Shown: in pieces, positions 1 to 56,307 of the stretch
How positions within the stretch are numbered: position 1 is the first letter of the stretch
Layout of the letters: each line of letters starts with the position of its first letter
DNA from: an uncultured Clostridium sp.
GTDB lineage: Bacteria > Bacillota > Clostridia > Ch29
Assembly (NCBI GenBank): GCA_964529035.1
Contig: CAZGUG010000003.1
Location: forward strand, 1-56,307
DNA length: 56,307 bases
Direction: 5' to 3'
Position numbers and translations under genes: made by a program
The notes under the pieces: model-generated
Databases searched by the model: none
The model's input: only the letters and a program-made list of their open reading frames with translations
Told to the model about the DNA's origin: nothing

Positions 1-580
1 CCGGTTCCCCCACAAAAACTTCGTATGTATCGGGAAACAAATACCCCTCCAGCCTGTTTTCCCTTACGGGTATGCTGTCAATAAAGCTTTGCCCGAAAAT
101 TCCTTCTTCCACTTCCTTCATGAACTCTTCCCTGTCCACAATACCCTTATCGTGCAGCAAATCAGCTATCTGTCTTAACTCGTAACCTTCGGGTATTGTG
201 AACCTTACCGTTTCTTTAAAGACACTGCCCATTGTGATTTCTTCCATAATATCCTGCAGGCCTGCACCCACCGTCAGCGCATATACCCCCGCCTTGTATT
301 TCCCGCCATAGCCCCTTATCCTGGTTGCAATCCTGAAGGCCAGGTCACTGCGGATTATGCCGCTTTGTTTAAGTATTTCTCCTATTTGCGGAGTTGTACT
401 CCCCATAGGAATCTCTACAAGTACCGTTTCCTCCGACCCCGTTTCAATCGCCGCAGGGCTGAACAGATGTATAAACTGTATAGCTGCAAATCCCAGTACC
501 AGTCCCGCAACCATTAGATATGCCACAGCCCTTTTCCTTCTTTTAACCCCTGACTGTGCTGCAGCAGCAGAATTCTTCAT
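1..580 (-). CDS. mltG: Endolytic transglycosylase MltG (YceG family), N-terminal part, runs off the window edge
   Basis: Hand translation from ATG at 580 (RBS GGGTGAGG): basic N-terminus, one TM segment, then FTIPEGY and LEGYLFPDTY motifs typical of MltG. Not in the ORF track. Confidence 0.92.
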   Translation of the reverse strand, partial: MKNSAAAAQSGVKRRKRAVAYLMVAGLVLGFAAIQFIHLFSPAAIETGSEETVLVEIPMGSTTPQIGEILKQSGIIRSDLAFRIATRIRGYGGKYKAGVYALTVGAGLQDIMEEITMGSVFKETVRFTIPEGYELRQIADLLHDKGIVDREEFMKEVEEGIFGQSFIDSIPVRENRLEGYLFPDTYEVFVGEP

Positions 581-628
581 GTCCTCACCCCTTCGTCTGC
601 TCCGAAGTCCTATGTATTGGTATTATAT

Positions 629-657
629 ATTATATCTTGTCCTCCAAAGATTTACAA
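629..657 (-). promoter_or_regulatory. sigmaA-type promoter for mltG
   Basis: TTGTAA-17 nt-TATAAT on the minus strand upstream of the mltG start. Confidence 0.6.
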
Positions 658-674
658 CAGTAAAGCGGATAAGT

Positions 675-699
675 AAAAGAGCCCGTATTACTCGGGCTC
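675..699 (-). terminator. Intrinsic terminator at the end of ylbF
   Basis: GAGCCCG/CGGGCTC 7-bp stem followed by TTTT on the minus strand; the ylbF stop lies in the loop. Confidence 0.65.
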
Positions 700-1026
700 C
701 TCTGTTTTTAATGCATCTCCTATTATTTTGTATATATCGCTTAATAGCTGTCCCAGCCGCTGTTCAGACTGCATAAGGGTTTTGGCCTCCTGGTCCATGG
801 ACACCAGGTTATACAGACTGTGCAGCTTTTCCATCTGCTCTTCACTTACATCCTGTCCAAAGGTCTTTAACGACTGCATTTCCAGCTGCTTCTTCCTGAA
901 TTCGTCAACCATGGTTTTTTTCGATTCGTCCTTGTCCACAGCCTCTTTTGCCTTGGCGTATTCTTTGTATTCGTTGCTTTCCCTAAGGGCCCTGGCCAGG
1001 TTGTGCGCAATATCATACGGATTCAT
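688..1026 (-). CDS. YlbF/YmcA-family regulator
   Basis: 112 aa helical protein starting MNPYDIAHNLARAL, with EQRLGQLLSDI; typical YlbF-family pattern. Confidence 0.85.
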   Translation of the reverse strand: MNPYDIAHNLARALRESNEYKEYAKAKEAVDKDESKKTMVDEFRKKQLEMQSLKTFGQDVSEEQMEKLHSLYNLVSMDQEAKTLMQSEQRLGQLLSDIYKIIGDALKTEEPE

Positions 1027-1037
1027 GTTTCACCCCC

Positions 1038-1640
1038 TTAAAATGGCAGTTTTATTAGCAGGGTTACAAGAACGGGAACTATCGAAGTAAGCAGTACACC
1101 GCTCAGAAAGGCAATTATTGCCGTTTCAGGACCCGTTGACCTTGCAATAACCGGCAGCGTTGTATCCATACAGGTGGACCCTCCTGGCGTTATTGCCTCT
1201 ATATGTCCGATCCTGGCTGCCACAAAGGGGATTAATACAAAAGCAGCGAGTTCCCTGACAACGTTTGTAACAAAAGCCACAGTCCCAAGCCTTACGCTGT
1301 GAAGTTCTGTCAGCAGCACACCCGACAGGCTGTACCAACCCAGTCCGGCTCCCACGGCTCCGGCTTCACCGACACTGTATCCAAGCAGCTTTCCCGCGAT
1401 AACCGTAGCTGTTATGCTTCCGACTGCCATTCCTGCAGGGACAAGGAAAATTCGCCAGCCATACTGCCTTAGTTTTACAAAGCTCTCCCTGCTTCCGCCA
1501 ATATCAAGCCCTACCCAAAACAATAAAAAACACACACCGGCTTCAATAACCGTTCCGGAATACCGGGCAAGGGATTCGGGTAGGACGAAATAGCCGGCCG
1601 CTGTTCCCGTCACCACCGCCAGCAGAATTATCCAGCTCAT
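1038..1640 (-). CDS. LysO/DUF340-family exporter (C-terminal-type subunit)
   Basis: 200 aa, hydrophobic, with GLGWYSLSG, NVVREL and GGSTCMDTTLP motifs of DUF340. Confidence 0.85.
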   Translation of the reverse strand: MSWIILLAVVTGTAAGYFVLPESLARYSGTVIEAGVCFLLFWVGLDIGGSRESFVKLRQYGWRIFLVPAGMAVGSITATVIAGKLLGYSVGEAGAVGAGLGWYSLSGVLLTELHSVRLGTVAFVTNVVRELAAFVLIPFVAARIGHIEAITPGGSTCMDTTLPVIARSTGPETAIIAFLSGVLLTSIVPVLVTLLIKLPF

Positions 1641-1921
1641 CGGGTGTCCTCCCCTTTATGCTGAATAACCGGTTTTAGCATTCTGACCAGAACGAGGCTC
1701 CCTGTTATGGCGGCTGCCGCAAACACCACCGAGTGCAAACCAATTGACAGAAAGCCTTTGATTATTTCATCGTTTGAACCGATTGATACGCCCATTGCAA
1801 ACAGTATAAGCAGCAGTGACCAGAACTGGAACCCGGCGCTTTTTTCTGCTGCTTTGGCCGGTATTCTCCCGGATACCCCCAATACTATTCCCAATACAAG
1901 AAACATCATACAAAGCCACAT
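1637..1921 (-). CDS. Small membrane protein, LysO N-terminal-like partner
   Basis: 94 aa, 3 predicted TM helices, LLILFAMGVSIG motif; ATGA overlap with the DUF340 gene. Confidence 0.7.
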   Translation of the reverse strand: MWLCMMFLVLGIVLGVSGRIPAKAAEKSAGFQFWSLLLILFAMGVSIGSNDEIIKGFLSIGLHSVVFAAAAITGSLVLVRMLKPVIQHKGEDTR

Positions 1922-1964
1922 AACCGTCCTCCCTAATTTATATTCAATCAGCCGGTATTTTTTG

Positions 1965-3638
1965 CTATATCTCCATTATTATAGGCAGTATCATGGGCTT
2001 TCGTTTGGTCTTCTCATACAAAAAGCTTCTGAGGCTGTCCCTTATACCCGATTTCAGGGTGGCCCATTCGGTAATATGCTTCTGTTCACAGCGGGCCAGT
2101 GCATCTTTGACCACTTCGCGGGCCTGTTCCATCAAATCTTCTGATTCCCTGACATACACGAATCCTCTTGATATAATGTCCGGACCTCCTATTATTCCAC
2201 CCTTTTCCTTGGATATGGTGACCACCACCACCATAAGACCGTCCTGTGCCAGGTGCTGCCTGTCCCTGAGCACCACGTTTCCCACGTCTCCAACTCCCAG
2301 CCCGTCTACCAGTACCTTTCCGGCGGTCACTTTGCCGTTTATTTTTGCAGACTCGCGGGTCAATTCGATGACATTGCCAATCTCAGCCAGTATTATCCGG
2401 CTGCTGTCCATGCCCAATGATTTTGCAAGACGTGCATGGCGTTCCAGGTGCCTGTACTCTCCATGGACCGGGACAAAAAACTTCGGCCTTACCAGGGAAT
2501 GTATCAGCTTAAGCTCTTCCTGGCACGCATGACCGGACACATGGATATCGGCCAGGTCTTCATATATCACGTTTGCTCCTTTGGCAAACAGCCTGTTTAT
2601 TACCCTGCCGATAAGCTTTTCATTCCCCGGTATAGCGCTGGCGGAAATTATCACCATATCACCGGGCAGTATTTCAACGTTCCTGTGGTCCGCATTCGCC
2701 ATTCTGGTGAGGGCTGACATCGGCTCGCCCTGGCTGCCGGTGGTAAGTATGGTGAGCTCATGGTCCCTGTACCTGCCAATCTCGTCTATGTCAACAAGCA
2801 GACCGTCGGGTATATCCAGGTAACCAAGTTCAAATGCAACTCCCACCACATTAACCATGCTTCTGCCGCACACAGCCAGTTTCCTGCCCACCTTGTGGGT
2901 GGAGTTAATAATCTGCTGTATCCTGTGCACATTGGAAGCGAAGGTAGCCACTATAATCCTGTTTGTGGTACCGGCAAAAATATCGTCAAAGGTCTGTCCT
3001 ACCGTGCTTTCTGACATGGTATATCCCGGCCGCTCGACATTGGTACTGTCCGCCATCATCAGCAGGACTCCCTTTTTACCCAGTTCCGCAAACTTGTGAA
3101 GGTTCATCATTTCACCGTCTATTGGTGTGAAATCCACCTTGAAATCGCTTGTGTGAACAATAATCCCTATATCGGTGGTTATCGCCAGTGCCACCGAATC
3201 CGCTATACTGTGACTGGTTCGTATGAACTCCAGGCTCATGCTTCCAAGCTCTACCCTGTCCCCGGCGCTTATGGTTATCATCCGGCAGTTTTCAACCATA
3301 TTGAATTCTGCCAGCTTGTTTTTCACCAGCCCGAGGGTAAGCCTGGTGCCGTATACCGGCACGTTAATCTGTTCAAGTACATAGGGCAGAGCCCCTATAT
3401 GGTCCTCATGTCCGTGTGTCAGCACTATTCCCCTTATTTTATCCTTATTCTTAACCAGGTATGAAATATCGGGTATCACAATGTCTATTCCCAGCATTTC
3501 CTCCTCGGGAAAGGTTAATCCGCAATCCACCACTATTATGTCGCCACCCTGTTCTATTACCGTCATGTTTTTGCCGATTTCGTTCAGTCCTCCCAGGGGA
3601 ATAATCCGAACCTTTCCGCCATTTCTGTCATCTGCCAT
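1965..3638 (-). CDS. rnj: Ribonuclease J
   Basis: IIPLGGLNEIGKN, THGHEDHIG and HVSGHA MBL/beta-CASP motifs; 557 aa. Confidence 0.97.
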   Translation of the reverse strand: MADDRNGGKVRIIPLGGLNEIGKNMTVIEQGGDIIVVDCGLTFPEEEMLGIDIVIPDISYLVKNKDKIRGIVLTHGHEDHIGALPYVLEQINVPVYGTRLTLGLVKNKLAEFNMVENCRMITISAGDRVELGSMSLEFIRTSHSIADSVALAITTDIGIIVHTSDFKVDFTPIDGEMMNLHKFAELGKKGVLLMMADSTNVERPGYTMSESTVGQTFDDIFAGTTNRIIVATFASNVHRIQQIINSTHKVGRKLAVCGRSMVNVVGVAFELGYLDIPDGLLVDIDEIGRYRDHELTILTTGSQGEPMSALTRMANADHRNVEILPGDMVIISASAIPGNEKLIGRVINRLFAKGANVIYEDLADIHVSGHACQEELKLIHSLVRPKFFVPVHGEYRHLERHARLAKSLGMDSSRIILAEIGNVIELTRESAKINGKVTAGKVLVDGLGVGDVGNVVLRDRQHLAQDGLMVVVVTISKEKGGIIGGPDIISRGFVYVRESEDLMEQAREVVKDALARCEQKHITEWATLKSGIRDSLRSFLYEKTKRKPMILPIIMEI

Positions 3639-3747
3639 TTCTTCACTCTCCTCTTAATTGCCCCTATGTTATTTGTGTATCCGTTAAACAAAAATACCGG
3701 CTAATACCATTTCGGTTTCCGTTCCTTAACCGATATATTATACCCAA

Positions 3748-3770
3748 TAAAAAACACCCGGACAGGTGTC
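3748..3770 (-). terminator. Intrinsic terminator after fur
   Basis: ACACC/GGTGT stem followed by a T run on the minus strand, directly after the fur stop. Confidence 0.55.
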
Positions 3771-4235
3771 TTATTTGGCTTTGCAACTGCTGCACAAGCC
3801 GAAAAACTTCACCCTGTGATCTATAACCTTAAAGAGGTTTTTTTCCTCTATTTTTTCTTCCAAATGTTCAAGCAAATCATCTTCCACTTCCTGCACCCGT
3901 CCGCAGGATATGCATATCAGGTGATGATGCTGGTGGTCCTTGTCTTGTTGGGACAGTTCGTATCTGCTGCAGCCGTCATCAAAATTCAGTTTGTTGACCG
4001 CCCCAAGCTCCTCCAGAAGCTGCAGGGTCCTGTATACTGTTGCAAGGCCGATTTCTGGACATTTCTTTTTGGCAAGGGTATATATATCCTCTGTACACAT
4101 GTGTTTTCCCTTGTTCTCCAACAGCATATCAACCACAACTTTTCTCTGCAGCGTAAATTTGTATCCCTTTTCTTTAAACTTGTTTAGTATTGCATTCCGG
4201 CCGGTCACCTTATTCCTTACACTCCTAACCACCAT
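3771..4235 (-). CDS. Fur-family transcriptional regulator
   Basis: IGLATVYRTL, HHHHLICISCG and C-terminal CSSC motifs; exact start uncertain. Confidence 0.93.
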   Translation of the reverse strand: MVVRSVRNKVTGRNAILNKFKEKGYKFTLQRKVVVDMLLENKGKHMCTEDIYTLAKKKCPEIGLATVYRTLQLLEELGAVNKLNFDDGCSRYELSQQDKDHQHHHLICISCGRVQEVEDDLLEHLEEKIEEKNLFKVIDHRVKFFGLCSSCKAK

Positions 4236-4289
4236 ATCTTATATTCTTTCAATTCTTTCCTTTTTTAAACCTATTAAGCATAATATGCC

Positions 4290-5678
4290 TTACCTGTCTT
4301 TCAGTTTACCGGCTACCGAACTTTTTACCCCGGACAATACCATGCGAAATGCGTTCCTGTTTGCCTCCATAATCCTGCCGAGGCTTTCAACCATATAGTC
4401 TATCTGTTCCCTGCTTACTATAAGCGGCGGCTCCAGCCTTATTACGTTGGGGTTGTTCAGCGTATAGGCGGTTATTATCCTGTATTTGTTTAAAAGCTCT
4501 CCTGCCACTACGGCACCTATATACTCTTTACCCAGCCTGGAAACAGTTCCACCCGAAAGCTTATTTATTAAGCTTCCTTCTCCGCTGTGAAACTCTACAC
4601 CAATCATCAGGCCCCTTCCCCTTATATCCTTTATAAGCGGGTATCTTTCCTTCATGTCCCGCATTTTTTCGAGGGCATACTCTCCCATTTCCCCTGCTTT
4701 CTTATCCAGCCGGTTGTCTACAATATATCCAAGGGCCGCTATGCCCGCAGCCATTGCCCTCGAATTGCCGCCGAAGGTGGATGTATGCAGAAGACACCTT
4801 TCCATGCTGCCGTAGGCTTTTTTGTATACCTTACCGGTGGCTATGCAGGCTCCCAGGGGAATTATTCCTCCCCCAAGAGACTTTGCAAGGCACATAATGT
4901 CCGGTACCACATTCTCATGCTGGCAGTCGAAGTATTTGCCGGTTCTGCCAAGCCCGGTCTGTATTTCATCGACTATAAGCAGCGCATTGTACCGGTCGCA
5001 TAATTCCCTGACACCCCTTAGATATCCGGCATCCGGTACAATTATACCGCCTTCTCCCTGTATTGGTTCCAATATTACCGCCGCAGTGTCTTTTTCTAAC
5101 AGTTGTTCCTCCAGAGCTGGCAGGTTATTGTACTCCACCGGCTGACAGTCGGGCAAAATAGGTCCAAAGGGTGTTTTGTACTTGTCCCTTCCTGTAACCG
5201 ACAGAGAACCGAAGGATTTCCCGTGGAAAGAATTGCTGCAGTACAGTATCCTGCTTTTTTTGCTGCACAACCTAGCCATTTTTAAAGCAGCTTCCACCGC
5301 TTCGGTACCGCTGTTGCAGAAAAAAGAATACTTTAAATCCCCGGGCGTAACGCGGGCAAGGTTTTCAGCCAGGGCAGCGGCGAAGGGATTAAGCGAAGCC
5401 TGCAGTATATTGGGTGCATCCTTTACCCTCTGCACGGCTTCATTAACAACCGCCGGGTTATGCCCCAGGTTTAAGGCTCCATAACCACCTAAAAAATCCA
5501 GGTATTCATCTCCCTGCCGGTCCCACACCTTCACACCTTCCGCCTTTACAAACCTCTTGTCAAAATCAAGCAGGGCCAACATGCTGGTCATCCCGGGATT
5601 TATGTGCTCCCTGTAACCTTCCCTTACCTTCCTTCTGTCGTATTCATATACTTCTTCCAGTGATACCAATCGCTCCAT
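4290..5678 (-). CDS. Class III PLP aminotransferase (putrescine/ornithine aminotransferase-like)
   Basis: FCNSGTEAVEAA, EPIQGEGG, DEIQTGLGRTG and LAKSLGGG (PLP lysine) motifs. Confidence 0.9.
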   Translation of the reverse strand: MERLVSLEEVYEYDRRKVREGYREHINPGMTSMLALLDFDKRFVKAEGVKVWDRQGDEYLDFLGGYGALNLGHNPAVVNEAVQRVKDAPNILQASLNPFAAALAENLARVTPGDLKYSFFCNSGTEAVEAALKMARLCSKKSRILYCSNSFHGKSFGSLSVTGRDKYKTPFGPILPDCQPVEYNNLPALEEQLLEKDTAAVILEPIQGEGGIIVPDAGYLRGVRELCDRYNALLIVDEIQTGLGRTGKYFDCQHENVVPDIMCLAKSLGGGIIPLGACIATGKVYKKAYGSMERCLLHTSTFGGNSRAMAAGIAALGYIVDNRLDKKAGEMGEYALEKMRDMKERYPLIKDIRGRGLMIGVEFHSGEGSLINKLSGGTVSRLGKEYIGAVVAGELLNKYRIITAYTLNNPNVIRLEPPLIVSREQIDYMVESLGRIMEANRNAFRMVLSGVKSSVAGKLKDR

Positions 5679-5722
5679 GGTTTTCCTCCAACCGGTTAAT
5701 GTCTCGTATGGGTTACCATATT

Positions 5723-5998
5723 CTAATTATGTTGATTGTTTTCCTGTCTTACCAGTTCTTCGTAAGCTTCCACCACCGTGTTCAGCTCATGTTGGTTGTC
5801 AATCCCTATCAATATATCCCGGCCGTTCTCATCCTGTTCTATCCTCAATACATAGGCCTCTTCGTCCTCGTCGTTATCGTCCGCCGGCATAAGAATCGCG
5901 TATCTTCCCTCATCCACGTCCAAAACCGCCAGCACTTCAAAACGGCACTCGTTATCCTCTTCGTCATACAGTACGATTAATTCCCTGTCTTCTTCCAA
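5723..5998 (-). CDS. DUF1292 domain protein
   Basis: Acidic ~91 aa protein in the usual position after ruvX; TTG start at 5998 preferred because GGAGGTG lies just upstream. Confidence 0.85.
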   Translation of the reverse strand: MEEDRELIVLYDEEDNECRFEVLAVLDVDEGRYAILMPADDNDEDEEAYVLRIEQDENGRDILIGIDNQHELNTVVEAYEELVRQENNQHN

Positions 5999-6025
5999 AA
6001 CCAGCACCTCCAGTATCACAGGTAA

Positions 6026-6054
6026 ATTTTATTATAATATGATTATGCTGTCAA
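6026..6054 (-). promoter_or_regulatory. sigmaA-type promoter for DUF1292 and downstream genes
   Basis: TTGACA-17 nt-TAAAAT overlapping the ruvX stop. Confidence 0.65.
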
Positions 6055-6470
6055 CGCGTGTTGTTCCTGTTATCAAGATATCCCTGCAGAATAAATGCAG
6101 CCGCAACCTTGTCAATCACCTTTTTCCTTTTGTTCCTGCTGACATTGCCTTCAATGAGCATCCTCTCCACTGCAACCGTGGACAGTCTTTCGTCCCACAG
6201 CAGGACCTCCAGCCCCGTGACCTCTTCCAAAAGCCCGGCGAATTCTATCGCCTTTTCCCCCTGGGGGCCTATTGTGGAATTCATATTCTTTGGCAGCCCC
6301 ACCACTATTTTTAAAATGTTCCATTCCCGGATGAGTTCCTTAATCTTCTCAACATCCGTATCAATATCCGTTCGTCTTATAGTGGTCAGTCCCTGTGCCG
6401 TCCAGCCCAGTGTATCGCTCACCGCAACTCCTATGGTTCTGTCCCCTAAATCCAGTCCCAAAACCCTCAA
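6051..6470 (-). CDS. ruvX: YqgF/RuvX family nuclease (pre-16S rRNA processing / putative resolvase)
   Basis: RVLGLDLGDRTIGVAVSD, VVGLPKNM, WDERLST and IDKVAAAFILQGYLD motifs; the family N-terminus begins at TTG 6470, so the longer track ORF is an over-extension. Confidence 0.93.
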   Translation of the reverse strand: MRVLGLDLGDRTIGVAVSDTLGWTAQGLTTIRRTDIDTDVEKIKELIREWNILKIVVGLPKNMNSTIGPQGEKAIEFAGLLEEVTGLEVLLWDERLSTVAVERMLIEGNVSRNKRKKVIDKVAAAFILQGYLDNRNNTR

Positions 6471-6493
6471 CTCACACACCACCCTATCCAGCT

Positions 6494-7444
6494 TTATATT
6501 ACCTTTATATAAAAGTTTCTGCATCTTGCCGCACAATAACCGCACAGTGTACACATATCCTGCCTTACCGCCGCTTTCCCGTCCCTGATATGCAGCGCCC
6601 CCTGGCTGCATGCCTTTATGCAGCTGCCGCATCCCTCGCACCAGGGTTCTATAATAAGGCGTCTTTTTCGGCCTGCCAGCATATCAGCAGTTTTTTTGTC
6701 AACCGGTCGGTTTTCGAAAAATGCCAGGTTGGCCTCCAACTCTTCAATGCACTGCATACCCACAGCTATGGAATCTATATGGGGTATTTTTAACACAAAA
6801 TCCAAACATCGGCGGAAATCCCGGTTAATATTGCCGCCTCCCAGCGGTTTCATCGCATATATTCCCCTACCGCAGTCACCGGCCCTTTCCACCGCCAACA
6901 GCATTTCTTCAGCCCCGCCGTCGGCTATACCCAGCCCCCTTATGTTTACTATAGGATGAATTACTTCAATTTCATCCAATTTTACCGCTGCTTTTACGCA
7001 TTCAATATGGTGGGTGGACACCCCGAAAGCTGATATATAGCCCTTGTCTCTGGCATTTATTAAGTATTCCACTGCTTCACTATGGCCCTTCAGCGTCAGC
7101 TCGCTCTCCTGCTCATGCAGGAGAAATATATCAATATGGTCTGTTTTTATTTCGTTCATGGCCTTTTTAAGGCTTTTTTCCGCCATTTCCCGGGTATATG
7201 CATAGGTTTTGGTGGCTATTACAAGTTTGTCCCTGGGCTTTCCACGCATGGCTTCCCTTATATGTCCGTAATTGTCATATAGTTCGGCGGTATCCAAAAA
7301 GTTGACCCCCCGATCCATAGCCTCTTGTATCAACCTTGCGCCATCTGCAGCCGGAAGGTTTGCCTGCAGCGGACTTATGGTAAGACTGCCAAAACACAGC
7401 CTGGATACCTTTATCCCGGTTTTTCCCAGTCTTCTGTATTCCAT
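6494..7444 (-). CDS. Aldo/keto reductase with C-terminal 2x[4Fe-4S] ferredoxin domain
   Basis: RLGKTGIKVSRLCFG, FLDTAELY and KPLGGG motifs; two CxxCxxCxxxC motifs (CEGCGSCIKAC, CTLCGYCAARC). Confidence 0.88.
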   Translation of the reverse strand: MEYRRLGKTGIKVSRLCFGSLTISPLQANLPAADGARLIQEAMDRGVNFLDTAELYDNYGHIREAMRGKPRDKLVIATKTYAYTREMAEKSLKKAMNEIKTDHIDIFLLHEQESELTLKGHSEAVEYLINARDKGYISAFGVSTHHIECVKAAVKLDEIEVIHPIVNIRGLGIADGGAEEMLLAVERAGDCGRGIYAMKPLGGGNINRDFRRCLDFVLKIPHIDSIAVGMQCIEELEANLAFFENRPVDKKTADMLAGRKRRLIIEPWCEGCGSCIKACSQGALHIRDGKAAVRQDMCTLCGYCAARCRNFYIKVI

Positions 7445-7460
7445 TCTCTTTTTACGGCAT

Positions 7461-9647
7461 TTAAGCCGTCTCCCTTTCTATTTTTCTTTCCTGCAGAAGT
7501 ATATATAGCATGCTTGTAATAAAAAATATGCTGCCGGTGGCGGAGGTCACCACACCGGAATCGTTGACCGCCATCCCTGAAGCCGCAGCCACCACCAGGG
7601 CCGACCAACCCTTGGTAAAATACGGGCGTTTTGCAAATACCCTTTTGAAGATACCCACCGGTCTGTAAAACAGTATCCCTGTCACCGCTATAACCGTAAT
7701 AAGCACTTTGGTCCAAAAAGTATATCTCAGCAGTTTAAGATTCATCAGGACCTTCCTCTGTACAATCCCAAGTATATGCAAAGGACCGGTTCTGACCGTC
7801 CCCTGAGCCGCTGCCGCCAGGTGAGACTGGTCTTCGAGAAATATCATATCCGCCAGCAAAAAAGCCGTTAATACAGCTGCCATTATTATTCCAATGGCCG
7901 CAGCATGCCTTATTCCAACCGGTACTTCCCTAATGCGCAGGGTAAAAAACCCGAAGGCCAAAAGGCAGGTAACGGCTCCTCCCATGTTGGCACCAAGGCC
8001 CGGATATCCTATCACAATAACTACAATGCAGAGCAAGGCTGTAATCAGCTTCAAACCGGCTCTGCCCTGCTCAAGAAGCGAACAGGAGGCAACTATCGCA
8101 CTGCCGGCGGCAACGCCCATATATTCGTTCCCAATACCGTAGTACCGGGCTCCTATTATCGGGTCGTAACCGAGAACCGAGTTTTTGATCATACCGCCGC
8201 CGGTTACAATATCCAGAATAATTGCAGCAGTTGTTATGCCGGATGTAAACAGCAGCATTTTGTTCGCATCCTTAATATACAATAATGCGGCATACCCGGC
8301 GGCTGCAACCGTAAGAACCGCCGCTGCGGACAAACCGGTAATTGTCTTAAGGCCGGCCAACGGCAGCAGAAGCAGAACAGCCGGAAAAAGCATTATGGAA
8401 ACAAGCGCAAACTCTTCCACCGGAACAAGCCTGCCCTCCCAAAACCCGGGATACAGTATTGTAAAAAGTCCAAGCAGTACCACAAATATTACAAACAATG
8501 CATAATTGTACAGTATGGGATATCTGAAATTGGATGTGTTAACGGTGTTTTCGTTTATTTTTTTTACCTCTTCCAGGTTGCCGGTCATCGGTACCACCCT
8601 TAAGGGCCGTCCGACAAGTTCATCCGTGGAGATACCGAAAAACTCCAGCACCGTAGGTGCTATATCTATACCGCCAACTATTCCGTCCCTGCGGGTTGTG
8701 CCGGAGGTAAGCAGCCCGGCCGGAAAATCGTCGCCGTACACAACCAGCGGTGTCAGCCTGGCTCCCCGTGATATACCGGCTTCCGAAGGATACGGAGTAA
8801 CAAGCATTACCAGCCAGTTTTTCGAATCCGCTCTTTCTTTAAGATGGCAAAGAAACTCACCTATCCTCCTCAGGGCATCGTATCTATGGGCCTGGTACAT
8901 TTGGTCGTTATACATGTCCCTGCTTTCTTCTATTCTTGTTAAATCACCGGTTTCAATAACAATAAAATCCGAACTCTTCAGCAGTTCTTCAAACAAAATT
9001 GTCATTTTGGAATAATCGGTGCGCCGACCGGTGGGAAAACCCCCATCTTCCATAAGTATTCCTTCGTCAACCACACCGTCATCCGCTATTCCGTCCCTGT
9101 CCATCGCAATTGATGCTGCCCATCTTATTTGGTTGTCCCCGCAGTCGGCATTTCCAAGCACTGCCGTCCTTAGGCCCTCACTTCTTAAAAAATGTCCCAA
9201 ACTGCCAACTACAGCACCGTATTCGCCCCTTTTATTCTGGCTTATCAGCCTGTTTATGTTCGGGTTTACCAGCATACCTTCGCTTACTGTCCGGCCTGTC
9301 CGGCTATAAAACAGCTTTTTTGCCTCCCGGTCAGCTTTCAGTGCCGCGGCCGCAGATGCCGTACCCTCGGCCCTTGCTCCGCTGCCAATATTGATGTAAC
9401 CCTTGCAGGCACTGTAGGTTCCCGAGGGTCTGTTGTTCATGATAGCAATAGACCCGCCGTCTATAATCTGCCTGAACCCGTGAAGGTCTTCCACATCCTC
9501 AAAGGATATTCTGTCAACTATCACAAGCACAGCCTTTTTATCGTTATCGTCGCAGCTTTTTGCCTGTGCCGCTTCGCAAAACAAAGCAAAAAAAATTAAA
9601 ATACAGGATGCTGCTATGCCCCCGATTGGTTTCACAAAGGATAACAC
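7461..9647 (-). CDS. Uncharacterised membrane protein: alkaline-phosphatase-like extracellular domain plus multi-TM C-terminus
   Basis: 728 aa; N-terminal signal/TM, VIVDRIS and GGIDIAPTVL segments reminiscent of the AlkP fold, then about 10 hydrophobic segments including GARYYGIGNEYMG. Confidence 0.6.
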   Translation of the reverse strand: MLSFVKPIGGIAASCILIFFALFCEAAQAKSCDDNDKKAVLVIVDRISFEDVEDLHGFRQIIDGGSIAIMNNRPSGTYSACKGYINIGSGARAEGTASAAAALKADREAKKLFYSRTGRTVSEGMLVNPNINRLISQNKRGEYGAVVGSLGHFLRSEGLRTAVLGNADCGDNQIRWAASIAMDRDGIADDGVVDEGILMEDGGFPTGRRTDYSKMTILFEELLKSSDFIVIETGDLTRIEESRDMYNDQMYQAHRYDALRRIGEFLCHLKERADSKNWLVMLVTPYPSEAGISRGARLTPLVVYGDDFPAGLLTSGTTRRDGIVGGIDIAPTVLEFFGISTDELVGRPLRVVPMTGNLEEVKKINENTVNTSNFRYPILYNYALFVIFVVLLGLFTILYPGFWEGRLVPVEEFALVSIMLFPAVLLLLPLAGLKTITGLSAAAVLTVAAAGYAALLYIKDANKMLLFTSGITTAAIILDIVTGGGMIKNSVLGYDPIIGARYYGIGNEYMGVAAGSAIVASCSLLEQGRAGLKLITALLCIVVIVIGYPGLGANMGGAVTCLLAFGFFTLRIREVPVGIRHAAAIGIIMAAVLTAFLLADMIFLEDQSHLAAAAQGTVRTGPLHILGIVQRKVLMNLKLLRYTFWTKVLITVIAVTGILFYRPVGIFKRVFAKRPYFTKGWSALVVAAASGMAVNDSGVVTSATGSIFFITSMLYILLQERKIERETA

Positions 9648-9666
9648 CCGCCTTGTACTTCTTCGC

Positions 9667-9924
9667 TTATAGGTTCTTCAGGTATTCCTTGACTATTTCT
9701 TCAAGTATTTCGTCCCTTTCAACCTTGCCTATCAGGCTTCTGGCATTATTATGGCTGGTAATATATGTAGGGTCGCCGGAGATAATATACCCCACCATCT
9801 GGTTTATGGGATTATACCCCTTTTCTTTAAGAGCGTTGTATACCGTTGAAAGTACTTTTTTAACCCTTTCACGTTCTTCCTTTTCAACGCTGAACTTCAT
9901 GGTTTTATCCGTATCCTTAAACAT
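9667..9924 (-). CDS. ireB: IreB/ReoM-family regulatory phosphoprotein (UPF0297)
   Basis: [31 protein letters not shown] and ERDEILEE motifs; ATG 9924 has RBS AGGGGAG. Confidence 0.93.
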
Positions 9925-10036
9925 GCTCAACACTCCCCTTTTAATATTTATTACCATATATTATATATTAATATACATGCTGACCAAATACAAATAAATC
10001 TTAGGTAAATACCCGAAGGCACCCTTCCAAAAAATT

Positions 10037-10066
10037 AAAACGGCCGGTAAGGCAGCCGGCCGTTTT
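10037..10066 (-). terminator. Intrinsic terminator after alaS
   Basis: AAAACGGCCGG/CCGGCCGTTTT 11-bp inverted repeat. Confidence 0.8.
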
Positions 10067-10076
10067 AGGGGAGTGT

Positions 10077-12713
10077 TTATTTTAACTGTGATTGTAGGAT
10101 TTCATATGCCTTGTCAAGGGCTTCCGTTATTTTTTCCGGTTTTCTTGCACCGGCCTGGGCCATATCCGGTTTTCCCCCGCCACCACCGCCGGCAACCGCT
10201 GCAGCTTCTTTAATAATCCTGCCGGAATGGGCTCCGGCCGTAACGGCATCCTTGGAAGCCATAGCCACCATGTTTATTTTTTCACCATTTACCGAGGCAA
10301 GTACCACCACTCCGGATTCCAGTTTGTCCCTCAGGCTGTCGCCAAGGTTTCTCAGCCCGTTCATGTCAAGGTTATCCACGCGGGCTGCAACCAGTTTGAC
10401 GCCCTTAACATCCTTTGCACGGTTTAACAGCCTTTCGGTTTCTCCTGCCGCAAGCCTTTGTCTTAATGAATCCATTTCCCGATCCTTTGTTTTTAGCCCT
10501 TCCATAAGGCTAATTATCCTGCCTTTTAGGTTTTCCGGGGAGGATTTCAGTAAGAGAGCCGCTTCCTTCAAAATGTTTTCCCTGCCCTTCAAATATTCAA
10601 GCGCTTTTCTTCCGGTAAGGGCTTCTATACGCCTCACTCCGGCTGCTATACCGCTCTCTCCGGCAAGCACAAACACCCCGATGGACGAGGTTCTGTCAAC
10701 ATGCGTCCCCCCGCACAGCTCGATGCTGAAATCGCCAGCTTTAACCACCCGTACCAGTTTTCCGTACTTTTCGTCGAAAAGGGCGGTGGCCCCCATTTCC
10801 CTGGCACTTTCCAAATCGGTTTGCAGCGTTTCAACCGGCAGATCGTCAAGTATCCTTTGGTTTACAATGGTCTCCACCTGTTCCAATTGTTCTGCTGTCA
10901 CTGCCGAAGTGTGTGTAAAATCAAACCTCAACCGGTCCGGCTCCACAAGCGAACCTGCCTGCTCCACGTGATTTCCCAGCACTTTTTTCAACGTCCTGTG
11001 CAAAAGGTGCGTGGCGGTGTGGTTTCGTGCAATATCTGTCCTGCGACCATCATTGATAACGGCAGAAACCTTCATCCCGGGTTTTATTATACCTGTCTTT
11101 ACATAGCCTATATGCAGGAATTTTCCCTGCAGGGCTTTGCAGTCCTCCACTTCCATAACAAAGGCATTATTTTTTATTTCACCCGTATCTCCTACCTGGC
11201 CCCCGCTCTCCGCGTAGAAGGAAGTGGCATCCAATACCACTGCTATTCTGTCTCCCTCCACCGCCTGTTTCACAAGGGCATTATCCTTTAAAACTGCCGC
11301 AATTTCTGTTTCCAGGCTGTTTTTTTCATAGCCTTCAAATCGTGTGGCAGCTATTCCTTCCAACTGCGAAGACGCCTCGTCGCTCCATCCCACAGCCTGG
11401 GCTTCCGCCCTGGCAGCCCTTGCCCTTTCCCTTTGAGCCGCCATTTCAGCCTCAAACCCCTTTTCGTCCACCGTTATGCCCTCTTCTTCCAGTATATCCC
11501 GGGTCAAATCCAGCGGAAACCCGTAGGTATCATACAACTTGAAGGCCTTGTCACCCGGCAGGACATCGGTTCCCGCATCCTTTATTCCGCCTGCGTATTC
11601 CTGCAGGATGTTAAGCCCCTGGTCCAGCGTCTCCTGGAACCTTTCTTCCTCCAGCCTTATAACTCGCTGTATATAGTCCCTTTTTTCCTCCAGGACCGGG
11701 TAGGCCTTTCCGGATACCTCTATGACCCTTGTTGATACATCATACAAAAAGCTTTTATGAACTCCCAGCAGCTTTCCATGACGGGCGGCCCTCCGCAGGA
11801 GTCTTCTCAGCACATAGCCTCTGCCCTCGTTGGAAGGCAACACCCCGTCGCTAATCATATTCGCAACTCCTCTTATATGGTCTGTTATGACCCGTATCGA
11901 TACGTCGGCTTTCGGGTCCCGCCCGTACTTTTTACCGGTTATTTCTGCAATGTATTCAAGTATATGACGGATTGTGTCCACCTCAAACATGGTATCCACG
12001 CCCTGCATTATCGCCGCCATTCTCTCCAGTCCCATTCCGGTATCGATGTTGGGATTTTCCAGCCTGTGGTATACGCCCTCCGCATCCCTGTCAAACTGTG
12101 TGAACACCAGGTTCCAGAATTCCACATACCTGTCACAGTCACATCCCACTTTACAGTCTTCGCTACCGCAGCCGTATTCTTCTCCCCTGTCAAAGTAGAT
12201 TTCCGAACAGGGGCCGCAGGGCCCGAGGCCAATTTCCCAGAAGTTATCCCCCTTGCCCATTCTGACAATTCTGTCCGCCGGTATTCCTATCGATTTATGC
12301 CAGATTTCAAAGGCTTCATCGTCATCCTTGTATATGGTAATCCATAACCTGTCCTCCGGCAGCTTCAAATCTTCGGTAACAAACTCCCATGCCCATGCTA
12401 TGGCTTCGTTCTTAAAATAGTCTCCGAACGAGAAGTTACCCAGCATTTCAAAAAAAGTACCGTGCCTTGCCGTTTTCCCAACCCTTTCAATATCCGGTGT
12501 TCTGATACACTTCTGACACGTGGTTACCCTTTTGGCCGGCGGGGTCTTCGCCCCGGTGAAATACGGCTTTAAAGGAGCCATACCGCTGTTTATCAAAAGC
12601 AGGCTTTTATCATTTTGCGGAACAAGTGGAAAACTCGGCAGCCTCAGATGGTCTTTGCCCTCAAAAAACTTCAGATATCGTTCCCGGATTTCGTTCAAAC
12701 CCAATTGTTCCAT
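10077..12713 (-). CDS. alaS: Alanine--tRNA ligase
   Basis: [35 protein letters not shown] and ELCGGTHV motifs; 878 aa. Confidence 0.99.
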
Positions 12714-12821
12714 TTACACAACCTCCTCTTAGTGGAATGGGGACACACCTTTACAACGGGTATTCCTTCTTGCGGAATGTCCCCGATTGATAGTCTTTCG
12801 GGTCAGGGGACACACCGCAAT

Positions 12822-13056
12822 ACAAAAACCCCCGTCTCTGACCGGTGTCAGGGACGGGGGTTAACCCGCGGTACCACCCTAATTGCCTAATTTGGCCTCT
12901 TAAACCTGTAACGGATATATCCGGCAGTATCTACTGTAGGTTTCGATACTGCAACTCCGGGACTGCTTCACCCGCCCAGTTCCGAAAGCATTTCAGCCGT
13001 GTGCTTTCTTTCTGTGGAAACGGAATCGGGTTACTCCTTCCCTTCACTGTTTTTCC
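12822..13056 (-). promoter_or_regulatory. T-box riboswitch with Ala specifier, upstream of alaS
   Basis: AGAAA/GCTGAAA stem I motifs, GAA-GCA specifier (GCA = Ala at 12964-12966), GGTGGTACCGCG T-box at 12867-12878, then terminator AACCCCCGTC...GACGGGGGTT with a T run. Boundaries approximate. Confidence 0.93.
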
Positions 13057-13077
13057 TATGTTTTAATTTTAAATAGA

Positions 13078-13106
13078 ATTATATATAAACTGCCCCTTGT
13101 TGTCAA
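13078..13106 (-). promoter_or_regulatory. sigmaA promoter for the alaS leader
   Basis: Perfect TTGACA-17 nt-TATAAT. Confidence 0.88.
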
Positions 13107-14149
13107 ATAATATTTACAATCCTGTTAAATACATATACGGCAAGAATCTTTAATATGGCAGCAACAGGAACTGCAAAAAATAATCCGATAAGCCCGAAGG
13201 ACTGTCCCGCAATCAGCAGCGACATAATTATGAATACCGGGTGTATGCCTACGCTGTCACCTATGATTTTTGGCGTAATTATTCCGCTTTCCAGCTGCTG
13301 TACAATAATTACCACAACCACCGCCCACAGCGCTTTTGCAGGGCTCTCCATAAAGCCTATAATCGCCACCGGTATACCGCCGAAAATCGGCCCGAAGTAG
13401 GGTATGATATTGCCCAGGCCTGTAATTATACCCATAAGCACGGCAAAATTTAAATCAATAAGCAAAAAACCTATCGCCGCCGATATCCCTACAATTAACG
13501 AGACCAGCAGCTGTCCGCGGATAAACCTGGTAAGCACGGTGTTTATTTCGCCGGTTATCTTAGCAGCATCCTGTCTCATGCTCACAGGTACAATGTATTC
13601 AATAAGCTTTACGAAATATTTCTTGTCCTTCAACAGGTAAAAGGAGATTACCAGTGCAATTATCCAGTTAATTAGTCCTCCGAAAAAAGCCAGGCATTTT
13701 TCGGACAGATTTTTAATCTGGCTTATTACCAGTTCCTGAACAAAATCTATATTGTCCCTGATTACTTCCCTTAGCTCGGGGGTTAAAGTCCTGCTGAACC
13801 GGATATAAATATTGTCAAGAAAACTTTTTGATTTAAACGCGTAGTCCGGCAGTACATCCATAAGTTTTACCGTTTCCTTGTACACAGAAGGCAGAAGGTA
13901 ATATGAAATCCCCGCAAGAACGCCAAAAACAACTGAATATACAAAGACTACGGCTGTTATTCTGTTGCTTCCCTTAATTATCACTGCTTCCACCAGCGGG
14001 TTGAATACATAGGCAATAATAATGCCTATAACAAAGGGTTTCAGTACCAGCCATATAAGGCTTCTGTTCCTTACAATAAATACTGCCAGCAGTAATACAA
14101 GAAGGGATGCCGCGGCTGAAAGAACAATTTTTTTTGTTTTGACCGTCAA
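13103..14149 (-). CDS. AI-2E family transporter (YhhT/PerM-like)
   Basis: 348 aa multi-TM protein with FIRGQL, IPYFGP, QQLESGIITPKIIG and GIHP motifs. Confidence 0.9.
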   Translation of the reverse strand: MTVKTKKIVLSAAASLLVLLLAVFIVRNRSLIWLVLKPFVIGIIIAYVFNPLVEAVIIKGSNRITAVVFVYSVVFGVLAGISYYLLPSVYKETVKLMDVLPDYAFKSKSFLDNIYIRFSRTLTPELREVIRDNIDFVQELVISQIKNLSEKCLAFFGGLINWIIALVISFYLLKDKKYFVKLIEYIVPVSMRQDAAKITGEINTVLTRFIRGQLLVSLIVGISAAIGFLLIDLNFAVLMGIITGLGNIIPYFGPIFGGIPVAIIGFMESPAKALWAVVVVIIVQQLESGIITPKIIGDSVGIHPVFIIMSLLIAGQSFGLIGLFFAVPVAAILKILAVYVFNRIVNII

Positions 14150-14169
14150 CTCCTGTCCTCCCTATACAG

Positions 14170-14194
14170 CAGAAAGCGACTAGGTCGCTTTCTG
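14170..14194. other. Perfect 11-bp hairpin without a U tract
   Basis: CAGAAAGCGAC-TAG-GTCGCTTTCTG between the ytxH-like stop and the AI-2E start. Confidence 0.6.
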
Positions 14195-14199
14195 TAAAT

Positions 14200-14373
14200 C
14201 TACCTTACCATGTCCTTGGCATCCTGCATCAGATTAACGGCCCTGCCGGCTATGCGCCTGCCCGTCCTCTGCATTCGTCTCCTGGTTCTGGGTGCCGACT
14301 GCGGCATCATCATCGAAAACGCAGCCCCAATCATGCCGCCCATAATAAGTCCGCGGATAAACTTGTTGTCCAT
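14200..14373 (-). CDS. YtxH-like small protein (57 aa), not in the ORF track
   Basis: Hand translation MDNKFIRGLIMGGMIGAAFSMMMPQSAPRTRRRMQRTGRRIAGRAVNLMQDAKDMVR*; RBS AAAGGGAG; conserved position after the PRC gene. Confidence 0.8.
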   Translation of the reverse strand: MDNKFIRGLIMGGMIGAAFSMMMPQSAPRTRRRMQRTGRRIAGRAVNLMQDAKDMVR

Positions 14374-14390
14374 ATCTACACTCCCTTTGC

Positions 14391-14930
14391 TTAGTTTTTT
14401 TCATTCAGCTTGAATATATTTTTGAGTCCGCCTGTTTCATGGACACTGCGGCCGGTACTACTTGCATCAAGGGTTATATGCCCGTTCCCTACCATCGCCG
14501 TTCTTTCCAGCCTGAGCATCTTCCTTCCCTTCACAAGGTCATCAAAAAGGTCTCCGGCAACCAGGTACCCTTCTATACCGCCGTTCGCCTCGCTTATCAT
14601 TACATCACTTATTGTGCCCAGTTCCTTTCCCTCGGCGGTAAGTACCGTATAACCGGTAACGTCCTCTTCTTCCAGTACCCTGGCTATTTCCGGAGGAATA
14701 TCCGCACTGTCTGTAATTAGCCTGTCGTTAATAATAAGCAGGTCGTCCCCAAAGCTTAGTATATCCTTGTAATGTACAATCGCCTGTCCCCTGGCCGGTT
14801 TCTTTCTTCTAATTTTAATGCCCATTATCCTTCCCCTGGCCCTCGAGCACAGCACCCCTTCCACTTCGCCTATTGCACCGCCCTTTGAATCCACCACTTC
14901 CATTCCCACTATATCCGAAACTTTTTTCAA
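14391..14930 (-). CDS. PRC-barrel domain protein (two PRC repeats)
   Basis: KKVSDIVGMEVVDSKG and GYTVLTAEGKELGTISDV repeats. Confidence 0.85.
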   Translation of the reverse strand: MKKVSDIVGMEVVDSKGGAIGEVEGVLCSRARGRIMGIKIRRKKPARGQAIVHYKDILSFGDDLLIINDRLITDSADIPPEIARVLEEEDVTGYTVLTAEGKELGTISDVMISEANGGIEGYLVAGDLFDDLVKGRKMLRLERTAMVGNGHITLDASSTGRSVHETGGLKNIFKLNEKN

Positions 14931-14982
14931 AAAATCTCTCTCCCAAGGATTGCTGCTTTCTATATAGTTTTAGATATTAACT

Positions 14983-15017
14983 AACAAAAATGCACTGTAA
15001 ATAAGTGCATTTTTGTT
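14983..15017 (-). terminator. Intrinsic terminator after mnmA
   Basis: AACAAAAATGCACT/AGTGCATTTTTGTT 14-bp inverted repeat. Confidence 0.8.
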
Positions 15018-15019
15018 AA

Positions 15020-16105
15020 TTAATGTATCAATTTTTTTATTGTTCCGCCGCCCACCACCAGGTCGTCTCTGTAAAAAACCGCCGACTGGCCCGGTGTTAT
15101 TGCCCTTTGGGGCGTTTTCAACCTTACCTCCAGGGTACTTTTCTCCAGCGGAATTATCTCGGCATCCGCCGGCTTTGCCGAGTACCTAATTTTAACCTTA
15201 ACCATCAACGGATTATCAAGCCTTTCAAAGGGAATATAATTCACGTCCTCGACAATAAACGCTTCTCCCAGTAATTCTGTCTCGTCGCCCACAACAACAA
15301 CATTGTTTTCAGCATCAATATCAACCACATACACCGGCCTGCCCAAGGCAAGGCCAAGCCCTTTCCTCTGACCGATTGTATAGTGTATTACACCCCTGTG
15401 CCTGCCCAATACATTTCCTTTTGTATCGACAAAACTGCCCCCGTGTATTTCCCGTGAAACCCAATTGGTTATGAAGCTGCCGTAATCGTTATCGTCGACA
15501 AAGCATATTTCCTGGCTGTCGGGCTTGTCCGCAACCGAAAGCCCCAGGTCTTTCGCAATTTTCCTGGTCTCGTCCTTTGTATATTCTCCCAGGGGCATAA
15601 GCGTATGCTCAAGCTGGTACTGGGTCATATTGTACAGCGCATAGGTCTGGTCCTTTTCCCGGGTCCTGGATTTTTTCAGCACAAACCTGTTCAACTTGTT
15701 GTCGTACCGTATTCTTGCGTAATGTCCCGTGGCTATATACTTTGCACCAAGGCTGTGGGCTCTCCTCATTAGTTCTTCGAATTTGACATAACGGTTGCAG
15801 GCTATGCATGGGTTGGGGGTTTTGCCTTCCAGGTATTCCTTCACGAAATAATCAATGACCTTTTCCTGGAAATAGTCCTTGAAATTCATCACATAATAGG
15901 GTATCCCGAGCATTGACGCCACCCTTCTTGCATCCTCCACCGCGGATAGGGAACAGCATCCACCCTCCCTTTGGGCTCCTCCCGCATCCGGCCACAACTG
16001 CATGGTTACCCCTATTACGCTGTAACCCTTCTTAAGCAAAAGAGCAGCAGCCACTGAACTGTCAACACCGCCGCTCATTGCCATTACTACCTTTTCAGCA
16101 TTCAT
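15020..16105 (-). CDS. mnmA: tRNA 2-thiouridine(34) synthase
   Basis: AMSGGVDSS, TPNPCIACN, ATGHYA, DSQEICF and HYTIGQRKGL motifs. Confidence 0.98.
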   Translation of the reverse strand: MNAEKVVMAMSGGVDSSVAAALLLKKGYSVIGVTMQLWPDAGGAQREGGCCSLSAVEDARRVASMLGIPYYVMNFKDYFQEKVIDYFVKEYLEGKTPNPCIACNRYVKFEELMRRAHSLGAKYIATGHYARIRYDNKLNRFVLKKSRTREKDQTYALYNMTQYQLEHTLMPLGEYTKDETRKIAKDLGLSVADKPDSQEICFVDDNDYGSFITNWVSREIHGGSFVDTKGNVLGRHRGVIHYTIGQRKGLGLALGRPVYVVDIDAENNVVVVGDETELLGEAFIVEDVNYIPFERLDNPLMVKVKIRYSAKPADAEIIPLEKSTLEVRLKTPQRAITPGQSAVFYRDDLVVGGGTIKKLIH

Positions 16106-16109
16106 ATCC

Positions 16110-16493
16110 TCACCCGCGGTTTTTTACTTTTTGTTTCTGTCTGTAATCCTCTACAGCCTTCCTTATGGCGTCCTCGGCCAGCACCGAACAGTGTATTTTT
16201 GGTGCAGGAAGGCCTCCCAGTTTTTCCACCACATCTTTGTTGGTAAGCTTTAGTGCTTCTTCCACGGTTTTTCCCTTAACCATCTCTGTCATTATACTGC
16301 TTGATGCTATGGCAGAGGCACAGCCAAAGGTCTTGAACCTGATATCCTTTATTATATTATCCTCAATTTTCAGATAAATTCTCATTATGTCGCCGCACTG
16401 GGGACTGCCGACTTCACCAATACCGTCGGCGTCTTCTATTTCTCCTACATTTCTCGGGTTTGTAAAATGTTCCATTACCGTTTCGTTATACAT
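16110..16493 (-). CDS. nifU: Fe-S cluster scaffold NifU/IscU
   Basis: MYNETVMEHFTNPRNVG, CGDIM, FGCASAIASSS and KIHCS motifs; start at ATG 16493. Confidence 0.95.
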   Translation of the reverse strand: MYNETVMEHFTNPRNVGEIEDADGIGEVGSPQCGDIMRIYLKIEDNIIKDIRFKTFGCASAIASSSIMTEMVKGKTVEEALKLTNKDVVEKLGGLPAPKIHCSVLAEDAIRKAVEDYRQKQKVKNRG

Positions 16494-17673
16494 GTACCTT
16501 TCCCCCTTCACACTGCTTAAATAATGGCGACAGCTTCCTTAATCTTTCCACTATCGGCGGCAGCTGTTCCAAAATATAATCTATGTCTTCCCCGGTGTTT
16601 ATATCACCAAGGCTTATCCTGAGCGATCCGTGGGCCGTTTCATGGCAGAGGCCGGTGGCCAGCAGCACATGGGAAGGGTCCAGGGAACCTGAAGTACAGG
16701 CAGAGCCGCTAGAAGCTGCTATACCCACCATGTCAAGGCTTAAAAGAAGCGCTTCTCCCTCAATGAAGTCGAAGGAAAAGTTAATATTGTTTGGAAGTCT
16801 CTGCGTTGGGTGACCGTTAAGCCTGACATGTTCAATTCTTTCCCTGATTCCGTCAATAAGCCTATCCCTTAACAAGGTCATTTTCCGTACGTGTCCTTCA
16901 AGGTTATCCGAAGCGAGCTGGGCCGCTCTGCCCAGGCCGACCACCGATGCAATATTTTCGGTACCCGATCTTTTTTTTCGTTCCTGGGCTCCTCCGTGTA
17001 CTAGGTTGTCAATCTTAACTCCCTTTTTTATATACAGTGCTCCCACACCCTTGGGGCCCCTGATTTTGTGTGCCGATATCGAAAGAAGGTCAATATTCAG
17101 CCTTTCAACATCTATTGCTATATTGCCCATGGCCTGCACCGCATCTGTGTGAAAGTATATCCCTTTTCCCTTTGCAATTTTCCCTATTTCCTCGACCGGC
17201 TGTATTGTGCCAATTTCATTATTGGCGAACATTATTGATATAAGTATTGTACTATCTTTTATTGCCTTCTTCAGGTCTTCGGGATTAACCATGCCGTATT
17301 CATCCACATCCAGGTAGGTAACGTCAAACCCGTATCTTTCCAGGTATTTACAGGCATGAAGTACGGCGTGGTGTTCGACTTTGCTGGTTATTATATGATT
17401 GCCCCTGTCTCTGTTGGCATAAGCTGTCCCCTTCAGGGCCCAGTTGTCCGCTTCGGTACCGCTGCCTGTAAAATAAATCTCGCCGCTTCCGGCTCCAAGG
17501 CTTTTGGCTACCCGGTCCCTGGCCCTGTCCATGGCCTGCTTTCCTTCCCTGCCAAAGGAATGGATGCTGGACGGATTGCCAAACCTTTCGGTGAAATATG
17601 GTAGCATTTCCTCAAGCACCTGTGGGTGCATAGGAGTAGTGGCGGAATTATCAACATAGACTCTTTTTGTCAC
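16486..17673 (-). CDS. nifS: Cysteine desulfurase NifS/IscS
   Basis: YVDNSATT, GNPSSIH, SAHKIRGPKG (PLP Lys) and SSGSACTSGS (catalytic Cys) motifs. Confidence 0.97.
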   Translation of the reverse strand: MTKRVYVDNSATTPMHPQVLEEMLPYFTERFGNPSSIHSFGREGKQAMDRARDRVAKSLGAGSGEIYFTGSGTEADNWALKGTAYANRDRGNHIITSKVEHHAVLHACKYLERYGFDVTYLDVDEYGMVNPEDLKKAIKDSTILISIMFANNEIGTIQPVEEIGKIAKGKGIYFHTDAVQAMGNIAIDVERLNIDLLSISAHKIRGPKGVGALYIKKGVKIDNLVHGGAQERKKRSGTENIASVVGLGRAAQLASDNLEGHVRKMTLLRDRLIDGIRERIEHVRLNGHPTQRLPNNINFSFDFIEGEALLLSLDMVGIAASSGSACTSGSLDPSHVLLATGLCHETAHGSLRISLGDINTGEDIDYILEQLPPIVERLRKLSPLFKQCEGGKVHV

Positions 17674-18127
17674 AGTAAATGTCCCCCTCTTCTTTTGAAT
17701 AATCCTTTTCCATCCTCTTATAATCCTCGATCATATCCTGTAAACTGACCGAGTTGATTACATTGTTTATACTATCCCTTATCTTTTCCCATAAAACCCT
17801 GGTAACGCAGTAATCCGCCTTTATACACTCCTTGTCCTGGTCGTCCAGCACGCATTCTGCCGGAGCCATGGGCCCCTCAAGGGACCTTATTATATCTCCA
17901 ACGCTGATCTGGGAAGGCCGGCGGGACAGCATATATCCCCCCTGTGCTCCCCTGACGCTGTTCACCAGTCCGTCCTTTCTCAAAACTGCTATCAACTGCT
18001 CCAGGTAGGGATCGGATATGTTCTGCCTTTCGGCTATGCTTTTTAGCGGTATCGGCCCTTCTCCATAATGAAGGGCAAGGTCAAAGGCAGCCCTTACTCC
18101 ATATCTACCCTTGGTCGACAGTATCAA
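17651..18127 (-). CDS. Rrf2-family regulator (IscR/CymR-like, 3 Cys)
   Basis: LSTKGRYG, YLEQL and SVRGAQGGY motifs; ECVL...EC...YC Fe-S ligand pattern; TTG 18127 follows RBS GAGGAGG. Confidence 0.92.
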   Translation of the reverse strand: MILSTKGRYGVRAAFDLALHYGEGPIPLKSIAERQNISDPYLEQLIAVLRKDGLVNSVRGAQGGYMLSRRPSQISVGDIIRSLEGPMAPAECVLDDQDKECIKADYCVTRVLWEKIRDSINNVINSVSLQDMIEDYKRMEKDYSKEEGDIYCDKKSLC

Positions 18128-18142
18128 AACACGCACCTCCTC

Positions 18143-18167
18143 AATCCCGACCTTTTCAGTAGGGATT
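18143..18167. promoter_or_regulatory. Candidate Rrf2 operator palindrome
   Basis: AATCCCGAC-N7-GTAGGGATT (8 of 9 positions dyad) between promoter and RBS of the Rrf2-nifS-nifU-mnmA operon. Confidence 0.65.
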
Positions 18168-18176
18168 ACTAAAGAT

Positions 18177-18205
18177 ACAATAGCACAGAGAATATTTGTT
18201 GTCAA
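18177..18205 (-). promoter_or_regulatory. sigmaA promoter for the Rrf2 operon
   Basis: TTGACA-17 nt-TATTGT with TGn extended -10. Confidence 0.75.
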
Positions 18206-18271
18206 TACATCTAAGTTTATTTTCTACTGTTTCACTCGGGTTTATTCGGCGGCAGGGGCTGCCCTTCACGT

Positions 18272-19333
18272 TTAAATCCCCTTTATTATGCTGTCCTGTC
18301 CAATCCACATGTTTATATTTTTCCGGTCTCTTTTCGTATTTATTACGCTTCCCCTACCTATAATGCTCATACAGATATCGGCAGGCACCCCTTCTATTAT
18401 GCAGTCTTCCATTACTATGCTGCTTCTGATATTGACTTCCTCTAGCCTGCTGCCGTCCCCTATCGAAGTATAGGGGCCAATATGGGATTTTTTCACCACA
18501 ACGTTTCTGCCTATTATTGAATAGTTGTCTACGACAGAATCCTCTATTACCGAGTTTTCCCCAATTACTACCCTGTCTGCGATTTTGCTCCCGTAAACCC
18601 TTTGTCCCTGGAGGTTTTTCTGTATACTGCCCAGCATTCTTTTATTGGCCCTGAGCAGGTCCTCCGGACTTCCCACGTCAATCCACCATTTTTTAGTCAG
18701 TTTGCAGCCCACTTTGTCCCCTCTTTTTATCATTTCCATTATTCCATCGGTAAGCTCAAGCTCTCCCCTTTCAGAGGGTTTGATTCGTTCTATGGCATGG
18801 AAGATTTTGCTGTTAAATACGTACATTCCAACCACCGCATAGCTGCTTTCGGGGTTTTTGGGTTTTTCAACCAGCCTTATAATTTTCCCGTCAATTAATG
18901 TAGCAATTCCATATCTTTCGGGGTTTTCTACCCTGGAAAGAAGTACTGTACTGTCTGCTCCGGTATCGTAATGATATTTTACAATATCCCCAATGGAATG
19001 ATTGATAATATTGTCTCCGAGCACCGTTACAAAGGGCCCGTTCTTCAGGTAATCTTCGCATATTTTAACGCCGTGGGCCAGCCCCAAAGGCCGGCCCTGT
19101 ACTATATATTTTATTGAGACTCCCCACTGGCTGCCATCCCCCAGTTTGTCGGTAAATCCATCCTCTGATGCTCCAACCACAATGTATATATCCTCTATTC
19201 CGGCCTCCCTCATGGATTCTATAATATAGTGTATAACCGGTTTGTTGGCCACCGGCAGCAAGTGTTTGGCCACAGAATAAGCAAAGGGCCTCATCCGTGT
19301 CCCCTTTCCACCGCAAAGTATTAGTCCCTTCAT
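18272..19333 (-). CDS. Glucose-1-phosphate thymidylyltransferase, long form (nucleotidyltransferase plus left-handed beta-helix)
   Basis: GLILCGGKGTRMRP, AKHLLPVANKP, PLGLAHG, LGDN, SERGELELTD and WIDVG motifs; hexapeptide-like C-terminus. Confidence 0.88.
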   Translation of the reverse strand: MKGLILCGGKGTRMRPFAYSVAKHLLPVANKPVIHYIIESMREAGIEDIYIVVGASEDGFTDKLGDGSQWGVSIKYIVQGRPLGLAHGVKICEDYLKNGPFVTVLGDNIINHSIGDIVKYHYDTGADSTVLLSRVENPERYGIATLIDGKIIRLVEKPKNPESSYAVVGMYVFNSKIFHAIERIKPSERGELELTDGIMEMIKRGDKVGCKLTKKWWIDVGSPEDLLRANKRMLGSIQKNLQGQRVYGSKIADRVVIGENSVIEDSVVDNYSIIGRNVVVKKSHIGPYTSIGDGSRLEEVNIRSSIVMEDCIIEGVPADICMSIIGRGSVINTKRDRKNINMWIGQDSIIKGI

Positions 19334-19381
19334 ATCTCTACCTCCGGATATCTTTTACCCCTGTGTATCGGATTTTCAGTA

Positions 19382-19411
19382 TAATTTATGTGCGCCTGAA
19401 ATTTTATGTTA
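19382..19411 (-). promoter_or_regulatory. Candidate sigmaK/sigmaE-type promoter for the thymidylyltransferase gene
   Basis: AC-17 nt-CATAAATTA matches the AC-N16/17-CATANNNTA consensus; the motif is short, so a chance match is possible. Confidence 0.4.
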
Positions 19412-19491
19412 CCCATATTCCCAATGCTTTCCGGTTATCTTCATGGCTGTATTCATGGAACAAACTACCTTTGCAGCATTTGGTATATCGT

Positions 19492-19520
19492 TTGCATTAT
19501 GTTAACTTATGGAGTATTAT
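19492..19520 (+). promoter_or_regulatory. sigmaA-type promoter for the CAP-domain gene
   Basis: TTGCAT-17 nt-TATTAT. Confidence 0.5.
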
Positions 19521-19595
19521 TATATAAAGGCGAAGTGGATTTTCAATCGGGTTGTGGATGAAATGCACTAAAACAAAATTCAAAGAGGTGATAGT

Positions 19596-20378
19596 TTGAG
19601 AAAAAGAATCTTTATTATGATGTTGATTGTAACTCTTATGTCGATCGTATTGTTTACGCAAAGCGTCCTCGGAGCAAACTATTATTCTGTCAACGGGCAA
19701 CAGGTAAAAAATACGGGTACATATGTAAAATACTATTCACTGAACAAAACAAAGGTATATACAGAAACCGGAACACAAAAAATTACATATGTATATCCTA
19801 CCGCTTCCCAGGGTGCAAACTATATCAGGGTATTTCCCAGCAGAGGAACCATAGACCGCGCACCTGCACCCACAGAACCAAAACCCGAGCCGCAGCCACC
19901 GGAACAACAACCCGAACCACAGCCGCCGGTACAGCCGGAACCCGAACCACAGCCGCCGGTACAGCCGGAACCCGAACCACAGCCGCCCCAGAATCCGGGA
20001 GGCTACCAGTTAACCTCCGACGAGCAAAAGTTAATAAACCTCATCAACGGCGAGAGAACAAAGATGGGCCTGAACCCGCTGAAAGTGGATTACGAGCTTT
20101 CCAGGGTTGCCCGGATTAAGTCTGAGGATATGAGAACAAACAACTATTTTTCTCACACATCCCCGACTTACGGTTCACCCTTCCAGATGATGAAGGACTT
20201 TGGTATAAATTATAGGGGTGCCGGGGAAAACATCGCACGAACTTCAAGCGTTGACAGGGCCCATACAGGCTTTATGAATTCGGAAGGCCACAGAAACAAT
20301 ATTCTTAACGCCAACTTCACCCATATAGGGGTTGGTATTTCAGGCAACTACTACACGGAAATGTTCATAAGCAAATAA
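19596..20378 (+). CDS. Secreted CAP/SCP-domain protein (YkwD-like) with Pro/Glu/Gln linker
   Basis: Signal peptide, PEPQPP repeats, then NYFSHTSPTYGSPF, AGENIA and MNSEGHRNNIL CAP motifs; RBS AGAGGTG with TTG start. Confidence 0.92.
   Translation: MRKRIFIMMLIVTLMSIVLFTQSVLGANYYSVNGQQVKNTGTYVKYYSLNKTKVYTETGTQKITYVYPTASQGANYIRVFPSRGTIDRAPAPTEPKPEPQPPEQQPEPQPPVQPEPEPQPPVQPEPEPQPPQNPGGYQLTSDEQKLINLINGERTKMGLNPLKVDYELSRVARIKSEDMRTNNYFSHTSPTYGSPFQMMKDFGINYRGAGENIARTSSVDRAHTGFMNSEGHRNNILNANFTHIGVGISGNYYTEMFISK
19911..19987 (+). repeat. In-frame 30-bp tandem repeat (~2.6 copies)
   Basis: Unit CCCGAACCACAGCCGCCGGTACAGCCGGAA (PEPQPPVQPE) identical at 19911 and 19941, partial at 19971. Confidence 0.95.
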
Positions 20379-20417
20379 ACGGACAGGTAACATGCCTGTC
20401 TACATATCAATAAGTTT

Positions 20418-20456
20418 AAAGGGCTGTGTTGCGGGTAAACACAGCCCTTTATTTTT
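20418..20456. terminator. Bidirectional terminator between convergent CAP and DUF3343 genes
   Basis: AAAGGGCTGTGTT/AACACAGCCCTTT 13-bp stem with flanking A/T runs. Confidence 0.8.
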
Positions 20457-20469
20457 GCTTCCATACCCT

Positions 20470-20736
20470 TTATAAAACCTTTTTATAGTCTGTGAACTGT
20501 CCCACCCGGACTGCTTTATATACGCCCTTTATCGACGCTCTGCATCCCATAATCTGGTCCCGGATGTCTTTTATTTCTATCAAATCACCCCATGCAGCCA
20601 GCGAATAATTGCAGCTTTTGCCCAGTCTTCCCGGAGTTGGTACAAGTTCAACCTTAAAGCCCCTTTCCTTAAGCCTGGCTTCTACGAAAATAGCCTGATT
20701 TCTCGAATTGAACACGAAATAATACCCGGCCGTCAT
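20470..20736 (-). CDS. DUF3343-like small protein
   Basis: YYFVFNSRNQAIFVE...LVPTPGRLGKSCNYSL pattern; ATG 20736 preferred as start. Confidence 0.7.
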   Translation of the reverse strand: MTAGYYFVFNSRNQAIFVEARLKERGFKVELVPTPGRLGKSCNYSLAAWGDLIEIKDIRDQIMGCRASIKGVYKAVRVGQFTDYKKVL

Positions 20737-20814
20737 CTCCCAAACACCCCTCACTGTTTTATTCAATATATTACTGGCAGCTGTGTTTTGGGGTGACTTC
20801 ATCTTATGATTTTT

Positions 20815-21849
20815 TTACCCGTTCAAAACCAGGCTTACTGTTTGAACTGTCCTTTTTACATCTTCTTCGGTTATATAATAATGGACTGCAAACCGCACCA
20901 CCGGCGAAGGTGTCCCGTTTATCAGTATTCCGTACGGTTTAAGCCCTTCGGCAATTTGTATTCCGTTAAGGCCGGCTGCGCTAAAGTCCACCATTATCAG
21001 GTTTGTCTGGACCTTGTCAATATCAACCGAAACCCCATCCAGCGAATTAAGGCCCCTTGCAAGAAACATCGCGTTTTCATGGTCTTCCCCAAGCCTTTTG
21101 CTCATCTTTTCCATGGCTATTATTCCGGCTGCGGCAACGATACCCGCCTGTCTCATACCGCCTCCCAGCATTTTTCTGTATTTTCTTGCTCTTTCTATGA
21201 ATTCTCCGCCGCCTGCCAGCACCGATCCTATAGGAGCGCACAGTCCCTTGGACAGGCAGACATTAACCGAATCGCAGTACCGTGCAATCTCCTCCGCCTT
21301 CACATTGAGGTAGGCGGCAGCATTGTATATGCGGGCGCCGTCAAGGTGCACCGGTATGTTATGCTTTTGTCCCACCCGGTGAATTTTTTCCATCGCTTCA
21401 ATGGGTACCACCCTTCCCCCGGCCTTATTGTGGGTGTTTTCAACGCATATCAGCTTTGTTTCGGGAAAATGTATATTTTCTGTGCGGATTTTCTCTTCCA
21501 CTGCCCGATCATCCATTACCCCGTCTGTTTCGGTAACCAGGGCAGTCTGTACTCCGGCCAGGTACGCTATTCCACCCACTTCATTGACATAAATATGGCT
21601 GTTTTCACCAAGTATTATCTCGTCGCCCCTTTTTGTATGTGTCATCACCGCAACCTGGTTTGCCATTGTACCGCTGGCGACAAACAGCGCCGCTTCCTTA
21701 CCCATCTCGCTGGCTGCCAGTTCCTCCAGCCTGTTTACGGTAGGGTCATCCCTGTATACATCATCGCCTACTTCGGCTCTGTACATGGCCTGCCGCATTT
21801 CATCGGTGGGTTTTGTTACCGTATCACTTCTAAGATCAATTACTCCCAT
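20815..21849 (-). CDS. ltaE: Low-specificity L-threonine aldolase
   Basis: IDLRSDTVT, GDDVY, ENTHN, HLDGAR, CLSKGL (PLP Lys) and LGGGMRQAG motifs. Confidence 0.96.
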   Translation of the reverse strand: MGVIDLRSDTVTKPTDEMRQAMYRAEVGDDVYRDDPTVNRLEELAASEMGKEAALFVASGTMANQVAVMTHTKRGDEIILGENSHIYVNEVGGIAYLAGVQTALVTETDGVMDDRAVEEKIRTENIHFPETKLICVENTHNKAGGRVVPIEAMEKIHRVGQKHNIPVHLDGARIYNAAAYLNVKAEEIARYCDSVNVCLSKGLCAPIGSVLAGGGEFIERARKYRKMLGGGMRQAGIVAAAGIIAMEKMSKRLGEDHENAMFLARGLNSLDGVSVDIDKVQTNLIMVDFSAAGLNGIQIAEGLKPYGILINGTPSPVVRFAVHYYITEEDVKRTVQTVSLVLNG

Positions 21850-21850
21850 T

Positions 21851-21985
21851 CTATTTCCTCCTTTTAGTGGAATGTCCCCGATTTGTACTGCCCGGTTTCA
21901 AAGTAGAAATTCTACACAGAAACAAAAAAACCTTCCCCTTAAGGAAAGGCTTAAATCCAAACTGATTCCGCGCGCTTATGTTCAC
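21851..21985 (-). pseudogene. 44-codon leader ORF whose first 9 residues resemble a Mop/TOBE N-terminus; relic or regulatory leader
   Basis: RBS AAAGAGGTG, 5 nt, GTG; reads MNISARNQFGFKPFLKGKVFLFLCRISTLKPGSTNRGHSTKRRK*; stop ends 1 nt before the ltaE ATG. Confidence 0.5.
21920..21952 (-). terminator. Intrinsic terminator inside the ltaE leader
   Basis: CCTTTCC-TTAAG-GGGAAGG stem followed by TTTTTTT on the minus strand. Confidence 0.7.
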
Positions 21986-22063
21986 AATATCACCTCTTTT
22001 TTAAATATCACGGACTTATTATATGTAACAGAGCCGAATATTAAGCATTTGCTTGATGAAAGA

Positions 22064-23035
22064 CTAAACATATTTTTGAGTTCTGCTGCTCCATTTGCCG
22101 CACCTGTCGCCCCAACAGGCTATTCCCACGCCGTCTTTAACTATCTCGACAATTTCGCACATGTTGGCGCAGCCCCTGCAGTCTATAGGCCGGACATCGA
22201 AACTGCATTCGGATACATCCAGTCCCCTGAAACCGGTACAACCCTTTTTTTGGGAATTGTCCTTCGCTATTAACGCCGCACCAATGGCTCCCATGACATC
22301 GTAGTGGGGCGGGATTTCTATCTCCATGTCCAATTCCCTTCTGAAGGCTTCCCTTATACCCCTGTTGGCCGCAACGCCTCCCTGGAACAACACGGGGGGG
22401 ATTATATCCTTACCCTTTCCCAGGTTGTTAAGATAGTTACGCACAAGGGCCCGGCACAGTCCATATACTATATCCTCGGTCCTGTGCCCCAACTGCTGTT
22501 TATGTATCATATCCGACTCGGCAAATACCGCGCACCGTCCCGCTACCCTTACCTCTGCCCTGGACTTAAGGGCCAGGTCTCCGAATTCCTCTATGGGTAT
22601 ATCAAGCCTTGCCGCCTGCCTGTCCAAAAAAGACCCGGTGCCCGCAGCACAAACGGTATTCATTGCGAAATCCGTAACGATACCGTCCCTTAACAAAATT
22701 ATTTTCGAATCCTGGCCGCCAATCTCCAATATGGTGTTTACCGCCGGGTTTACGCTTAATCCCGCTACCGCATGGGTGGTTATTTCGTTTTTGACCACGT
22801 CGGCACCCACCATGACACCGGCAAGCTTTCTTCCGCTGCCGGTGGTGCCGGCACCGTAAATCGCTATATCCCCCATTCTGTCCTTCAATGCCTTAAGCCC
22901 TTCCTGCACCACCCTTATCGGCTGTCCCATGGTACGCAGATAATCCCTGTATACCAGATTGACATTCCCATCCAGCAGTACGAGGTTAGTACTTACCGAG
23001 CCCACATCAATTCCCAGATAATAACCCTTCCCCAT
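22064..23035 (-). CDS. CoA-substrate-specific enzyme activase (BadF/BadG/BcrA/BcrD ASKHA ATPase, Fe-S)
   Basis: LGIDVGSVST, TTGSGR, EIGGQDSK, MNTVCAAGTGSFLD, RCAVFAESD and FQGGVAAN motifs; Cys-rich tail CRGCANMC...C...C. Confidence 0.9.
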   Translation of the reverse strand: MGKGYYLGIDVGSVSTNLVLLDGNVNLVYRDYLRTMGQPIRVVQEGLKALKDRMGDIAIYGAGTTGSGRKLAGVMVGADVVKNEITTHAVAGLSVNPAVNTILEIGGQDSKIILLRDGIVTDFAMNTVCAAGTGSFLDRQAARLDIPIEEFGDLALKSRAEVRVAGRCAVFAESDMIHKQQLGHRTEDIVYGLCRALVRNYLNNLGKGKDIIPPVLFQGGVAANRGIREAFRRELDMEIEIPPHYDVMGAIGAALIAKDNSQKKGCTGFRGLDVSECSFDVRPIDCRGCANMCEIVEIVKDGVGIACWGDRCGKWSSRTQKYV

Positions 23036-24122
23036 CTAAATTTTCCAACTCCTTTTTCCTTCTTATTAAGTCCACAAATGCTTCCAACCTTGTCATGTAT
23101 CCTGCTTCCCCGGTCATTTCATCCAGTACAAGGGTCATGACCGGGATTCCTTTGTTCCGGCTTACTGTCGGCAGGACACTTCTGGCCACTATCTCAGGCA
23201 TACAGGTAAAGGGCAGCAGGTGTATCACACCGTCATAACCCTTTTTGTTATATATAACGGTGTTGGCAACACTTTCCTGGCCGTGCCCCCCGACAAAACT
23301 TCTTAGATACGGGTGGGAAGCTTCTTTGATTTCCTGCTTGTTATGTAAATGCAAAGCCTCCTTGATAAGGTGATTTACCACCCAATAGCTTACCGTAATT
23401 GATTTTTCAACTTCCACCTCAAGGCTGCCCAGCTTTTCTGCGATACCAATATTTACAAAGGGCTCGATAACAGTGTAAATTTCTCCGACGATCCCAATTC
23501 GCAATACCTCTTTTTCGTTTTGTGTTTTCACATGCTCCATTTTGTTTTTGTATCTTTCAATCAATACGGCCAACTGCTTTGAACCCCTTGTATTGATCGC
23601 CTCTTCGTGAAACCTTTGCATAAGGCGTGTCACCGTACCCTTTTTTGTCTCCCGCGGTCTTGTTTGCCAGCAAAGTTTTTCGAGCTCATCCATCATTATG
23701 GACAGGCGCGTTGCCCTCTTAATTGAAGCAAGTACCTGAAAAACGCTTTTGCCGCCTGTTATCATGGATATTTTTTTCACAAAATCCCTTGCGTTACCCT
23801 GGGGTCTTTCCAGAACAATCATTTTAAAATCGTATCCAAGGTCTTCAAGTATTTCTCTCTGCACTTCCGCATAATATCCAAACCGGCAGGGGCCGCAGCC
23901 CCCTGCCATTACTATTACCTCAGCGCCCTTCTCCAGGCTTTCGATGTAATTTCCGATATTCAGTTTGAGCGGCAGGCACGCCAGTTCGGGAGAATGCTTT
24001 GTTCCAAGTTCCAGTGTCTTTTTGGTACAGGGCGGAGGTACCAGTACCTCCACCCCCAGGTCCTCCAGTACCGATTTCATTGCAATATATGCATTGCCCA
24101 TATGCGGGAATGTAACTAACAC
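23007..24122 (-). CDS. 2-hydroxyacyl-CoA dehydratase-related / DUF2229-type subunit
   Basis: VTFPHMG, PELACLPLK, GPCRFGYY, IGIVGEIY, PFTCMPE and DEMTGEAGYMTRLEAF motifs. Confidence 0.75.
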   Translation of the reverse strand: MLVTFPHMGNAYIAMKSVLEDLGVEVLVPPPCTKKTLELGTKHSPELACLPLKLNIGNYIESLEKGAEVIVMAGGCGPCRFGYYAEVQREILEDLGYDFKMIVLERPQGNARDFVKKISMITGGKSVFQVLASIKRATRLSIMMDELEKLCWQTRPRETKKGTVTRLMQRFHEEAINTRGSKQLAVLIERYKNKMEHVKTQNEKEVLRIGIVGEIYTVIEPFVNIGIAEKLGSLEVEVEKSITVSYWVVNHLIKEALHLHNKQEIKEASHPYLRSFVGGHGQESVANTVIYNKKGYDGVIHLLPFTCMPEIVARSVLPTVSRNKGIPVMTLVLDEMTGEAGYMTRLEAFVDLIRRKKELENLDGEGLLSGN

Positions 24123-25078
24123 TTAGCGGCCCCCTTCCATTCCAGCATGTCGATGAAAGCTTCCAGCCTTGTATCTATCCCCGCTTCGCCGGTATGCTCA
24201 TCTATTGTAAGCAGGCAAAAAGGAATTTTCTTTTTTCGTATTCTGCGCTCCACCAGGTCGCCTACCAGTGCATCCAGCCCGCAGCCAAAGGCCACAAGAT
24301 AAATTATCCCCCTTGCATGCCTTTCTTCAATAAGATACTGGGATGCCGCCATAATCTTTTTGCCAAAGCTCCAAAACATGGGTTTTGTAAAGTCCCGGGC
24401 TATCCTGTCCAATTCGCCGGCACACACCATGTCCTGGGTCAGTACCTTTATCCTTCTGTTCCTTAGCTTGTCTATTATCCCCATACTCACATAGTTGTCG
24501 TAAATATTATAGGGATGTCCTATAAGTCCTACTGTATAGCAATAATCATCCTCGGTACAAATTTCTCTATTCATGGCTTCAAGGGGCGTAGCTCCCTTTT
24601 CCATTAAACCTTCATAACATTTCAGCCGGGCCACAGAACTTCTGAACGCCCTGTAAATCTTACCGTAATCGCGGGTGAAATGCCGGCCCACCTGAAGCAC
24701 TGCGTTTCTCAATGAAGAGTAACCGTTCCTTAAGTTTATGGTACAGTCTATCACCGGCGGCAGCCCTTTGACAGAGTTCAGCACCATATCCGGCAGGCCG
24801 CAGAATTTAGGGCATATATATTCATTTTTTTCAACGCTTATCAACCTGGGTATGAAAAGAAAGTCCACCCTGTCCCTCAAATCAACTATATGTCCATGGA
24901 ACACCTTCATGGGCAGACATGCGTCATCCACACAGCAGTTAACACCATCGTCCAGTATTTTCTTGTTTGTCAGGTTTGACAATACCACGCTGGCTCCCAG
25001 TTCTTCGAAAAAAGTATTCCACATGGGAAAATAGTTATAGTAAAGCAGCGCCCTGGGTATACCCACCTTTACTTTCAT
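24116..25078 (-). CDS. 2-hydroxyacyl-CoA dehydratase-related / DUF2229-type subunit
   Basis: VGIPRALLYY, ACLPMKVFHGH, YICPKFCGLPD, GHPYN, FGCGLD and DEHTGEAGIDTRLEAF motifs. Confidence 0.75.
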   Translation of the reverse strand: MKVKVGIPRALLYYNYFPMWNTFFEELGASVVLSNLTNKKILDDGVNCCVDDACLPMKVFHGHIVDLRDRVDFLFIPRLISVEKNEYICPKFCGLPDMVLNSVKGLPPVIDCTINLRNGYSSLRNAVLQVGRHFTRDYGKIYRAFRSSVARLKCYEGLMEKGATPLEAMNREICTEDDYCYTVGLIGHPYNIYDNYVSMGIIDKLRNRRIKVLTQDMVCAGELDRIARDFTKPMFWSFGKKIMAASQYLIEERHARGIIYLVAFGCGLDALVGDLVERRIRKKKIPFCLLTIDEHTGEAGIDTRLEAFIDMLEWKGAAKC

Positions 25079-25123
25079 TACACCATTCCTTTCACAGCTG
25101 TCTCAATAGTAACGTTCAGCAAT

Positions 25124-25153
25124 TATTTTTGCCATACTGAACCCTTTCTAAAC
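25124..25153 (-). promoter_or_regulatory. sigmaF-type promoter for the three-gene activase operon
   Basis: GTTTA-15 nt-GGCAAAAATA matches GYWTA-N15-GGnnAnAnTW. Confidence 0.55.
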
Positions 25154-25232
25154 AGCAATAAACAGGTCTGGTAAACTTACATTTAATTTTACTATGTACA
25201 TTTTGACAATAATAATATATACTACTAGAAAA

Positions 25233-25338
25233 GCCCTTATTTTTATGAAGTCCTGATTATATATTCCTTCTCGCTGCCTGTTGTCACCCGGAAAGTAATC
25301 GGAACCCTTCAAAGATAATGGGCAAAGCCAAGAGGAGG
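25233..25338 (+). promoter_or_regulatory. Structured 5' leader (long hairpin plus anti-SD) of the zinc-ribbon gene
   Basis: GCCCTTATTTTTATGAAG pairs with CTTCAAAGATAATGGGC; TCCTGATTAT pairs with GTAATCGGA; internal CCTTCTC is complementary to RBS GAGGAGG. Confidence 0.55.
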
Positions 25339-25345
25339 TTTTTTT

Positions 25346-25630
25346 ATGTATCAGGATAAGACTTTGAATTGTAAGGAATGCGGAAGAGATTTTGTTTTTT
25401 CTGCTTCTGAACAGGAATTTTATGCCGAAAAGGGATTCGAAAACGAGCCGGCCAGATGCCCGGAATGCCGCACCGCCAGAAAGGCCTTTCGCAGAGGAGG
25501 ACGCGGTACTAAACGGATGTACGAGGCGGTATGCGCAGAATGCGGTCAGACTGCCCATGTGCCCTTTAAACCCACCGATGACAGGCCGGTGTATTGTAAA
25601 GACTGCTATTCAAAAAGAAACGGTTATTGA
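25346..25630 (+). CDS. Zinc-ribbon protein (zf-trcl plus CxxC-x17-CxxC domain)
   Basis: CKEC...EQEFYAEKGF..EP.RCPECR and AVCAECG...VPFKP...RPVYCKDCY. Confidence 0.9.
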   Translation: MYQDKTLNCKECGRDFVFSASEQEFYAEKGFENEPARCPECRTARKAFRRGGRGTKRMYEAVCAECGQTAHVPFKPTDDRPVYCKDCYSKRNGY

Positions 25631-25639
25631 TTTCAGTTA

Positions 25640-25662
25640 AAAACCCGTCCTGCGGGTTTTTT
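25640..25662 (+). terminator. Intrinsic terminator after the zinc-ribbon gene
   Basis: AAAACCCG-TCCTG-CGGGTTTT followed by TT. Confidence 0.75.
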
Positions 25663-25741
25663 ATATTATTTGACTGCTTATTTTAATTTCGTAACGGAAT
25701 TATATAATTTAGTGCAGTAATACTGTCAGGAGCTGTTTGCT

Positions 25742-26419
25742 ATGAATAAACTAATTAAAGCTCTGGGTACAAGTAGGCTTTTTGTAGGATACGATGAAAC
25801 GGAAATCTCGGACATGCTGCTTCATACCCGTTACAAATCGGCTTCCTATTCAAAGAACCGGATAATTGCACTGGAAGGGGACCGTGCTTCAAGCGTGGGT
25901 ATTGTGCTGGAAGGGGCTGTAGAAATTCAGAAAACCTACCCCTCAGGCAGAAGTATTACCATCAGCCGCCTGTTCAAGGGGGACATATTCGGAGAGGCAA
26001 TTATTTTCTCCAGTTCAAAGTGCTATCCGGCCACCATAATATCAGTGGACTTCTCCAGAGTATTCTTTCTGTCGGAGGCGGATATTCTGAGGCTTTGCAG
26101 TACAAGCTCCCTGTTTCTCAACAATTTCATGAAAATACTATCCAATAAAATACTTATGCTTAACGAGAGACTGAAACACCTATCCTATCAGACCATAAGG
26201 GAAAAAATATCCAGTTATCTCACCGAGGAATACAAATTACAGGGAAGCAGGAAAATAGAAGTCCCCATCACCAGAAGTAAAATGGCTGAGCAGTTCGGAA
26301 TCGCAAGACCCTCGCTGTCCCGGGAACTTATTTCAATGAAAAAGGACGGGCTAATAGATTTTGACAAAAGCAGCATTACCATAAAGGACCTTAAATCCCT
26401 GGAGGATATACTGTTCTGA
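25742..26419 (+). CDS. Crp/Fnr-family transcriptional regulator (HcpR-like)
   Basis: cNMP-binding-like domain (GDIFGEA, YPAT) and C-terminal HTH (TIREKI...ARPSLSREL). Confidence 0.88.
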   Translation: MNKLIKALGTSRLFVGYDETEISDMLLHTRYKSASYSKNRIIALEGDRASSVGIVLEGAVEIQKTYPSGRSITISRLFKGDIFGEAIIFSSSKCYPATIISVDFSRVFFLSEADILRLCSTSSLFLNNFMKILSNKILMLNERLKHLSYQTIREKISSYLTEEYKLQGSRKIEVPITRSKMAEQFGIARPSLSRELISMKKDGLIDFDKSSITIKDLKSLEDILF

Positions 26420-26449
26420 CACGGGACGGTGTCAGACCCGCCCTATTTA

Positions 26450-27784
26450 TTACAGCCCAATAATAACAGCTGCCACTGAGAAATACGTAATAAGGCTCAC
26501 CGCATCAACTGTAGTGGTAATTACGGGGCTCGCCATAATTGCGGGATCAATCCGAAGCTTCTTTGCTATGAGGGGCAGAAATCCCCCCACCAGTTTCGCT
26601 GATACAATAGTGATAACGAGTGTAACCGACACCGTAACCGAAACCACCATGTCCGCCCTTTCAATATACAGGATCCGCAGGAAATTTACCGTTCCGAGAA
26701 CAAGACCCACTATAATACTGACCCTAATTTCCTTCCACAATACCTTTGGCGTATCCTTTAGCCGTATTTCTCCCAGTGCAATACTGCGTATTATAAGCGT
26801 AGACGATTGCGAACCCGCATTTCCGCCGGTATCCATCAGCATTGGTATAAAGGATGCAAGTATTACCATTGTATGGAGCATATCCTCATACCGCCTTATT
26901 ATGCTGCCGGATATGGTGGCGGATACCATCAGCACCAACAACCACAGTATCCTCCTTCGTGCCAGGTCAAAAACACTCGCTGCCAGGTATCTCTCATCCG
27001 ACGGCTGGATTGCCGCCATCCTGTGAAAATCTTCTGTATTTTCATCGTCTATTACGTCCACAATATCGTCTATCGTAATAATGCCCACCAGCCTGTTTTC
27101 CCGGTCGGTCACCGGAACCGCCAGCAGATCGTACTTTTTGAAAATACCCGCAACTTCTTCCCGGTCACTTCCGGTATTCACGCTGATGAAATTGGTTTTC
27201 ATAACATCCTCAACGCTGCTCACCGGGTTTGCCAGCACCAAATCCTTCAGTGAAATTATACCCTTCAGCACCCTGGAACCGTCAACAACGTAGCAGGTAT
27301 AAACAGTCTCCTTATCCGGCGCTGTCTGGCGGACATGTTCCAGAGCAGCCCCTATGGTCATTTCCGCCTTAAGGTCCACATATTCAATCGTCATAATACT
27401 GCCCGCCGAATAATCCGGATAGTTTAAAAATTCGTTGATGAGGCCCCTTTTGACATCGCTTGTATTCTTCAAAAACCTTTTAACCGCATTGGCAGGCATC
27501 TCTTCCAGGCAGTCTATCATATCGTCAAAATGCAGCTGGCCGATAATTGCCTCCAGCTCGCTCTCCCTTACAAGTACAGATAATTCGGACTGTTTTTCCC
27601 TGGTCATGTAAGAAAACACCTCGGCGGCCACTCCCTTAGGGAGCAGGCGAAATACCAAAAGAGCGGTTTTGTCATTCATACCGTCTATCATCTCGGCTAT
27701 ATCGGCCGCCTGCATTTTTTCCAGTTCCTTTTTTGCAGCGTGTATTCTCTTGTTTTCTACTAACTGCCGGATATTTTTGTTCAT
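26450..27784 (-). CDS. mgtE: Magnesium transporter MgtE
   Basis: SAGSIMT, CBS pair, PMLMDTGGNAGSQS, DPAIMASPVITT and DAVSL motifs. Confidence 0.96.
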   Translation of the reverse strand: MNKNIRQLVENKRIHAAKKELEKMQAADIAEMIDGMNDKTALLVFRLLPKGVAAEVFSYMTREKQSELSVLVRESELEAIIGQLHFDDMIDCLEEMPANAVKRFLKNTSDVKRGLINEFLNYPDYSAGSIMTIEYVDLKAEMTIGAALEHVRQTAPDKETVYTCYVVDGSRVLKGIISLKDLVLANPVSSVEDVMKTNFISVNTGSDREEVAGIFKKYDLLAVPVTDRENRLVGIITIDDIVDVIDDENTEDFHRMAAIQPSDERYLAASVFDLARRRILWLLVLMVSATISGSIIRRYEDMLHTMVILASFIPMLMDTGGNAGSQSSTLIIRSIALGEIRLKDTPKVLWKEIRVSIIVGLVLGTVNFLRILYIERADMVVSVTVSVTLVITIVSAKLVGGFLPLIAKKLRIDPAIMASPVITTTVDAVSLITYFSVAAVIIGL

Positions 27785-27804
27785 TTTCTCCCATTCCCCG
27801 GACT

Positions 27805-28926
27805 TTAAAACGCATTGATAACCTGGTCTTTACCTGCTTCCTTCGCCATATACATGAACTTGTCAACCCTTTTCATCAAAGTGTCAATATTGTCTCCGGG
27901 TTTGAATGAATCTATACCGAAACTGCAGGTTATCTGTCCGACCGGCTCGAAATAGGTGCAGCAGATCCGTGTCCTAAGCCTGTGTGCCAGCCGTGTGGCA
28001 TCCTCCTTGTCTGTATCCGGAAGTATAATGGCAAATTCCTCGCCGCCCCAGCGCGAGAAAAAATCGGTTTCCCTTATCATAAGCTTAACAAGTTCTGTAA
28101 CGTTAACAATTATTTTATCCCCGACCGCATGCCCGAAGCTGTCATTTATTCTTTTAAAGTCGTCTATATCGAATAGTATCAGGGACAACTGTCCTCCATA
28201 TCTGTGCATATGCCTTATATACCTATGCAGTTCTTCTTCAAACCTGTGCCTGTTGTAAATACCGGTAAGGGAATCCCTTGACGAAAGCCTGGTAAGCTCC
28301 TTATTGTTGGCAAACTGTATTCGTTTGTGCCGGCTCATCTGAAAAGAGGATATTGCAGACAGCGCAATCACTATTGTTGTATTTGTTATGGATGCGGCCA
28401 ATTCACGGCTGCTTACCTGCGGGAAAATCTTGAAACATATCAAAAAGAAGCCAATGCTTATTATTAATGATATCAGGACCTTGTAGCTCCAGCGGTTTGG
28501 CATGATGTACACCACTATCAGCACAATCATTATGTTAAAGGTTTGTATTAAAAAGTTGGGAGCCTCGTAGTTGTAAAAAACATGTATTATAAAACCGGCC
28601 CCTATAATTTCATACAGGGTCAGGCTTAAAAAAAATTCATTTATACTCCTGCCCTTTTTAAGCCATATGTGAAACAGTATGCTGACAGACAAAAACAAGG
28701 CCCTGTTTAATAAAAGCAGGTTAAAGGTATGCCGGTTTGCTGTCAGGAAGGTATCAGAAACGGCAAAGGAAAAATACAAAATCCCCAGCAGCAATACGGC
28801 CGGCCTTGCAAATCTCACAGAATGCATGGCTTCATGGCCTGCAAATTCCTTTTCCAACTCTTTGTCAACAAACTCCCCCAGAAATGACAATCGAACCCGG
28901 AAGTCCTTTCCCCCTAAAACCCCCAA
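27805..28926 (-). CDS. Membrane-bound diguanylate cyclase
   Basis: About 5-6 N-terminal TMs; DSLTGIYNR, DIDDFKRIND and RWGGEEF with an RxxD I-site (RETD). Confidence 0.93.
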   Translation of the reverse strand: MGVLGGKDFRVRLSFLGEFVDKELEKEFAGHEAMHSVRFARPAVLLLGILYFSFAVSDTFLTANRHTFNLLLLNRALFLSVSILFHIWLKKGRSINEFFLSLTLYEIIGAGFIIHVFYNYEAPNFLIQTFNIMIVLIVVYIMPNRWSYKVLISLIISIGFFLICFKIFPQVSSRELAASITNTTIVIALSAISSFQMSRHKRIQFANNKELTRLSSRDSLTGIYNRHRFEEELHRYIRHMHRYGGQLSLILFDIDDFKRINDSFGHAVGDKIIVNVTELVKLMIRETDFFSRWGGEEFAIILPDTDKEDATRLAHRLRTRICCTYFEPVGQITCSFGIDSFKPGDNIDTLMKRVDKFMYMAKEAGKDQVINAF

Positions 28927-29003
28927 TTAAAAACTCCCCCTTGGTCGACCATTTATAACATTATATTCTATTTTTCACCATTTTAAAAGGATAATACCGA
29001 AAT

Positions 29004-30308
29004 TTATTGTTTTTTGCTTTTCAAATACTCATAATACCCCTTCATGTTCTTTTCCGAACCCTGGTCAGTCGGGACATAATAACCGGCACCTTCCAGTTCT
29101 TCCGGCAGATACTGCTGTTTTACAAAATGCCCGGGGTAGTCGTGGGGATACTTGTACCCCCTGCCATGTCCGAGTTTTGAGGCGCCTTTGTAACCGGCAT
29201 CCCTTAGATGCATGGGAACTTCACCTATCTTCCTGTCCCTTATATCCCCAAGAGCACGGTTTATTGCCAGGTAAGCCGAATTTGACTTGGGAGAAAGCGT
29301 CACCATCAGTGCCGCTTCAGCCAATATTATTCTTGCCTCCGGCATCCCGATCATCCGTACCGCTTCTGCGGCGGCAACAGCCACTTCAAGGGCCCTGGGA
29401 TTTGCAAGGCCTACATCCTCCGCTGCGGCGATGACAATTCTTCGGGCTATGAAGTTTATATCTTCACCTGCATGGAGCATCCTTGCAAGGTAATGGATAG
29501 CCGCCTGGGGCTCCGAACCCCTCATACTCTTTATGAATGCGGAAATGATGTCGTAGTGCTGGTCGCCGGATTTGTCATACCGAAGTGCCCTCTGCTGTAT
29601 CGAGTTTTCCGCCTCCTCAAGCCCTATCGATATTCTGCCCTCCCTGTCGGGCGGAGTTGTCTTTACTGCAAGCTCAAGGGCGTTGAGCGCCCGTCTTGCG
29701 TCCCCGTCACTCACATCGGCTATATGTTTCATAGCACTGTCTTCTATCCGGACGAAAATCCCGTCCAATACTTTATGGACGGTTTCTATGGCCCTCTCAA
29801 GAAGCAACTTTATGTCCCGAAAATCAAGGGGATAAAACCTGAACACCGTTGAACGCGATATTAAAGACTTGTTAATTTCAAAATACGGATTCTCTGTGGT
29901 GGCCCCTATCAGAACGATGGTACCGTTCTCCACATAGGGAAGCAGTACGTCCTGCTGTCCTTTATTGAGACGGTGTATTTCATCAAAGAAAAGCAGTATC
30001 TTGCCTCCGGGTGTAAGTATTTGATTGGCGGCTTCCTCCGCAATCTGCCTTATATCCTTCACTCCGGCGGATACTGCGCTCAATTGTCTGAATTTGTAAC
30101 TGCTCTCACTGGCTATTACCCTTGCAAGGGTGGTTTTACCGGTACCCGGGGGGCCGTAAAATATTGCCGAAGACAGCATATCAGCCTTAATGAGCCTGTA
30201 AAGCAGCATTCCCTTGCCTACAAGATGCTTCTGCCCCGCAAAATCCTCCAGCTTCTCCGGCCTCATCAGGTGAGCCAGCGGTATATTTATATTTTTGTTT
30301 TTCTTCAT
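29004..30308 (-). CDS. rarA: Replication-associated recombination protein A
   Basis: PLAHLMRP, GPPGTGKTT, DEIHRLNK, ATTENPYF, SAFIKSMRGS and YKYPHDY motifs. Confidence 0.96.
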   Translation of the reverse strand: MKKNKNINIPLAHLMRPEKLEDFAGQKHLVGKGMLLYRLIKADMLSSAIFYGPPGTGKTTLARVIASESSYKFRQLSAVSAGVKDIRQIAEEAANQILTPGGKILLFFDEIHRLNKGQQDVLLPYVENGTIVLIGATTENPYFEINKSLISRSTVFRFYPLDFRDIKLLLERAIETVHKVLDGIFVRIEDSAMKHIADVSDGDARRALNALELAVKTTPPDREGRISIGLEEAENSIQQRALRYDKSGDQHYDIISAFIKSMRGSEPQAAIHYLARMLHAGEDINFIARRIVIAAAEDVGLANPRALEVAVAAAEAVRMIGMPEARIILAEAALMVTLSPKSNSAYLAINRALGDIRDRKIGEVPMHLRDAGYKGASKLGHGRGYKYPHDYPGHFVKQQYLPEELEGAGYYVPTDQGSEKNMKGYYEYLKSKKQ

Positions 30309-30342
30309 TGAGTATTACCTCCGGTCCCGATACCAAACCCGC

Positions 30343-31419
30343 TTATTCCACCAGTATCTTCCTAACATATGGTGAAGTCATGCCTCCCAGCATCCCACCG
30401 TATGTGAGGTCAAAGGATAATATATCGCCTACCCGGCAGTCTTCTTCGCAGTCGGATATATCGAGTATTGTATGATCGCTGCTGCCCCCCAGTACAATTA
30501 TTCCACTGTCATGGGGAACAAGGGTATCCGGCTGTATATCCTGCTTTCCTACTGCTATTATTGCCCTTTTTCTTATACCCCGGTCTGTGAACACAGGGAC
30601 TTTGCCAAAGGCGTCTACGCCTATCTCGCCTATGGGTATGGACGGCTTCTCCTTAACCTCAACTATTTCAGCCTTCAGCACAAAGGTATCGTTATGAAAG
30701 TTGTCCCTTTCAATCCCGAAAATTGTCTCCCTTCCCAGAAGTATTGCCTCACCAATTCTCAGATTATTAATTCTTTCCGGCATCAGGCCTTTATAAACAA
30801 GATGCAAACTGCTGGAATTACCCCCGGAAACAATGCCGACTTCGACACCGTATTTCTTTTCAATTTTTTCTGCATATTCCGCAAGGGAGCTCAGGTTTTC
30901 CACGCTGGGCACCACCCCACCGTAGCAGGACAGGTTGGTGCCCAGGCCGGCAACTTCAATGCCTTCAATATCCAGCAGGCGGCCGTAGGCTGCAATTATC
31001 TCGTCCAGCCAGAAGCCTTCCCTTAAATCTCCTATGTCCACCATTGCCAAAACCCTCTGTACGGTACCTTTCCTGCTTGCTTTTTTACCAAGCTCCTCGG
31101 CGGTGCTTATTTCGGATATCAAAACCATGTCTGCAAAGTCAATCACATCGTCCAGTTCACTTATCATGGGAACTCTCAACAGCACCTTTTCCGCGTCCAT
31201 GTTTTTTAACTTTTGCAGGTTTTCTAGCCGGGAATCCGCCAGGGCTTTGGCTCCGCCTTTTATTAAGCTTTTCGCTATTTCGGGATATGCACAGAAACCC
31301 TTAGTGACAGCAGTAACGTCTATGTTTAATGCACTGCACAGTTTCACCGTTTTGCTACAGTTGCTTTCTATTTTTTTTAGATAAACCTCTATTCTTGGAT
31401 ATCGGTCCATGCTTTTCAC
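30343..31419 (-). CDS. Alanine/ornithine racemase-family PLP enzyme (Orr-like)
   Basis: YPRIEV, VTK (PLP Lys), DSRLENL, GDLREG, NLSCYGG, SGGNSS, LRIGE and GSSDH motifs. Confidence 0.85.
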   Translation of the reverse strand: MKSMDRYPRIEVYLKKIESNCSKTVKLCSALNIDVTAVTKGFCAYPEIAKSLIKGGAKALADSRLENLQKLKNMDAEKVLLRVPMISELDDVIDFADMVLISEISTAEELGKKASRKGTVQRVLAMVDIGDLREGFWLDEIIAAYGRLLDIEGIEVAGLGTNLSCYGGVVPSVENLSSLAEYAEKIEKKYGVEVGIVSGGNSSSLHLVYKGLMPERINNLRIGEAILLGRETIFGIERDNFHNDTFVLKAEIVEVKEKPSIPIGEIGVDAFGKVPVFTDRGIRKRAIIAVGKQDIQPDTLVPHDSGIIVLGGSSDHTILDISDCEEDCRVGDILSFDLTYGGMLGGMTSPYVRKILVE

Positions 31420-31432
31420 TCCAATCCGCCTT

Positions 31433-32446
31433 TTAACAAACCTTATCGGGTGTTATATCTTCAATTCCTGTGCATCCTGTCATAAGCATTGTCTCTTTCA
31501 GTTCGTTAATTAGCTTCTCTGTATACATACTGACAGCCTCGGCTCCGTTTCCAACAGCCATAACGGCATAGGGCCTTCCTACAAGAACCGCATCGGCGCC
31601 CAATGCAAGGGCTTTAAAAACATCCACCCCTGTCCTTATGCCGCCGTCAACAAAAATCTTGACCTCTTTACCAACGGCTTGTCTTATTTCGGGCAGTACT
31701 TCACATGTGGCGGGAGTATAGTCCAGCACCCTTCCGCCGTGATTGGATACCACAATACCGTAAACACCTGCCTCGGCAGCCTTTTCCGCGCCCCTTGCCG
31801 TCATAATCCCCTTAGGTATAAACGGAAGTTTAGTAAAGGATACTATTTCGGCAAGGTCCTCAACGGTTTTGGAGAATACCGGTTTGCCCGATTTTGCCAG
31901 GTGTATAAGCCCTGCAGAATCTATGTCCATGGCAACCGCCATGGCCCCAATCTTTTCAACAGTTTTTATCTTTTGGAATACTTCTTCCTTCTTCCATGGT
32001 TTTAAGGTAGGCACTGCTATTCCGCCGGTATCTTTTATCGGTTCCAGCGGAGCACTAAAGCAGACGTCGTCGGCGCCGTCCCCTGTAAAGGCTGCACACC
32101 CGGCCTTTACGGTACCTGTCACCACTGCAGCGGCATAGTCGGCTTCACTTATAACGTCATTATAATTAAACCTGAAACCCCCTATGGGAGCTGCAAAAAT
32201 GGGAGCCTTGAAGCTGTGGCCGAATAGTTCAACCGAAGTGTCCTGTCCTTCGTTCCGGTAAATAGTATCCATTACAATTCTAACCCTTGCCAGGTATTCA
32301 TAGTTCCTTATAAAACTGCTGCCTGTACCCTTTCCGCCTACCCCCGGCACTTTTCCCCTGCAGGCAACCCCGTTGCACTCTCTGCATACCATACAGTGGG
32401 GCGCCAGTATCTCCCTGGCTCTGCCTAAAACCGTGTTGTAATCCAT
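31433..32446 (-). CDS. FMN-dependent alpha-hydroxy-acid dehydrogenase family protein
   Basis: CMVCRECNGVAC N-terminus, PKGIMT, VSNHGGRVLD, DGGIRTG and VGRP motifs. Confidence 0.9.
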   Translation of the reverse strand: MDYNTVLGRAREILAPHCMVCRECNGVACRGKVPGVGGKGTGSSFIRNYEYLARVRIVMDTIYRNEGQDTSVELFGHSFKAPIFAAPIGGFRFNYNDVISEADYAAAVVTGTVKAGCAAFTGDGADDVCFSAPLEPIKDTGGIAVPTLKPWKKEEVFQKIKTVEKIGAMAVAMDIDSAGLIHLAKSGKPVFSKTVEDLAEIVSFTKLPFIPKGIMTARGAEKAAEAGVYGIVVSNHGGRVLDYTPATCEVLPEIRQAVGKEVKIFVDGGIRTGVDVFKALALGADAVLVGRPYAVMAVGNGAEAVSMYTEKLINELKETMLMTGCTGIEDITPDKVC

Positions 32447-32462
32447 TTCGCACCTCCAACAA

Positions 32463-33704
32463 TTATGTTATTTCACTGTACAGCGGATAATCGGCACAAA
32501 GTCTGCGCACCCTTGTTCTCGCTTCTTCCTTTCCATCAGGATTTTTAATTATATATGAGATTATCCCTGCTATTTCCTCCATCTCTTTTTCTGCCATGCC
32601 CCGGGTTGTAACCGCCGGCGTACCGACCCTTATTCCGCTGGTCACAAACGGGCTTTCCGGGTCATAGGGTATTGTGTTCTTGTTGACGGTTATTCCTACG
32701 TCATCCAACAGCGTTTCGGCCTGCTTGCCGCTTATTTTTTGGTTTCTCAAATCAATCAGCATCAGGTGGTTGTCGGTACCCCCAGAAACTATTCTGAAAT
32801 CCCTTTTTGCAAGCTCTTGGGCCAGCCGCACGGCATTTTTTATTATCTGCTTTTGGTATTCTTTGAACTCTGAGGTCATTGCTTCCTTAAAGCTCATCGC
32901 TTTGGCCGCGATAACATGCATTAGCGGTCCGCCCTGGGTACCGGGAAAAATCGCCTTGTCAATGCTTTTTGCAAACTCGGCCTTGCAGAGTATTGCCCCC
33001 CCACGGGGCCCCCTTAGGGTTTTATGAGTGGTGGTGGTCACGAAATGCGCATGGGGAACGGGATTTGAATGCAGGCCTGCTGCCACAAGCCCGGCAATAT
33101 GAGCCATGTCCACCATCAGCAGCGCCCCTGCGCTGTCTGCAATTTCTTTCAGCTTTGCAAAGTCAATAATCCTGGGGTATGCGCTTGCACCCGCCACTAT
33201 CAGCCTGGGCCTGCTCTTTTTTGCTATTTTTTCTACTCTGTCATAATCTATCATTTCAGTTGTTTTGTCCACACCGTAGGGCACGAAGTTAAAATATTTC
33301 CCCGACAGGTTTACCGGGCTTCCATGGGTCAGGTGACCCCCGTGGGAAAGGTCCATTCCCATAACGGTATCACCCGGCCCAAGGACTGCAAAATATACCG
33401 CCAGGTTTGCATTGGCCCCCGAATGGGGCTGAACATTGGCATGGTCGGCGCCGAAAAGCCTTTTAAGTCGTTCCCTGGCCAGGTCTTCCACCACGTCAAC
33501 ATGCTCGCAGCCTCCGTAGTACCTTTTCCCCGGGTAACCTTCGGCGTACTTATTGGTAAGGTGGTTCCCCATGGCTTCCATAACCGATGTGCTGACGAAG
33601 TTCTCGGAAGCTATCAGTTCAATCTTGCTTCTCTGCCTTTCGAGTTCATTGGTGATGGATGCATATAATTCAGGGTCGTTTTTTTTCAATCTCAAAAATT
33701 CCAA
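32463..33704 (-). CDS. glyA: Serine hydroxymethyltransferase
   Basis: [40 protein letters not shown] and SGIRVGTPA motifs. Confidence 0.99.
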
Positions 33705-33736
33705 ATTTCCCCCTCCAATACTGTTTGCTAACTATT

Positions 33737-33765
33737 ATTATATTTTTAAAAGGCTGATTATACAA
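33737..33765 (-). promoter_or_regulatory. sigmaA-type promoter for glyA
   Basis: TTGTAT-17 nt-TATAAT. Confidence 0.65.
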
Positions 33766-33771
33766 GCCCTA

Positions 33772-34461
33772 CTATTTGTTACCGCTGTATCCAATCAGAT
33801 CCCTGACTGCTTCCCCCGCAGCAATCAGGCCCGCCACCGGTGGTACAAAGGAGACGCTTCCCGGCATGCGTTGTTTAACCGGGCTTTCGGTTGAATAGAC
33901 AACCTTAAGCCTTTGTATATTCCTCCTTTTCAGTTCCCTTCTCATAACCCTGGCCAACGGGCAAACGCTGGTTTCATATATGTCCGCCACACGAAAAAAC
34001 CGGGGGTCAAGCTTATTGCCGGCCCCCATGCTGCTTATCATCCTTATGTTCATTGAACTACACCTTACTATCAGTTCAATCTTTGAAGATACCATGTCTA
34101 TCGCGTCAATCACATAGTCATAGTCCGTGTGAAGCAGCTGCTCGGAGCTTTCTGAGCTGTACAGTCTCTTTACCGCCGTAACACGGGCGTCGGGGTTTAT
34201 TTCAAGGATTCTTTCCTTCATCACCTCGACCTTTGGCTTTCCCACAGTACCGGTTGTGGCATGTATCTGTCTGTTTATATTGGTTATGCATACATCGTCA
34301 TGGTCAACAAGCACGATATTCCCAACACCGCACCGGGCCAGGGCCTCTGCGGCAAAACTTCCCACGCCCCCCACCCCGAAAACGGCCACTTTGCTTTTTT
34401 TCAACAAATCCAGGCCTTCCCTGCCGATTAAGATTTCTGTTCTCGAAAAACTATGTAACAC
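33772..34461 (-). CDS. tcdA: tRNA threonylcarbamoyladenosine dehydratase (ThiF family, YrvM/TcdA)
   Basis: FSRTEILIG, FGVGGVGS, TNINRQIHA, SSMGAGNKLDP, CPLARVMR and SFVPPVAG motifs. Confidence 0.88.
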   Translation of the reverse strand: MLHSFSRTEILIGREGLDLLKKSKVAVFGVGGVGSFAAEALARCGVGNIVLVDHDDVCITNINRQIHATTGTVGKPKVEVMKERILEINPDARVTAVKRLYSSESSEQLLHTDYDYVIDAIDMVSSKIELIVRCSSMNIRMISSMGAGNKLDPRFFRVADIYETSVCPLARVMRRELKRRNIQRLKVVYSTESPVKQRMPGSVSFVPPVAGLIAAGEAVRDLIGYSGNK

Positions 34462-34519
34462 TTAATATTCCTCCACAAACATATTTTTAATAAGAATACA
34501 AAAAAACAGGGGCAAGAAA

Positions 34520-34702
34520 AATCCCCACTATGCCGTGGTCGGTTGTTTTGAACCTGCTCACGCAGGTGGGTATCCTCCTGAATATCTTACATGTCCCCTC
34601 GTGGGAGGCTTATGTGCCACATCCAGAGCTCAGATTCCCTATGTCATAATGTTGGCTCAAAACTATACCGATAATCACGTACACAGCAGGGCTGCTCCCT
34701 CT
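34520..34702 (-). ncRNA. ssrS: 6S RNA
   Basis: ~180-nt segment with its own promoter between aspS and tcdA, the locus of B. subtilis 6S-1 (bsrA); contains TTTGAGCCAACATT and ACCCACCTGC..GCAGGTTCAAAA segments I recognise from clostridial 6S. Ends approximate. Confidence 0.85.
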
Positions 34703-34712
34703 GTTTAATCTA

Positions 34713-34741
34713 ATGATATCATAGTGGTTTTTCATTTTCAA
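34713..34741 (-). promoter_or_regulatory. sigmaA promoter for 6S RNA
   Basis: TTGAAA-17 nt-TATCAT with TGn extension. Confidence 0.7.
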
Positions 34742-34845
34742 CTAATACAATTTACCATAATGCTGCCATCAGGCCTCCATAGTCTTATTATTCTCAGCCT
34801 TTCGGGTAAAAATGCAGCCTTATTTATGGCTTTCCACCCTATTCT

Positions 34846-35073
34846 TTATTCAAGCTTCTGGTCCAGTCTGCTTTTGTCAAAACCTACTATGAATTCATCA
34901 TCAATGGCTATTACCGGTACAGCCATGATTCCTCTTTCCATAAGCTCTTTCCTGGCCTGGGTGTCCTGCTGCACATCCTTTTCCTCAAAGTCCACGCCTT
35001 TTTGCGAAAGATACTCCTTCGCTGTTATACAGTGGGGTCATGTCTTTGTCGTATAAACAACAACCCTGTCCAT
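34846..35073 (-). CDS. Selenocysteine-containing glutaredoxin/NrdH-like protein (U12-P-H-C15), 75 aa; not in the ORF track
   Basis: MDRVVVYTTKT[TGA]PHCITAKEYLSQKGVDFEEKDVQQDTQARKELMERGIMAVPVIAIDDEFIVGFDKSRLDQKLE*; the TGA (35038-35040) is at the first redox Cys position; RBS GGGAGGG. Confidence 0.85.
34992..35037 (-). promoter_or_regulatory. Candidate bacterial SECIS element
   Basis: GCGAAGGA-GTA-TCTTTCGC hairpin (35004-35022) starting 15 nt after the UGA, with G in the apical loop; possible lower CCAC/GTGG pairing. Confidence 0.65.
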
Positions 35074-35150
35074 ATTATCCCTCCCAATTGAATTAATTTT
35101 ACTGCCTGTAAATAGAATACCCACAAATCCCATTTAAAAACATGCCTTTG

Positions 35151-36923
35151 TTAATCCAAGTCAAGTTTGATGTGGATTTCCCTAAGCTGTTCCTTGTCCG
35201 CTTCGGCCGGTGCTTCGGTCATAAGGCAGGCGGCATTCTGTGTCTTGGGGAACGCTATCACATCCCTTATATTGTCTTTTCCCGCCACCAGCATAACCAG
35301 CCTGTCAAGCCCGTACGCAATACCGCCGTGGGGCGGTGCCCCGTACTTAAAAGCCTCCAGCAGGAAACCGAACTTTTCCCGGGCCTTCTCCCGGGTAAAA
35401 CCCAGTACATTAAACATTTTCTGCTGCAGTCGGCTGTCGTGTATTCTTATACTTCCCCCTCCTAGCTCTATGCCGTTTACCACCAGGTCGTAGGCATTCG
35501 CCCGCACCTGTTCGGGATGTGTATCCAAAAGCTCAATATCCTCCCGTACCGGCGATGTAAAGGGATGATGCACCGCAACAAACCTGTTCAGTTCACTGTC
35601 ATGCTCCAACAGTGGAAAATGCGTGACCCATGTGAAGCTGTACACGCCTTTGTCTGCCAGCCCCAGCCTTCTGCCAATCTCAAGCCGCAGCTGTCCCAGC
35701 GAATCGTATACTATCCCGGGTTTATCGGCCACAATGAGCAACAGGTCGCCCGCTTCCGCGCCCATTCTTTTTGCAACTGCATCCAATTCTTCCCCGGTTA
35801 GAAACTTGGCTATGGGAGATTTTATTTCGCTTTCGGTTATTACCATCCATGCAAGTCCCTTTGCCCCGTATTGTTTTACGAATTCTGTCAGGGCATCTAT
35901 TTCCCTGCGGCTGAATTTTACTCCGCAGCCCTTGGCGTTTATACCCCGGATTTGTCCGCCGCCCCTGGCTGTTTCGCCAAACACCCTGAACTCCGAATCC
36001 TTAACCAAATCTGTTATGTCGGTAAGTTTCATGCCGAACCTGGTGTCCGGCTTGTCGGAACCGTAGTTTTCCAACGCCTGTTTATGGGTCATTCTCTCAA
36101 AGGGCGTTGTCAGCCTGACGCCAAGGTTTTTTTCGAATACATAGGCAATAAGCTTTTCGTTTATATCCATAACGTCTTCAGCATCCACAAAGGACATTTC
36201 AATATCAATCTGCGTAAACTCGGGCTGTCTGTCCGCCCTTAGGTCTTCATCCCTGAAACAGCGTGCAATCTGGAAGTATTTATCCACCCCCGAGGCCATC
36301 AGCAGCTGTTTGAAAAGCTGTGGAGACTGGGGAAGCGCAAAAAACTTGCCCGGGTTAACCCTGCTGGGAACCAGGTAATCCCTTGCCCCTTCCGGTGTGG
36401 GTTTTGTCAGCATCGGTGTCTCGATTTCCCAGAAACCGTTTTTGTCAAGAAACTCGCGCACATCCATGGTAAGCCGGTGGCGCAGCCTTAGGCTGTTCTG
36501 CATTGAAGGCCTTCTTAAATCAAGATACCTGTACTTGAGCCGGAGAACCTCGGTAATGTTGGAATTATCCTCGATGTATACCGGCGGTGTCTCTGCCCTG
36601 CTCAGCACCTCTATGACCTCGCCCATTATTTCTATTTCCCCGGTCTTCAGCTTGGGGTTCACCGCATCCTTTTTCCTTTTTACCACGGTACCTTTTATCC
36701 CCACCACGTATTCGCTTCTCAGGGTCCCGGCTGTTTCAAAGGCCTGCATCGATACTTCTCCGTCAGCCACCACCTGTACTATTCCGGTTCTGTCCCTTAT
36801 ATCCAGAAAGATAAGCCCTCCCAGATCCCTTCTTCTTTGTACCCAACCTGCCACCACAGCCCGGGTTCCCGTGTCTTCTACAGCCAGATGCCCGCACATG
36901 TGTGTTCTTTTAAGTCCTTCCAT
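35151..36923 (-). CDS. aspS: Aspartate--tRNA ligase
   Basis: RRRDLGGLIFLD, LKYRYLDLRR, PEGARDYLVP, ALPQSPQLFKQ, HHPFT and PPHGGIAYGLDR motifs. Confidence 0.99.
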   Translation of the reverse strand: MEGLKRTHMCGHLAVEDTGTRAVVAGWVQRRRDLGGLIFLDIRDRTGIVQVVADGEVSMQAFETAGTLRSEYVVGIKGTVVKRKKDAVNPKLKTGEIEIMGEVIEVLSRAETPPVYIEDNSNITEVLRLKYRYLDLRRPSMQNSLRLRHRLTMDVREFLDKNGFWEIETPMLTKPTPEGARDYLVPSRVNPGKFFALPQSPQLFKQLLMASGVDKYFQIARCFRDEDLRADRQPEFTQIDIEMSFVDAEDVMDINEKLIAYVFEKNLGVRLTTPFERMTHKQALENYGSDKPDTRFGMKLTDITDLVKDSEFRVFGETARGGGQIRGINAKGCGVKFSRREIDALTEFVKQYGAKGLAWMVITESEIKSPIAKFLTGEELDAVAKRMGAEAGDLLLIVADKPGIVYDSLGQLRLEIGRRLGLADKGVYSFTWVTHFPLLEHDSELNRFVAVHHPFTSPVREDIELLDTHPEQVRANAYDLVVNGIELGGGSIRIHDSRLQQKMFNVLGFTREKAREKFGFLLEAFKYGAPPHGGIAYGLDRLVMLVAGKDNIRDVIAFPKTQNAACLMTEAPAEADKEQLREIHIKLDLD

Positions 36924-36928
36924 ACCTT

Positions 36929-38200
36929 TTACTCCCCTTTTTCCGTCAGTATCGTTTCTTTAATTTTTTGTATGTCCAGTTCCACTTGGATTTCATTGCC
37001 GCTTTCCATATTCTTCAGGTTAACGGTGTTTGTACCCAGTTCCTCGTCCCCAAGCACAATGGTAAAACCAGCGCCTATCCTATCCGAGTATTTCATCTGA
37101 GCCCTTAGACTTCTGCCCATATGATCGCACTCCGCCTTAACCCCGGCAGCCCTTAGTTTATATACTATATCCAGGGTTTTCTTCGCCGCTTCATCTCCTA
37201 TGCTTGCCACAAACAGCTGGATGCCTTCATCCTTTTTAATCTCTATGCCCTGGCTTTCAATGGTAAGCAGCAGCCTTTCTATACCCAGCCCAAAGCCTAT
37301 GCCCGGTGTTTCTGGGCCGCCGCACTCTTTTACAAGCCCGTCATATCTGCCGCCGCCGCAGACGGTACCCTGGGAGCCTATATCCCGGGATACTATTTCA
37401 AAGGCGGTCTTTGTATAATAATCAAGTCCCCTTACTATGGCAGGGTCAACGGTAAACTCGATGCCCATTCCTTTAAGGTGCTCCTTAAGCTTTTCAAAGT
37501 GCACCTTGCACTCATCACACAGGTAATTCATCATAAGCGGTATCCCCTCCACCGCTTTCTGACATTTTTCTTCCTTGCAGTCTATTATACGCATGGGGTT
37601 TGTATTAAATCTTTCGTTGCAGGTTTTACACAGGTGAGGCAGCCTTTGGCTGAGGAACTTTCTTAAATTAACGCCATATTTCTTTCTGCATTTTGGACAG
37701 CCGACGCTGTTTATCCTCAGTTCCAGGCCTTTAATTCCCAGCCTTTCAAAAAACATCATTGCCAGGGAAATCACTTCGGCATCCGCCGAAGCGTAGGGCG
37801 ATCCAATCGTTTCTATCCCGAACTGGTGAAAGGCCCTGAGCCTCCCGGACTGCGGCCGTTCGTACCTGAAACAGGGGGTTATATAGTATGCCTTAAAGGG
37901 CTGAATATCGGCGTACAGTTTGTGCTCAATGAATGCCCTTACCACCGGTGCGGTAACTTCCGGTTTCAGGGTTATACTTCTGCCGCCCTTGTCTTCAAAG
38001 GTATACATTTCCTTTTGGACAACATCCGTTGTTTCGCCTACACCCCTTTGGAACAGTTCGGTGTCTTCAAACAGGGGCGTCCTTATTTCGCCAAAACCAA
38101 ACTCACTGCAAATCCTTCTGAACATGCTCTCAACGTAGTGCCATTTATACACTTCCCCCGGCAGTACATCCCTGGTGCCTCTGGGCGCTTTTATACTCAT
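36929..38200 (-). CDS. hisS: Histidine--tRNA ligase
   Basis: IKAPRGTRD, RYERPQSGRLR, VRGLDYYT, VCGGGRYD and GFGLGIER motifs; start ATG 38200. Confidence 0.99.
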   Translation of the reverse strand: MSIKAPRGTRDVLPGEVYKWHYVESMFRRICSEFGFGEIRTPLFEDTELFQRGVGETTDVVQKEMYTFEDKGGRSITLKPEVTAPVVRAFIEHKLYADIQPFKAYYITPCFRYERPQSGRLRAFHQFGIETIGSPYASADAEVISLAMMFFERLGIKGLELRINSVGCPKCRKKYGVNLRKFLSQRLPHLCKTCNERFNTNPMRIIDCKEEKCQKAVEGIPLMMNYLCDECKVHFEKLKEHLKGMGIEFTVDPAIVRGLDYYTKTAFEIVSRDIGSQGTVCGGGRYDGLVKECGGPETPGIGFGLGIERLLLTIESQGIEIKKDEGIQLFVASIGDEAAKKTLDIVYKLRAAGVKAECDHMGRSLRAQMKYSDRIGAGFTIVLGDEELGTNTVNLKNMESGNEIQVELDIQKIKETILTEKGE

Positions 38201-38224
38201 AATTTCTCCTCCTTTTTCCTCAAA

Positions 38225-38475
38225 AAACAACAAATCCCCAATGACATGCATTAACTGTCATCAGGGACGGGGGTTGCCCGCGTTGCCACCCTGCTTGGAT
38301 AATTAGTATCCCGCTCGTGGGAATTAACGCTTCCAACGTAACGGCCTACTGCGCTTTTCGGCCGAAAAACTCGGGAAGGTCCTTCACCTGCCGTAAAACG
38401 CTGGGAAGCTTTCAGTCCCGGCTTCCCTTCCCTGTACGCCGCCCGGCGGTTACTCTTTCCGTCATTGTCGTTATT
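38225..38475 (-). promoter_or_regulatory. T-box riboswitch upstream of hisS-aspS, probable Asp (GAC) specifier
   Basis: AGGGAA/GACTGAAA stem I motifs, GGTGAAGGAC specifier loop (GAC at 38379-38381), GGGTGGCAACGCG T-box and terminator TCCCTGATGACA/TGTCATTGGGGA with a T-rich tail. Confidence 0.92.
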
Positions 38476-38495
38476 CAAATATGGATTTTAAAAAC

Positions 38496-38524
38496 ATTAT
38501 AGTCCACAACCCAACCGGTGTCAA
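38496..38524 (-). promoter_or_regulatory. sigmaA promoter for the hisS leader
   Basis: Perfect TTGACA-17 nt-TATAAT. Confidence 0.88.
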
Positions 38525-38543
38525 CTAAAACTCGCCGTCCCCC

Positions 38544-40031
38544 CTATATATTGGATAGAATTTCTAACTTTTCCCCGGCAATCTGCCTTGACCTTTTTAA
38601 ATAATGCTCGAGACTTTTCGGGTTTTGTTTACGCTCAAGCCGGTCCTCTTCATGGAATACAAGCTTTGTCACAGCCCCGGCCCCTATCCCGATTATGGTC
38701 TGCTTTTCCTCCATAATCTGCATATTGTATATCCCTTCAAACCCGGGCAGGCTGTAGCCAATGTTCTCCAGGTTTCCCACCATGTATTTCTGCCTGTATA
38801 AATAGTAGGGCTTCATACCCATATCCACAATACGCCTTTGAGACAGCTTCATCATGGCTTCCGCTTCCTGTTCAGGGACCAGCCGGCTGCCAAAGGATTC
38901 CTCACGCAGCCTGGAAGCCCTTTTCACTGCCAGGGTATGCACCGTAACCCCCTCCGGCTTTAAACCGGTTATTTCAGAAAGCGTATGCTCCACCATGTCG
39001 GTATTCTCTCCAGGCAAGCCCACTATTATATCCATATTGATATTGTTATGCCCCATACGCCTTGCCGTTTCAAAGGCGGACAGGGTATCTGCCGGGCTGT
39101 GCTTCCTGCCTATAATCTCAAGGGTCTTTTTGTTCATGGTCTGTGGGTTGATGCCTATCCTGTTGGCTCCGTATTCCTTTATCGCTTCCAGCTTGCCTTT
39201 GTCCAGCGTATCCGGCCGGCCTGCCTCAACGGTAAACTCCCTGGTCTCGTGGCTTATCAGGTGCCGTCTTATATTCTTTAAAATTTTTTTCAGCTGGGAC
39301 AGGTTGAGGGCGGTTGGCGTACCTCCACCTACATAGACCGTATCGCACAGGAATCCGTTATTGTTAAGGGCAGCCGCAGTCGCTTTTATCTCGTCTGTAA
39401 GGCATTCTGTATATTGATCGGCAAACCTTCCCCATCTTGACATTTCGTTTGAAGTAAATGAACAATAGGAACAGCGTGTGGGACAAAAGGGTATGCTAAT
39501 GTATACGCTTACCTTTTTCCTATCATAGGGAATTATAAACTTTCTTTCGGTCAGGGCTATATCAATTCCCAGCCGTGCCCTTTCGGGAGACAACCGGTAA
39601 AACTCCACCAGGTGTTTTAAAATATACTGCTGACCTAAACCCTCATCCATTAATTTATGAATCATTTTCACCGGCCTGATGCCGGTGAGTATTCCCCAGG
39701 GCAAACTTTTATCGAAAAACCTCTCCGCCGCCTTCAGCAGGTTGTGCTTTACATATCTTTTATATAGTTTTCTGGCTGTATACCCGTCCCCTTTATCTTT
39801 AACCGGTTCAAACAGGTCAAGTTCACAGACCGATCTGCCCCCGCCGGTTATACTGCATTCAAGCTTTATTCCACTGCTGTCCGCCCGTTTAATGCTGTGC
39901 ACAAAAACATCCCGGTTTTCGTCCGGAAGCCTGCATTCTACAAATTCAATTTCATTCCTTCGGACGTAGTTTGCCAGAATATCCGAAACCTCATAATGAT
40001 AATCGTGACCCTCGGCAAAAACCGTTATCAT
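38544..40031 (-). CDS. hemZ: HemZ-like radical SAM protein
   Basis: LPWGILTGIRP, CPTRCSYC, YVGGGTPT, EAGRPDT and PYYLYRQK motifs; conserved position upstream of hisS. Confidence 0.92.
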   Translation of the reverse strand: MITVFAEGHDYHYEVSDILANYVRRNEIEFVECRLPDENRDVFVHSIKRADSSGIKLECSITGGGRSVCELDLFEPVKDKGDGYTARKLYKRYVKHNLLKAAERFFDKSLPWGILTGIRPVKMIHKLMDEGLGQQYILKHLVEFYRLSPERARLGIDIALTERKFIIPYDRKKVSVYISIPFCPTRCSYCSFTSNEMSRWGRFADQYTECLTDEIKATAAALNNNGFLCDTVYVGGGTPTALNLSQLKKILKNIRRHLISHETREFTVEAGRPDTLDKGKLEAIKEYGANRIGINPQTMNKKTLEIIGRKHSPADTLSAFETARRMGHNNINMDIIVGLPGENTDMVEHTLSEITGLKPEGVTVHTLAVKRASRLREESFGSRLVPEQEAEAMMKLSQRRIVDMGMKPYYLYRQKYMVGNLENIGYSLPGFEGIYNMQIMEEKQTIIGIGAGAVTKLVFHEEDRLERKQNPKSLEHYLKRSRQIAGEKLEILSNI

Positions 40032-40033
40032 TC

Positions 40034-40213
40034 CTATACATCCTTTTCAATTTCCTCCGCCAGTAAATCCACCACCTTATCGCTTACACCCAGTTCCTTT
40101 GCTATTTCGGTGCGGGCCATTCCTTCTTCCATCATCTCGTAGAATTCGTGAAAATCGATATCGGCGGCGGTTTTGTATAAATTCGCTCTTCTGTACCTGT
40201 CCAGCCCCTTCAT
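40034..40213 (-). CDS. Small HTH-like hypothetical protein (59 aa), not in the ORF track
   Basis: MKGLDRYRRANLYKTAADIDFHEFYEMMEEGMARTEIAKELGVSDKVVDLLAEEIEKDV*; RBS GGGGAGG; fills the MBL-hemZ gap and ends 2 nt before the hemZ start. Confidence 0.72.
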   Translation of the reverse strand: MKGLDRYRRANLYKTAADIDFHEFYEMMEEGMARTEIAKELGVSDKVVDLLAEEIEKDV

Positions 40214-40276
40214 GATAACCTCCCCGGAAATTTTTTATTATTTTAACCACAACCCCCGGGGATATTCTTATTTCGA

Positions 40277-40897
40277 TTATAAAAAAGGATTGGTTTTCTT
40301 CTCTTTCCCGATGGTGGTCGTCCCGCCATGTCCCGGGTATACCTTTGTGTTTTCATCCAACACCATAAGCTTTGTTTTTATTGAACGTATAAGAGTGTCG
40401 TAGTCCCCTCCGGGAAGGTCGGTCCTTCCCACCGAGCCGGCAAATAACGTATCTCCGCTTATCAAAATGCCGTCCCCAATTTTTATGCTTATTCCGCCGG
40501 CGGTGTGTCCGGGCGTGTGCAAAATTTCCATGGCAAGGTCTCCCACGTCAAGCAAGTCACCATCTTCAAGCATTATCTCGGCGTTTTCGGCATCCCCGCC
40601 TTGTCCTGCCGGAGCCGACGGGCCTTTGTCCGGGTGCTGCAGCATGTATGCATCCTTCGGGTGTACTGCCACCGGAGCCTTGGTTTGTTCTTTAACATCT
40701 TTCAGGGCACCTGTATGGTCAAAATGACCGTGGGTCAGAATAATATATTTGATATTCAGACCGTTTTTGGCGGCCGCTCTCATTATTTGTTCAGAATCCC
40801 CGCCGGGGTCAATAATAACTCCGTCCCCTGTATTTTCACATCCTATAATATAACAATTGGTTGCATATATACCAGCAGTTACTCTTTCAAATATCAC
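40277..40897 (-). CDS. MBL-fold metallo-hydrolase (YcbL/glyoxalase II-like)
   Basis: NCYII, IDPG, THGHFDHTG, HTPGHT, GDTLFAGSVGRTD and YPGHG motifs. Confidence 0.93.
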   Translation of the reverse strand: MIFERVTAGIYATNCYIIGCENTGDGVIIDPGGDSEQIMRAAAKNGLNIKYIILTHGHFDHTGALKDVKEQTKAPVAVHPKDAYMLQHPDKGPSAPAGQGGDAENAEIMLEDGDLLDVGDLAMEILHTPGHTAGGISIKIGDGILISGDTLFAGSVGRTDLPGGDYDTLIRSIKTKLMVLDENTKVYPGHGGTTTIGKEKKTNPFL

Positions 40898-40932
40898 TTT
40901 TTTGTTCCTCCTTCTTCATCTTATAGTTCATC

Positions 40933-41376
40933 TCAACTTTTACTTTCAACAATGAGTGTCACCGGCCCGTCGTTTACCAGCTCCAATTCCATGTAGGCCT
41001 GGAACTTGCCGGTCTCAACCTTCACGCCCTTTTCTCTGCAAGCATCCACAAACCCGTTATAAAGCTGCTGTGCTTTTTGCGGCGGCGCAGCCTTGGTAAA
41101 ACTCGGCCTTCTTCCCTTTCTGCAGTCACCGTATAACGTGAACTGTGAAACCACCAGCATCTGTCCTCCCACGTCCTTGAGCGAAAGGTTCATTTTGCCC
41201 TGTGAATCCTCAAAAATCCTCAGGTTGACTATCTTTTCCGCCAAATATTCCATATCTTCCATGCCGTCGTCCTCACCAACGCCCAGAAGCACCACCAGGC
41301 CCTTCCCGATTCGGCCTGTCTCCCGGTTTTCAACTATTACGCAGCCCCTTGAAGCCCTTTGTACCACCGCTCTCAT
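40933..41376 (-). CDS. dtd: D-aminoacyl-tRNA deacylase
   Basis: MRAVVQR, LRIFED, VSQFTL and NDGPVT motifs. Confidence 0.98.
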
Positions 41377-41424
41377 TTTATACCTCCGTTTTTATTGGTC
41401 CGGCGAAAGCGCAGCTTAAGGTCT

Positions 41425-43608
41425 TCAACCCTTTACCCTGTACACTTCACTGACGCTTTCAACGGTTTTAAGCTTTTTAATCAGCTGGTTTAGCTGCGCC
41501 GTACTGTCAATAGCCAAAGTCATATTTATGACCGCCGTATTGTCCTTGTTTGCCCTTGCATTAATTGCCTTAACCGGTAGCTTTGCTTCTGTCACAACAC
41601 CGGTAATATCTGCAAGCAGCCCTGACCGGTCAAAGGCTTTAATCTGCAAATCAGTTATATATGAAACTCCCCTGGCCTCGTCTGTATACCATTCCACTTC
41701 AATCAGCCGGTGGACGTCTTCAAGGTGTTCACTGACATTCGCACAGTCCAGCCTGTGCACCGAAACACCCCTTCCCCTGGTGATATATCCAATTATCCTG
41801 TCCCCCGGAACCGGGTTGCAGCACTTTGCGAACCTAACCATTATATTGGTCATACCCTTCACAACCACTCCGGTTTGCGGATCCGGCCGTTCCTTCTGTA
41901 TCGGGCCTTCCTGGGTTATCAGAGTAATATCGGCCCTTTTATCTTCAACGGCCTTTTCCTTTCTCATCTCTTCCTTAAACCGGCCCAGCACCTGGTTCAG
42001 GGTAAGTCCCCCATATCCCAGTGTGGCATACATATCCCCCATGTTCTGAAACCCGAACTTTTTAAGTACCTTATCCACCCATTCGGGGCGCAGCACTTCA
42101 CCTGGCGCATATCCCTGTTTTTTCAGGCCCTTTTCAAATATTTCCTTCCCTTTTTCTAAATTCTCTTCCCTTTTCTCCTTCTTAAACCACTGCCTGATCC
42201 TGTTTCTGGCAGATGAGCTTTTTACTATCTTAAGCCAGTCCCTGCTGGGACCCGGCGAGTTGGCAGATGTCAAAATCTCCACTATATCACCGTTTTTTAG
42301 CTTGTATTCAAGCGATACTATTTTGCCGTTAACCTTAGCCCCCACACAGGAGTTTCCCACACCGCTGTGTATTTTATATGCAAAGTCAATGGGTGTGGAA
42401 CCGTTTGGCAGGTCAATGACTTCTCCCTTGGGAGTGAATACAAATACCTCGTCGGTAAACAAATCAATCTTGAGCGTTTCCATAAACTCCCTTGCATCCT
42501 TTGTATCCCTTTCCCATTCCATAAACTGCCTAAGCCATGAAAGCTTTTTGTCAAACTCGTCCTGGTCCCTTTTGCCTTCTTTGTACATCCAATGGGCAGC
42601 AATACCGTATTCGGAAATCCTGTGCATCTCCCATGTCCTTATCTGTATTTCGAGCGGCTCGCCTTCAGGCCCTATCACCGTTGTATGCAGGGACTGGTAC
42701 ATATTGGGTTTGGGCATGGCTATATAGTCCTTAAACCGCCCGGGTATCGGCTTCCACATTGCGTGCACTGTACCCAACACCCCGTAGCAGTCCTTAATGG
42801 TATCCACTATGATTCTTATTGCTGTAAGGTCAAAAATCTGTTCGAAGGCCTTGCCCTGGTATACCATCTTTTTGTATATGCTGTAAAAGTGCTTGGGTCT
42901 GCCTTCTATCCTGCCGGATATATCCATTTCGTTCAGCTTTTCCCGCAGTTCGGTTATAACCTTTTTGATGTATTCTTCCCTTTCCATCCTTTTCTTGGCA
43001 ACCCTTTCCACCAGCTCATAATACCCTTTGGGGTCAAGGTGCCTTAATGCCAGGTCTTCCAGTTCCCATTTAATTTTGGACATACCCAGCCTGTGTGCTA
43101 TTGGAGAATATATCTCCAGGGTTTCCTTGGCCTTTTCCTTTCTCTTAACTTCCGGCAAATACCCTAGGGTCCTCATATTATGCACCCTGTCCGCAAGCTT
43201 TATAAGAATAACCCGTATATCCTTGGCCATAGCTATAAACATTTTACGCAGGTTTTCAGCCTGTTCCTCTTCCTTTGTTTCATACCTTATCTTGCCCAGT
43301 TTTGTTACGCCGTCCACCAGCTGTGCGACTTCGCTGCCGAATTCCTTTTGTATGTCCTGTATTGCGGATGCCGTGTCCTCAATGACATCATGAAGCAGGC
43401 CCGCCACAATTGTGTTTAGGTCAAGTTCCAGTTCTGCCAGTATCATTGCAACATGGGCGGGATGATTTATATAGGGGTCTCCGGATACCCTTTTCTGTCC
43501 CTCATGGGCCTGCTGCGCATAGCTGTAAGCCTTGATGACACTATTTAAGTCCATATCGGGATTATACTGTTCAATTTTGTTAATCAGCTTTTCAAGCACT
43601 CTATTCAC
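41425..43608 (-). CDS. relA: Bifunctional (p)ppGpp synthetase/hydrolase Rel (HD, SYNTH, TGS, ACT)
   Basis: GDPYINHP, LLHDVIED, KLADRVHNMRTL, PKPNMYQSLHT and TPIDFAY motifs. Confidence 0.98.
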   Translation of the reverse strand: MNRVLEKLINKIEQYNPDMDLNSVIKAYSYAQQAHEGQKRVSGDPYINHPAHVAMILAELELDLNTIVAGLLHDVIEDTASAIQDIQKEFGSEVAQLVDGVTKLGKIRYETKEEEQAENLRKMFIAMAKDIRVILIKLADRVHNMRTLGYLPEVKRKEKAKETLEIYSPIAHRLGMSKIKWELEDLALRHLDPKGYYELVERVAKKRMEREEYIKKVITELREKLNEMDISGRIEGRPKHFYSIYKKMVYQGKAFEQIFDLTAIRIIVDTIKDCYGVLGTVHAMWKPIPGRFKDYIAMPKPNMYQSLHTTVIGPEGEPLEIQIRTWEMHRISEYGIAAHWMYKEGKRDQDEFDKKLSWLRQFMEWERDTKDAREFMETLKIDLFTDEVFVFTPKGEVIDLPNGSTPIDFAYKIHSGVGNSCVGAKVNGKIVSLEYKLKNGDIVEILTSANSPGPSRDWLKIVKSSSARNRIRQWFKKEKREENLEKGKEIFEKGLKKQGYAPGEVLRPEWVDKVLKKFGFQNMGDMYATLGYGGLTLNQVLGRFKEEMRKEKAVEDKRADITLITQEGPIQKERPDPQTGVVVKGMTNIMVRFAKCCNPVPGDRIIGYITRGRGVSVHRLDCANVSEHLEDVHRLIEVEWYTDEARGVSYITDLQIKAFDRSGLLADITGVVTEAKLPVKAINARANKDNTAVINMTLAIDSTAQLNQLIKKLKTVESVSEVYRVKG

Positions 43609-43637
43609 CCGCAGTTCTAAATTAATCCTGTTGAATA

Positions 43638-46124
43638 TTATATATCAAAAATTTGTTTTTTTATAGCATTAGAGCAGTTTTCGACAGTATTGGCAAAATC
43701 CGATATGACCTTTACAGGCCGTGACTTTAAAATTTCCACCTTTTTTTCAGGAGCCTGCATCAGATACAGCCCGGTTTCGTTCAGCCCTATCAGGTTGGTT
43801 TCGGCCAAAGCCTCCACCGCCAGCATTGCCGTGGCCGGAGATATTCCCCTTTTTGCCAGAAGTTTTATCAGTGCTTCAAGGGCGATACATCCGTTGTTTT
43901 CAACCAAACGATAGGCTCCGGCCAGAGCTTTTCTGTCGGGGATAACTCCCCTCAGCTCTTTACTTATACAGCGGCGGTTTTTGCCGGTAAGCAGCACCGG
44001 CCTGCCGCCTTTAACCTTTCCTGCCGCTTCCAGCTGCACCGGCAGAACACAGCCGTCAAGCAGGTATATGTTACCAGTACAGTTCTCCAATCCTTTTACC
44101 GAATTAAAATGTACGACAACATAATTCTTCTTGTTTGAATAATCACCTACGCGTCCAAAACATACCTCCACATCCGGCTGCAGTGAAAGGGCCGAGATTG
44201 CCTGAACCACATCAGAAAAACCGTTGACAAGCAGGATATTGCCGGAGGATTCGCTAAAGACCTCTGACAGAAAACGCCACCTGTCCTTTATGCTTTGTAC
44301 ATCTGTGTTATCCGTAAGTCCCGACTTGTTCGTCTGCATAAAGGCTTCATCTGCATCCAAATCCTTTATGCTGCCGTACCATCCTTTAAGGAATCCGATT
44401 TGTTTTTCAATATCCCTTATGTCCTTTATTACCAACTGCAGGTTTTCTCTTCCCTGCCATTTATTTACCTTTGGAGAGAACAATATATCGGTTCCTTTGT
44501 TTGCTGCCGCAGGGCCGGCTTCTTCCCGGCCGAAGGCTATGCATTCATAGGCTGCACTGTTTTCAACAGCCGTCAGTTTTAAATGTTCCCCCCTCTTTCC
44601 TACTCTTTTTTGCCCTGTCAGCCTTACATTTCGTTTTATGAATACCGGTGCAGGATTGCCACAGCCGCATGGCTCCATCAGCTTAAGCTCTTTCGCATCC
44701 CGAACCGAAATATTTATACCGGTTATATCGGCGTCTGCATTTAAAACCTGTCTGGCGTCCATGTCCTTCATATCTTCTGAAGCAACCTTGTTTATCTCCC
44801 GGGTAAAATCCTCCAGGCTGCCGGCGTCAAGGGTCAGGCCCGCCGCCTGCCTGTGACCCCCGAAACTCTTGTACAGGTGCCTGCACTTTGAAAGCATTGA
44901 ATACAAATCCAAGCCCGGAATACTCCTGGCGGAGCCCCGGGCTTCATCGCCATCTATGCACATTAAAACAGCAGGTCTGTTATACCTTTCCACTATCCTC
45001 GAAGCTGCAATCCCGATCACTCCGGGATGCCAGCGGTCCGATGCAAGCACAAATATGCTGGCGTCGGCAATTCTTTCCGCCATTTCCACCGCTTCATGCA
45101 GTATTTCATTCTCCACCGCCTGTCTTTTACGGTTTTCAATGTTCATTTCCTCGGCCAGTTTAATGGCTGTATCGGCATTTTCTGTTGTTAAAAGCCGTAC
45201 ACCCTTTTGGGCCGTCGAAAGCCTTCCCGACGCGTTGAGCCTGGGCGCCAGCATAAAAGCAACCTGTCCGGTATTTATCCTGCCGTCCCGTATGCCTGAG
45301 ACCTTAATAAGGGCCCTAAGGCCCGGGTTTAACGTGTTTTCCATCCGCTTCAAACCCTCGTGCACCAGTACGCGGTTTTCTCCGGTCAGGGGTACTATGT
45401 CCGCCACCGTGCCCAGGGCTGCCAAGTCCAGCATATCCCCGGCTGCAGGCACCACCTGCTGAGGACCATTAGCCCTGCTGCCCCGCATTCTCTGCTCCAG
45501 GGCGGTGCACAGTTTATACACAACTCCTACGCCGGCCAGTTCACTGCAGGGATATTTGCAGTCCTCTCTCTTTGGATTTATGACACCCAGCGCCGGAGGA
45601 AGCTGCTGCCGGCACTGGTGATGGTCGGTAACAATTACATCCATACCCAGCCTGTTACACAGTTCAATCTCCTCAAAGGAGGTTGTACCGCAGTCAACGG
45701 TAATGAGAAGCCGGGCACCCTTTTCGTGAATATCTTCCACAGCACGACTGTTAAGCCCATACCCCTCATCCATTCTGTCGGGAACATAAAAAATCACGTC
45801 TGCGCCCACAGCCCTCAGCATATTTAACATAATCGAAACGGAAGTTATACCGTCAACGTCATAATCACCGTATATACATATTCTCTCTTTCAGTTCAAGA
45901 GCACGGATGATTCTTTCCACCGACACTTCCATATCCGGCATGAGAAATGGATCGGCCAGCTGACTTATATTTGGATACAGGAACCTTTCCGCATCTTCAA
46001 CGGTTTCAATTCCCCTGACCACAAGTACTGCAGCCAGGGTTTCTGAAATGTTTAAGGTTTTGGTCAGGCGGTTTATTTTTTTACTTTCGGCATAACCGCA
46101 CAGCCATTTTTTATCATGAAACAC
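43638..46124 (-). CDS. recJ: ssDNA-specific exonuclease RecJ with Firmicute C-terminal extension
   Basis: YGDYDVDG, PDRMDEGYG, TDHH, GTVADIVPL, APRLNASGR, WHPGVIGIAASR and GGHRQAAG motifs. Confidence 0.96.
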   Translation of the reverse strand: MFHDKKWLCGYAESKKINRLTKTLNISETLAAVLVVRGIETVEDAERFLYPNISQLADPFLMPDMEVSVERIIRALELKERICIYGDYDVDGITSVSIMLNMLRAVGADVIFYVPDRMDEGYGLNSRAVEDIHEKGARLLITVDCGTTSFEEIELCNRLGMDVIVTDHHQCRQQLPPALGVINPKREDCKYPCSELAGVGVVYKLCTALEQRMRGSRANGPQQVVPAAGDMLDLAALGTVADIVPLTGENRVLVHEGLKRMENTLNPGLRALIKVSGIRDGRINTGQVAFMLAPRLNASGRLSTAQKGVRLLTTENADTAIKLAEEMNIENRKRQAVENEILHEAVEMAERIADASIFVLASDRWHPGVIGIAASRIVERYNRPAVLMCIDGDEARGSARSIPGLDLYSMLSKCRHLYKSFGGHRQAAGLTLDAGSLEDFTREINKVASEDMKDMDARQVLNADADITGINISVRDAKELKLMEPCGCGNPAPVFIKRNVRLTGQKRVGKRGEHLKLTAVENSAAYECIAFGREEAGPAAANKGTDILFSPKVNKWQGRENLQLVIKDIRDIEKQIGFLKGWYGSIKDLDADEAFMQTNKSGLTDNTDVQSIKDRWRFLSEVFSESSGNILLVNGFSDVVQAISALSLQPDVEVCFGRVGDYSNKKNYVVVHFNSVKGLENCTGNIYLLDGCVLPVQLEAAGKVKGGRPVLLTGKNRRCISKELRGVIPDRKALAGAYRLVENNGCIALEALIKLLAKRGISPATAMLAVEALAETNLIGLNETGLYLMQAPEKKVEILKSRPVKVISDFANTVENCSNAIKKQIFDI

Positions 46125-46293
46125 AGATACATCACCTAAATCCGCTTTATATAATATTATAATAAACCAATAGCCATATCAAATAATCCCGTTAACCTGC
46201 AGCCGTTTCGGCGGCTCTTATTTAAAAAGACAGGAAGCCGTATAACACACCGCTTCCTTTTAAGATTACTTTCTATTTTCCTGTTCGCTGTTT

Positions 46294-46674
46294 CTAGGAT
46301 TCTGCGTTTTCACATTCTGCCGGTTTGTCATCCGGCTCTTTTGTTTCGTTTTCCCTTCCCAGCAGGCCGTCGGTTAATTTGTTCAAATTCTCCTCTGACT
46401 CAGTCAGTTTGCCTTGGGTATCCTTGAGCTGTTCTTCAAGCTTTTTTATCTTGGAAGCCATTTCCCTGGTCTTAAGCCCGGTCTTTATCTGCCGGAATAT
46501 TCCCAGAAACCCCAATATTATTGCACCGGCAAATACCGAAACCAAAATTACAAGGGCCAGCGAAACCTGGAACTCATTAAACATAAAATCCACCGTTACC
46601 GGCTGTGCGTTTTGTATTGCAAATATGGCTACTATTAGCGCAAATAACAGAGCCAGTATATATGTGATCTGCAT
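46294..46674 (-). CDS. LapA-domain (DUF1049) membrane protein with coiled-coil tail
   Basis: FAIQNAQPVTVDF and VSLALVIL motifs, 2 TMs; ATG 46674 preferred as start. Confidence 0.82.
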   Translation of the reverse strand: MQITYILALLFALIVAIFAIQNAQPVTVDFMFNEFQVSLALVILVSVFAGAIILGFLGIFRQIKTGLKTREMASKIKKLEEQLKDTQGKLTESEENLNKLTDGLLGRENETKEPDDKPAECENAES

Positions 46675-46710
46675 CCGTACCACCCCCGCTACTTAAAATA
46701 TATCTTAAAT

Positions 46711-46738
46711 ATTCGATGGTAAACACAGGGAATCCTTC
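46711..46738 (-). promoter_or_regulatory. sigmaH-type promoter for the LapA-domain gene
   Basis: GAAGGATTC-12 nt-ATCGAAT, close to RNAGGAWWW-N11/12-RNNGAAT. Confidence 0.5.
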
Positions 46739-46772
46739 CACGTCAGAAAAAAGAACCGTACAAGGACATGGG

Positions 46773-46792
46773 AAAACAGCTCCGGCTGCTTT
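46773..46792 (-). terminator. Possible terminator after secF
   Basis: AAAGCAGC-CGGA-GCTGTTTT on the minus strand directly after the stop. Confidence 0.5.
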
Positions 46793-46793
46793 C

Positions 46794-47681
46794 CTATGCC
46801 CTTCCTTTTCCGGGCTTTTCCTTTCCTTTCCACATGGCCCAAAGGGGACCCGCTATTAAAATCGATGAATAGGTTCCACTCAGTATTCCAACCATAAGGG
46901 GCAGCGCAAATTCTTTAATGGCACTTACGCCCAACAGATATATCATGCTGATTGTCATGAGGGTAGTAAATGAAGTGTTTACAGACCTTGCTATTGTCTG
47001 GTTTATGCTTGTATTTACAAGCTCGGCCAGTGAAGCTTTCTTTTTGAACAGGCCGCGGTTTTCCCTTATCCTGTCAAATACAACTATTGTGGCGTTTATG
47101 GAATAGCCCACTATGGTCAGCATTGCAGCTATAAAGGAAGTGTTTATCGGTATCTGAAGTATTGCATACACCGCCAGTACAACCAGCACATCATGCAGCA
47201 GTGCGGTTGTGGCGGCAATACCGAATTTGAATTCGAAGCGGTAGGTTATATACATAAGCATACCCACCGCCGCAACCGCCAGCGAGATAAAGGCCTGTTT
47301 TTTCAACTGCTGGCCTATTACCGGGCCCACTTTTTGCATGGACACCAAGTCTTCGGCATCCAGGTTGTACTTTTCCCTGAATTTGTTGAAGATCTCTGCC
47401 CTTTCAGCCTCTGAAAGGTCGAGTTTCGTTTTTACCTGTACCTGGGTCCTGTTCTCCCCGGCATAGGTAATGGCTGCTTCTTCATCAAACTGGTCTGTTA
47501 TTTCCCTGATCTCCTGTGTAGTGAAGCTTTTTCCCAAGTCGATTTGTATAATGGTTCCTCCGGTAAAATCTATTCCCAGGTTGAGGCCCGTTATCATCAC
47601 GAAAACAAGCCCAACCAGAATTACCAGTCCCGACAATCCAAACCACAGTCTGCTTTTTTCTACGATTTTCATTGGCTTCAC
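46794..47681 (-). CDS. secF: Protein translocase subunit SecF
   Basis: LNLGIDFTGG, ALLHDV, LTIVGYSIN and VVFDRIRE motifs. Confidence 0.97.
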   Translation of the reverse strand: MKPMKIVEKSRLWFGLSGLVILVGLVFVMITGLNLGIDFTGGTIIQIDLGKSFTTQEIREITDQFDEEAAITYAGENRTQVQVKTKLDLSEAERAEIFNKFREKYNLDAEDLVSMQKVGPVIGQQLKKQAFISLAVAAVGMLMYITYRFEFKFGIAATTALLHDVLVVLAVYAILQIPINTSFIAAMLTIVGYSINATIVVFDRIRENRGLFKKKASLAELVNTSINQTIARSVNTSFTTLMTISMIYLLGVSAIKEFALPLMVGILSGTYSSILIAGPLWAMWKGKEKPGKGRA

Positions 47682-47684
47682 CCC

Positions 47685-48962
47685 CTATGCCCCAAACAGC
47701 TTGGTGTTTCTGGTAATATTCATTCCAACAACCAGTTTCAAAAGCATTTTGGTAATAACAATAGCTGTGAACATACTGGACAGTATTCCTATGGTAAGCG
47801 TTACGGCAAATCCCTGTATGGGGCCTGCACCCAGGTAAAAAAGAACAGCCGCCGCAATAAGGGTTGTTACATTGGCATCCAGTATTGTTCGGAATGCCCT
47901 TTTGAACCCTGCGTCAATGGCAGGCCTCAGGCTTTTGCCGTTCCTCAATTCCTCTTTCAACCTTTCGAATATAATTACATTGGCATCCACCGCCATACCT
48001 ATCGACAGAAGCAGCCCCGCTATACCGGGCAGCGTCAGCGCTGCATTAATGGAAACCAGTACCAGCAGTACTATCATTATATATATAACCAGCGAAAGGC
48101 TGGCAACAAGTCCGGGAAGCCTGTAATACAGAGCCATGAATACCATTACCAGCATTATTCCTATAAAGCCCGCCCTGACGCTTCTCTCCAGGGAATTTGC
48201 GCCCAAAGTGGGACCCACCGTTCTTATTTCCACCGCTTCCATGTCAACCGGCAGCGCCCCGGCTTTTATAAGTGTGGCAAGCTCTGCTGCCGCCTCAATG
48301 CTTGGCATACCGTTTATCACCGCTTTGCCGTCGGTAATATGGGCCTGTACCTCGGGTGCCGATATTACTTCTTCATCCAGCACTATGGATATCGATCTCT
48401 CGGGCTGATAACCCGGAACGTCCTCTATTTCCATTATTACTCCTGTTACATCGGCAAAGCTCTTTGCACCTTCGGAATCCAGTTCCAGTGCGACCACCGG
48501 TTCTTTGAAGCCTGAAGGCTCGGTTTGGTACACCGCTTCTGCATTTCTCACATTATCACCGGTTAAAACCACTTCCCCGTCCGGGCCCAGGAATCTGAGC
48601 TGCGCGGTTTTCCCTATCATCTCTACAGCACTCTGGCTGTCGGTTATGTCAGGAAGTTCAATCCTTATCCTGTTTTCTCCCTGCCTTGCGATAACCGGTT
48701 CACTTACGCCCAGCGCGTCCACCCTGTTCCTGATTGTGGCAACGGCCCTTGAAAGCATCTCGTCCGAAACCACTACACCTTCCCGGGGTTTGGCTTCCAG
48801 GACCACATATACCCCTCCCCTTAAATCGAGGCCGTATTTTATCGCATCCCTTACAGGGATTACGTCATAGCTGCCCATACTTGCACCATAGGAAAGAATG
48901 TATGCCGAAAGCCCAATTATCAGCACTACGACTGTAAAAATCACTGTCCGCTTTAAATTCAT
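47685..48962 (-). CDS. secD: Protein translocase subunit SecD
   Basis: GLDLRGG, RVDALGV, VGPTLG, LTLPGIAG and GMAVDANVIIFER motifs. Confidence 0.97.
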   Translation of the reverse strand: MNLKRTVIFTVVVLIIGLSAYILSYGASMGSYDVIPVRDAIKYGLDLRGGVYVVLEAKPREGVVVSDEMLSRAVATIRNRVDALGVSEPVIARQGENRIRIELPDITDSQSAVEMIGKTAQLRFLGPDGEVVLTGDNVRNAEAVYQTEPSGFKEPVVALELDSEGAKSFADVTGVIMEIEDVPGYQPERSISIVLDEEVISAPEVQAHITDGKAVINGMPSIEAAAELATLIKAGALPVDMEAVEIRTVGPTLGANSLERSVRAGFIGIMLVMVFMALYYRLPGLVASLSLVIYIMIVLLVLVSINAALTLPGIAGLLLSIGMAVDANVIIFERLKEELRNGKSLRPAIDAGFKRAFRTILDANVTTLIAAAVLFYLGAGPIQGFAVTLTIGILSSMFTAIVITKMLLKLVVGMNITRNTKLFGA

Positions 48963-48998
48963 TAACCCTTCCCCCTCGAATTATCGGTTGATAGAAAC

Positions 48999-49027
48999 AT
49001 TATATTACTGACTTGCCGGTGCGTCAA
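48999..49027 (-). promoter_or_regulatory. sigmaA promoter for secDF
   Basis: TTGACG-17 nt-TATAAT. Confidence 0.75.
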
Positions 49028-49534
49028 TCAAACTCCTGAATACTCCTTCGCCAGCCCCACATACGCAAGGGCCCTTTTTTTAATTTCATCTGCTTCCTTG
49101 TCGGACGTTCTTCTTACCACTTTCCCTGGGGACCCCATAACCACCGAATAGGGCGGAATTTTTCTGCCCGGTGTAATAAGGGATCCTGCACCTATTATCG
49201 AATGCCCGCCTATTACTGCACCGTCCATTATTATTGATCCCATTCCGATCAGGCAGTTGTCCGCAATGGTACATCCGTGCAGCAGCGCTCGGTGCCCTAC
49301 CGAAACGCAGTCACCTATTATGGTGGGAAAACCGCCGCTGCAGTGTATAATGCACCCGTCCTGAATATTGGTACGACTGCCTATTGCAATTTTGTCCACA
49401 TCCGCTCTCGCTATTGTTCCATACCAAAGGCTTGAATATTCTCCCAGGGAAAAATCCCCTGTTATTACCACACCCTCGGCTACAAACGCTTTTTTGTTAA
49501 TACGGGGATTACTGCCCCTGTAACCTATTAGCAT
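49028..49534 (-). CDS. Gamma carbonic anhydrase family protein
   Basis: NIQDGCIIH, VGHRALLHGCTI and GMGSIIMDGA hexapeptide motifs with metal-binding His residues. Confidence 0.92.
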   Translation of the reverse strand: MLIGYRGSNPRINKKAFVAEGVVITGDFSLGEYSSLWYGTIARADVDKIAIGSRTNIQDGCIIHCSGGFPTIIGDCVSVGHRALLHGCTIADNCLIGMGSIIMDGAVIGGHSIIGAGSLITPGRKIPPYSVVMGSPGKVVRRTSDKEADEIKKRALAYVGLAKEYSGV

Positions 49535-50900
49535 TGTCTCCCTCCCTTATTCTTGACAAAACCTTCAGGGCTATTGCACACTCTATCCTTTTCTTTTCCA
49601 TTTCACAACCGATTTTGTAGCTCTTTTTAATACTTCCGGTTGTGTTGTATGAGTTTGCATGACAACCACCGCTGCACCAAAGCCTCGCCCAGCAGCCGCT
49701 GCAGTCTTCCTTGCTGTACACGTGACAGTATCTAAAGGAATCGGATATGTGCCTGTCAAGTTGGCCTTTAAAAACGCTTCCCATTAAAAAGGACTTGTTT
49801 CCGACAAACTGGTGACAAGGATATATGTCCCCTTCCGGGGTAACCGCAAGGTACTGATTACCCGCACCGCAGCCCGAAAGCCTTTTCACCGCGCAGGGAC
49901 CGTTGTACAGGTTCACATTGAAATGATAAAAATTAAACTTTTCCCTTGTCCCTTCCCTCTTTAAACATTCGTCAAACAGCCTGTCATATTCGTTAAGTAT
50001 CCTATCCAAATCCTGTTCCCTTATTGAATAGGGTTCTTCGGGTGTGCACACCACCGGTTCAACCGATACCTCCTTAAAGCCCAGGCCCGCCATGTGAAGG
50101 ACGTCTCTGCAGAAATCCAGGTTTTCTCTGGTAAAGGTTCCCCTCACGTAATAGCTTTTGTCCTTTCTCCTTTGCACAAACCTTCTTATATTATCTGTTA
50201 TGGCGTTATAGCTGCCCGAGCCGTCCCTAAAGCACCTCATCCTGTCATTTACCTCTTGCCTGCCGTCCAGGCTCAGGACGACATTATACATGTTTTCATC
50301 CAGGTATTCAATGGTGCTGCGATCAAGGGCAAGGGCATTGGTTGTAAGTGTGAACTTAATGGTCTTGTTGGATGCACCGGCTTTCTTTCTTGCATAATCC
50401 ACTGTCTTTTTTACCACATCCAGGTTCATAAGTGGCTCTCCGCCGAAAAAGTCTATTTCTATATTACGCCTGCCCTTCGATTTTTCCATAAGGAAGTCCA
50501 CCGCCTTATAGGCGGTATTACAGTCCATTAAAAGCTTGTCTCCGTTAAAATTACCCTGTGACGCAAAGCAGTATCTGCAGTTTAGATTGCAGTCGTGGGC
50601 AACATGCAGGCATAGCGCTTTAACTACGTTATCCTCAAACCTTCGTTTTGCTGTATCTGCATGACGGTCCTCCGAGAACAGAAGCCCTTCCGCCCTTAGC
50701 TGTTTTATCTCCCCTAGGCCTTCTTCTATTTCTTCCTGAGAATATTCGCCCCTCAGCTTGTCCTGTATAAATGCATCATCATATTCCGGATAATAATCAA
50801 GTATCCTGAATACAAGACTGTCCACCACATGGACAGCCCCGCTTGCCACATCCAGCACTATCGGAACTTTGTTTTTAATGTATTTATGTATTAAAGCCAT
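49509..50900 (-). CDS. scfB: SCIFF/ranthipeptide radical SAM-SPASM maturase
   Basis: KALCLHVAHDCNLNCRYC, DFFGGEPL, CGAG, YPCHQF and C..C.....CSGGCHAN motifs; adjacent to the SCIFF precursor. Confidence 0.95.
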   Translation of the reverse strand: MALIHKYIKNKVPIVLDVASGAVHVVDSLVFRILDYYPEYDDAFIQDKLRGEYSQEEIEEGLGEIKQLRAEGLLFSEDRHADTAKRRFEDNVVKALCLHVAHDCNLNCRYCFASQGNFNGDKLLMDCNTAYKAVDFLMEKSKGRRNIEIDFFGGEPLMNLDVVKKTVDYARKKAGASNKTIKFTLTTNALALDRSTIEYLDENMYNVVLSLDGRQEVNDRMRCFRDGSGSYNAITDNIRRFVQRRKDKSYYVRGTFTRENLDFCRDVLHMAGLGFKEVSVEPVVCTPEEPYSIREQDLDRILNEYDRLFDECLKREGTREKFNFYHFNVNLYNGPCAVKRLSGCGAGNQYLAVTPEGDIYPCHQFVGNKSFLMGSVFKGQLDRHISDSFRYCHVYSKEDCSGCWARLWCSGGCHANSYNTTGSIKKSYKIGCEMEKKRIECAIALKVLSRIREGDNANRLQGQ

Positions 50901-50941
50901 TTGTATCATCCTGTCGTGTTTACTGTTTTTGATTTTTACTG

Positions 50942-50967
50942 AAAAAAAGCAGCCCGGCTGCTTTTTT
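50942..50967 (-). terminator. Intrinsic terminator between scfA and scfB
   Basis: AAAAAAGCAGC-CCG-GCTGCTTTTTT immediately after the scfA stop. Confidence 0.75.
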
Positions 50968-50968
50968 A

Positions 50969-51109
50969 TTACCTGTTCTCACATTCCTGATTTGCAACGG
51001 TACATGAGGTCTTGCATGCGGACTGGCATGAAGACTGGCATTCTCCACAGCCGCCCTTGTCGGCAGTATCTTTAAATATTGCTCCTACTATTGTCTTTAT
51101 GTACTTCAT
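50969..51109 (-). CDS. scfA: SCIFF (six Cys in forty-five) ranthipeptide precursor, 46 aa; not in the ORF track
   Basis: MKYIKTIVGAIFKDTADKGGCGECQSSCQSACKTSCTVANQECENR*; six Cys; RBS GGAGGGG. Confidence 0.97.
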   Translation of the reverse strand: MKYIKTIVGAIFKDTADKGGCGECQSSCQSACKTSCTVANQECENR

Positions 51110-51207
51110 GTCGTTACCCCCTCCTGATAGTTGGCGCTTTTTTAATCGACCTGTTTATTACCTTTAAAATTATAGCACATGAAAGTTATTATTAAAAGCA
51201 GTTTTCT

Positions 51208-51597
51208 TTACCTTGTAAGGTTTATTCCTATCATTCCTCCGATAGCCCCTACCAGTATTCCCAAAACAACCTTCGAAAAAATATACCTGTCAAAGGTAAA
51301 ACCCTCCACCGCTATCCAGCTGACTATAAGAATAACCCCGATAAACAGAACTCCGCAGATGATACCGTAAAGCCAGCCCCTGGCCTTGGACCTTACAGCA
51401 GCACCGGCCCCGGAAATTGCAAGCCCGATTATTATTATTCCCTGGGTCACAGTAGGTACAATGGCTTCCGAAAGGCGTGTATATGTAACAAGAACTGCAA
51501 GCAGCAAAAAGCATATCAACGAAAAACCATACCCAATTCCTACGGATTTAAGAATAATGGACATCCTTAACCTATTATCCCCCCGGTTGTCCTTCAT
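51208..51597 (-). CDS. TIGR04086-family membrane protein
   Basis: 129 aa, 4 TMs, KARGWLYG and GAIGGMIGIN motifs; usual position between yajC and scfA. Confidence 0.85.
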   Translation of the reverse strand: MKDNRGDNRLRMSIILKSVGIGYGFSLICFLLLAVLVTYTRLSEAIVPTVTQGIIIIGLAISGAGAAVRSKARGWLYGIICGVLFIGVILIVSWIAVEGFTFDRYIFSKVVLGILVGAIGGMIGINLTR

Positions 51598-51659
51598 AAT
51601 AATCCCTCCAAAATATTTTTCTTATGACAAACTTATGCTTAGTTACAAATTTTATGACT

Positions 51660-51807
51660 GTAAAGTGAAACTTCCGCCGCAGAAGCGGTTTTCTACTGCG
51701 GCGGTTAGTTGAACAAACCCTGGTATTTAGCGTCGGTTCAAGCCGGAAGGCGAGATTACCGACGCTTATATCGAGGGTAAAGTGAAACTTCCGCCGCAGA
51801 AGCGGTT
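51660..51807 (+). repeat. Structured interspersed repeat: one 117-bp unit plus a 31-bp start of a second unit (Clostridiales-1-like)
   Basis: GTAAAGTGAAACTTCCGCCGCAGAAGCGGTT identical at 51660-51690 and 51777-51807; two perfect 9-bp stems (51674-82/51696-704; 51729-37/51758-66). Family name is from recall only. Confidence 0.75.
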
Positions 51808-51854
51808 GTTATTTGAGACCTCTACCGGGAGGGGTCAGGTTTGCCTTTATAAAA

Positions 51855-51883
51855 AAAAAGAGCATTGTTTAAATGCTCTTTTT
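51855..51883 (-). terminator. Terminator after yajC
   Basis: AAAAAGAGCATT/AATGCTCTTTTT 12-bp inverted repeat. Confidence 0.8.
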
Positions 51884-51887
51884 CTGT

Positions 51888-52160
51888 CTATTCGTCTTTA
51901 TCCACCACGCTGCCTATTGCCCACTTGGCAAGCTTAAGTTTTACCCTGTCTGATCCGACCTCAACCACAACGATGTCTTCCTTGACGGATATTAGCTTGC
52001 CCATTATGCCCCCAATTGTTACAACCTGGTCACCTTCATTGAGGTTCGCTCTCATCTCCCTTATTTTCTTTTCCTTTTTTCTCTGAGGGGCTATCAATAA
52101 GAAATAAAATACAACCAATAGTATTATTGGCAAACCGAACGATTGAATAAACTGCTCCAC
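51888..52160 (-). CDS. yajC: Preprotein translocase subunit YajC
   Basis: FYFLLIAPQRK and GDQVVTIGGIMG motifs; GTG 52160 is best spaced from RBS AAAGGAGG. Confidence 0.96.
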   Translation of the reverse strand: MEQFIQSFGLPIILLVVFYFLLIAPQRKKEKKIREMRANLNEGDQVVTIGGIMGKLISVKEDIVVVEVGSDRVKLKLAKWAIGSVVDKDE

Positions 52161-52195
52161 CTGCATTCCTCCTTTAAAATAATCTTCCCCTTTAT

Positions 52196-52222
52196 ATTCT
52201 CCAAAAACCTGATAATTCCTCT
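52196..52222 (-). promoter_or_regulatory. sigmaH-type promoter for yajC
   Basis: AGAGGAATT-11 nt-GGAGAAT matches RNAGGAWWW-N11-RNNGAAT. Confidence 0.55.
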
Positions 52223-52238
52223 ATAATTACTTTTTTGT

Positions 52239-54396
<2,158 letters not shown>

Positions 54397-54415
54397 AATA
54401 TTTTCATTCCTTCCT

Positions 54416-56053
54416 TCACTGTACAACACAACCCTGATAATAGTATTCTAAAATTTCCTTATGGCTATACCCCGCCTCGGCCATTCCCTTTGCGCCCCAC
54501 TGGCTCATGCCGAGACCGTGTCCCCAGCCTTTTCCCCTGAATATAAACCGGGTGGGGAATTTGTTTATGGTTGAATGATTCCTGCTGCTTCTTACCGTCA
54601 GCACATCAGGGCCATCATCCAACGTCTTAATACCGGATGCATTAACCGCTTTTGTATGGGCCGCCGCAACCTTCTGTACCTGCTGTCCCACCTCACCCAG
54701 CACAAACAGGTCGGCATCCGTATCTACGGTAAACAGGGTGCTCTTTAAATCATTATACCCGAAAATCGCCCTGCTTCTCTCCTTCTCCAGTACGGTACTG
54801 CCCCTTGAACCCTGTATGGTCAGTGCCAGGGACCTCCCGGCCGGCGTATAGCTTTCAACCTGTATATCCTGAATACTACCGATACTGATACCATGCTGTG
54901 CCAGTACCGTACTTATCTGCTGGCTTGTATAAACCCTCTCCCAGCTTTCATGGGGAGACCCGGAATCAAAACTGTCATCCACCGCTTTTATGTAAGGCAG
55001 CGAAATACTCCATACGTTTTCGGCATTTTCTGTATGACCGCCGCTGCTGGCATGGTAGAATGCAGCAATGGGACTGCCCTCATAATATATCAGTTGACCT
55101 ACGGTTTCATCCACCGCAGCATTGGTAGACGGGCTCTCGCTGTCAAATCCACCGTAAACCTGGCAGTCCGTTCCAGAGCACACGTCAAAACCCAGGGGAC
55201 CGTGCTTTCCAATATTTACCACCGCAAAATTTCTTGCAGCCACCGCCTGGGCTTTAAGCGCTTCCATATGCCAGGACGGGCTGACTTCCCTCGGTACCAC
55301 TCCGTACAGATAATGCTTAAGAGGCAGGGAATTGACAACCGTTATGTTACCGCCGTTTTGCCTTTTAAACTCAATACTGCCTCTGAACCTTTTGCCGTCC
55401 ACTCTTATTATACCCTCATCCAGAGGCCTGGCAATAAAAAATTCGTCTCCGCCTTCATACATAAATACTACCTTTCCTCTTTGGTCATTGACCTGCAGCC
55501 GCCCCTCATACGGATAAACCGGATATATGTCGAATTTCCCGCCAATCCTGTCTGCCAGTTCGCATTTTTTACGCTCCATTTCCTGAATGCCGGTATACCT
55601 GCCGGTCCATACCCTCCATCCGTTATCATAGGCGATATATCCTTCCAGACCCTTATTAGATATTTCCTGCAGCAAATCATATGCTTTCTGCAGGTCGGCA
55701 CAGGGCTCAGAAATCTGCAAATGATAGGGCCCAAAGTCTACATCCGAAGGAGACCCTGTCCCCTGTCCTACCTCTATAAGCAGCCCGTTTTTATCGGTAA
55801 AAAAGCTGTCCTTTCTTACAAAAATGCCGGATTTGCCGGTATGGGTGTAAAGACTTATAAAACCGCTACCGGTATCATATCCGAATTCTATCCCGCTGTC
55901 CGAACCAATTGATACTGCAGCCGGGGCTGTGGTATCAAATTTAAGTCCTACCCTTATGGTCTCCTGAGCGCCGGCCTCTACCCCGGGTGCAGTGCAGGTA
56001 AATATAATTACTATTACAGCAAGCATAACTACCATTTTATTTCCCATAAACAA
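54416..56053 (-). CDS. SpoIID/LytB-domain cell wall hydrolase (signal peptide, SPOR-like segment)
   Basis: [38 protein letters not shown] and [13 protein letters not shown] motifs. Confidence 0.92.
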
Positions 56054-56064
56054 CCCTCCCGTGC

Positions 56065-56093
56065 ATTGTACATTCTAAATAATTCGACAACAA
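56065..56093 (-). promoter_or_regulatory. Candidate sigmaA promoter for the SpoIID/LytB gene
   Basis: TTGTTG-17 nt-TACAAT. Confidence 0.45.
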
Positions 56094-56278
56094 ACCCTAT
56101 ACTCCTTTTTATTGCTTATATTTTCGACCCTATGCAGCACCAACTTCTTAAAAGCTTGTATCAACCCCAAAACCGGATACGATATACAGCGATTATCAGT
56201 GAACAATTCGTATTACGTGGCTAATATTCAATTCTGCGTACGTATACTTTGGTTTTGGGTTAAAATATAGCTAATTGA

Positions 56279-56307
56279 TTGTAATGGTCTGTGTTTTCGT
56301 ATAAAAT
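56279..56307 (+). promoter_or_regulatory. Candidate sigmaA promoter pointing out of the window
   Basis: TTGTAA-17 nt-TAAAAT at the very end of the sequence. Confidence 0.4.

Follow-up and report, generated by a model that had tools for sequence, protein, structure and literature searches.

A 44-codon reading frame ahead of ltaE in an uncultured Clostridium is very probably the scar of a deleted mop gene

Main

The 44-codon open reading frame (ORF) that precedes the threonine aldolase gene ltaE in an uncultured Clostridium is, with high probability, the non-functional scar that remains of a 67-codon mop (molbindin/TOBE) gene after an internal deletion of 197 bp. We analysed a stretch of 56,307 nucleotides (the window) from a 2.03-Mb draft genome of 108 contigs and 97% completeness (G000). 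Its GTDB family comprises 11 species representatives, all of them uncultured Clostridia/Bacillota MAGs (G numbers), and closer relatives were recovered as metagenome contigs (L numbers) in a metagenome scan with ltaE. A sequence-only reading of the window had offered two accounts of the ORF, a deletion scar of a mop gene or a relic reused as a translation-coupled attenuator. The first is strongly supported, with an intact mop at the exact site in relatives near and far and the two flanks still recognisable. The second found no support: the terminator and the box behind it predate the deletion, the ORF of a sister allele is shorter and diverged, and the stop codon next to ltaE is confined to the window.

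Layout of the locus

The strong ribosome-binding site (RBS), the GTG start and the 44-codon ORF described upstream of ltaE are all present, on the minus strand, and the ORF can be seen to cross a hairpin–T7 terminator and to stop 1 nt short of the ltaE ATG. The features of the locus are as follows.

22064..23035, minus strand: BcrAD/BadFG-type activase ATPase gene (PF01869 at 7.4e-48)
22018..22023, minus strand: TATAAT, predicted −10 of the former mop promoter, within GTTACATATAATAAG, a block that recurs 5′ of intact mop in L103 and G007
21991..21999, minus strand: Shine–Dalgarno (SD) sequence of the former mop, AAAGAGGTG; the RBSs of the intact mop genes in L103, G005 and G007 are its homologues
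21985..21983, minus strand: GTG start of the 44-codon ORF, read from the sequence
21851..21985, minus strand: 44-codon chimeric ORF, product MNISARNQFGFKPFLKGKVFLFLCRISTLKPGSTNRGHSTKRRK, consisting of 9 mop codons and then 35 out-of-frame codons
21959..21985, minus strand: retained mop codons 1–9 (MNISARNQF), aligning to the mop starts of L103, L107, G005 and G007
21958..21959, minus strand: deletion junction, ± 2 nt, from alignment with L103; identical in L104 and L105
21924..21952, minus strand: intrinsic terminator of the activase(-mop) unit, an 11-bp hairpin plus T7, at 15 of 15 related loci
21909..21914, minus strand: invariant TAGAAT box, probable ltaE −10, as TAGAA(T/A) at 15 of 15 loci
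21869..21883, minus strand: incomplete copy, in the ltaE leader, of a small intergenic repeat (AATCGGGGACATTCC...) that occurs genome-wide, from a repeat search of the genome
20815..21849, minus strand: ltaE, low-specificity threonine aldolase of the beta-eliminating lyase family (PF01212 at 7.2e-111)

The activase gene, upstream neighbour of the scar, closes a three-gene activase / DUF2229-HGD-D module. Codons 1–9 of the ORF read GTG AAC ATA AGC GCG CGG AAT CAG TTT, and the 35 codons that follow are former mop 3′UTR and ltaE leader. The TAG of the ORF lies at 21853..21851, with a single nucleotide between it and the ltaE ATG at 21849, and ltaE has an SD of its own, AAGGAGG, at 21863..21857. 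No riboswitch, T-box or leader family was matched in Rfam across 20000–24000 (E ≤ 1). Directly 3′ of ltaE lies a gene for a Se/S-carrier-like small protein (20470–20802, minus strand; PF11823 at 1.6e-12).

An intact mop occupies the site in relatives

The activase and ltaE genes are adjacent in 10 of the 11 family genomes, and the content between them varies. G005 and G007 have a complete Mop of ~67 amino acids (MNISARNQ(I/L)NAT...SSVMIYK, then the stop codon), followed by the terminator and then ltaE; in G003, mop is truncated at its 5′ end; and in G001, G002, G006, G008, G009 and G010 there is no mop, the hairpin following directly on the activase stop. Contig L103 shares ~95% identity with the window across 4 kb, and its LtaE protein is 96.5% identical. 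It carries in order the activase gene, an RBS-GTG-mop of 67 codons, the same terminator and ltaE, and its RBS and GTG are those of the window. The L103 Mop is a TOBE protein (PF03459 at 9.7e-17), and its matches in the PDB include ModG of Azotobacter vinelandii (1H9J, 6.8e-17), Mop of Sporomusa ovata (1FR3, 1.7e-11) and Mop II of Clostridium pasteurianum (1GUG, 1e-9). The synteny comparison proposed in the sequence-only reading, which asked for an intact mop at this place in relatives, thus has a positive outcome in L103, L107, G005 and G007/L111; the order activase-mop-terminator-ltaE holds in L103, L107, G005 and G007, and the TOBE homology in relatives on which the relic account depended is present. 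Separately, L111 / G007 (C156 + C85) carries tandem-like repeats (~300 nt; GGATTCTTCA...CAGAATGACGGAGTC units) between the mop stop and the terminator, and G007 and the metagenome contig L111 differ in the copy number of this repeat 3′ of mop.

Sequence on either side of the deletion is still recognisable in the window. MNISARNQF aligns with the Mop proteins of L103, L107, G005 and G007 and with ‘KISARNVF’ of ModG; the ORF thereby shows the N-terminal M-x-ISARN motif, with which the first β-strand starts, as a remnant only. The 161 nt that follow the activase region in the window, up to and into the mop start, are 81% identical to G007, and from the hairpin onward the window matches the sequence after mop in G003, again at 81%. 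The ORF falls below the Pfam cut-off of 22.3 bits for the ~64-residue Mop/TOBE domain, and the L103 orthologue scores 61.4 bits. These alignments indicate that the likeness to Mop is real homology and not chance. Of the Mop-like start described earlier, MNISARNQF is therefore truly mop-derived; ‘KGKV’ comes from the 3′ arm of the terminator hairpin, and its likeness to Mop is a coincidence, because the same frame reads ‘...KPFRKGKVFLAL...’ in the mop 3′UTR of G003.

Compared with L103, the window lacks exactly 197 nt, namely mop codons 10–67, the stop codon and 20 nt of 3′UTR. As 197 is no multiple of three, codon 9 is joined out of frame to the old 3′UTR. Neither a TOBE search nor tblastn with the intact L103 Mop found another TOBE gene in the window’s genome. 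We also considered the relic as a copy of another locus; this was ruled out, there being no paralogue in the genome.

We propose the following course of events. An ancestral mop lay between the activase operon and ltaE, and a 197-bp deletion spared its promoter, RBS, GTG and first 9 codons, joining codon 9 out of frame to the end of the mop 3′UTR just 5′ of the terminator. By chance the fused frame is open across the terminator and on through the leader of ltaE, and a later, window-only C-to-T change made the TAG that sits a single nucleotide from the ltaE ATG. The terminator and then the TAGAAT box, which are the working elements here, predate the deletion and are independent of it. The TATAAT at 22018..22023 was probably the −10 of the former mop promoter, and since this −10 looks good and the SD is strong, with the start codon in place, the relic may still be transcribed and translated. 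Ribosomes on it would meet the terminator within the ORF, and whatever effect this had on ltaE would be a by-product, and an accidental one. We infer that the relic is without any role.

The deletion allele in sister populations

The window shares its junction, AATCAGTTTGGATTT, with L104 and L105, contigs of two separate samples whose identity to the window is ~91%. Mis-assembly of the MAG might be suspected as the source of the deletion, given that the window’s genome is a draft in 108 contigs and that the relatives are MAGs. The sharing of one junction by two independent metagenome assemblies, ~9% different from the window, shows instead that the deletion is real, and we regard the chance of an artefact as negligible.

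In L104 and L105 the ORF has 29 codons (VNISALNQFGFEPFLKGKVFLFLCRIITV, then the stop) and ends 96 nt 5′ of the ltaE ATG, still spanning the hairpin. Across these 29 codons, two of the differences from the window are synonymous (AGC/AGT, TTG/TTA), four replace an amino acid (R6L, K12E, S27I, L29V) and one is a nonsense change. The −10 box of mop is TATAAC in both contigs (TATAAT in the window), and L104 has a 43-nt repeat-element insertion 5′ of the ltaE SD. The TAG abutting the ltaE ATG arose by a substitution found only in the window, both L103 and L104 having CAG, so the ending of the ORF at the ltaE start is not a conserved property. Taken together, the changes in the L104/L105 ORF and its damaged −10 amount to decay, not conservation.

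These comparisons also bear on whether the 44-amino-acid product could function as a small protein, the deletion having given rise to a new micro-gene. Its SD and start codon are intact and it has a hydrophobic middle segment, FLKGKVFLFLC, but the only other carriers of the junction, L104 and L105, encode a different, truncated peptide. The product matched no Pfam family even at E ≤ 10, an exact-product look-up found no identical product on record, and with a terminator inside the ORF most transcripts would be without the stop codon. We consider a micro-gene extremely unlikely.

In an ltaE tree, the window groups with L103, which has an intact mop, and L104 falls outside (support 99/95). This placement means that the deletion allele is an old polymorphism, was moved by recombination or arose twice. 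In a search for a recombination tract around the junction, site patterns in the intergenic region were mixed (14 sites at which G000 agrees with L103, 9 at which G000 agrees with L104 and 16 at which L103 agrees with L104), and these counts are small; in the flanking genes, the class in which G000 agrees with L103 is clearly dominant. At the two variable sites beside the junction the window sides with L104; the numbers are too small to choose among the origins, and the pattern at these sites favours, as far as it can, a single origin of the deletion. The deletion allele coexists with the intact mop allele in one metagenome. We conclude that it is at least tolerated, persisting across ~9% nucleotide divergence between G000 and L104.

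Terminator, putative promoter and the question of attenuation

The hairpin (21952..21928) and its T7 run (21930..21924) have a folding energy of −14.3 kcal/mol (z = −2.3 against shuffles), and across 13 distinct loci the stems vary in sequence yet keep their pairing, as expected of an intrinsic terminator. The hairpin is best read, from this comparison, as the old terminator of the activase(-mop) transcript. The TAGAA(T/A) box follows 8–10 nt past the T-run at 14 of the 15 loci and 18 nt past it in G006; the sequence flanking the box is variable, and its distance to the ltaE ATG ranges from 25 to 236 nt. The module of hairpin, T-run and TAGAA(T/A) is found at 15 of 15 related loci, with or without mop, including six genomes in which no ORF crosses the hairpin. 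A simple scan between the terminator and ltaE found no sigmaA promoter and no −35 box. Judged by its conservation alone, TAGAAT is most likely the −10 of an ltaE promoter.

The TAGAAT region also fits a sigmaH-type arrangement, AGG(T)-N17-GAAT; one paper gives the sigmaH motif as AGGA / GAAT with a 17–18-nt spacer (PMC12456013). Here the 3′ arm of the hairpin and the T-run (AAGGTTT...), with the invariant GAAT 17 nt on, resemble such a promoter (21909–21952). If true, this would be a compact overlap of terminator and promoter, conserved family-wide (15 loci). A GTAGAAT-TTCTAC palindrome in the window was considered as an operator and rejected, as it is not conserved in relatives.

In E. coli pyrBI, a leader peptide is the means of a translation-coupled suppression of an intrinsic terminator. 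An exapted device of this kind would have ribosomes cross the hairpin and suppress termination, stop one nucleotide ahead of the ltaE ATG and start again there. Expression of ltaE would thereby depend on translation and on the activase/mop promoters. The window has the geometry for it, with a strong SD, a GTG, an ORF (its translation predicted) over the hairpin–T7 and a stop adjoining the ltaE ATG, and the ORF of L104/L105 likewise still spans the hairpin. However, the stop at the ltaE ATG is found in the window only, the L104/L105 ORF ending 96 nt upstream, and most substitutions in the ORF are amino-acid-changing or nonsense, with a damaged relic promoter in L104. The arrangement of ORF and terminator is not conserved, six genomes having no ORF across the hairpin and four loci a complete mop that ends before it, and the module of terminator and TAGAAT is identical in relatives without the leader ORF. 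Moreover, ltaE has its own perfect SD. The sequence-only reading had held that an ltaE promoter downstream of the terminator would speak against attenuation, and the promoter-like box 3′ of the terminator, if it is such a promoter, counts against it on that ground. Finally, a passage in one article, citing Johnson et al. 2020, places Bacillota among species with ‘runaway transcription’, in which RNA polymerase outruns the ribosomes (PMC13323073); to the extent that this passage applies here, coupling is not expected and a pyrBI-type mechanism is unlikely in principle. We therefore judge an exapted attenuator very unlikely.

The same low probability goes to a variant in which the deletion newly created a translated leader that weakens the old terminator, so that ltaE in carriers gains read-through from the activase and mop promoters. 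If true, this would be a newborn, polymorphic, translation-dependent attenuator in a Clostridia population. If the relic modulated termination, it would be a case of regulatory leaders arising from gene wreckage, and nothing here supports this. The preferred reading remains a pseudogene scar that happens to lie across an older terminator.

Repeated damage to mop

A TOBE gene occurs somewhere in 6 of the 11 family genomes. Loss of mop together with loss of molybdenum metabolism was considered and rejected, because every one of the 11 family genomes has MoaC and G000 has a ModA fragment at a contig edge. That the window’s genome keeps MoaC and the ModA fragment, with no TOBE gene elsewhere, marks mop as a dispensable accessory gene.

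A second mop deletion was found in G003 by comparison with the intact L107:

L042 (G003:C9), ~ nt 540–610: G003 mop deletion

There, a stretch of 139 nt between two ACAAAT direct repeats is missing. The deletion removed the mop promoter and ~16 codons and fused the 3′ end of the activase gene to mop codon ~17, altering the activase C-terminus from …RIDKYA to …RIGK (each before its stop codon) and leaving as remnant an open frame of 62 codons in overlap with the 3′ end of the activase gene. On comparison of these sequences, mop has been damaged repeatedly and independently at the activase–ltaE locus. The locus offers a clean, small case of accessory-gene decay in uncultured digester-type Clostridia, with mop intact, 5′-truncated, 3′-truncated or absent in close relatives.

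A small intergenic repeat in the ltaE leader

The ltaE leader also contains a member of a family of small intergenic repeats (34 hits, ~30 real copies in the 2-Mb genome), with an approximate unit of ...GAAAGCTTATCAATCGGGGACATTCC-(variable hairpin)-GGTGTGTCCCC(ATACC/TGACC). Members lie at 12722–12816 of the window and, elsewhere in the genome, at C9:29681–29830, C16:1613–1760 and C25:11126–11300; they frequently occur in tandem, and frequently adjoin the SD of the gene that follows. The copy in the ltaE leader is collapsed in the window, L104 has a full copy that is 43 nt longer, and G003 and L107 have longer sequence at the same point. The family looks REP/MITE-like, mobile or expandable.

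Comparison with known systems

With the Mop/molbindin single-TOBE proteins (PF03459), the relic shares a homologous promoter, RBS and start and the first 9 codons of the 67-aa gene. In contrast to them, it is without 58 of the 67 codons, the rest of the ORF being out-of-frame 3′UTR, so that no TOBE fold or oxyanion site is possible and there is no Pfam match.

The likeness to E. coli pyrBI is that the window, too, has a short ORF with a good SD over a terminator of hairpin and U-run, 5′ of a biosynthetic/catabolic gene. Unlike pyrBI, the arrangement in the window is not conserved and arose by an accidental deletion, the terminator is followed by a conserved promoter-like box ahead of ltaE, and no UTP-sensitive pause tract was identified at the locus. 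The host phylum further differs in having uncoupled transcription and translation, if the passage on Bacillota in PMC13323073 is taken as it stands.

Bacterial pseudogene remnants left by microhomology or illegitimate-recombination deletions offer a third comparison. Like these, the scar in the window is an internal deletion with conserved flanks and is polymorphic among co-occurring populations. Nothing essential differs, the one odd detail being a fused frame that is open across a terminator to the next start codon. For annotation, the ORF should be labelled a mop pseudogene remnant, neither a gene nor a regulatory leader. We conclude that the mop scar is an ordinary pseudogene remnant.

Follow-up and report, generated by a model that had tools for sequence, protein, structure and literature searches.

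The leader of a small zinc-ribbon gene in an uncultured Clostridium sp. can adopt two mutually exclusive RNA folds, one leaving the Shine-Dalgarno (SD) sequence free and one hiding it, and comparison with relatives shows that both folds are conserved and that the leader is tied exclusively to genes of the zf_Tbcl family. We consider it very probable that the leader is a two-state, SD-controlling cis element of some kind; its effect on translation is inferred, as we have no experimental data.

The window (the whole stretch of DNA that was analyzed, 56,307 nucleotides) carries this leader in an intergenic region (25079-25345) bounded on one side by a minus-strand, divergent DUF2229/HGD-D/BcrAD_BadFG operon and on the other by the regulated gene (25346-25630, plus strand, with its ATG at 25346). 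The gene encodes 94 amino acids comprising a zf_Tbcl domain (PF13451) and a zf_Tbcl_2 domain (PF23477; TIGR04272, CxxC-x17-CxxC) with an Arg/Gly-rich linker between them, and an intrinsic terminator found by terminator scan (25639-25670, plus strand) closes a one-gene transcription unit. A promoter scan predicted a sigma-A-type promoter on the plus strand at 25195-25223, consisting of TGTACA (25195-25200), a 17-nt spacer and TATACT (25218-25223), from which we infer a transcript start at about 25230-25232, 1 to 3 nt ahead of the stem described below; the start has not been mapped. The promoter block TATGTACAT..ATATATACT is kept across the window's family (f1). Three further elements lie in the region. 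A perfect TTGACA (25203-25208) sits between the predicted -35 and -10 boxes without a properly spaced -10 of its own, and the palindrome ATGTACAT (25194-25201), which overlaps the predicted -35 and is kept in the family, is a possible operator. The block CAGCAATTATTTTTGCCATAC..TTTTCTAAACA (about 25118-25155), kept in 9 of the 10 other family members, lies upstream of the divergent operon, where its minus-strand reading is GTTTAGAAA..GGCAAAAATAAT.

The RNAfold minimum-energy fold of 25225-25350 is a nested hairpin spanning 25233-25323 (-29.9 kcal/mol), which we call state A; all of its parts are on the plus strand. It is closed by helix P1, in which strand S1 (GCCCTTATTTT, RNA GCCCUUAUUUU; 25233-25243) pairs with strand S3 (AAAGATAATGGGC, RNA AAAGAUAAUGGGC; 25311-25323). 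Inside P1 come P1b, formed by TGAAG (UGAAG; 25246-25250) and CTTCA (CUUCA; 25307-25311), and P2, formed by TCCTGATTAT (RNA UCCUGAUUAU; 25251-25260) and GTAATCGGA (RNA GUAAUCGGA; 25295-25303), both of which are state A helices particular to the window's lineage. The pyrimidine tract UUCCUUCUC (25264-25272) contains the anti-SD CCUUCUC (25266-25272), and its TTCC (UUCC, 25264-25267) pairs with GGAA (25290-25293) in the SD-like purine tract GGAAAG (25290-25295), the counterpart by homology of GGGAAG in distant members. The apical loop holds the switching strand S2 (25273-25285), made up of GCU (25273-25275) and GCCUGUUGUC (25276-25285), and the SD, GAGGAGG (25332-25338), is left free. Because its z score against dinucleotide shuffles is only -1.47, with 18 of 200 shuffles folding equally well, the hairpin fold taken alone is not beyond chance; what raises it above chance is conservation and covariation among relatives, not single-sequence folding energy.

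The second fold, state B, emerged from an RNAalifold consensus of 18 leaders, which was not the long hairpin but the pairing of anti-SD with SD, together with a pairing of the loop segment UGCCUGUUAUC with the outer stem's 3' strand, GAUAAUGGGCA. In the window, state B consists of three helices: GCCUGUUGUC (25276-25285) with GAUAAUGGGC (25314-25323), a 10-bp S2:S3 helix; GCU (25273-25275) with AGC (25326-25328); and CCUUCUC (25266-25272) with GAGGAGG (25332-25338). These 20 bp, four of them G·U, amount to -21.9 kcal/mol for the listed pairs, and they leave S1 unpaired. State A has two G·U pairs; as such pairs occur in both folds, the pairing is specific to the plus strand. Since S1 and S2 are both complementary to S3, the two folds exclude each other, the SD being free in A and hidden in B. 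The original prediction had described the hairpin at 25233-25323, the CCTTCTC anti-SD, the GAGGAGG SD and the TGTACA-17-TATACT promoter, and all of these strings and positions held, as did the nested fold, which is exactly the RNAfold minimum-energy structure. The transcript start that it placed about 3 nt ahead of the stem is plausible, though supported by prediction only. The two-state translational switch that it proposed through the anti-SD is supported and strengthened by the comparative evidence, without expression data, although the SD-hiding fold is larger than had been seen, reaching 20 bp and competing for the 3' strand of the hairpin; the 10-nt loop complement of that outer-stem strand had been missed.

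Constrained folding of the window leader gave -29.9 kcal/mol for A and -23.2 kcal/mol for B, so that A is favored by about 5 to 7 kcal/mol and the switch here may rarely flip without a factor. Across the 18 leaders the difference dG(B)-dG(A) ranged from -5.5 to +7.2 kcal/mol, and the minimum-energy folds of single leaders divide between A and B.

Among 61 related genomes, 43 carry an orthologous zinc-ribbon gene. The promoter and leader are kept in 9 of the 10 other species of the window's family, while sequence farther upstream is not; the tenth species (L012) has a divergent leader of the canonical type. Additional leaders were taken from assemblies encoding close homologues, including one (L176) whose protein is 63% identical and whose neighbors differ (a divergent HSP20 gene), with the leader retained. 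The interior of the hairpin varies among these relatives: in L176 the P2 pairing GAUUA/UAAUC is swapped for AACU/AGUU, and P1b (UGAAG/CUUCA) is missing from the L005/L006/L169 clade. Compensatory changes in S2:S3 were found in L009 and L168 (GCCCAUGAAA/UUUCGUGGGC), in L164 (UAGCCC/GGGCUA) and in L176 (UUGUCUAU-GAUU/AAUCAUGGGCAA), and further compensatory variants occur in L232 and L281. When 16 close relatives were aligned with plain MAFFT, with no fitting to either fold, 87.3% of cells were paired for A and 93.0% for B, compared with at most 54% in slid controls.

The leader is present in a single copy in the 2.03-Mb assembly, and on this ground a repeated or mobile inverted repeat (REP/MITE) was rejected. 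A leader-peptide attenuator or upstream open reading frame was likewise rejected, as the candidate ATG AAG TCC TGA (25245-25256) is missing or altered in relatives. A metagenome search with the pattern AAGTCCNGATTAT..TAATCNG was too loose to be informative, with true leaders making up 2 of the 120 stretches returned. At one locus (L185; G010:C8:35682-35971), in an assembly that is 71% complete, the zf_Tbcl gene behind an intact leader seems frameshifted, possibly through sequencing error or because it is a pseudogene.

Leaders of a wider form are carried by orthologues in Peptococcaceae, Desulfitobacteriaceae, Dehalobacter, Desulfosporosinus and Syntrophomonadaceae. This distant form reads GCUCG..UGUGGAU..ACCUUCUCGAUUGCCU..GGGAAG..CUUCCC..GCGGGUAAUAA..GGAGGU, and consensus sigma-A promoters (TTGACA-17-TATACT/TATAAT) lie 6 to 9 nt ahead of its S1 (GCUCG). 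We built a covariance model (R3) from 15 leaders of distant Bacillota only (Desulfitobacteriia, Peptococcaceae and Syntrophomonadaceae), with none from the window's lineage. R3 nevertheless matched the window at 25231-25348 (plus strand) over its full length (model positions 1-112; 31.3 bits, E 2.1e-5), the match reaching as far as the zf_Tbcl start codon (ATG), and we take this interval as the whole leader motif, a divergent member of a "zf_Tbcl leader" family. The window has S1, the anti-SD, S2, the SD-like purine tract, S3 and the SD, with S3 able to pair with either S1 or S2. The model also found all leaders of the window's family except L162, with L008 found only weakly (E 0.46), and it scored 45.6 bits against L176. 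A lineage-specific model (R2) gave 140 bits against the window leader; in the window's own class its true matches were confined to the window's own family, and those outside it (L190-L194) were rejected as generic hairpin-plus-SD arrangements ahead of unrelated genes.

In another Bacillota phylum, that of one distant leader-carrying organism, R3 matched 32 of 301 genomes at E≤1e-4, individual genomes carrying as many as five copies. The genes that follow the motif are two-domain zf_Tbcl genes, starting at its 3' end at 29 of the 30 loci fetched and at all 16 extra copies in multi-copy genomes; thus 45 of the 46 copies examined adjoin a zf_Tbcl gene, and the motif never precedes a transporter or an enzyme. 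Four genomes of this Desulfitobacteriia-type phylum (G408, G694, G402 and G641; L305-L311, L313, L314, L318 and L319) contain three to five paralogous zf_Tbcl genes, each with its own leader, which indicates that leader and gene duplicate as a unit. In a Syntrophomonas metagenome-assembled genome, the zf leader is preceded at about 150 nt by a NiCo riboswitch on the opposite strand (RF02683, 72.8 bits; L232 243-332, minus strand). Rfam 15 returned only chance-level matches, far below gathering thresholds, for 24900-25800 of the window at E≤10, and no match on leaders of distant family members, in keeping with the original statement that no named RNA family could be assigned; nor did we find a description of the leader family in the literature searched. 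The leader belongs to an apparently undescribed and widespread RNA family.

Conservation and covariation in orthologous leaders had been proposed as the check on the switch, and both are present in the relatives' leaders, in the alignments as in the R3 search. We tested covariation on the R3 alignment (A5), which has 52 rows (50 distinct; two are antisense artefacts) and was fitted to fold B; the shuffles used as controls ignore phylogeny. For the state B helices (anti-SD:SD, S2:S3, GGC:GUC and GGGAAG:CUUCCC), 83.3% of cells were paired, compared with at most 62.8% when strands were slid, and changes on both sides were seen in 16 of the 23 pairs. Double-change cells numbered 101, against 45 in shuffled alignments, a count reached by none of 500 phylogeny-ignoring shuffles. 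The state A helices, which are absent from R3 (P1 GCUCG:CGGGY, anti-SD CUUCUC:GGGAAG and GCC:GGC), gave 80.3% paired cells against at most 57.6% slid, and 33 double-change cells against 16.3 shuffled, again reached by 0 of 500 shuffles that disregard phylogeny. Within P1, column pair 7-143 is GC in 23 rows, AU in 7 and UA in 4, and column pair 5-145 is UG in 33, CG in 12 and UA in 3. Comparison thus shows, with the caveat that the shuffles do not account for phylogeny, that both folds are conserved with compensatory changes and that every strand has two conserved partners. The anti-SD:SD helix is uninformative in this respect, because both of its strands are constrained by the ribosome and cannot covary informatively. 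No stretch of the leader is more conserved than the anti-SD, whose CCUUCU hardly varies among 48 distinct family members. All positions with at least 90% conservation belong to the switch strands, within the alternative helices, while the two junctions of about 25 nt are poorly conserved. A candidate pairing of GGAU in the 5' junction with AAUCU before the SD was dropped, as it holds in some members only.

The balance between the folds differs across the family. In distant members B is 0 to 13 kcal/mol more stable than A, and for most members of the leader family the stable fold is B, not A. In the window's lineage P1 has been lengthened to 12 bp and P1b and P2 have been added, and A is therefore equal to or more stable than B there. 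These comparisons bear on the possibility that the hairpin is a static 5'-terminal stabilizer against 5' exonuclease, its complementarity to the SD being incidental. Stems at the 5' end are known to stabilize Firmicutes mRNAs, as in the ermC and aprE leaders. Here the stem starts at 25233, about 1 to 3 nt from the predicted (unmapped) start at 25230-25232, and the window's minimum-energy fold is A by the margin given above. Against this, S2:S3 and the other B helices are maintained by compensatory changes, B is the stable fold in most members, and the anti-SD is more conserved than any other stretch. We therefore regard a purely static role as unlikely.

Transcription attenuation, with the state B stem ending in GAGGAGG and followed by U7 (25339-25345) as a terminator before the start codon, is less likely still. 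Termination is the mode of most Firmicute riboswitches, and a U-rich run does follow the SD in the window's lineage. However, the terminator scan found none in the leader (25195-25345), the roughly 60 nt enclosed by the stem set it apart from compact terminators, and in distant members the U run is either paired to an A run located upstream (column pair 44-176) or missing (GGAGGUCAUUUAAUG). We consider this explanation very improbable.

Folding of the growing chain was then considered alongside the equilibrium energies. In these predictions the A modules form first and A is the best fold until S3 emerges; in a distant member, B wins only after the SD has been transcribed. The same two-state leader might thus respond to temperature or time without any protein or ligand, with A persisting in the cold or in young mRNA and relaxing to B when the cell is warm or the message has aged. 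In favor of such a reading, growing-chain folds give A before B, and distant members form A first even where B is the more stable by up to 13 kcal/mol. In the window, moreover, the predicted dG(B)-dG(A) drops from +6.8 kcal/mol at 15 C to +0.2 kcal/mol at 65 C. There is also a weak neighborhood hint: of 161 loci, four (L202, L218, L246 and L294) have a gene with a cold-shock-domain motif and three (L212, L228 and L291) one with a DEAD-box helicase motif at a distance of up to about 1.5 kb from the zf gene, possibly pointing, if only faintly, to RNA metabolism or a cold response. On the other side, the temperature trend is inconsistent among relatives, being flat in L007 and L009 and running in the opposite direction in L008 and L176, and no consistent thermometer signal or sign change of the A/B balance was seen across relatives between 15 and 65 C in predicted folds. 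The 20-bp state B is far more stable than known RNA thermometers, and the neighborhood hint comes from loci that are partly redundant. A response to temperature or time remains a lesser possibility. An RNA thermometer of the ROSE or fourU kind was rejected, as the SD lies in a 20-bp helix rather than in a short, imperfect, melting one.

In the model that we favor, the leader (about 25230-25345) would be a bistable RNA that sets the amount of protein through an exposed or hidden ribosome-binding site. State A would fold first during RNA synthesis, because all of its parts are transcribed before the SD. S1:S3 would close the long hairpin, the anti-SD would be partly held by the internal SD-like GGAA tract, and the free SD would allow translation, with the 5' end buried in the stem. 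In state B, S2 would take S3 from S1 and the adjacent CCUUCUC would pair with the SD, turning translation off and leaving the 5' end single-stranded. The zinc-ribbon protein, once abundant, may bind the leader and favor state B, giving negative feedback in the style of ribosomal-protein leaders. What triggers the switch and in which direction is inferred, as are the transcript start and the effect on translation, and we judge this autoregulatory version, in which the encoded protein provides the feedback, a shade more apt to be wrong than right.

An exclusive tie of a leader to a family of RNA-binding proteins is the pattern of autoregulated leaders, of which ribosomal-protein leaders are the familiar case. 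In the R2 and R3 searches the zf_Tbcl leader was found only with zf_Tbcl, the presumed regulator's own gene (45 of 46 copies examined). Conservation of the switch strands rather than the junctions, together with strong sigma-A promoters, fits post-transcriptional control. The alternative is a riboswitch, in which a small molecule or metal ion (zinc being the obvious guess) would stabilize P1 and state A, or else state B. A closing P1 whose 3' strand serves as the switching sequence does resemble riboswitch architecture, and archaeal CxxC-x17-CxxC relatives of the product bind zinc, with functions that are unknown (PMC12704099). Yet conservation is confined to nucleotides of the alternative helices, the junctions are variable and show no visible binding pocket, the motif precedes one gene family only and never a transporter or enzyme, and the window's lineage has heavily remodeled the interior while keeping the switch strands. 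Protein feedback fits better than a metabolite aptamer, because there is a single gene family, no conserved pocket and strong promoters, and we consider a riboswitch unlikely. Of the triggers listed in the original prediction (temperature, ligand or autoregulation), none is singled out by the data, which lean against a metabolite aptamer.

The zinc-ribbon protein itself is modeled as two beta-beta-alpha zinc knuckles (pLDDT 82.5). Neither sequence searches nor Foldseek identified a significant relative in the PDB, returning only generic zinc-finger noise; a weak Foldseek match to a ribosome entry from Methanosarcina pointed to the Sri hibernation factors, which are unrelated CBS-domain proteins, and was set aside. 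We infer from its RGG-like linker, its zinc knuckles and the structured RNAs next to its genes that the protein probably binds RNA, although there are no binding data.

Two other structured RNAs occur beside zf_Tbcl genes. The raiA motif RNA (RF03072) lies on the same strand and ends 35 to 110 nt upstream of a zf_Tbcl orthologue in 11 of 40 scanned loci, and by sequence signature it is found upstream of zf_Tbcl in about 21 of 110 loci (among them L011, L013, L025, L175, L199, L206, L207, L210, L211, L215, L223, L227, L236, L240 and L241). At L011 (1189-2877) the raiA RNA is followed by the zf_Tbcl gene and then by the hpf/raiA gene. According to the published study of the raiA RNA (PMC10861870), no protein is known as a candidate partner; the study mentions no zf_Tbcl neighbor either. 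A tRNA-like element stands directly upstream of the zf_Tbcl gene in at least 18 of 110 loci (L014, L017, L018, L022, L024, L026, L030, L209, L230, L231, L237, L245, L248, L250, L263, L266 and L268 among them), about 60 to 130 nt before it, and the gene ahead of the element usually carries a sigma-70 region-4 motif. The element combines a T-arm (GGTTCAAATCC) with a D-arm-like TAGCTTA..AGAGC and is closed by a GCCC/GGGY stem, and it scores 33 to 34 bits with the Rfam tRNA model in L018 and L230. ARAGORN found no tRNA in 18 scanned loci (L018 included, L230 not), apart from a genuine tRNA-Gly in L030. The closing stem and the A-rich spacer that follows it resemble P1 of the leader family. Sorting of leader types by regular expression undercounts the leader family, and model searches are to be preferred.

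A bolder reading, which we offer only as a possibility, is that zf_Tbcl/CxxC-x17-CxxC proteins bind RNA and that their genes are invariably coupled to a structured RNA, which by lineage may be a bistable leader, a raiA motif RNA or a tRNA-like element. It is conceivable, too, that the protein is the missing partner of the raiA RNA or of the ribosome-hibernation locus (raiA RNA - zf_Tbcl - hpf). Were this reading true, the leader would mimic the RNA target of the protein and so bring about feedback control.

Several known systems resemble the zf_Tbcl leader in part. Autoregulatory leaders of ribosomal and RNA-binding proteins (L20, S15, L10 and the thrS operator) likewise combine a structured 5' leader, association with one gene family, access to the SD governed by alternative or stabilized structure, and a strong constitutive promoter. 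In contrast to them, binding of the zinc-ribbon protein to its leader has not been shown, no target mimicry is known and no Rfam leader matches; the zf_Tbcl leader also conserves both conformers explicitly, each strand having two partners. Among translational riboswitch expression platforms, the Vibrio vulnificus add adenine riboswitch, which has three states, similarly shares a strand of its closing P1 with an alternative helix, exposes or hides the SD by its fold and has a co-transcriptional folding window. Unlike add, the zf_Tbcl leader has no visible ligand pocket, serves one protein family only, and keeps the alternative partner of its switching strand inside the element rather than downstream. 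The Escherichia coli cspA mRNA thermosensor also has a long 5' leader whose first-formed fold is translatable, but it has no sequence or structural homology to the zf_Tbcl leader, the predicted temperature dependence of which is inconsistent. The raiA motif RNA is, like the leader, found directly upstream and on the same strand of zinc-ribbon orthologues, in other Clostridia. It differs in being larger (about 205 nt) and in having no similarity to the leader, and it is reported to be an abundant non-coding RNA, not a cis-regulator (PMC10861870).

Taken together, the comparisons point to a cis-regulatory RNA family of Bacillota that is new and rather widespread, present in roughly a tenth of the genomes searched in one phylum and in a family of Clostridia. 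Visibility of both conformers by covariation is rare. Because the window's lineage rebuilt the interior of the element and kept its switch strands, the leader family offers a clean model for the evolution of bistable leaders. It also provides a handle on an abundant, uncharacterized family of small zinc-ribbon proteins, and as the gene adjoins the raiA RNA and hpf in other Clostridia, its product is a testable candidate for the protein partner of the raiA RNA.

Follow-up and report, generated by a model that had tools for sequence, protein, structure and literature searches.

A probable selenocysteine-containing glutaredoxin-like protein encoded between aspS and a 6S RNA gene in an uncultured clostridial lineage

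Introduction

Glutaredoxins with a UxxC active site (Pfam family PF00462) are listed in a 2026 review among the prokaryotic selenoprotein families that have been verified experimentally (PMC13188914). Three such selenocysteine (Sec) glutaredoxin genes were known in 2006, in Geobacter sulfurreducens and Alkaliphilus metalliredigenes (Zhang et al., 2006; PMC1794560). Glutaredoxin-1 (cGrx1) of Clostridium (Alkaliphilus) oremlandii OhILAs (Kim et al., 2011, Mol Microbiol 79:1194, as cited in PMC13188914 and PMC4479559) is a native selenoprotein whose catalytic Sec resides in a U(or C)-P-X-C motif (PMC7642778), with U13 and C16 as the active-site residues (PMC4479559). The protein was crystallized with Sec exchanged for Cys, and therefore as C-P-H-C, in structures deposited as PDB 7C10, 7C12 and 7C13, and was proposed to be the reductant of a selenoprotein MsrA (Lee et al., 2020; PMC7642778). 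A second group of small redoxins, the YruB/Cp9 type, comprises proteins of 75–80 residues with an N-terminal [IV]-x-[ILV]-[YF]-[ST] motif in strand β1, a C/U-x-x-C active site, a cis-proline within VP and a G-F motif (PMC3720550). The gene for Cp9 in C. pasteurianum is located between those for an NADH-dependent thioredoxin reductase (TrxR)-like protein and a peroxiredoxin, and Cp9 shuttles electrons between the two (Reynolds, Meyer, and Poole, 2002, as described in PMC3720550).

The bacterial SECIS (bSECIS) consensus of the bSECISearch model (Zhang and Gladyshev, 2005, as summarized in PMC13188914) specifies an apical loop of 3–9 nt, an upper stem of 4–16 bp, a G at loop position 1 or 2, 16–37 nt from UGA to the loop and a minimum free energy (MFE) of ≤ -7.5 kcal/mol. 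The SECIS elements of different selenoprotein genes are generally dissimilar to each other (PMC13188914). Here we describe a UGA-interrupted glutaredoxin gene (grx) in DNA of an uncultured Clostridium sp., referring throughout to the whole 56-kb stretch that was analyzed (56,307 nt) as the window.

Results

A glutaredoxin frame with a single in-frame TGA

A sequence-only reading of this DNA had proposed a 75-codon glutaredoxin/NrdH-like frame at 34846–35073, with a good ribosome binding site and a lone TGA at codon 12. The frame, the site and the TGA are all present and the coordinates stand, but the gene sits on the minus strand, and the plus strand of 34846–35073 gives a meaningless translation. 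The minus-strand product reads MDRVVVYTTKT-(TGA)-PHCITAKEYLSQKGVDFEEKDVQQDTQARKELMERGIMAVPVIAIDDEFIVGFDKSRLDQKLE-(stop), from an ATG at 35073–35071 to a TAA codon at 34848–34846. The ribosome binding site, GGGAGGG (35079–35085, minus strand), was read directly 5 nt upstream of the ATG; it is conserved in the relatives found in species-level genomes, with AGGAGG-type sites in the matching position in L007–L012. TGA at codon 12 (35038–35040, minus strand) is the single interruption of the frame and occupies the attacking position of U-P-H-C in the context T-U-P-H-C, and the TGT of codon 15 (35029–35031, minus strand) specifies the resolving Cys of U-x-x-C, which is invariant in the alignment of homologues.

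The assignment to the glutaredoxins proved solid. With U12 written as C, residues 4–62 matched Pfam Glutaredoxin (PF00462) with E = 2.8e-20 and 72.7 bits against a cut-off of 22.9, and the NCBIfam model for YruB-family glutaredoxin-like proteins, TIGR02196, scored 90.3 bits, above its curated cut-off of 88.55. The predicted product, a 75-residue Sec-containing redoxin of the YruB/Cp9 type, has the corresponding traits in its length and in a V-V-V-Y-T strand followed by T-U-P-H-C, and in the invariance of P53, G64, F65 and D66 in the alignment of homologues, in keeping with the conserved cis-Pro (VP) and G-F motif. Three other identities were considered and set aside: NrdH-redoxin (TIGR02194, 55.3 bits against a cut-off of 85.75; the motif is U-P-H-C and nrd genes are absent nearby), Grx3, for which the NCBIfam cut-off was missed, and the UXX-star glutaredoxin-like selenoproteins (NF041212, 59.1 bits against 66, with the subfamily models far below their cut-offs). 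The best match among solved structures was 7C10 (E = 3.1e-27; 41 of 71 residues identical, 57.7%), which is cGrx1 (PMC7642778). Thus, the suggested link to the Sec-glutaredoxin of C. oremlandii is closer than had been assumed, as the best match is that very protein with an identical U-P-H-C motif.

The TGA codon is shared by related species and alternates with cysteine codons

Six independent metagenome assemblies from this organism, of which five are ENA sludge assemblies and one is a Logan run, were located through the neighboring ThiF-family protein. They are 99.3–99.96% identical to the window, and each has TGA at codon 12. As the codon is identical in the six assemblies, it is not a sequencing error. 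Across 16 studies, 20 public runs contain the window's DNA. When one genome was scanned for each GTDB species, a set that does not include the species of the window, eight related loci were recovered, with a best match of 86%. In four of these, all metagenome-assembled genomes (L007–L010), the protein is 82–86% identical to that in the window and the gene order hisS-aspS-grx-ThiF-glyA is kept; the neighboring proteins, at 55–81% identity to those of the window, are less similar than grx. The fifth locus (L011), from the isolate Caloranaerobacter sp. DY30410, specifies a protein with 64% identity. In all five species-level genomes (L007–L011) codon 12, in the context T-U-P-H-C, is likewise TGA and the frame is open on both sides, and the next relatives (L012, with C-P-Y-C, L013 and L014) carry TGC or TGT. 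The retention of the same codon in L007/L008, L009, L010 and Caloranaerobacter rules out a private nonsense mutation. The outcome that the sequence-only reading had regarded as fatal to a selenoprotein, namely that close relatives all have Cys, did not materialize.

Comparison of the window with L010 disclosed five synonymous and two non-synonymous codon changes in codons 1–11, and 27 synonymous and 10 non-synonymous changes in codons 13–74. Among close relatives, synonymous changes equaled or exceeded non-synonymous changes on both sides of the TGA. The gene is under purifying selection, with comparable constraint on both sides of the UGA codon.

A metagenome scan with an alignment of these proteins contributed 80 more loci which, with the genome loci and the window, yielded 87 distinct sequences. 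Aligned codon 12 is TGA in 29 of the 87 and TGT or TGC in the remaining 58, and the TGA forms include the motifs U-P-H-C, U-P-Y-C, U-Q-S-C, U-M-F-C and U-A-Y-C. Thus, the alternation between Cys codons and TGA that had been anticipated is evident within the family. Elsewhere in the window TGA is the ordinary stop codon of 12 of the 49 genes, and a scan of the whole window for frames interrupted solely by TGA detected no other gene with an internal TGA, and hence no independent indication that the organism uses Sec. The two observations together indicate a standard genetic code with site-specific recoding at grx. Two further selenoprotein candidates, at 20815–21975 and 5.7–6.6 kb, were ordinary genes.

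Search for selenocysteine machinery

ARAGORN detected no tRNA gene, and hence no selC, in the window, and Pfam annotation detected no selA, selB or selD in the same 56 kb. When E. coli SelA, SelB and SelD were compared by tblastn with 564 kb of collected DNA, neither SelA nor SelD was found, and SelB elicited generic GTPase-domain matches alone, in loci with the Cys form. No sel genes were present in the ~10 kb that extend beyond each end of the window in other assemblies, flanks that total ~20 kb, a small part of a genome of several Mb. The sole window gene with a selenium-tinged annotation, a PF11823 'putative Se/S carrier' at 20470–20802, proves nothing in this regard. A 50-aa call that follows an ArsP permease gene in the left flank (L097:20456–20608) was considered as a truncated selenoprotein and rejected, as this small ORF is complete and no redox motif precedes it.

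A SECIS-like hairpin follows the UGA codon

The hairpin described in the sequence-only reading, with 8 bp, an apical G and a start 15 nt past the UGA, was recovered by folding at 35022–35004 on the minus strand. This core element, GCGAAGGA-GUA-UCUUUCGC (35004–35022), is supported by the fold, by pairing in a fixed register, by covariation and by a covariance model, and is written within codons 18–24 (A-K-E-Y-L-S-Q). Its loop of 3 nt opens with G, and the loop (GUA), the 8-bp stem, the 23 nt from UGA to the loop and the energy of the core alone (-8.3 kcal/mol) all fall within the published bSECIS consensus. Both the MFE and the centroid structures extend the element (34992–35035, minus strand) by a lower stem (CCAC.GU / GC.GUGG) that encloses the core via an internal loop, and the 45-nt extended element has an energy of -14.7 kcal/mol. 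The lower stem forms in L007 and L009 as well, but the family as a whole does not conserve it. A 71-nt segment has an MFE of -17.2 kcal/mol with z = -2.0 compared to shuffled sequences. Under generous settings (a stem of 8 bp or longer, a 3–10-nt loop with G in its first two bases, start 8–25 nt after TGA), hairpins of this kind were found downstream of 46 (3%) of the window's 1508 TGA trinucleotides. As a feature of a single sequence, therefore, the hairpin is only marginally unusual and only weakly significant, and its significance rests on the comparison of homologues. Rfam has no model for the element: no SECIS family matched at the gathering threshold, and searching of the region at E ≤ 10 produced chance matches alone.

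Pairing was scored across the family in a fixed register within a gap-free region, with bases +18 to +25 set against +29 to +36, counted from the U of codon 12. This count replaced a comparison of whole-segment MFE, which is confounded by base composition (G+C of 0.45 in the Sec set vs. 0.34 in the Cys set). At least seven of the eight pairs can form in 25 of the 29 TGA forms compared to one of the 58 Cys forms, the mean number of pairs being 7.1 and 3.7, respectively, and the first loop base is G in 24/29 TGA forms and 15/58 Cys forms. The difference in pair counts (Mann-Whitney p = 1.3e-11) is indicative only, as the sequences are phylogenetically non-independent and the two sets differ in base composition. 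Part of the nucleotide conservation of the hairpin is due to coding constraint because the element overlaps a conserved peptide. Among sequences that encode AKE[YF]L, seven or more pairs are found in 19 of 22 TGA forms and one of nine Cys forms. Thus, for the same peptide the TGA forms choose codons that pair, with a preference for GCG AAA GAG UUU CUU UCG.

Covariation points in the same direction. In the 29 TGA forms 84.7% of cells are paired, compared to 41–62% when the 3′ partner is slid, and compensatory changes are evident at three stem positions (C-G to U-A; G-C to A-U and C-G; G-C to A-U). A covariance model that was built from 23 TGA forms, with the window and its syntenic relatives left out, produced a single match in the window (35040–34997; 55.9 bits, E = 5.8e-14) with the next best hit at 8.6 bits. 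The relatives L007, L009 and L010 scored 48–60 bits and the Cys forms reached at most 26 bits, except for L057 at 38 bits. The latter is the sole Cys form with a perfect hairpin and looks like a recent Sec-to-Cys conversion that has left a 'fossil' hairpin; fossil SECIS-like structures have been described in other families (Zhang et al., 2006; PMC1794560). Overall, conformity with the published consensus, specificity for TGA forms, compensatory changes and an out-of-sample match bear out the SECIS-like character that had been ascribed to the hairpin.

Annotation of the gene in public data

As the sequence-only reading had anticipated, ORF callers miss the gene: the full gene was called in none of the six assemblies of the same organism, one of which has a 42-aa fragment. 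An exhaustive profile search with the part of the protein downstream of the TGA against 1.84 billion representative proteins returned as closest representatives fragments of 57–66 aa that begin a few residues past the motif, among them an 80% identical fragment that starts MEYLSQKG (P0001). The representatives P0013 and P0014 have W at the Sec position, and the full-length relatives P0004 and P0005 have T-C-P-H-C. As the gene is absent or truncated in the public assemblies that were inspected, and the nearest representatives are N-terminally truncated or have W in place of Sec, the selenoprotein content of anaerobic-digester Clostridia is under-counted.

Genomic context and transcription

The grx gene starts 77 nt downstream of aspS, and neither a σ70-like promoter nor a terminator was predicted between the two genes on the minus strand. 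The sole promoter-like site on this strand (34741–34713) precedes a 6S RNA gene at 34518–34695. The hisS-aspS operon is led by a T-box at 38260–38474. In view of the short distance from aspS and the lack of a predicted intervening promoter or terminator, grx probably is co-transcribed with the T-box-controlled operon. Contigs from RNA-labeled runs, libraries which may contain DNA, cover grx with no variant at the TGA. A contig from an RNA-labeled compost run spans 35000–35361, including aspS, the start codon and the TGA, and differs in codons 2–4 by two synonymous changes and a conservative one, with the TGA unchanged.

The gene order aspS, 6S RNA and the ThiF-family gene tcdA is probably old in the Firmicutes. 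If so, grx would have been inserted into a housekeeping locus that is otherwise conserved. A TrxR-like gene (Pyr_redox_2, 305 aa) immediately follows the homologue in six loci; one of the six, L049, is a TGA form that also has a gene for a flavodoxin-domain protein upstream, and an ArsR-type regulator gene is directly upstream in nine loci, including the TGA form of Caloranaerobacter. Pfam annotation detected no TrxR-like, peroxiredoxin (Prx) or methionine sulfoxide reductase (Msr) gene in the window.

Discussion

The alternation of Sec and Cys codons, the TGA-specific hairpin, the conservation of the frame and the homology to cGrx1 together suggest that grx is very probably a functional selenoprotein gene, as had been claimed from the sequence alone, whose 75-residue redoxin product has the nucleophilic Cys of C-P-H-C replaced by Sec (U12-P-H-C15). 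The selenoprotein family to which it would belong already is known and experimentally characterized, and the window gene adds a member.

Three other explanations of the interrupted frame were weighed. A nonsense mutation might have turned what was once a Cys-glutaredoxin gene into a pseudogene with no functional product, which would fit both the manner in which gene callers leave the locus empty or report a fragment and the lack of Sec machinery in the window, in the ~20 kb of flanks and in the 564 kb of DNA that was searched. However, the TGA is shared by lineages whose neighboring proteins have diverged to 55–81% identity and in which the frame nevertheless is 82–86% identical and free of further stops and frameshifts. 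In addition, synonymous changes outnumber non-synonymous changes in both halves of the gene, the ribosome binding site is conserved and a hairpin that is specific to TGA forms has been maintained, so that decay of the gene is highly improbable. A shorter product might instead be made from a downstream start, for example, from the 49-aa ORF with a GTG start at 34995–34846, with the upstream part acting as an untranslated leader or a separate micro-ORF and the hairpin as a regulatory element. Databases do hold such short ORFs for the closest relatives (P0001, P0006, P0009 and P0010), but their starts vary among these relatives (M or V, at different residues) as those of artifacts would. Moreover, initiation past residue 12 or 26 would forfeit strand β1 and the entire redox motif of the thioredoxin fold, for which the Pfam match spans residues 4–62. 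Codons 1–11 encode the conserved [IV]-x-[ILV]-[YF]-[ST] motif of β1 (PMC3720550) and change mostly synonymously, and it is the upstream ATG that a strong ribosome binding site precedes. Internal initiation as the principal mode of expression thus seems hardly credible.

The remaining explanation accepts that the frame is read through, but by decoding of UGA other than as Sec, either through near-cognate read-through by Trp or Cys or through lineage-wide reassignment. P0013 and P0014, in which W occupies the position, are in keeping with this explanation to the extent that certain pipelines translate it as Trp; these W forms most simply are translations with genetic code 4 or 25. The use of TGA to end 12 of the 49 window genes and the lack of an in-frame TGA in every gene other than grx point to the standard code. 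The codon alternates specifically with Cys at a catalytic position where Trp would abolish activity, the UGA is accompanied by an element with the SECIS consensus, and the closest characterized homologue is a native selenoprotein. Decoding as an amino acid other than Sec is accordingly judged very unlikely, and Sec at position 12 remains the preferred reading.

If UGA-12 encodes Sec, the hairpin that begins 15 nt downstream would recruit SelB-GTP-Sec-tRNA(Sec) during translation, and the codon then would be read as Sec and not as a stop, even though TGA is an ordinary stop codon elsewhere in the genome. The mature protein may be a small electron carrier of the dithiol (selenol/thiol) type. In such a carrier, Sec12 would attack a client protein, for example a peroxiredoxin or a methionine sulfoxide reductase, at a disulfide or at a sulfenic or selenenic acid, and Cys15 would resolve the mixed selenenylsulfide. 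The oxidized U-x-x-C motif might be re-reduced by a TrxR-like flavoprotein or by a low-molecular-weight thiol. The TrxR-like genes adjacent to six homologues lend such an electron-carrier role indirect support. The insertion of Sec itself, the Sec machinery, the electron donor and the clients are here inferred from the gene and its relatives.

A more speculative interpretation concerns the origin of the Sec form, which conceivably represents a 'UGA-plus-SECIS cassette', mobile or else very ancient, with a near-invariant 19-nt hairpin (GCGAAAGA-GUU-UCUUUCGC) that reflects either constraint beyond generic SelB binding or horizontal spread, and which in the clade of the window was set into the hisS-aspS unit just ahead of the 6S RNA gene. 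The basis for this interpretation is that the hairpin is written in the codons for A-K-E-[F/Y]-L-S in hosts that range from 0.27 to 0.62 in local G+C, taken over the 63 nt that follow the TGA, and that a fossil persists after apparent reversion to Cys in L057. We consider a cassette doubtful. If true, expression of a selenium-dependent redoxin would be tied to aminoacyl-tRNA status through the T-box-controlled unit.

The findings leave the existing understanding of selenoproteins unchanged; their value lies in annotation and in the comparative demonstration of a family-specific SECIS. The TGA and Cys forms of one gene, together with the fossil, provide a clean internal control which indicates that the SECIS, beyond the peptide, is behind the nucleotide conservation. 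Genes of this family can be retrieved with a simple covariance model, and Caloranaerobacter sp. DY30410 is an isolate that carries the TGA form and in which Sec insertion could be studied. The clade with the arrangement hisS-aspS-grx-6S RNA is added to the Sec-glutaredoxins.

Comparison with known systems

The window element resembles the consensus bSECIS in being a stem-loop immediately 3′ of the UGA within the coding sequence, with a loop that opens with G followed by U. It differs in its family-specific sequence, with GUU as the consensus loop between the arms GCGAAAGA and UCUUUCGC, which is conserved across hosts at the nucleotide level. Among small redoxins of the glutaredoxin fold that are reduced by thioredoxin reductase, the NrdH-redoxins share with the window protein a weak similarity in profile searches, but the window protein lacks the C-[VMI]-Q-C motif and its gene is not close to an nrdIEF operon.

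The relationship with the Cp9/YruB redoxins of C. pasteurianum and C. novyi is nearer, as the window protein scores above the TIGR02196 cut-off and shares the length of 75–80 aa, a motif like C-P-[YW/H]-C and the β1 motif. Six homologous loci have an adjacent TrxR-like gene, as cp34 is beside cp9. In contrast, Cp9 has Cys instead of Sec, and grx in the window is without an adjacent TrxR-like or peroxiredoxin gene. The closest counterpart is cGrx1, with which the window protein shares its fold, its size and the U-P-H-C motif, formed by U12 and C15 here and by U13 and C16 in cGrx1, with 58% identity over 71 residues. The two differ in setting, as the host of the window gene is an uncultured lineage of sludge Clostridia/Bacillota in which grx is located between aspS and a 6S RNA gene, and the window is without msrA. 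For the window protein, Sec insertion, the donor and the client are predictions.

Genomic context of the glutaredoxin-like gene

The glutaredoxin-like gene grx, in which TGA occupies codon 12, may be the final gene of a T-box-led hisS-aspS unit on the minus strand (T-box leader 38260-38474; hisS 36929-38251; aspS 35151-36923). Another T-box leader (12847-13056, minus strand) is positioned upstream of alaS (10077-12713). Beyond the stop codon of grx, 150 nt separate it from a downstream 6S/SsrS RNA gene (34518-34695, minus strand; Rfam score 104 bits), which is preceded by its own promoter-like site at 34741-34713 (TTGAAA-17-TATCAT, extended TG). Depth in RNA-labelled run contigs was higher for the 6S RNA gene than for grx.

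The only selenium-associated family within the window is PF11823, annotated as 'putative Se/S carrier protein-like' (20470-20802, minus strand; E = 1.6e-12), whose gene directly follows that of a threonine-aldolase-like Beta_elim_lyase protein (20815-21849, minus strand). The PF11823 gene is not evidence for Sec decoding. The minus strand also specifies a six-cysteines-in-forty-five (SCIFF) peptide (50969-51109; MKYIKTIVGAIFKDTADKGGCGECQSSCQSACKTSCTVANQECENR), followed by the gene for its radical SAM maturase (49509-50909), and an ORF of 728 aa whose N-terminus is signal-like (7461-9647). The latter produced no Pfam matches at E <= 1e-5 and was also called, likewise domainless, in a second assembly (L097:4004-6178).

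A BadF/HgdC-like activase ORF and two DUF2229/HGD-D (2-hydroxyacyl-CoA dehydratase-like) genes lie at 22064-25078 on the minus strand, with FMN-dependent dehydrogenase and Ala_racemase_N genes nearby (30343-32446). This set points to an amino-acid-fermenting lifestyle. Sec-dependent reductases are common among amino-acid fermenters.

Variation among TGA and Cys forms

Many cluster representatives of the family in the representative protein library (P0001, P0006, P0009, P0010, and P0012-P0017) either are truncated N-terminally or possess W at the Sec position. The called starts of the truncated proteins are just 3' of the U-x-x-C motif. It therefore looks as if Sec forms are mis-annotated systematically in public protein sets.

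Four TGA forms are without the standard in-register hairpin 3' of the TGA codon: L085 retains two of the eight pairs, L087 four, and L011 five with an AAUA loop devoid of G, whereas the 6-bp stem of L088 is shifted (CCAAGG/CCUUGG). These loci could be either alternative SECIS geometries or genes in decay. The deviation is important because L011, from the isolate Caloranaerobacter sp. DY30410, is the sole cultured carrier.

Both forms are present on contig L057. The Cys form (129-353; TGC) retains a perfect SECIS-type hairpin, GCGAAAGA-GUU-UCUUUCGC, which scored 38 bits with the covariance model of TGA forms in the absence of UGA, and probably reflects a recent Sec-to-Cys conversion. Its paralogue (~1989-2225) includes an in-frame TGA within the motif G-U-M-L-C and a hairpin with 7/8 pairs.

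A distinct TGA subgroup with the motif U-Q-S-C was found on soil metagenome contigs (L069, L070, L078, L079, L089, L092, and L093), with a G+C content of 0.54-0.59 over the 63 nt 3' of the TGA. These genes reside in mer-like operons, directly preceded by genes for a MerR regulator and a protein with a MerB-like alkylmercury lyase domain, and followed by those for a LysW-type zinc-ribbon protein and a CC-motif membrane protein. The subgroup has no dedicated NCBIfam model; the top match, the YruB-family model TIGR02196, was under cut-off. The subgroup may be a selenoprotein tied to organomercury handling.

Thioredoxin reductase-like neighbors

The grx homologue is followed in six loci (L049, L013, L032, L067, L083, and L090) by a gene for a thioredoxin-reductase-like protein of about 305 aa (Pyr_redox_2), which starts within about 10 nt in five cases and at about 1.2 kb in L013. 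The TGA form in L049 also has a flavodoxin-domain ORF directly upstream. The position of the reductase-like gene is comparable to that of cp34, the thioredoxin-reductase-like neighbor of the YruB-type redoxin gene cp9 in C. pasteurianum.
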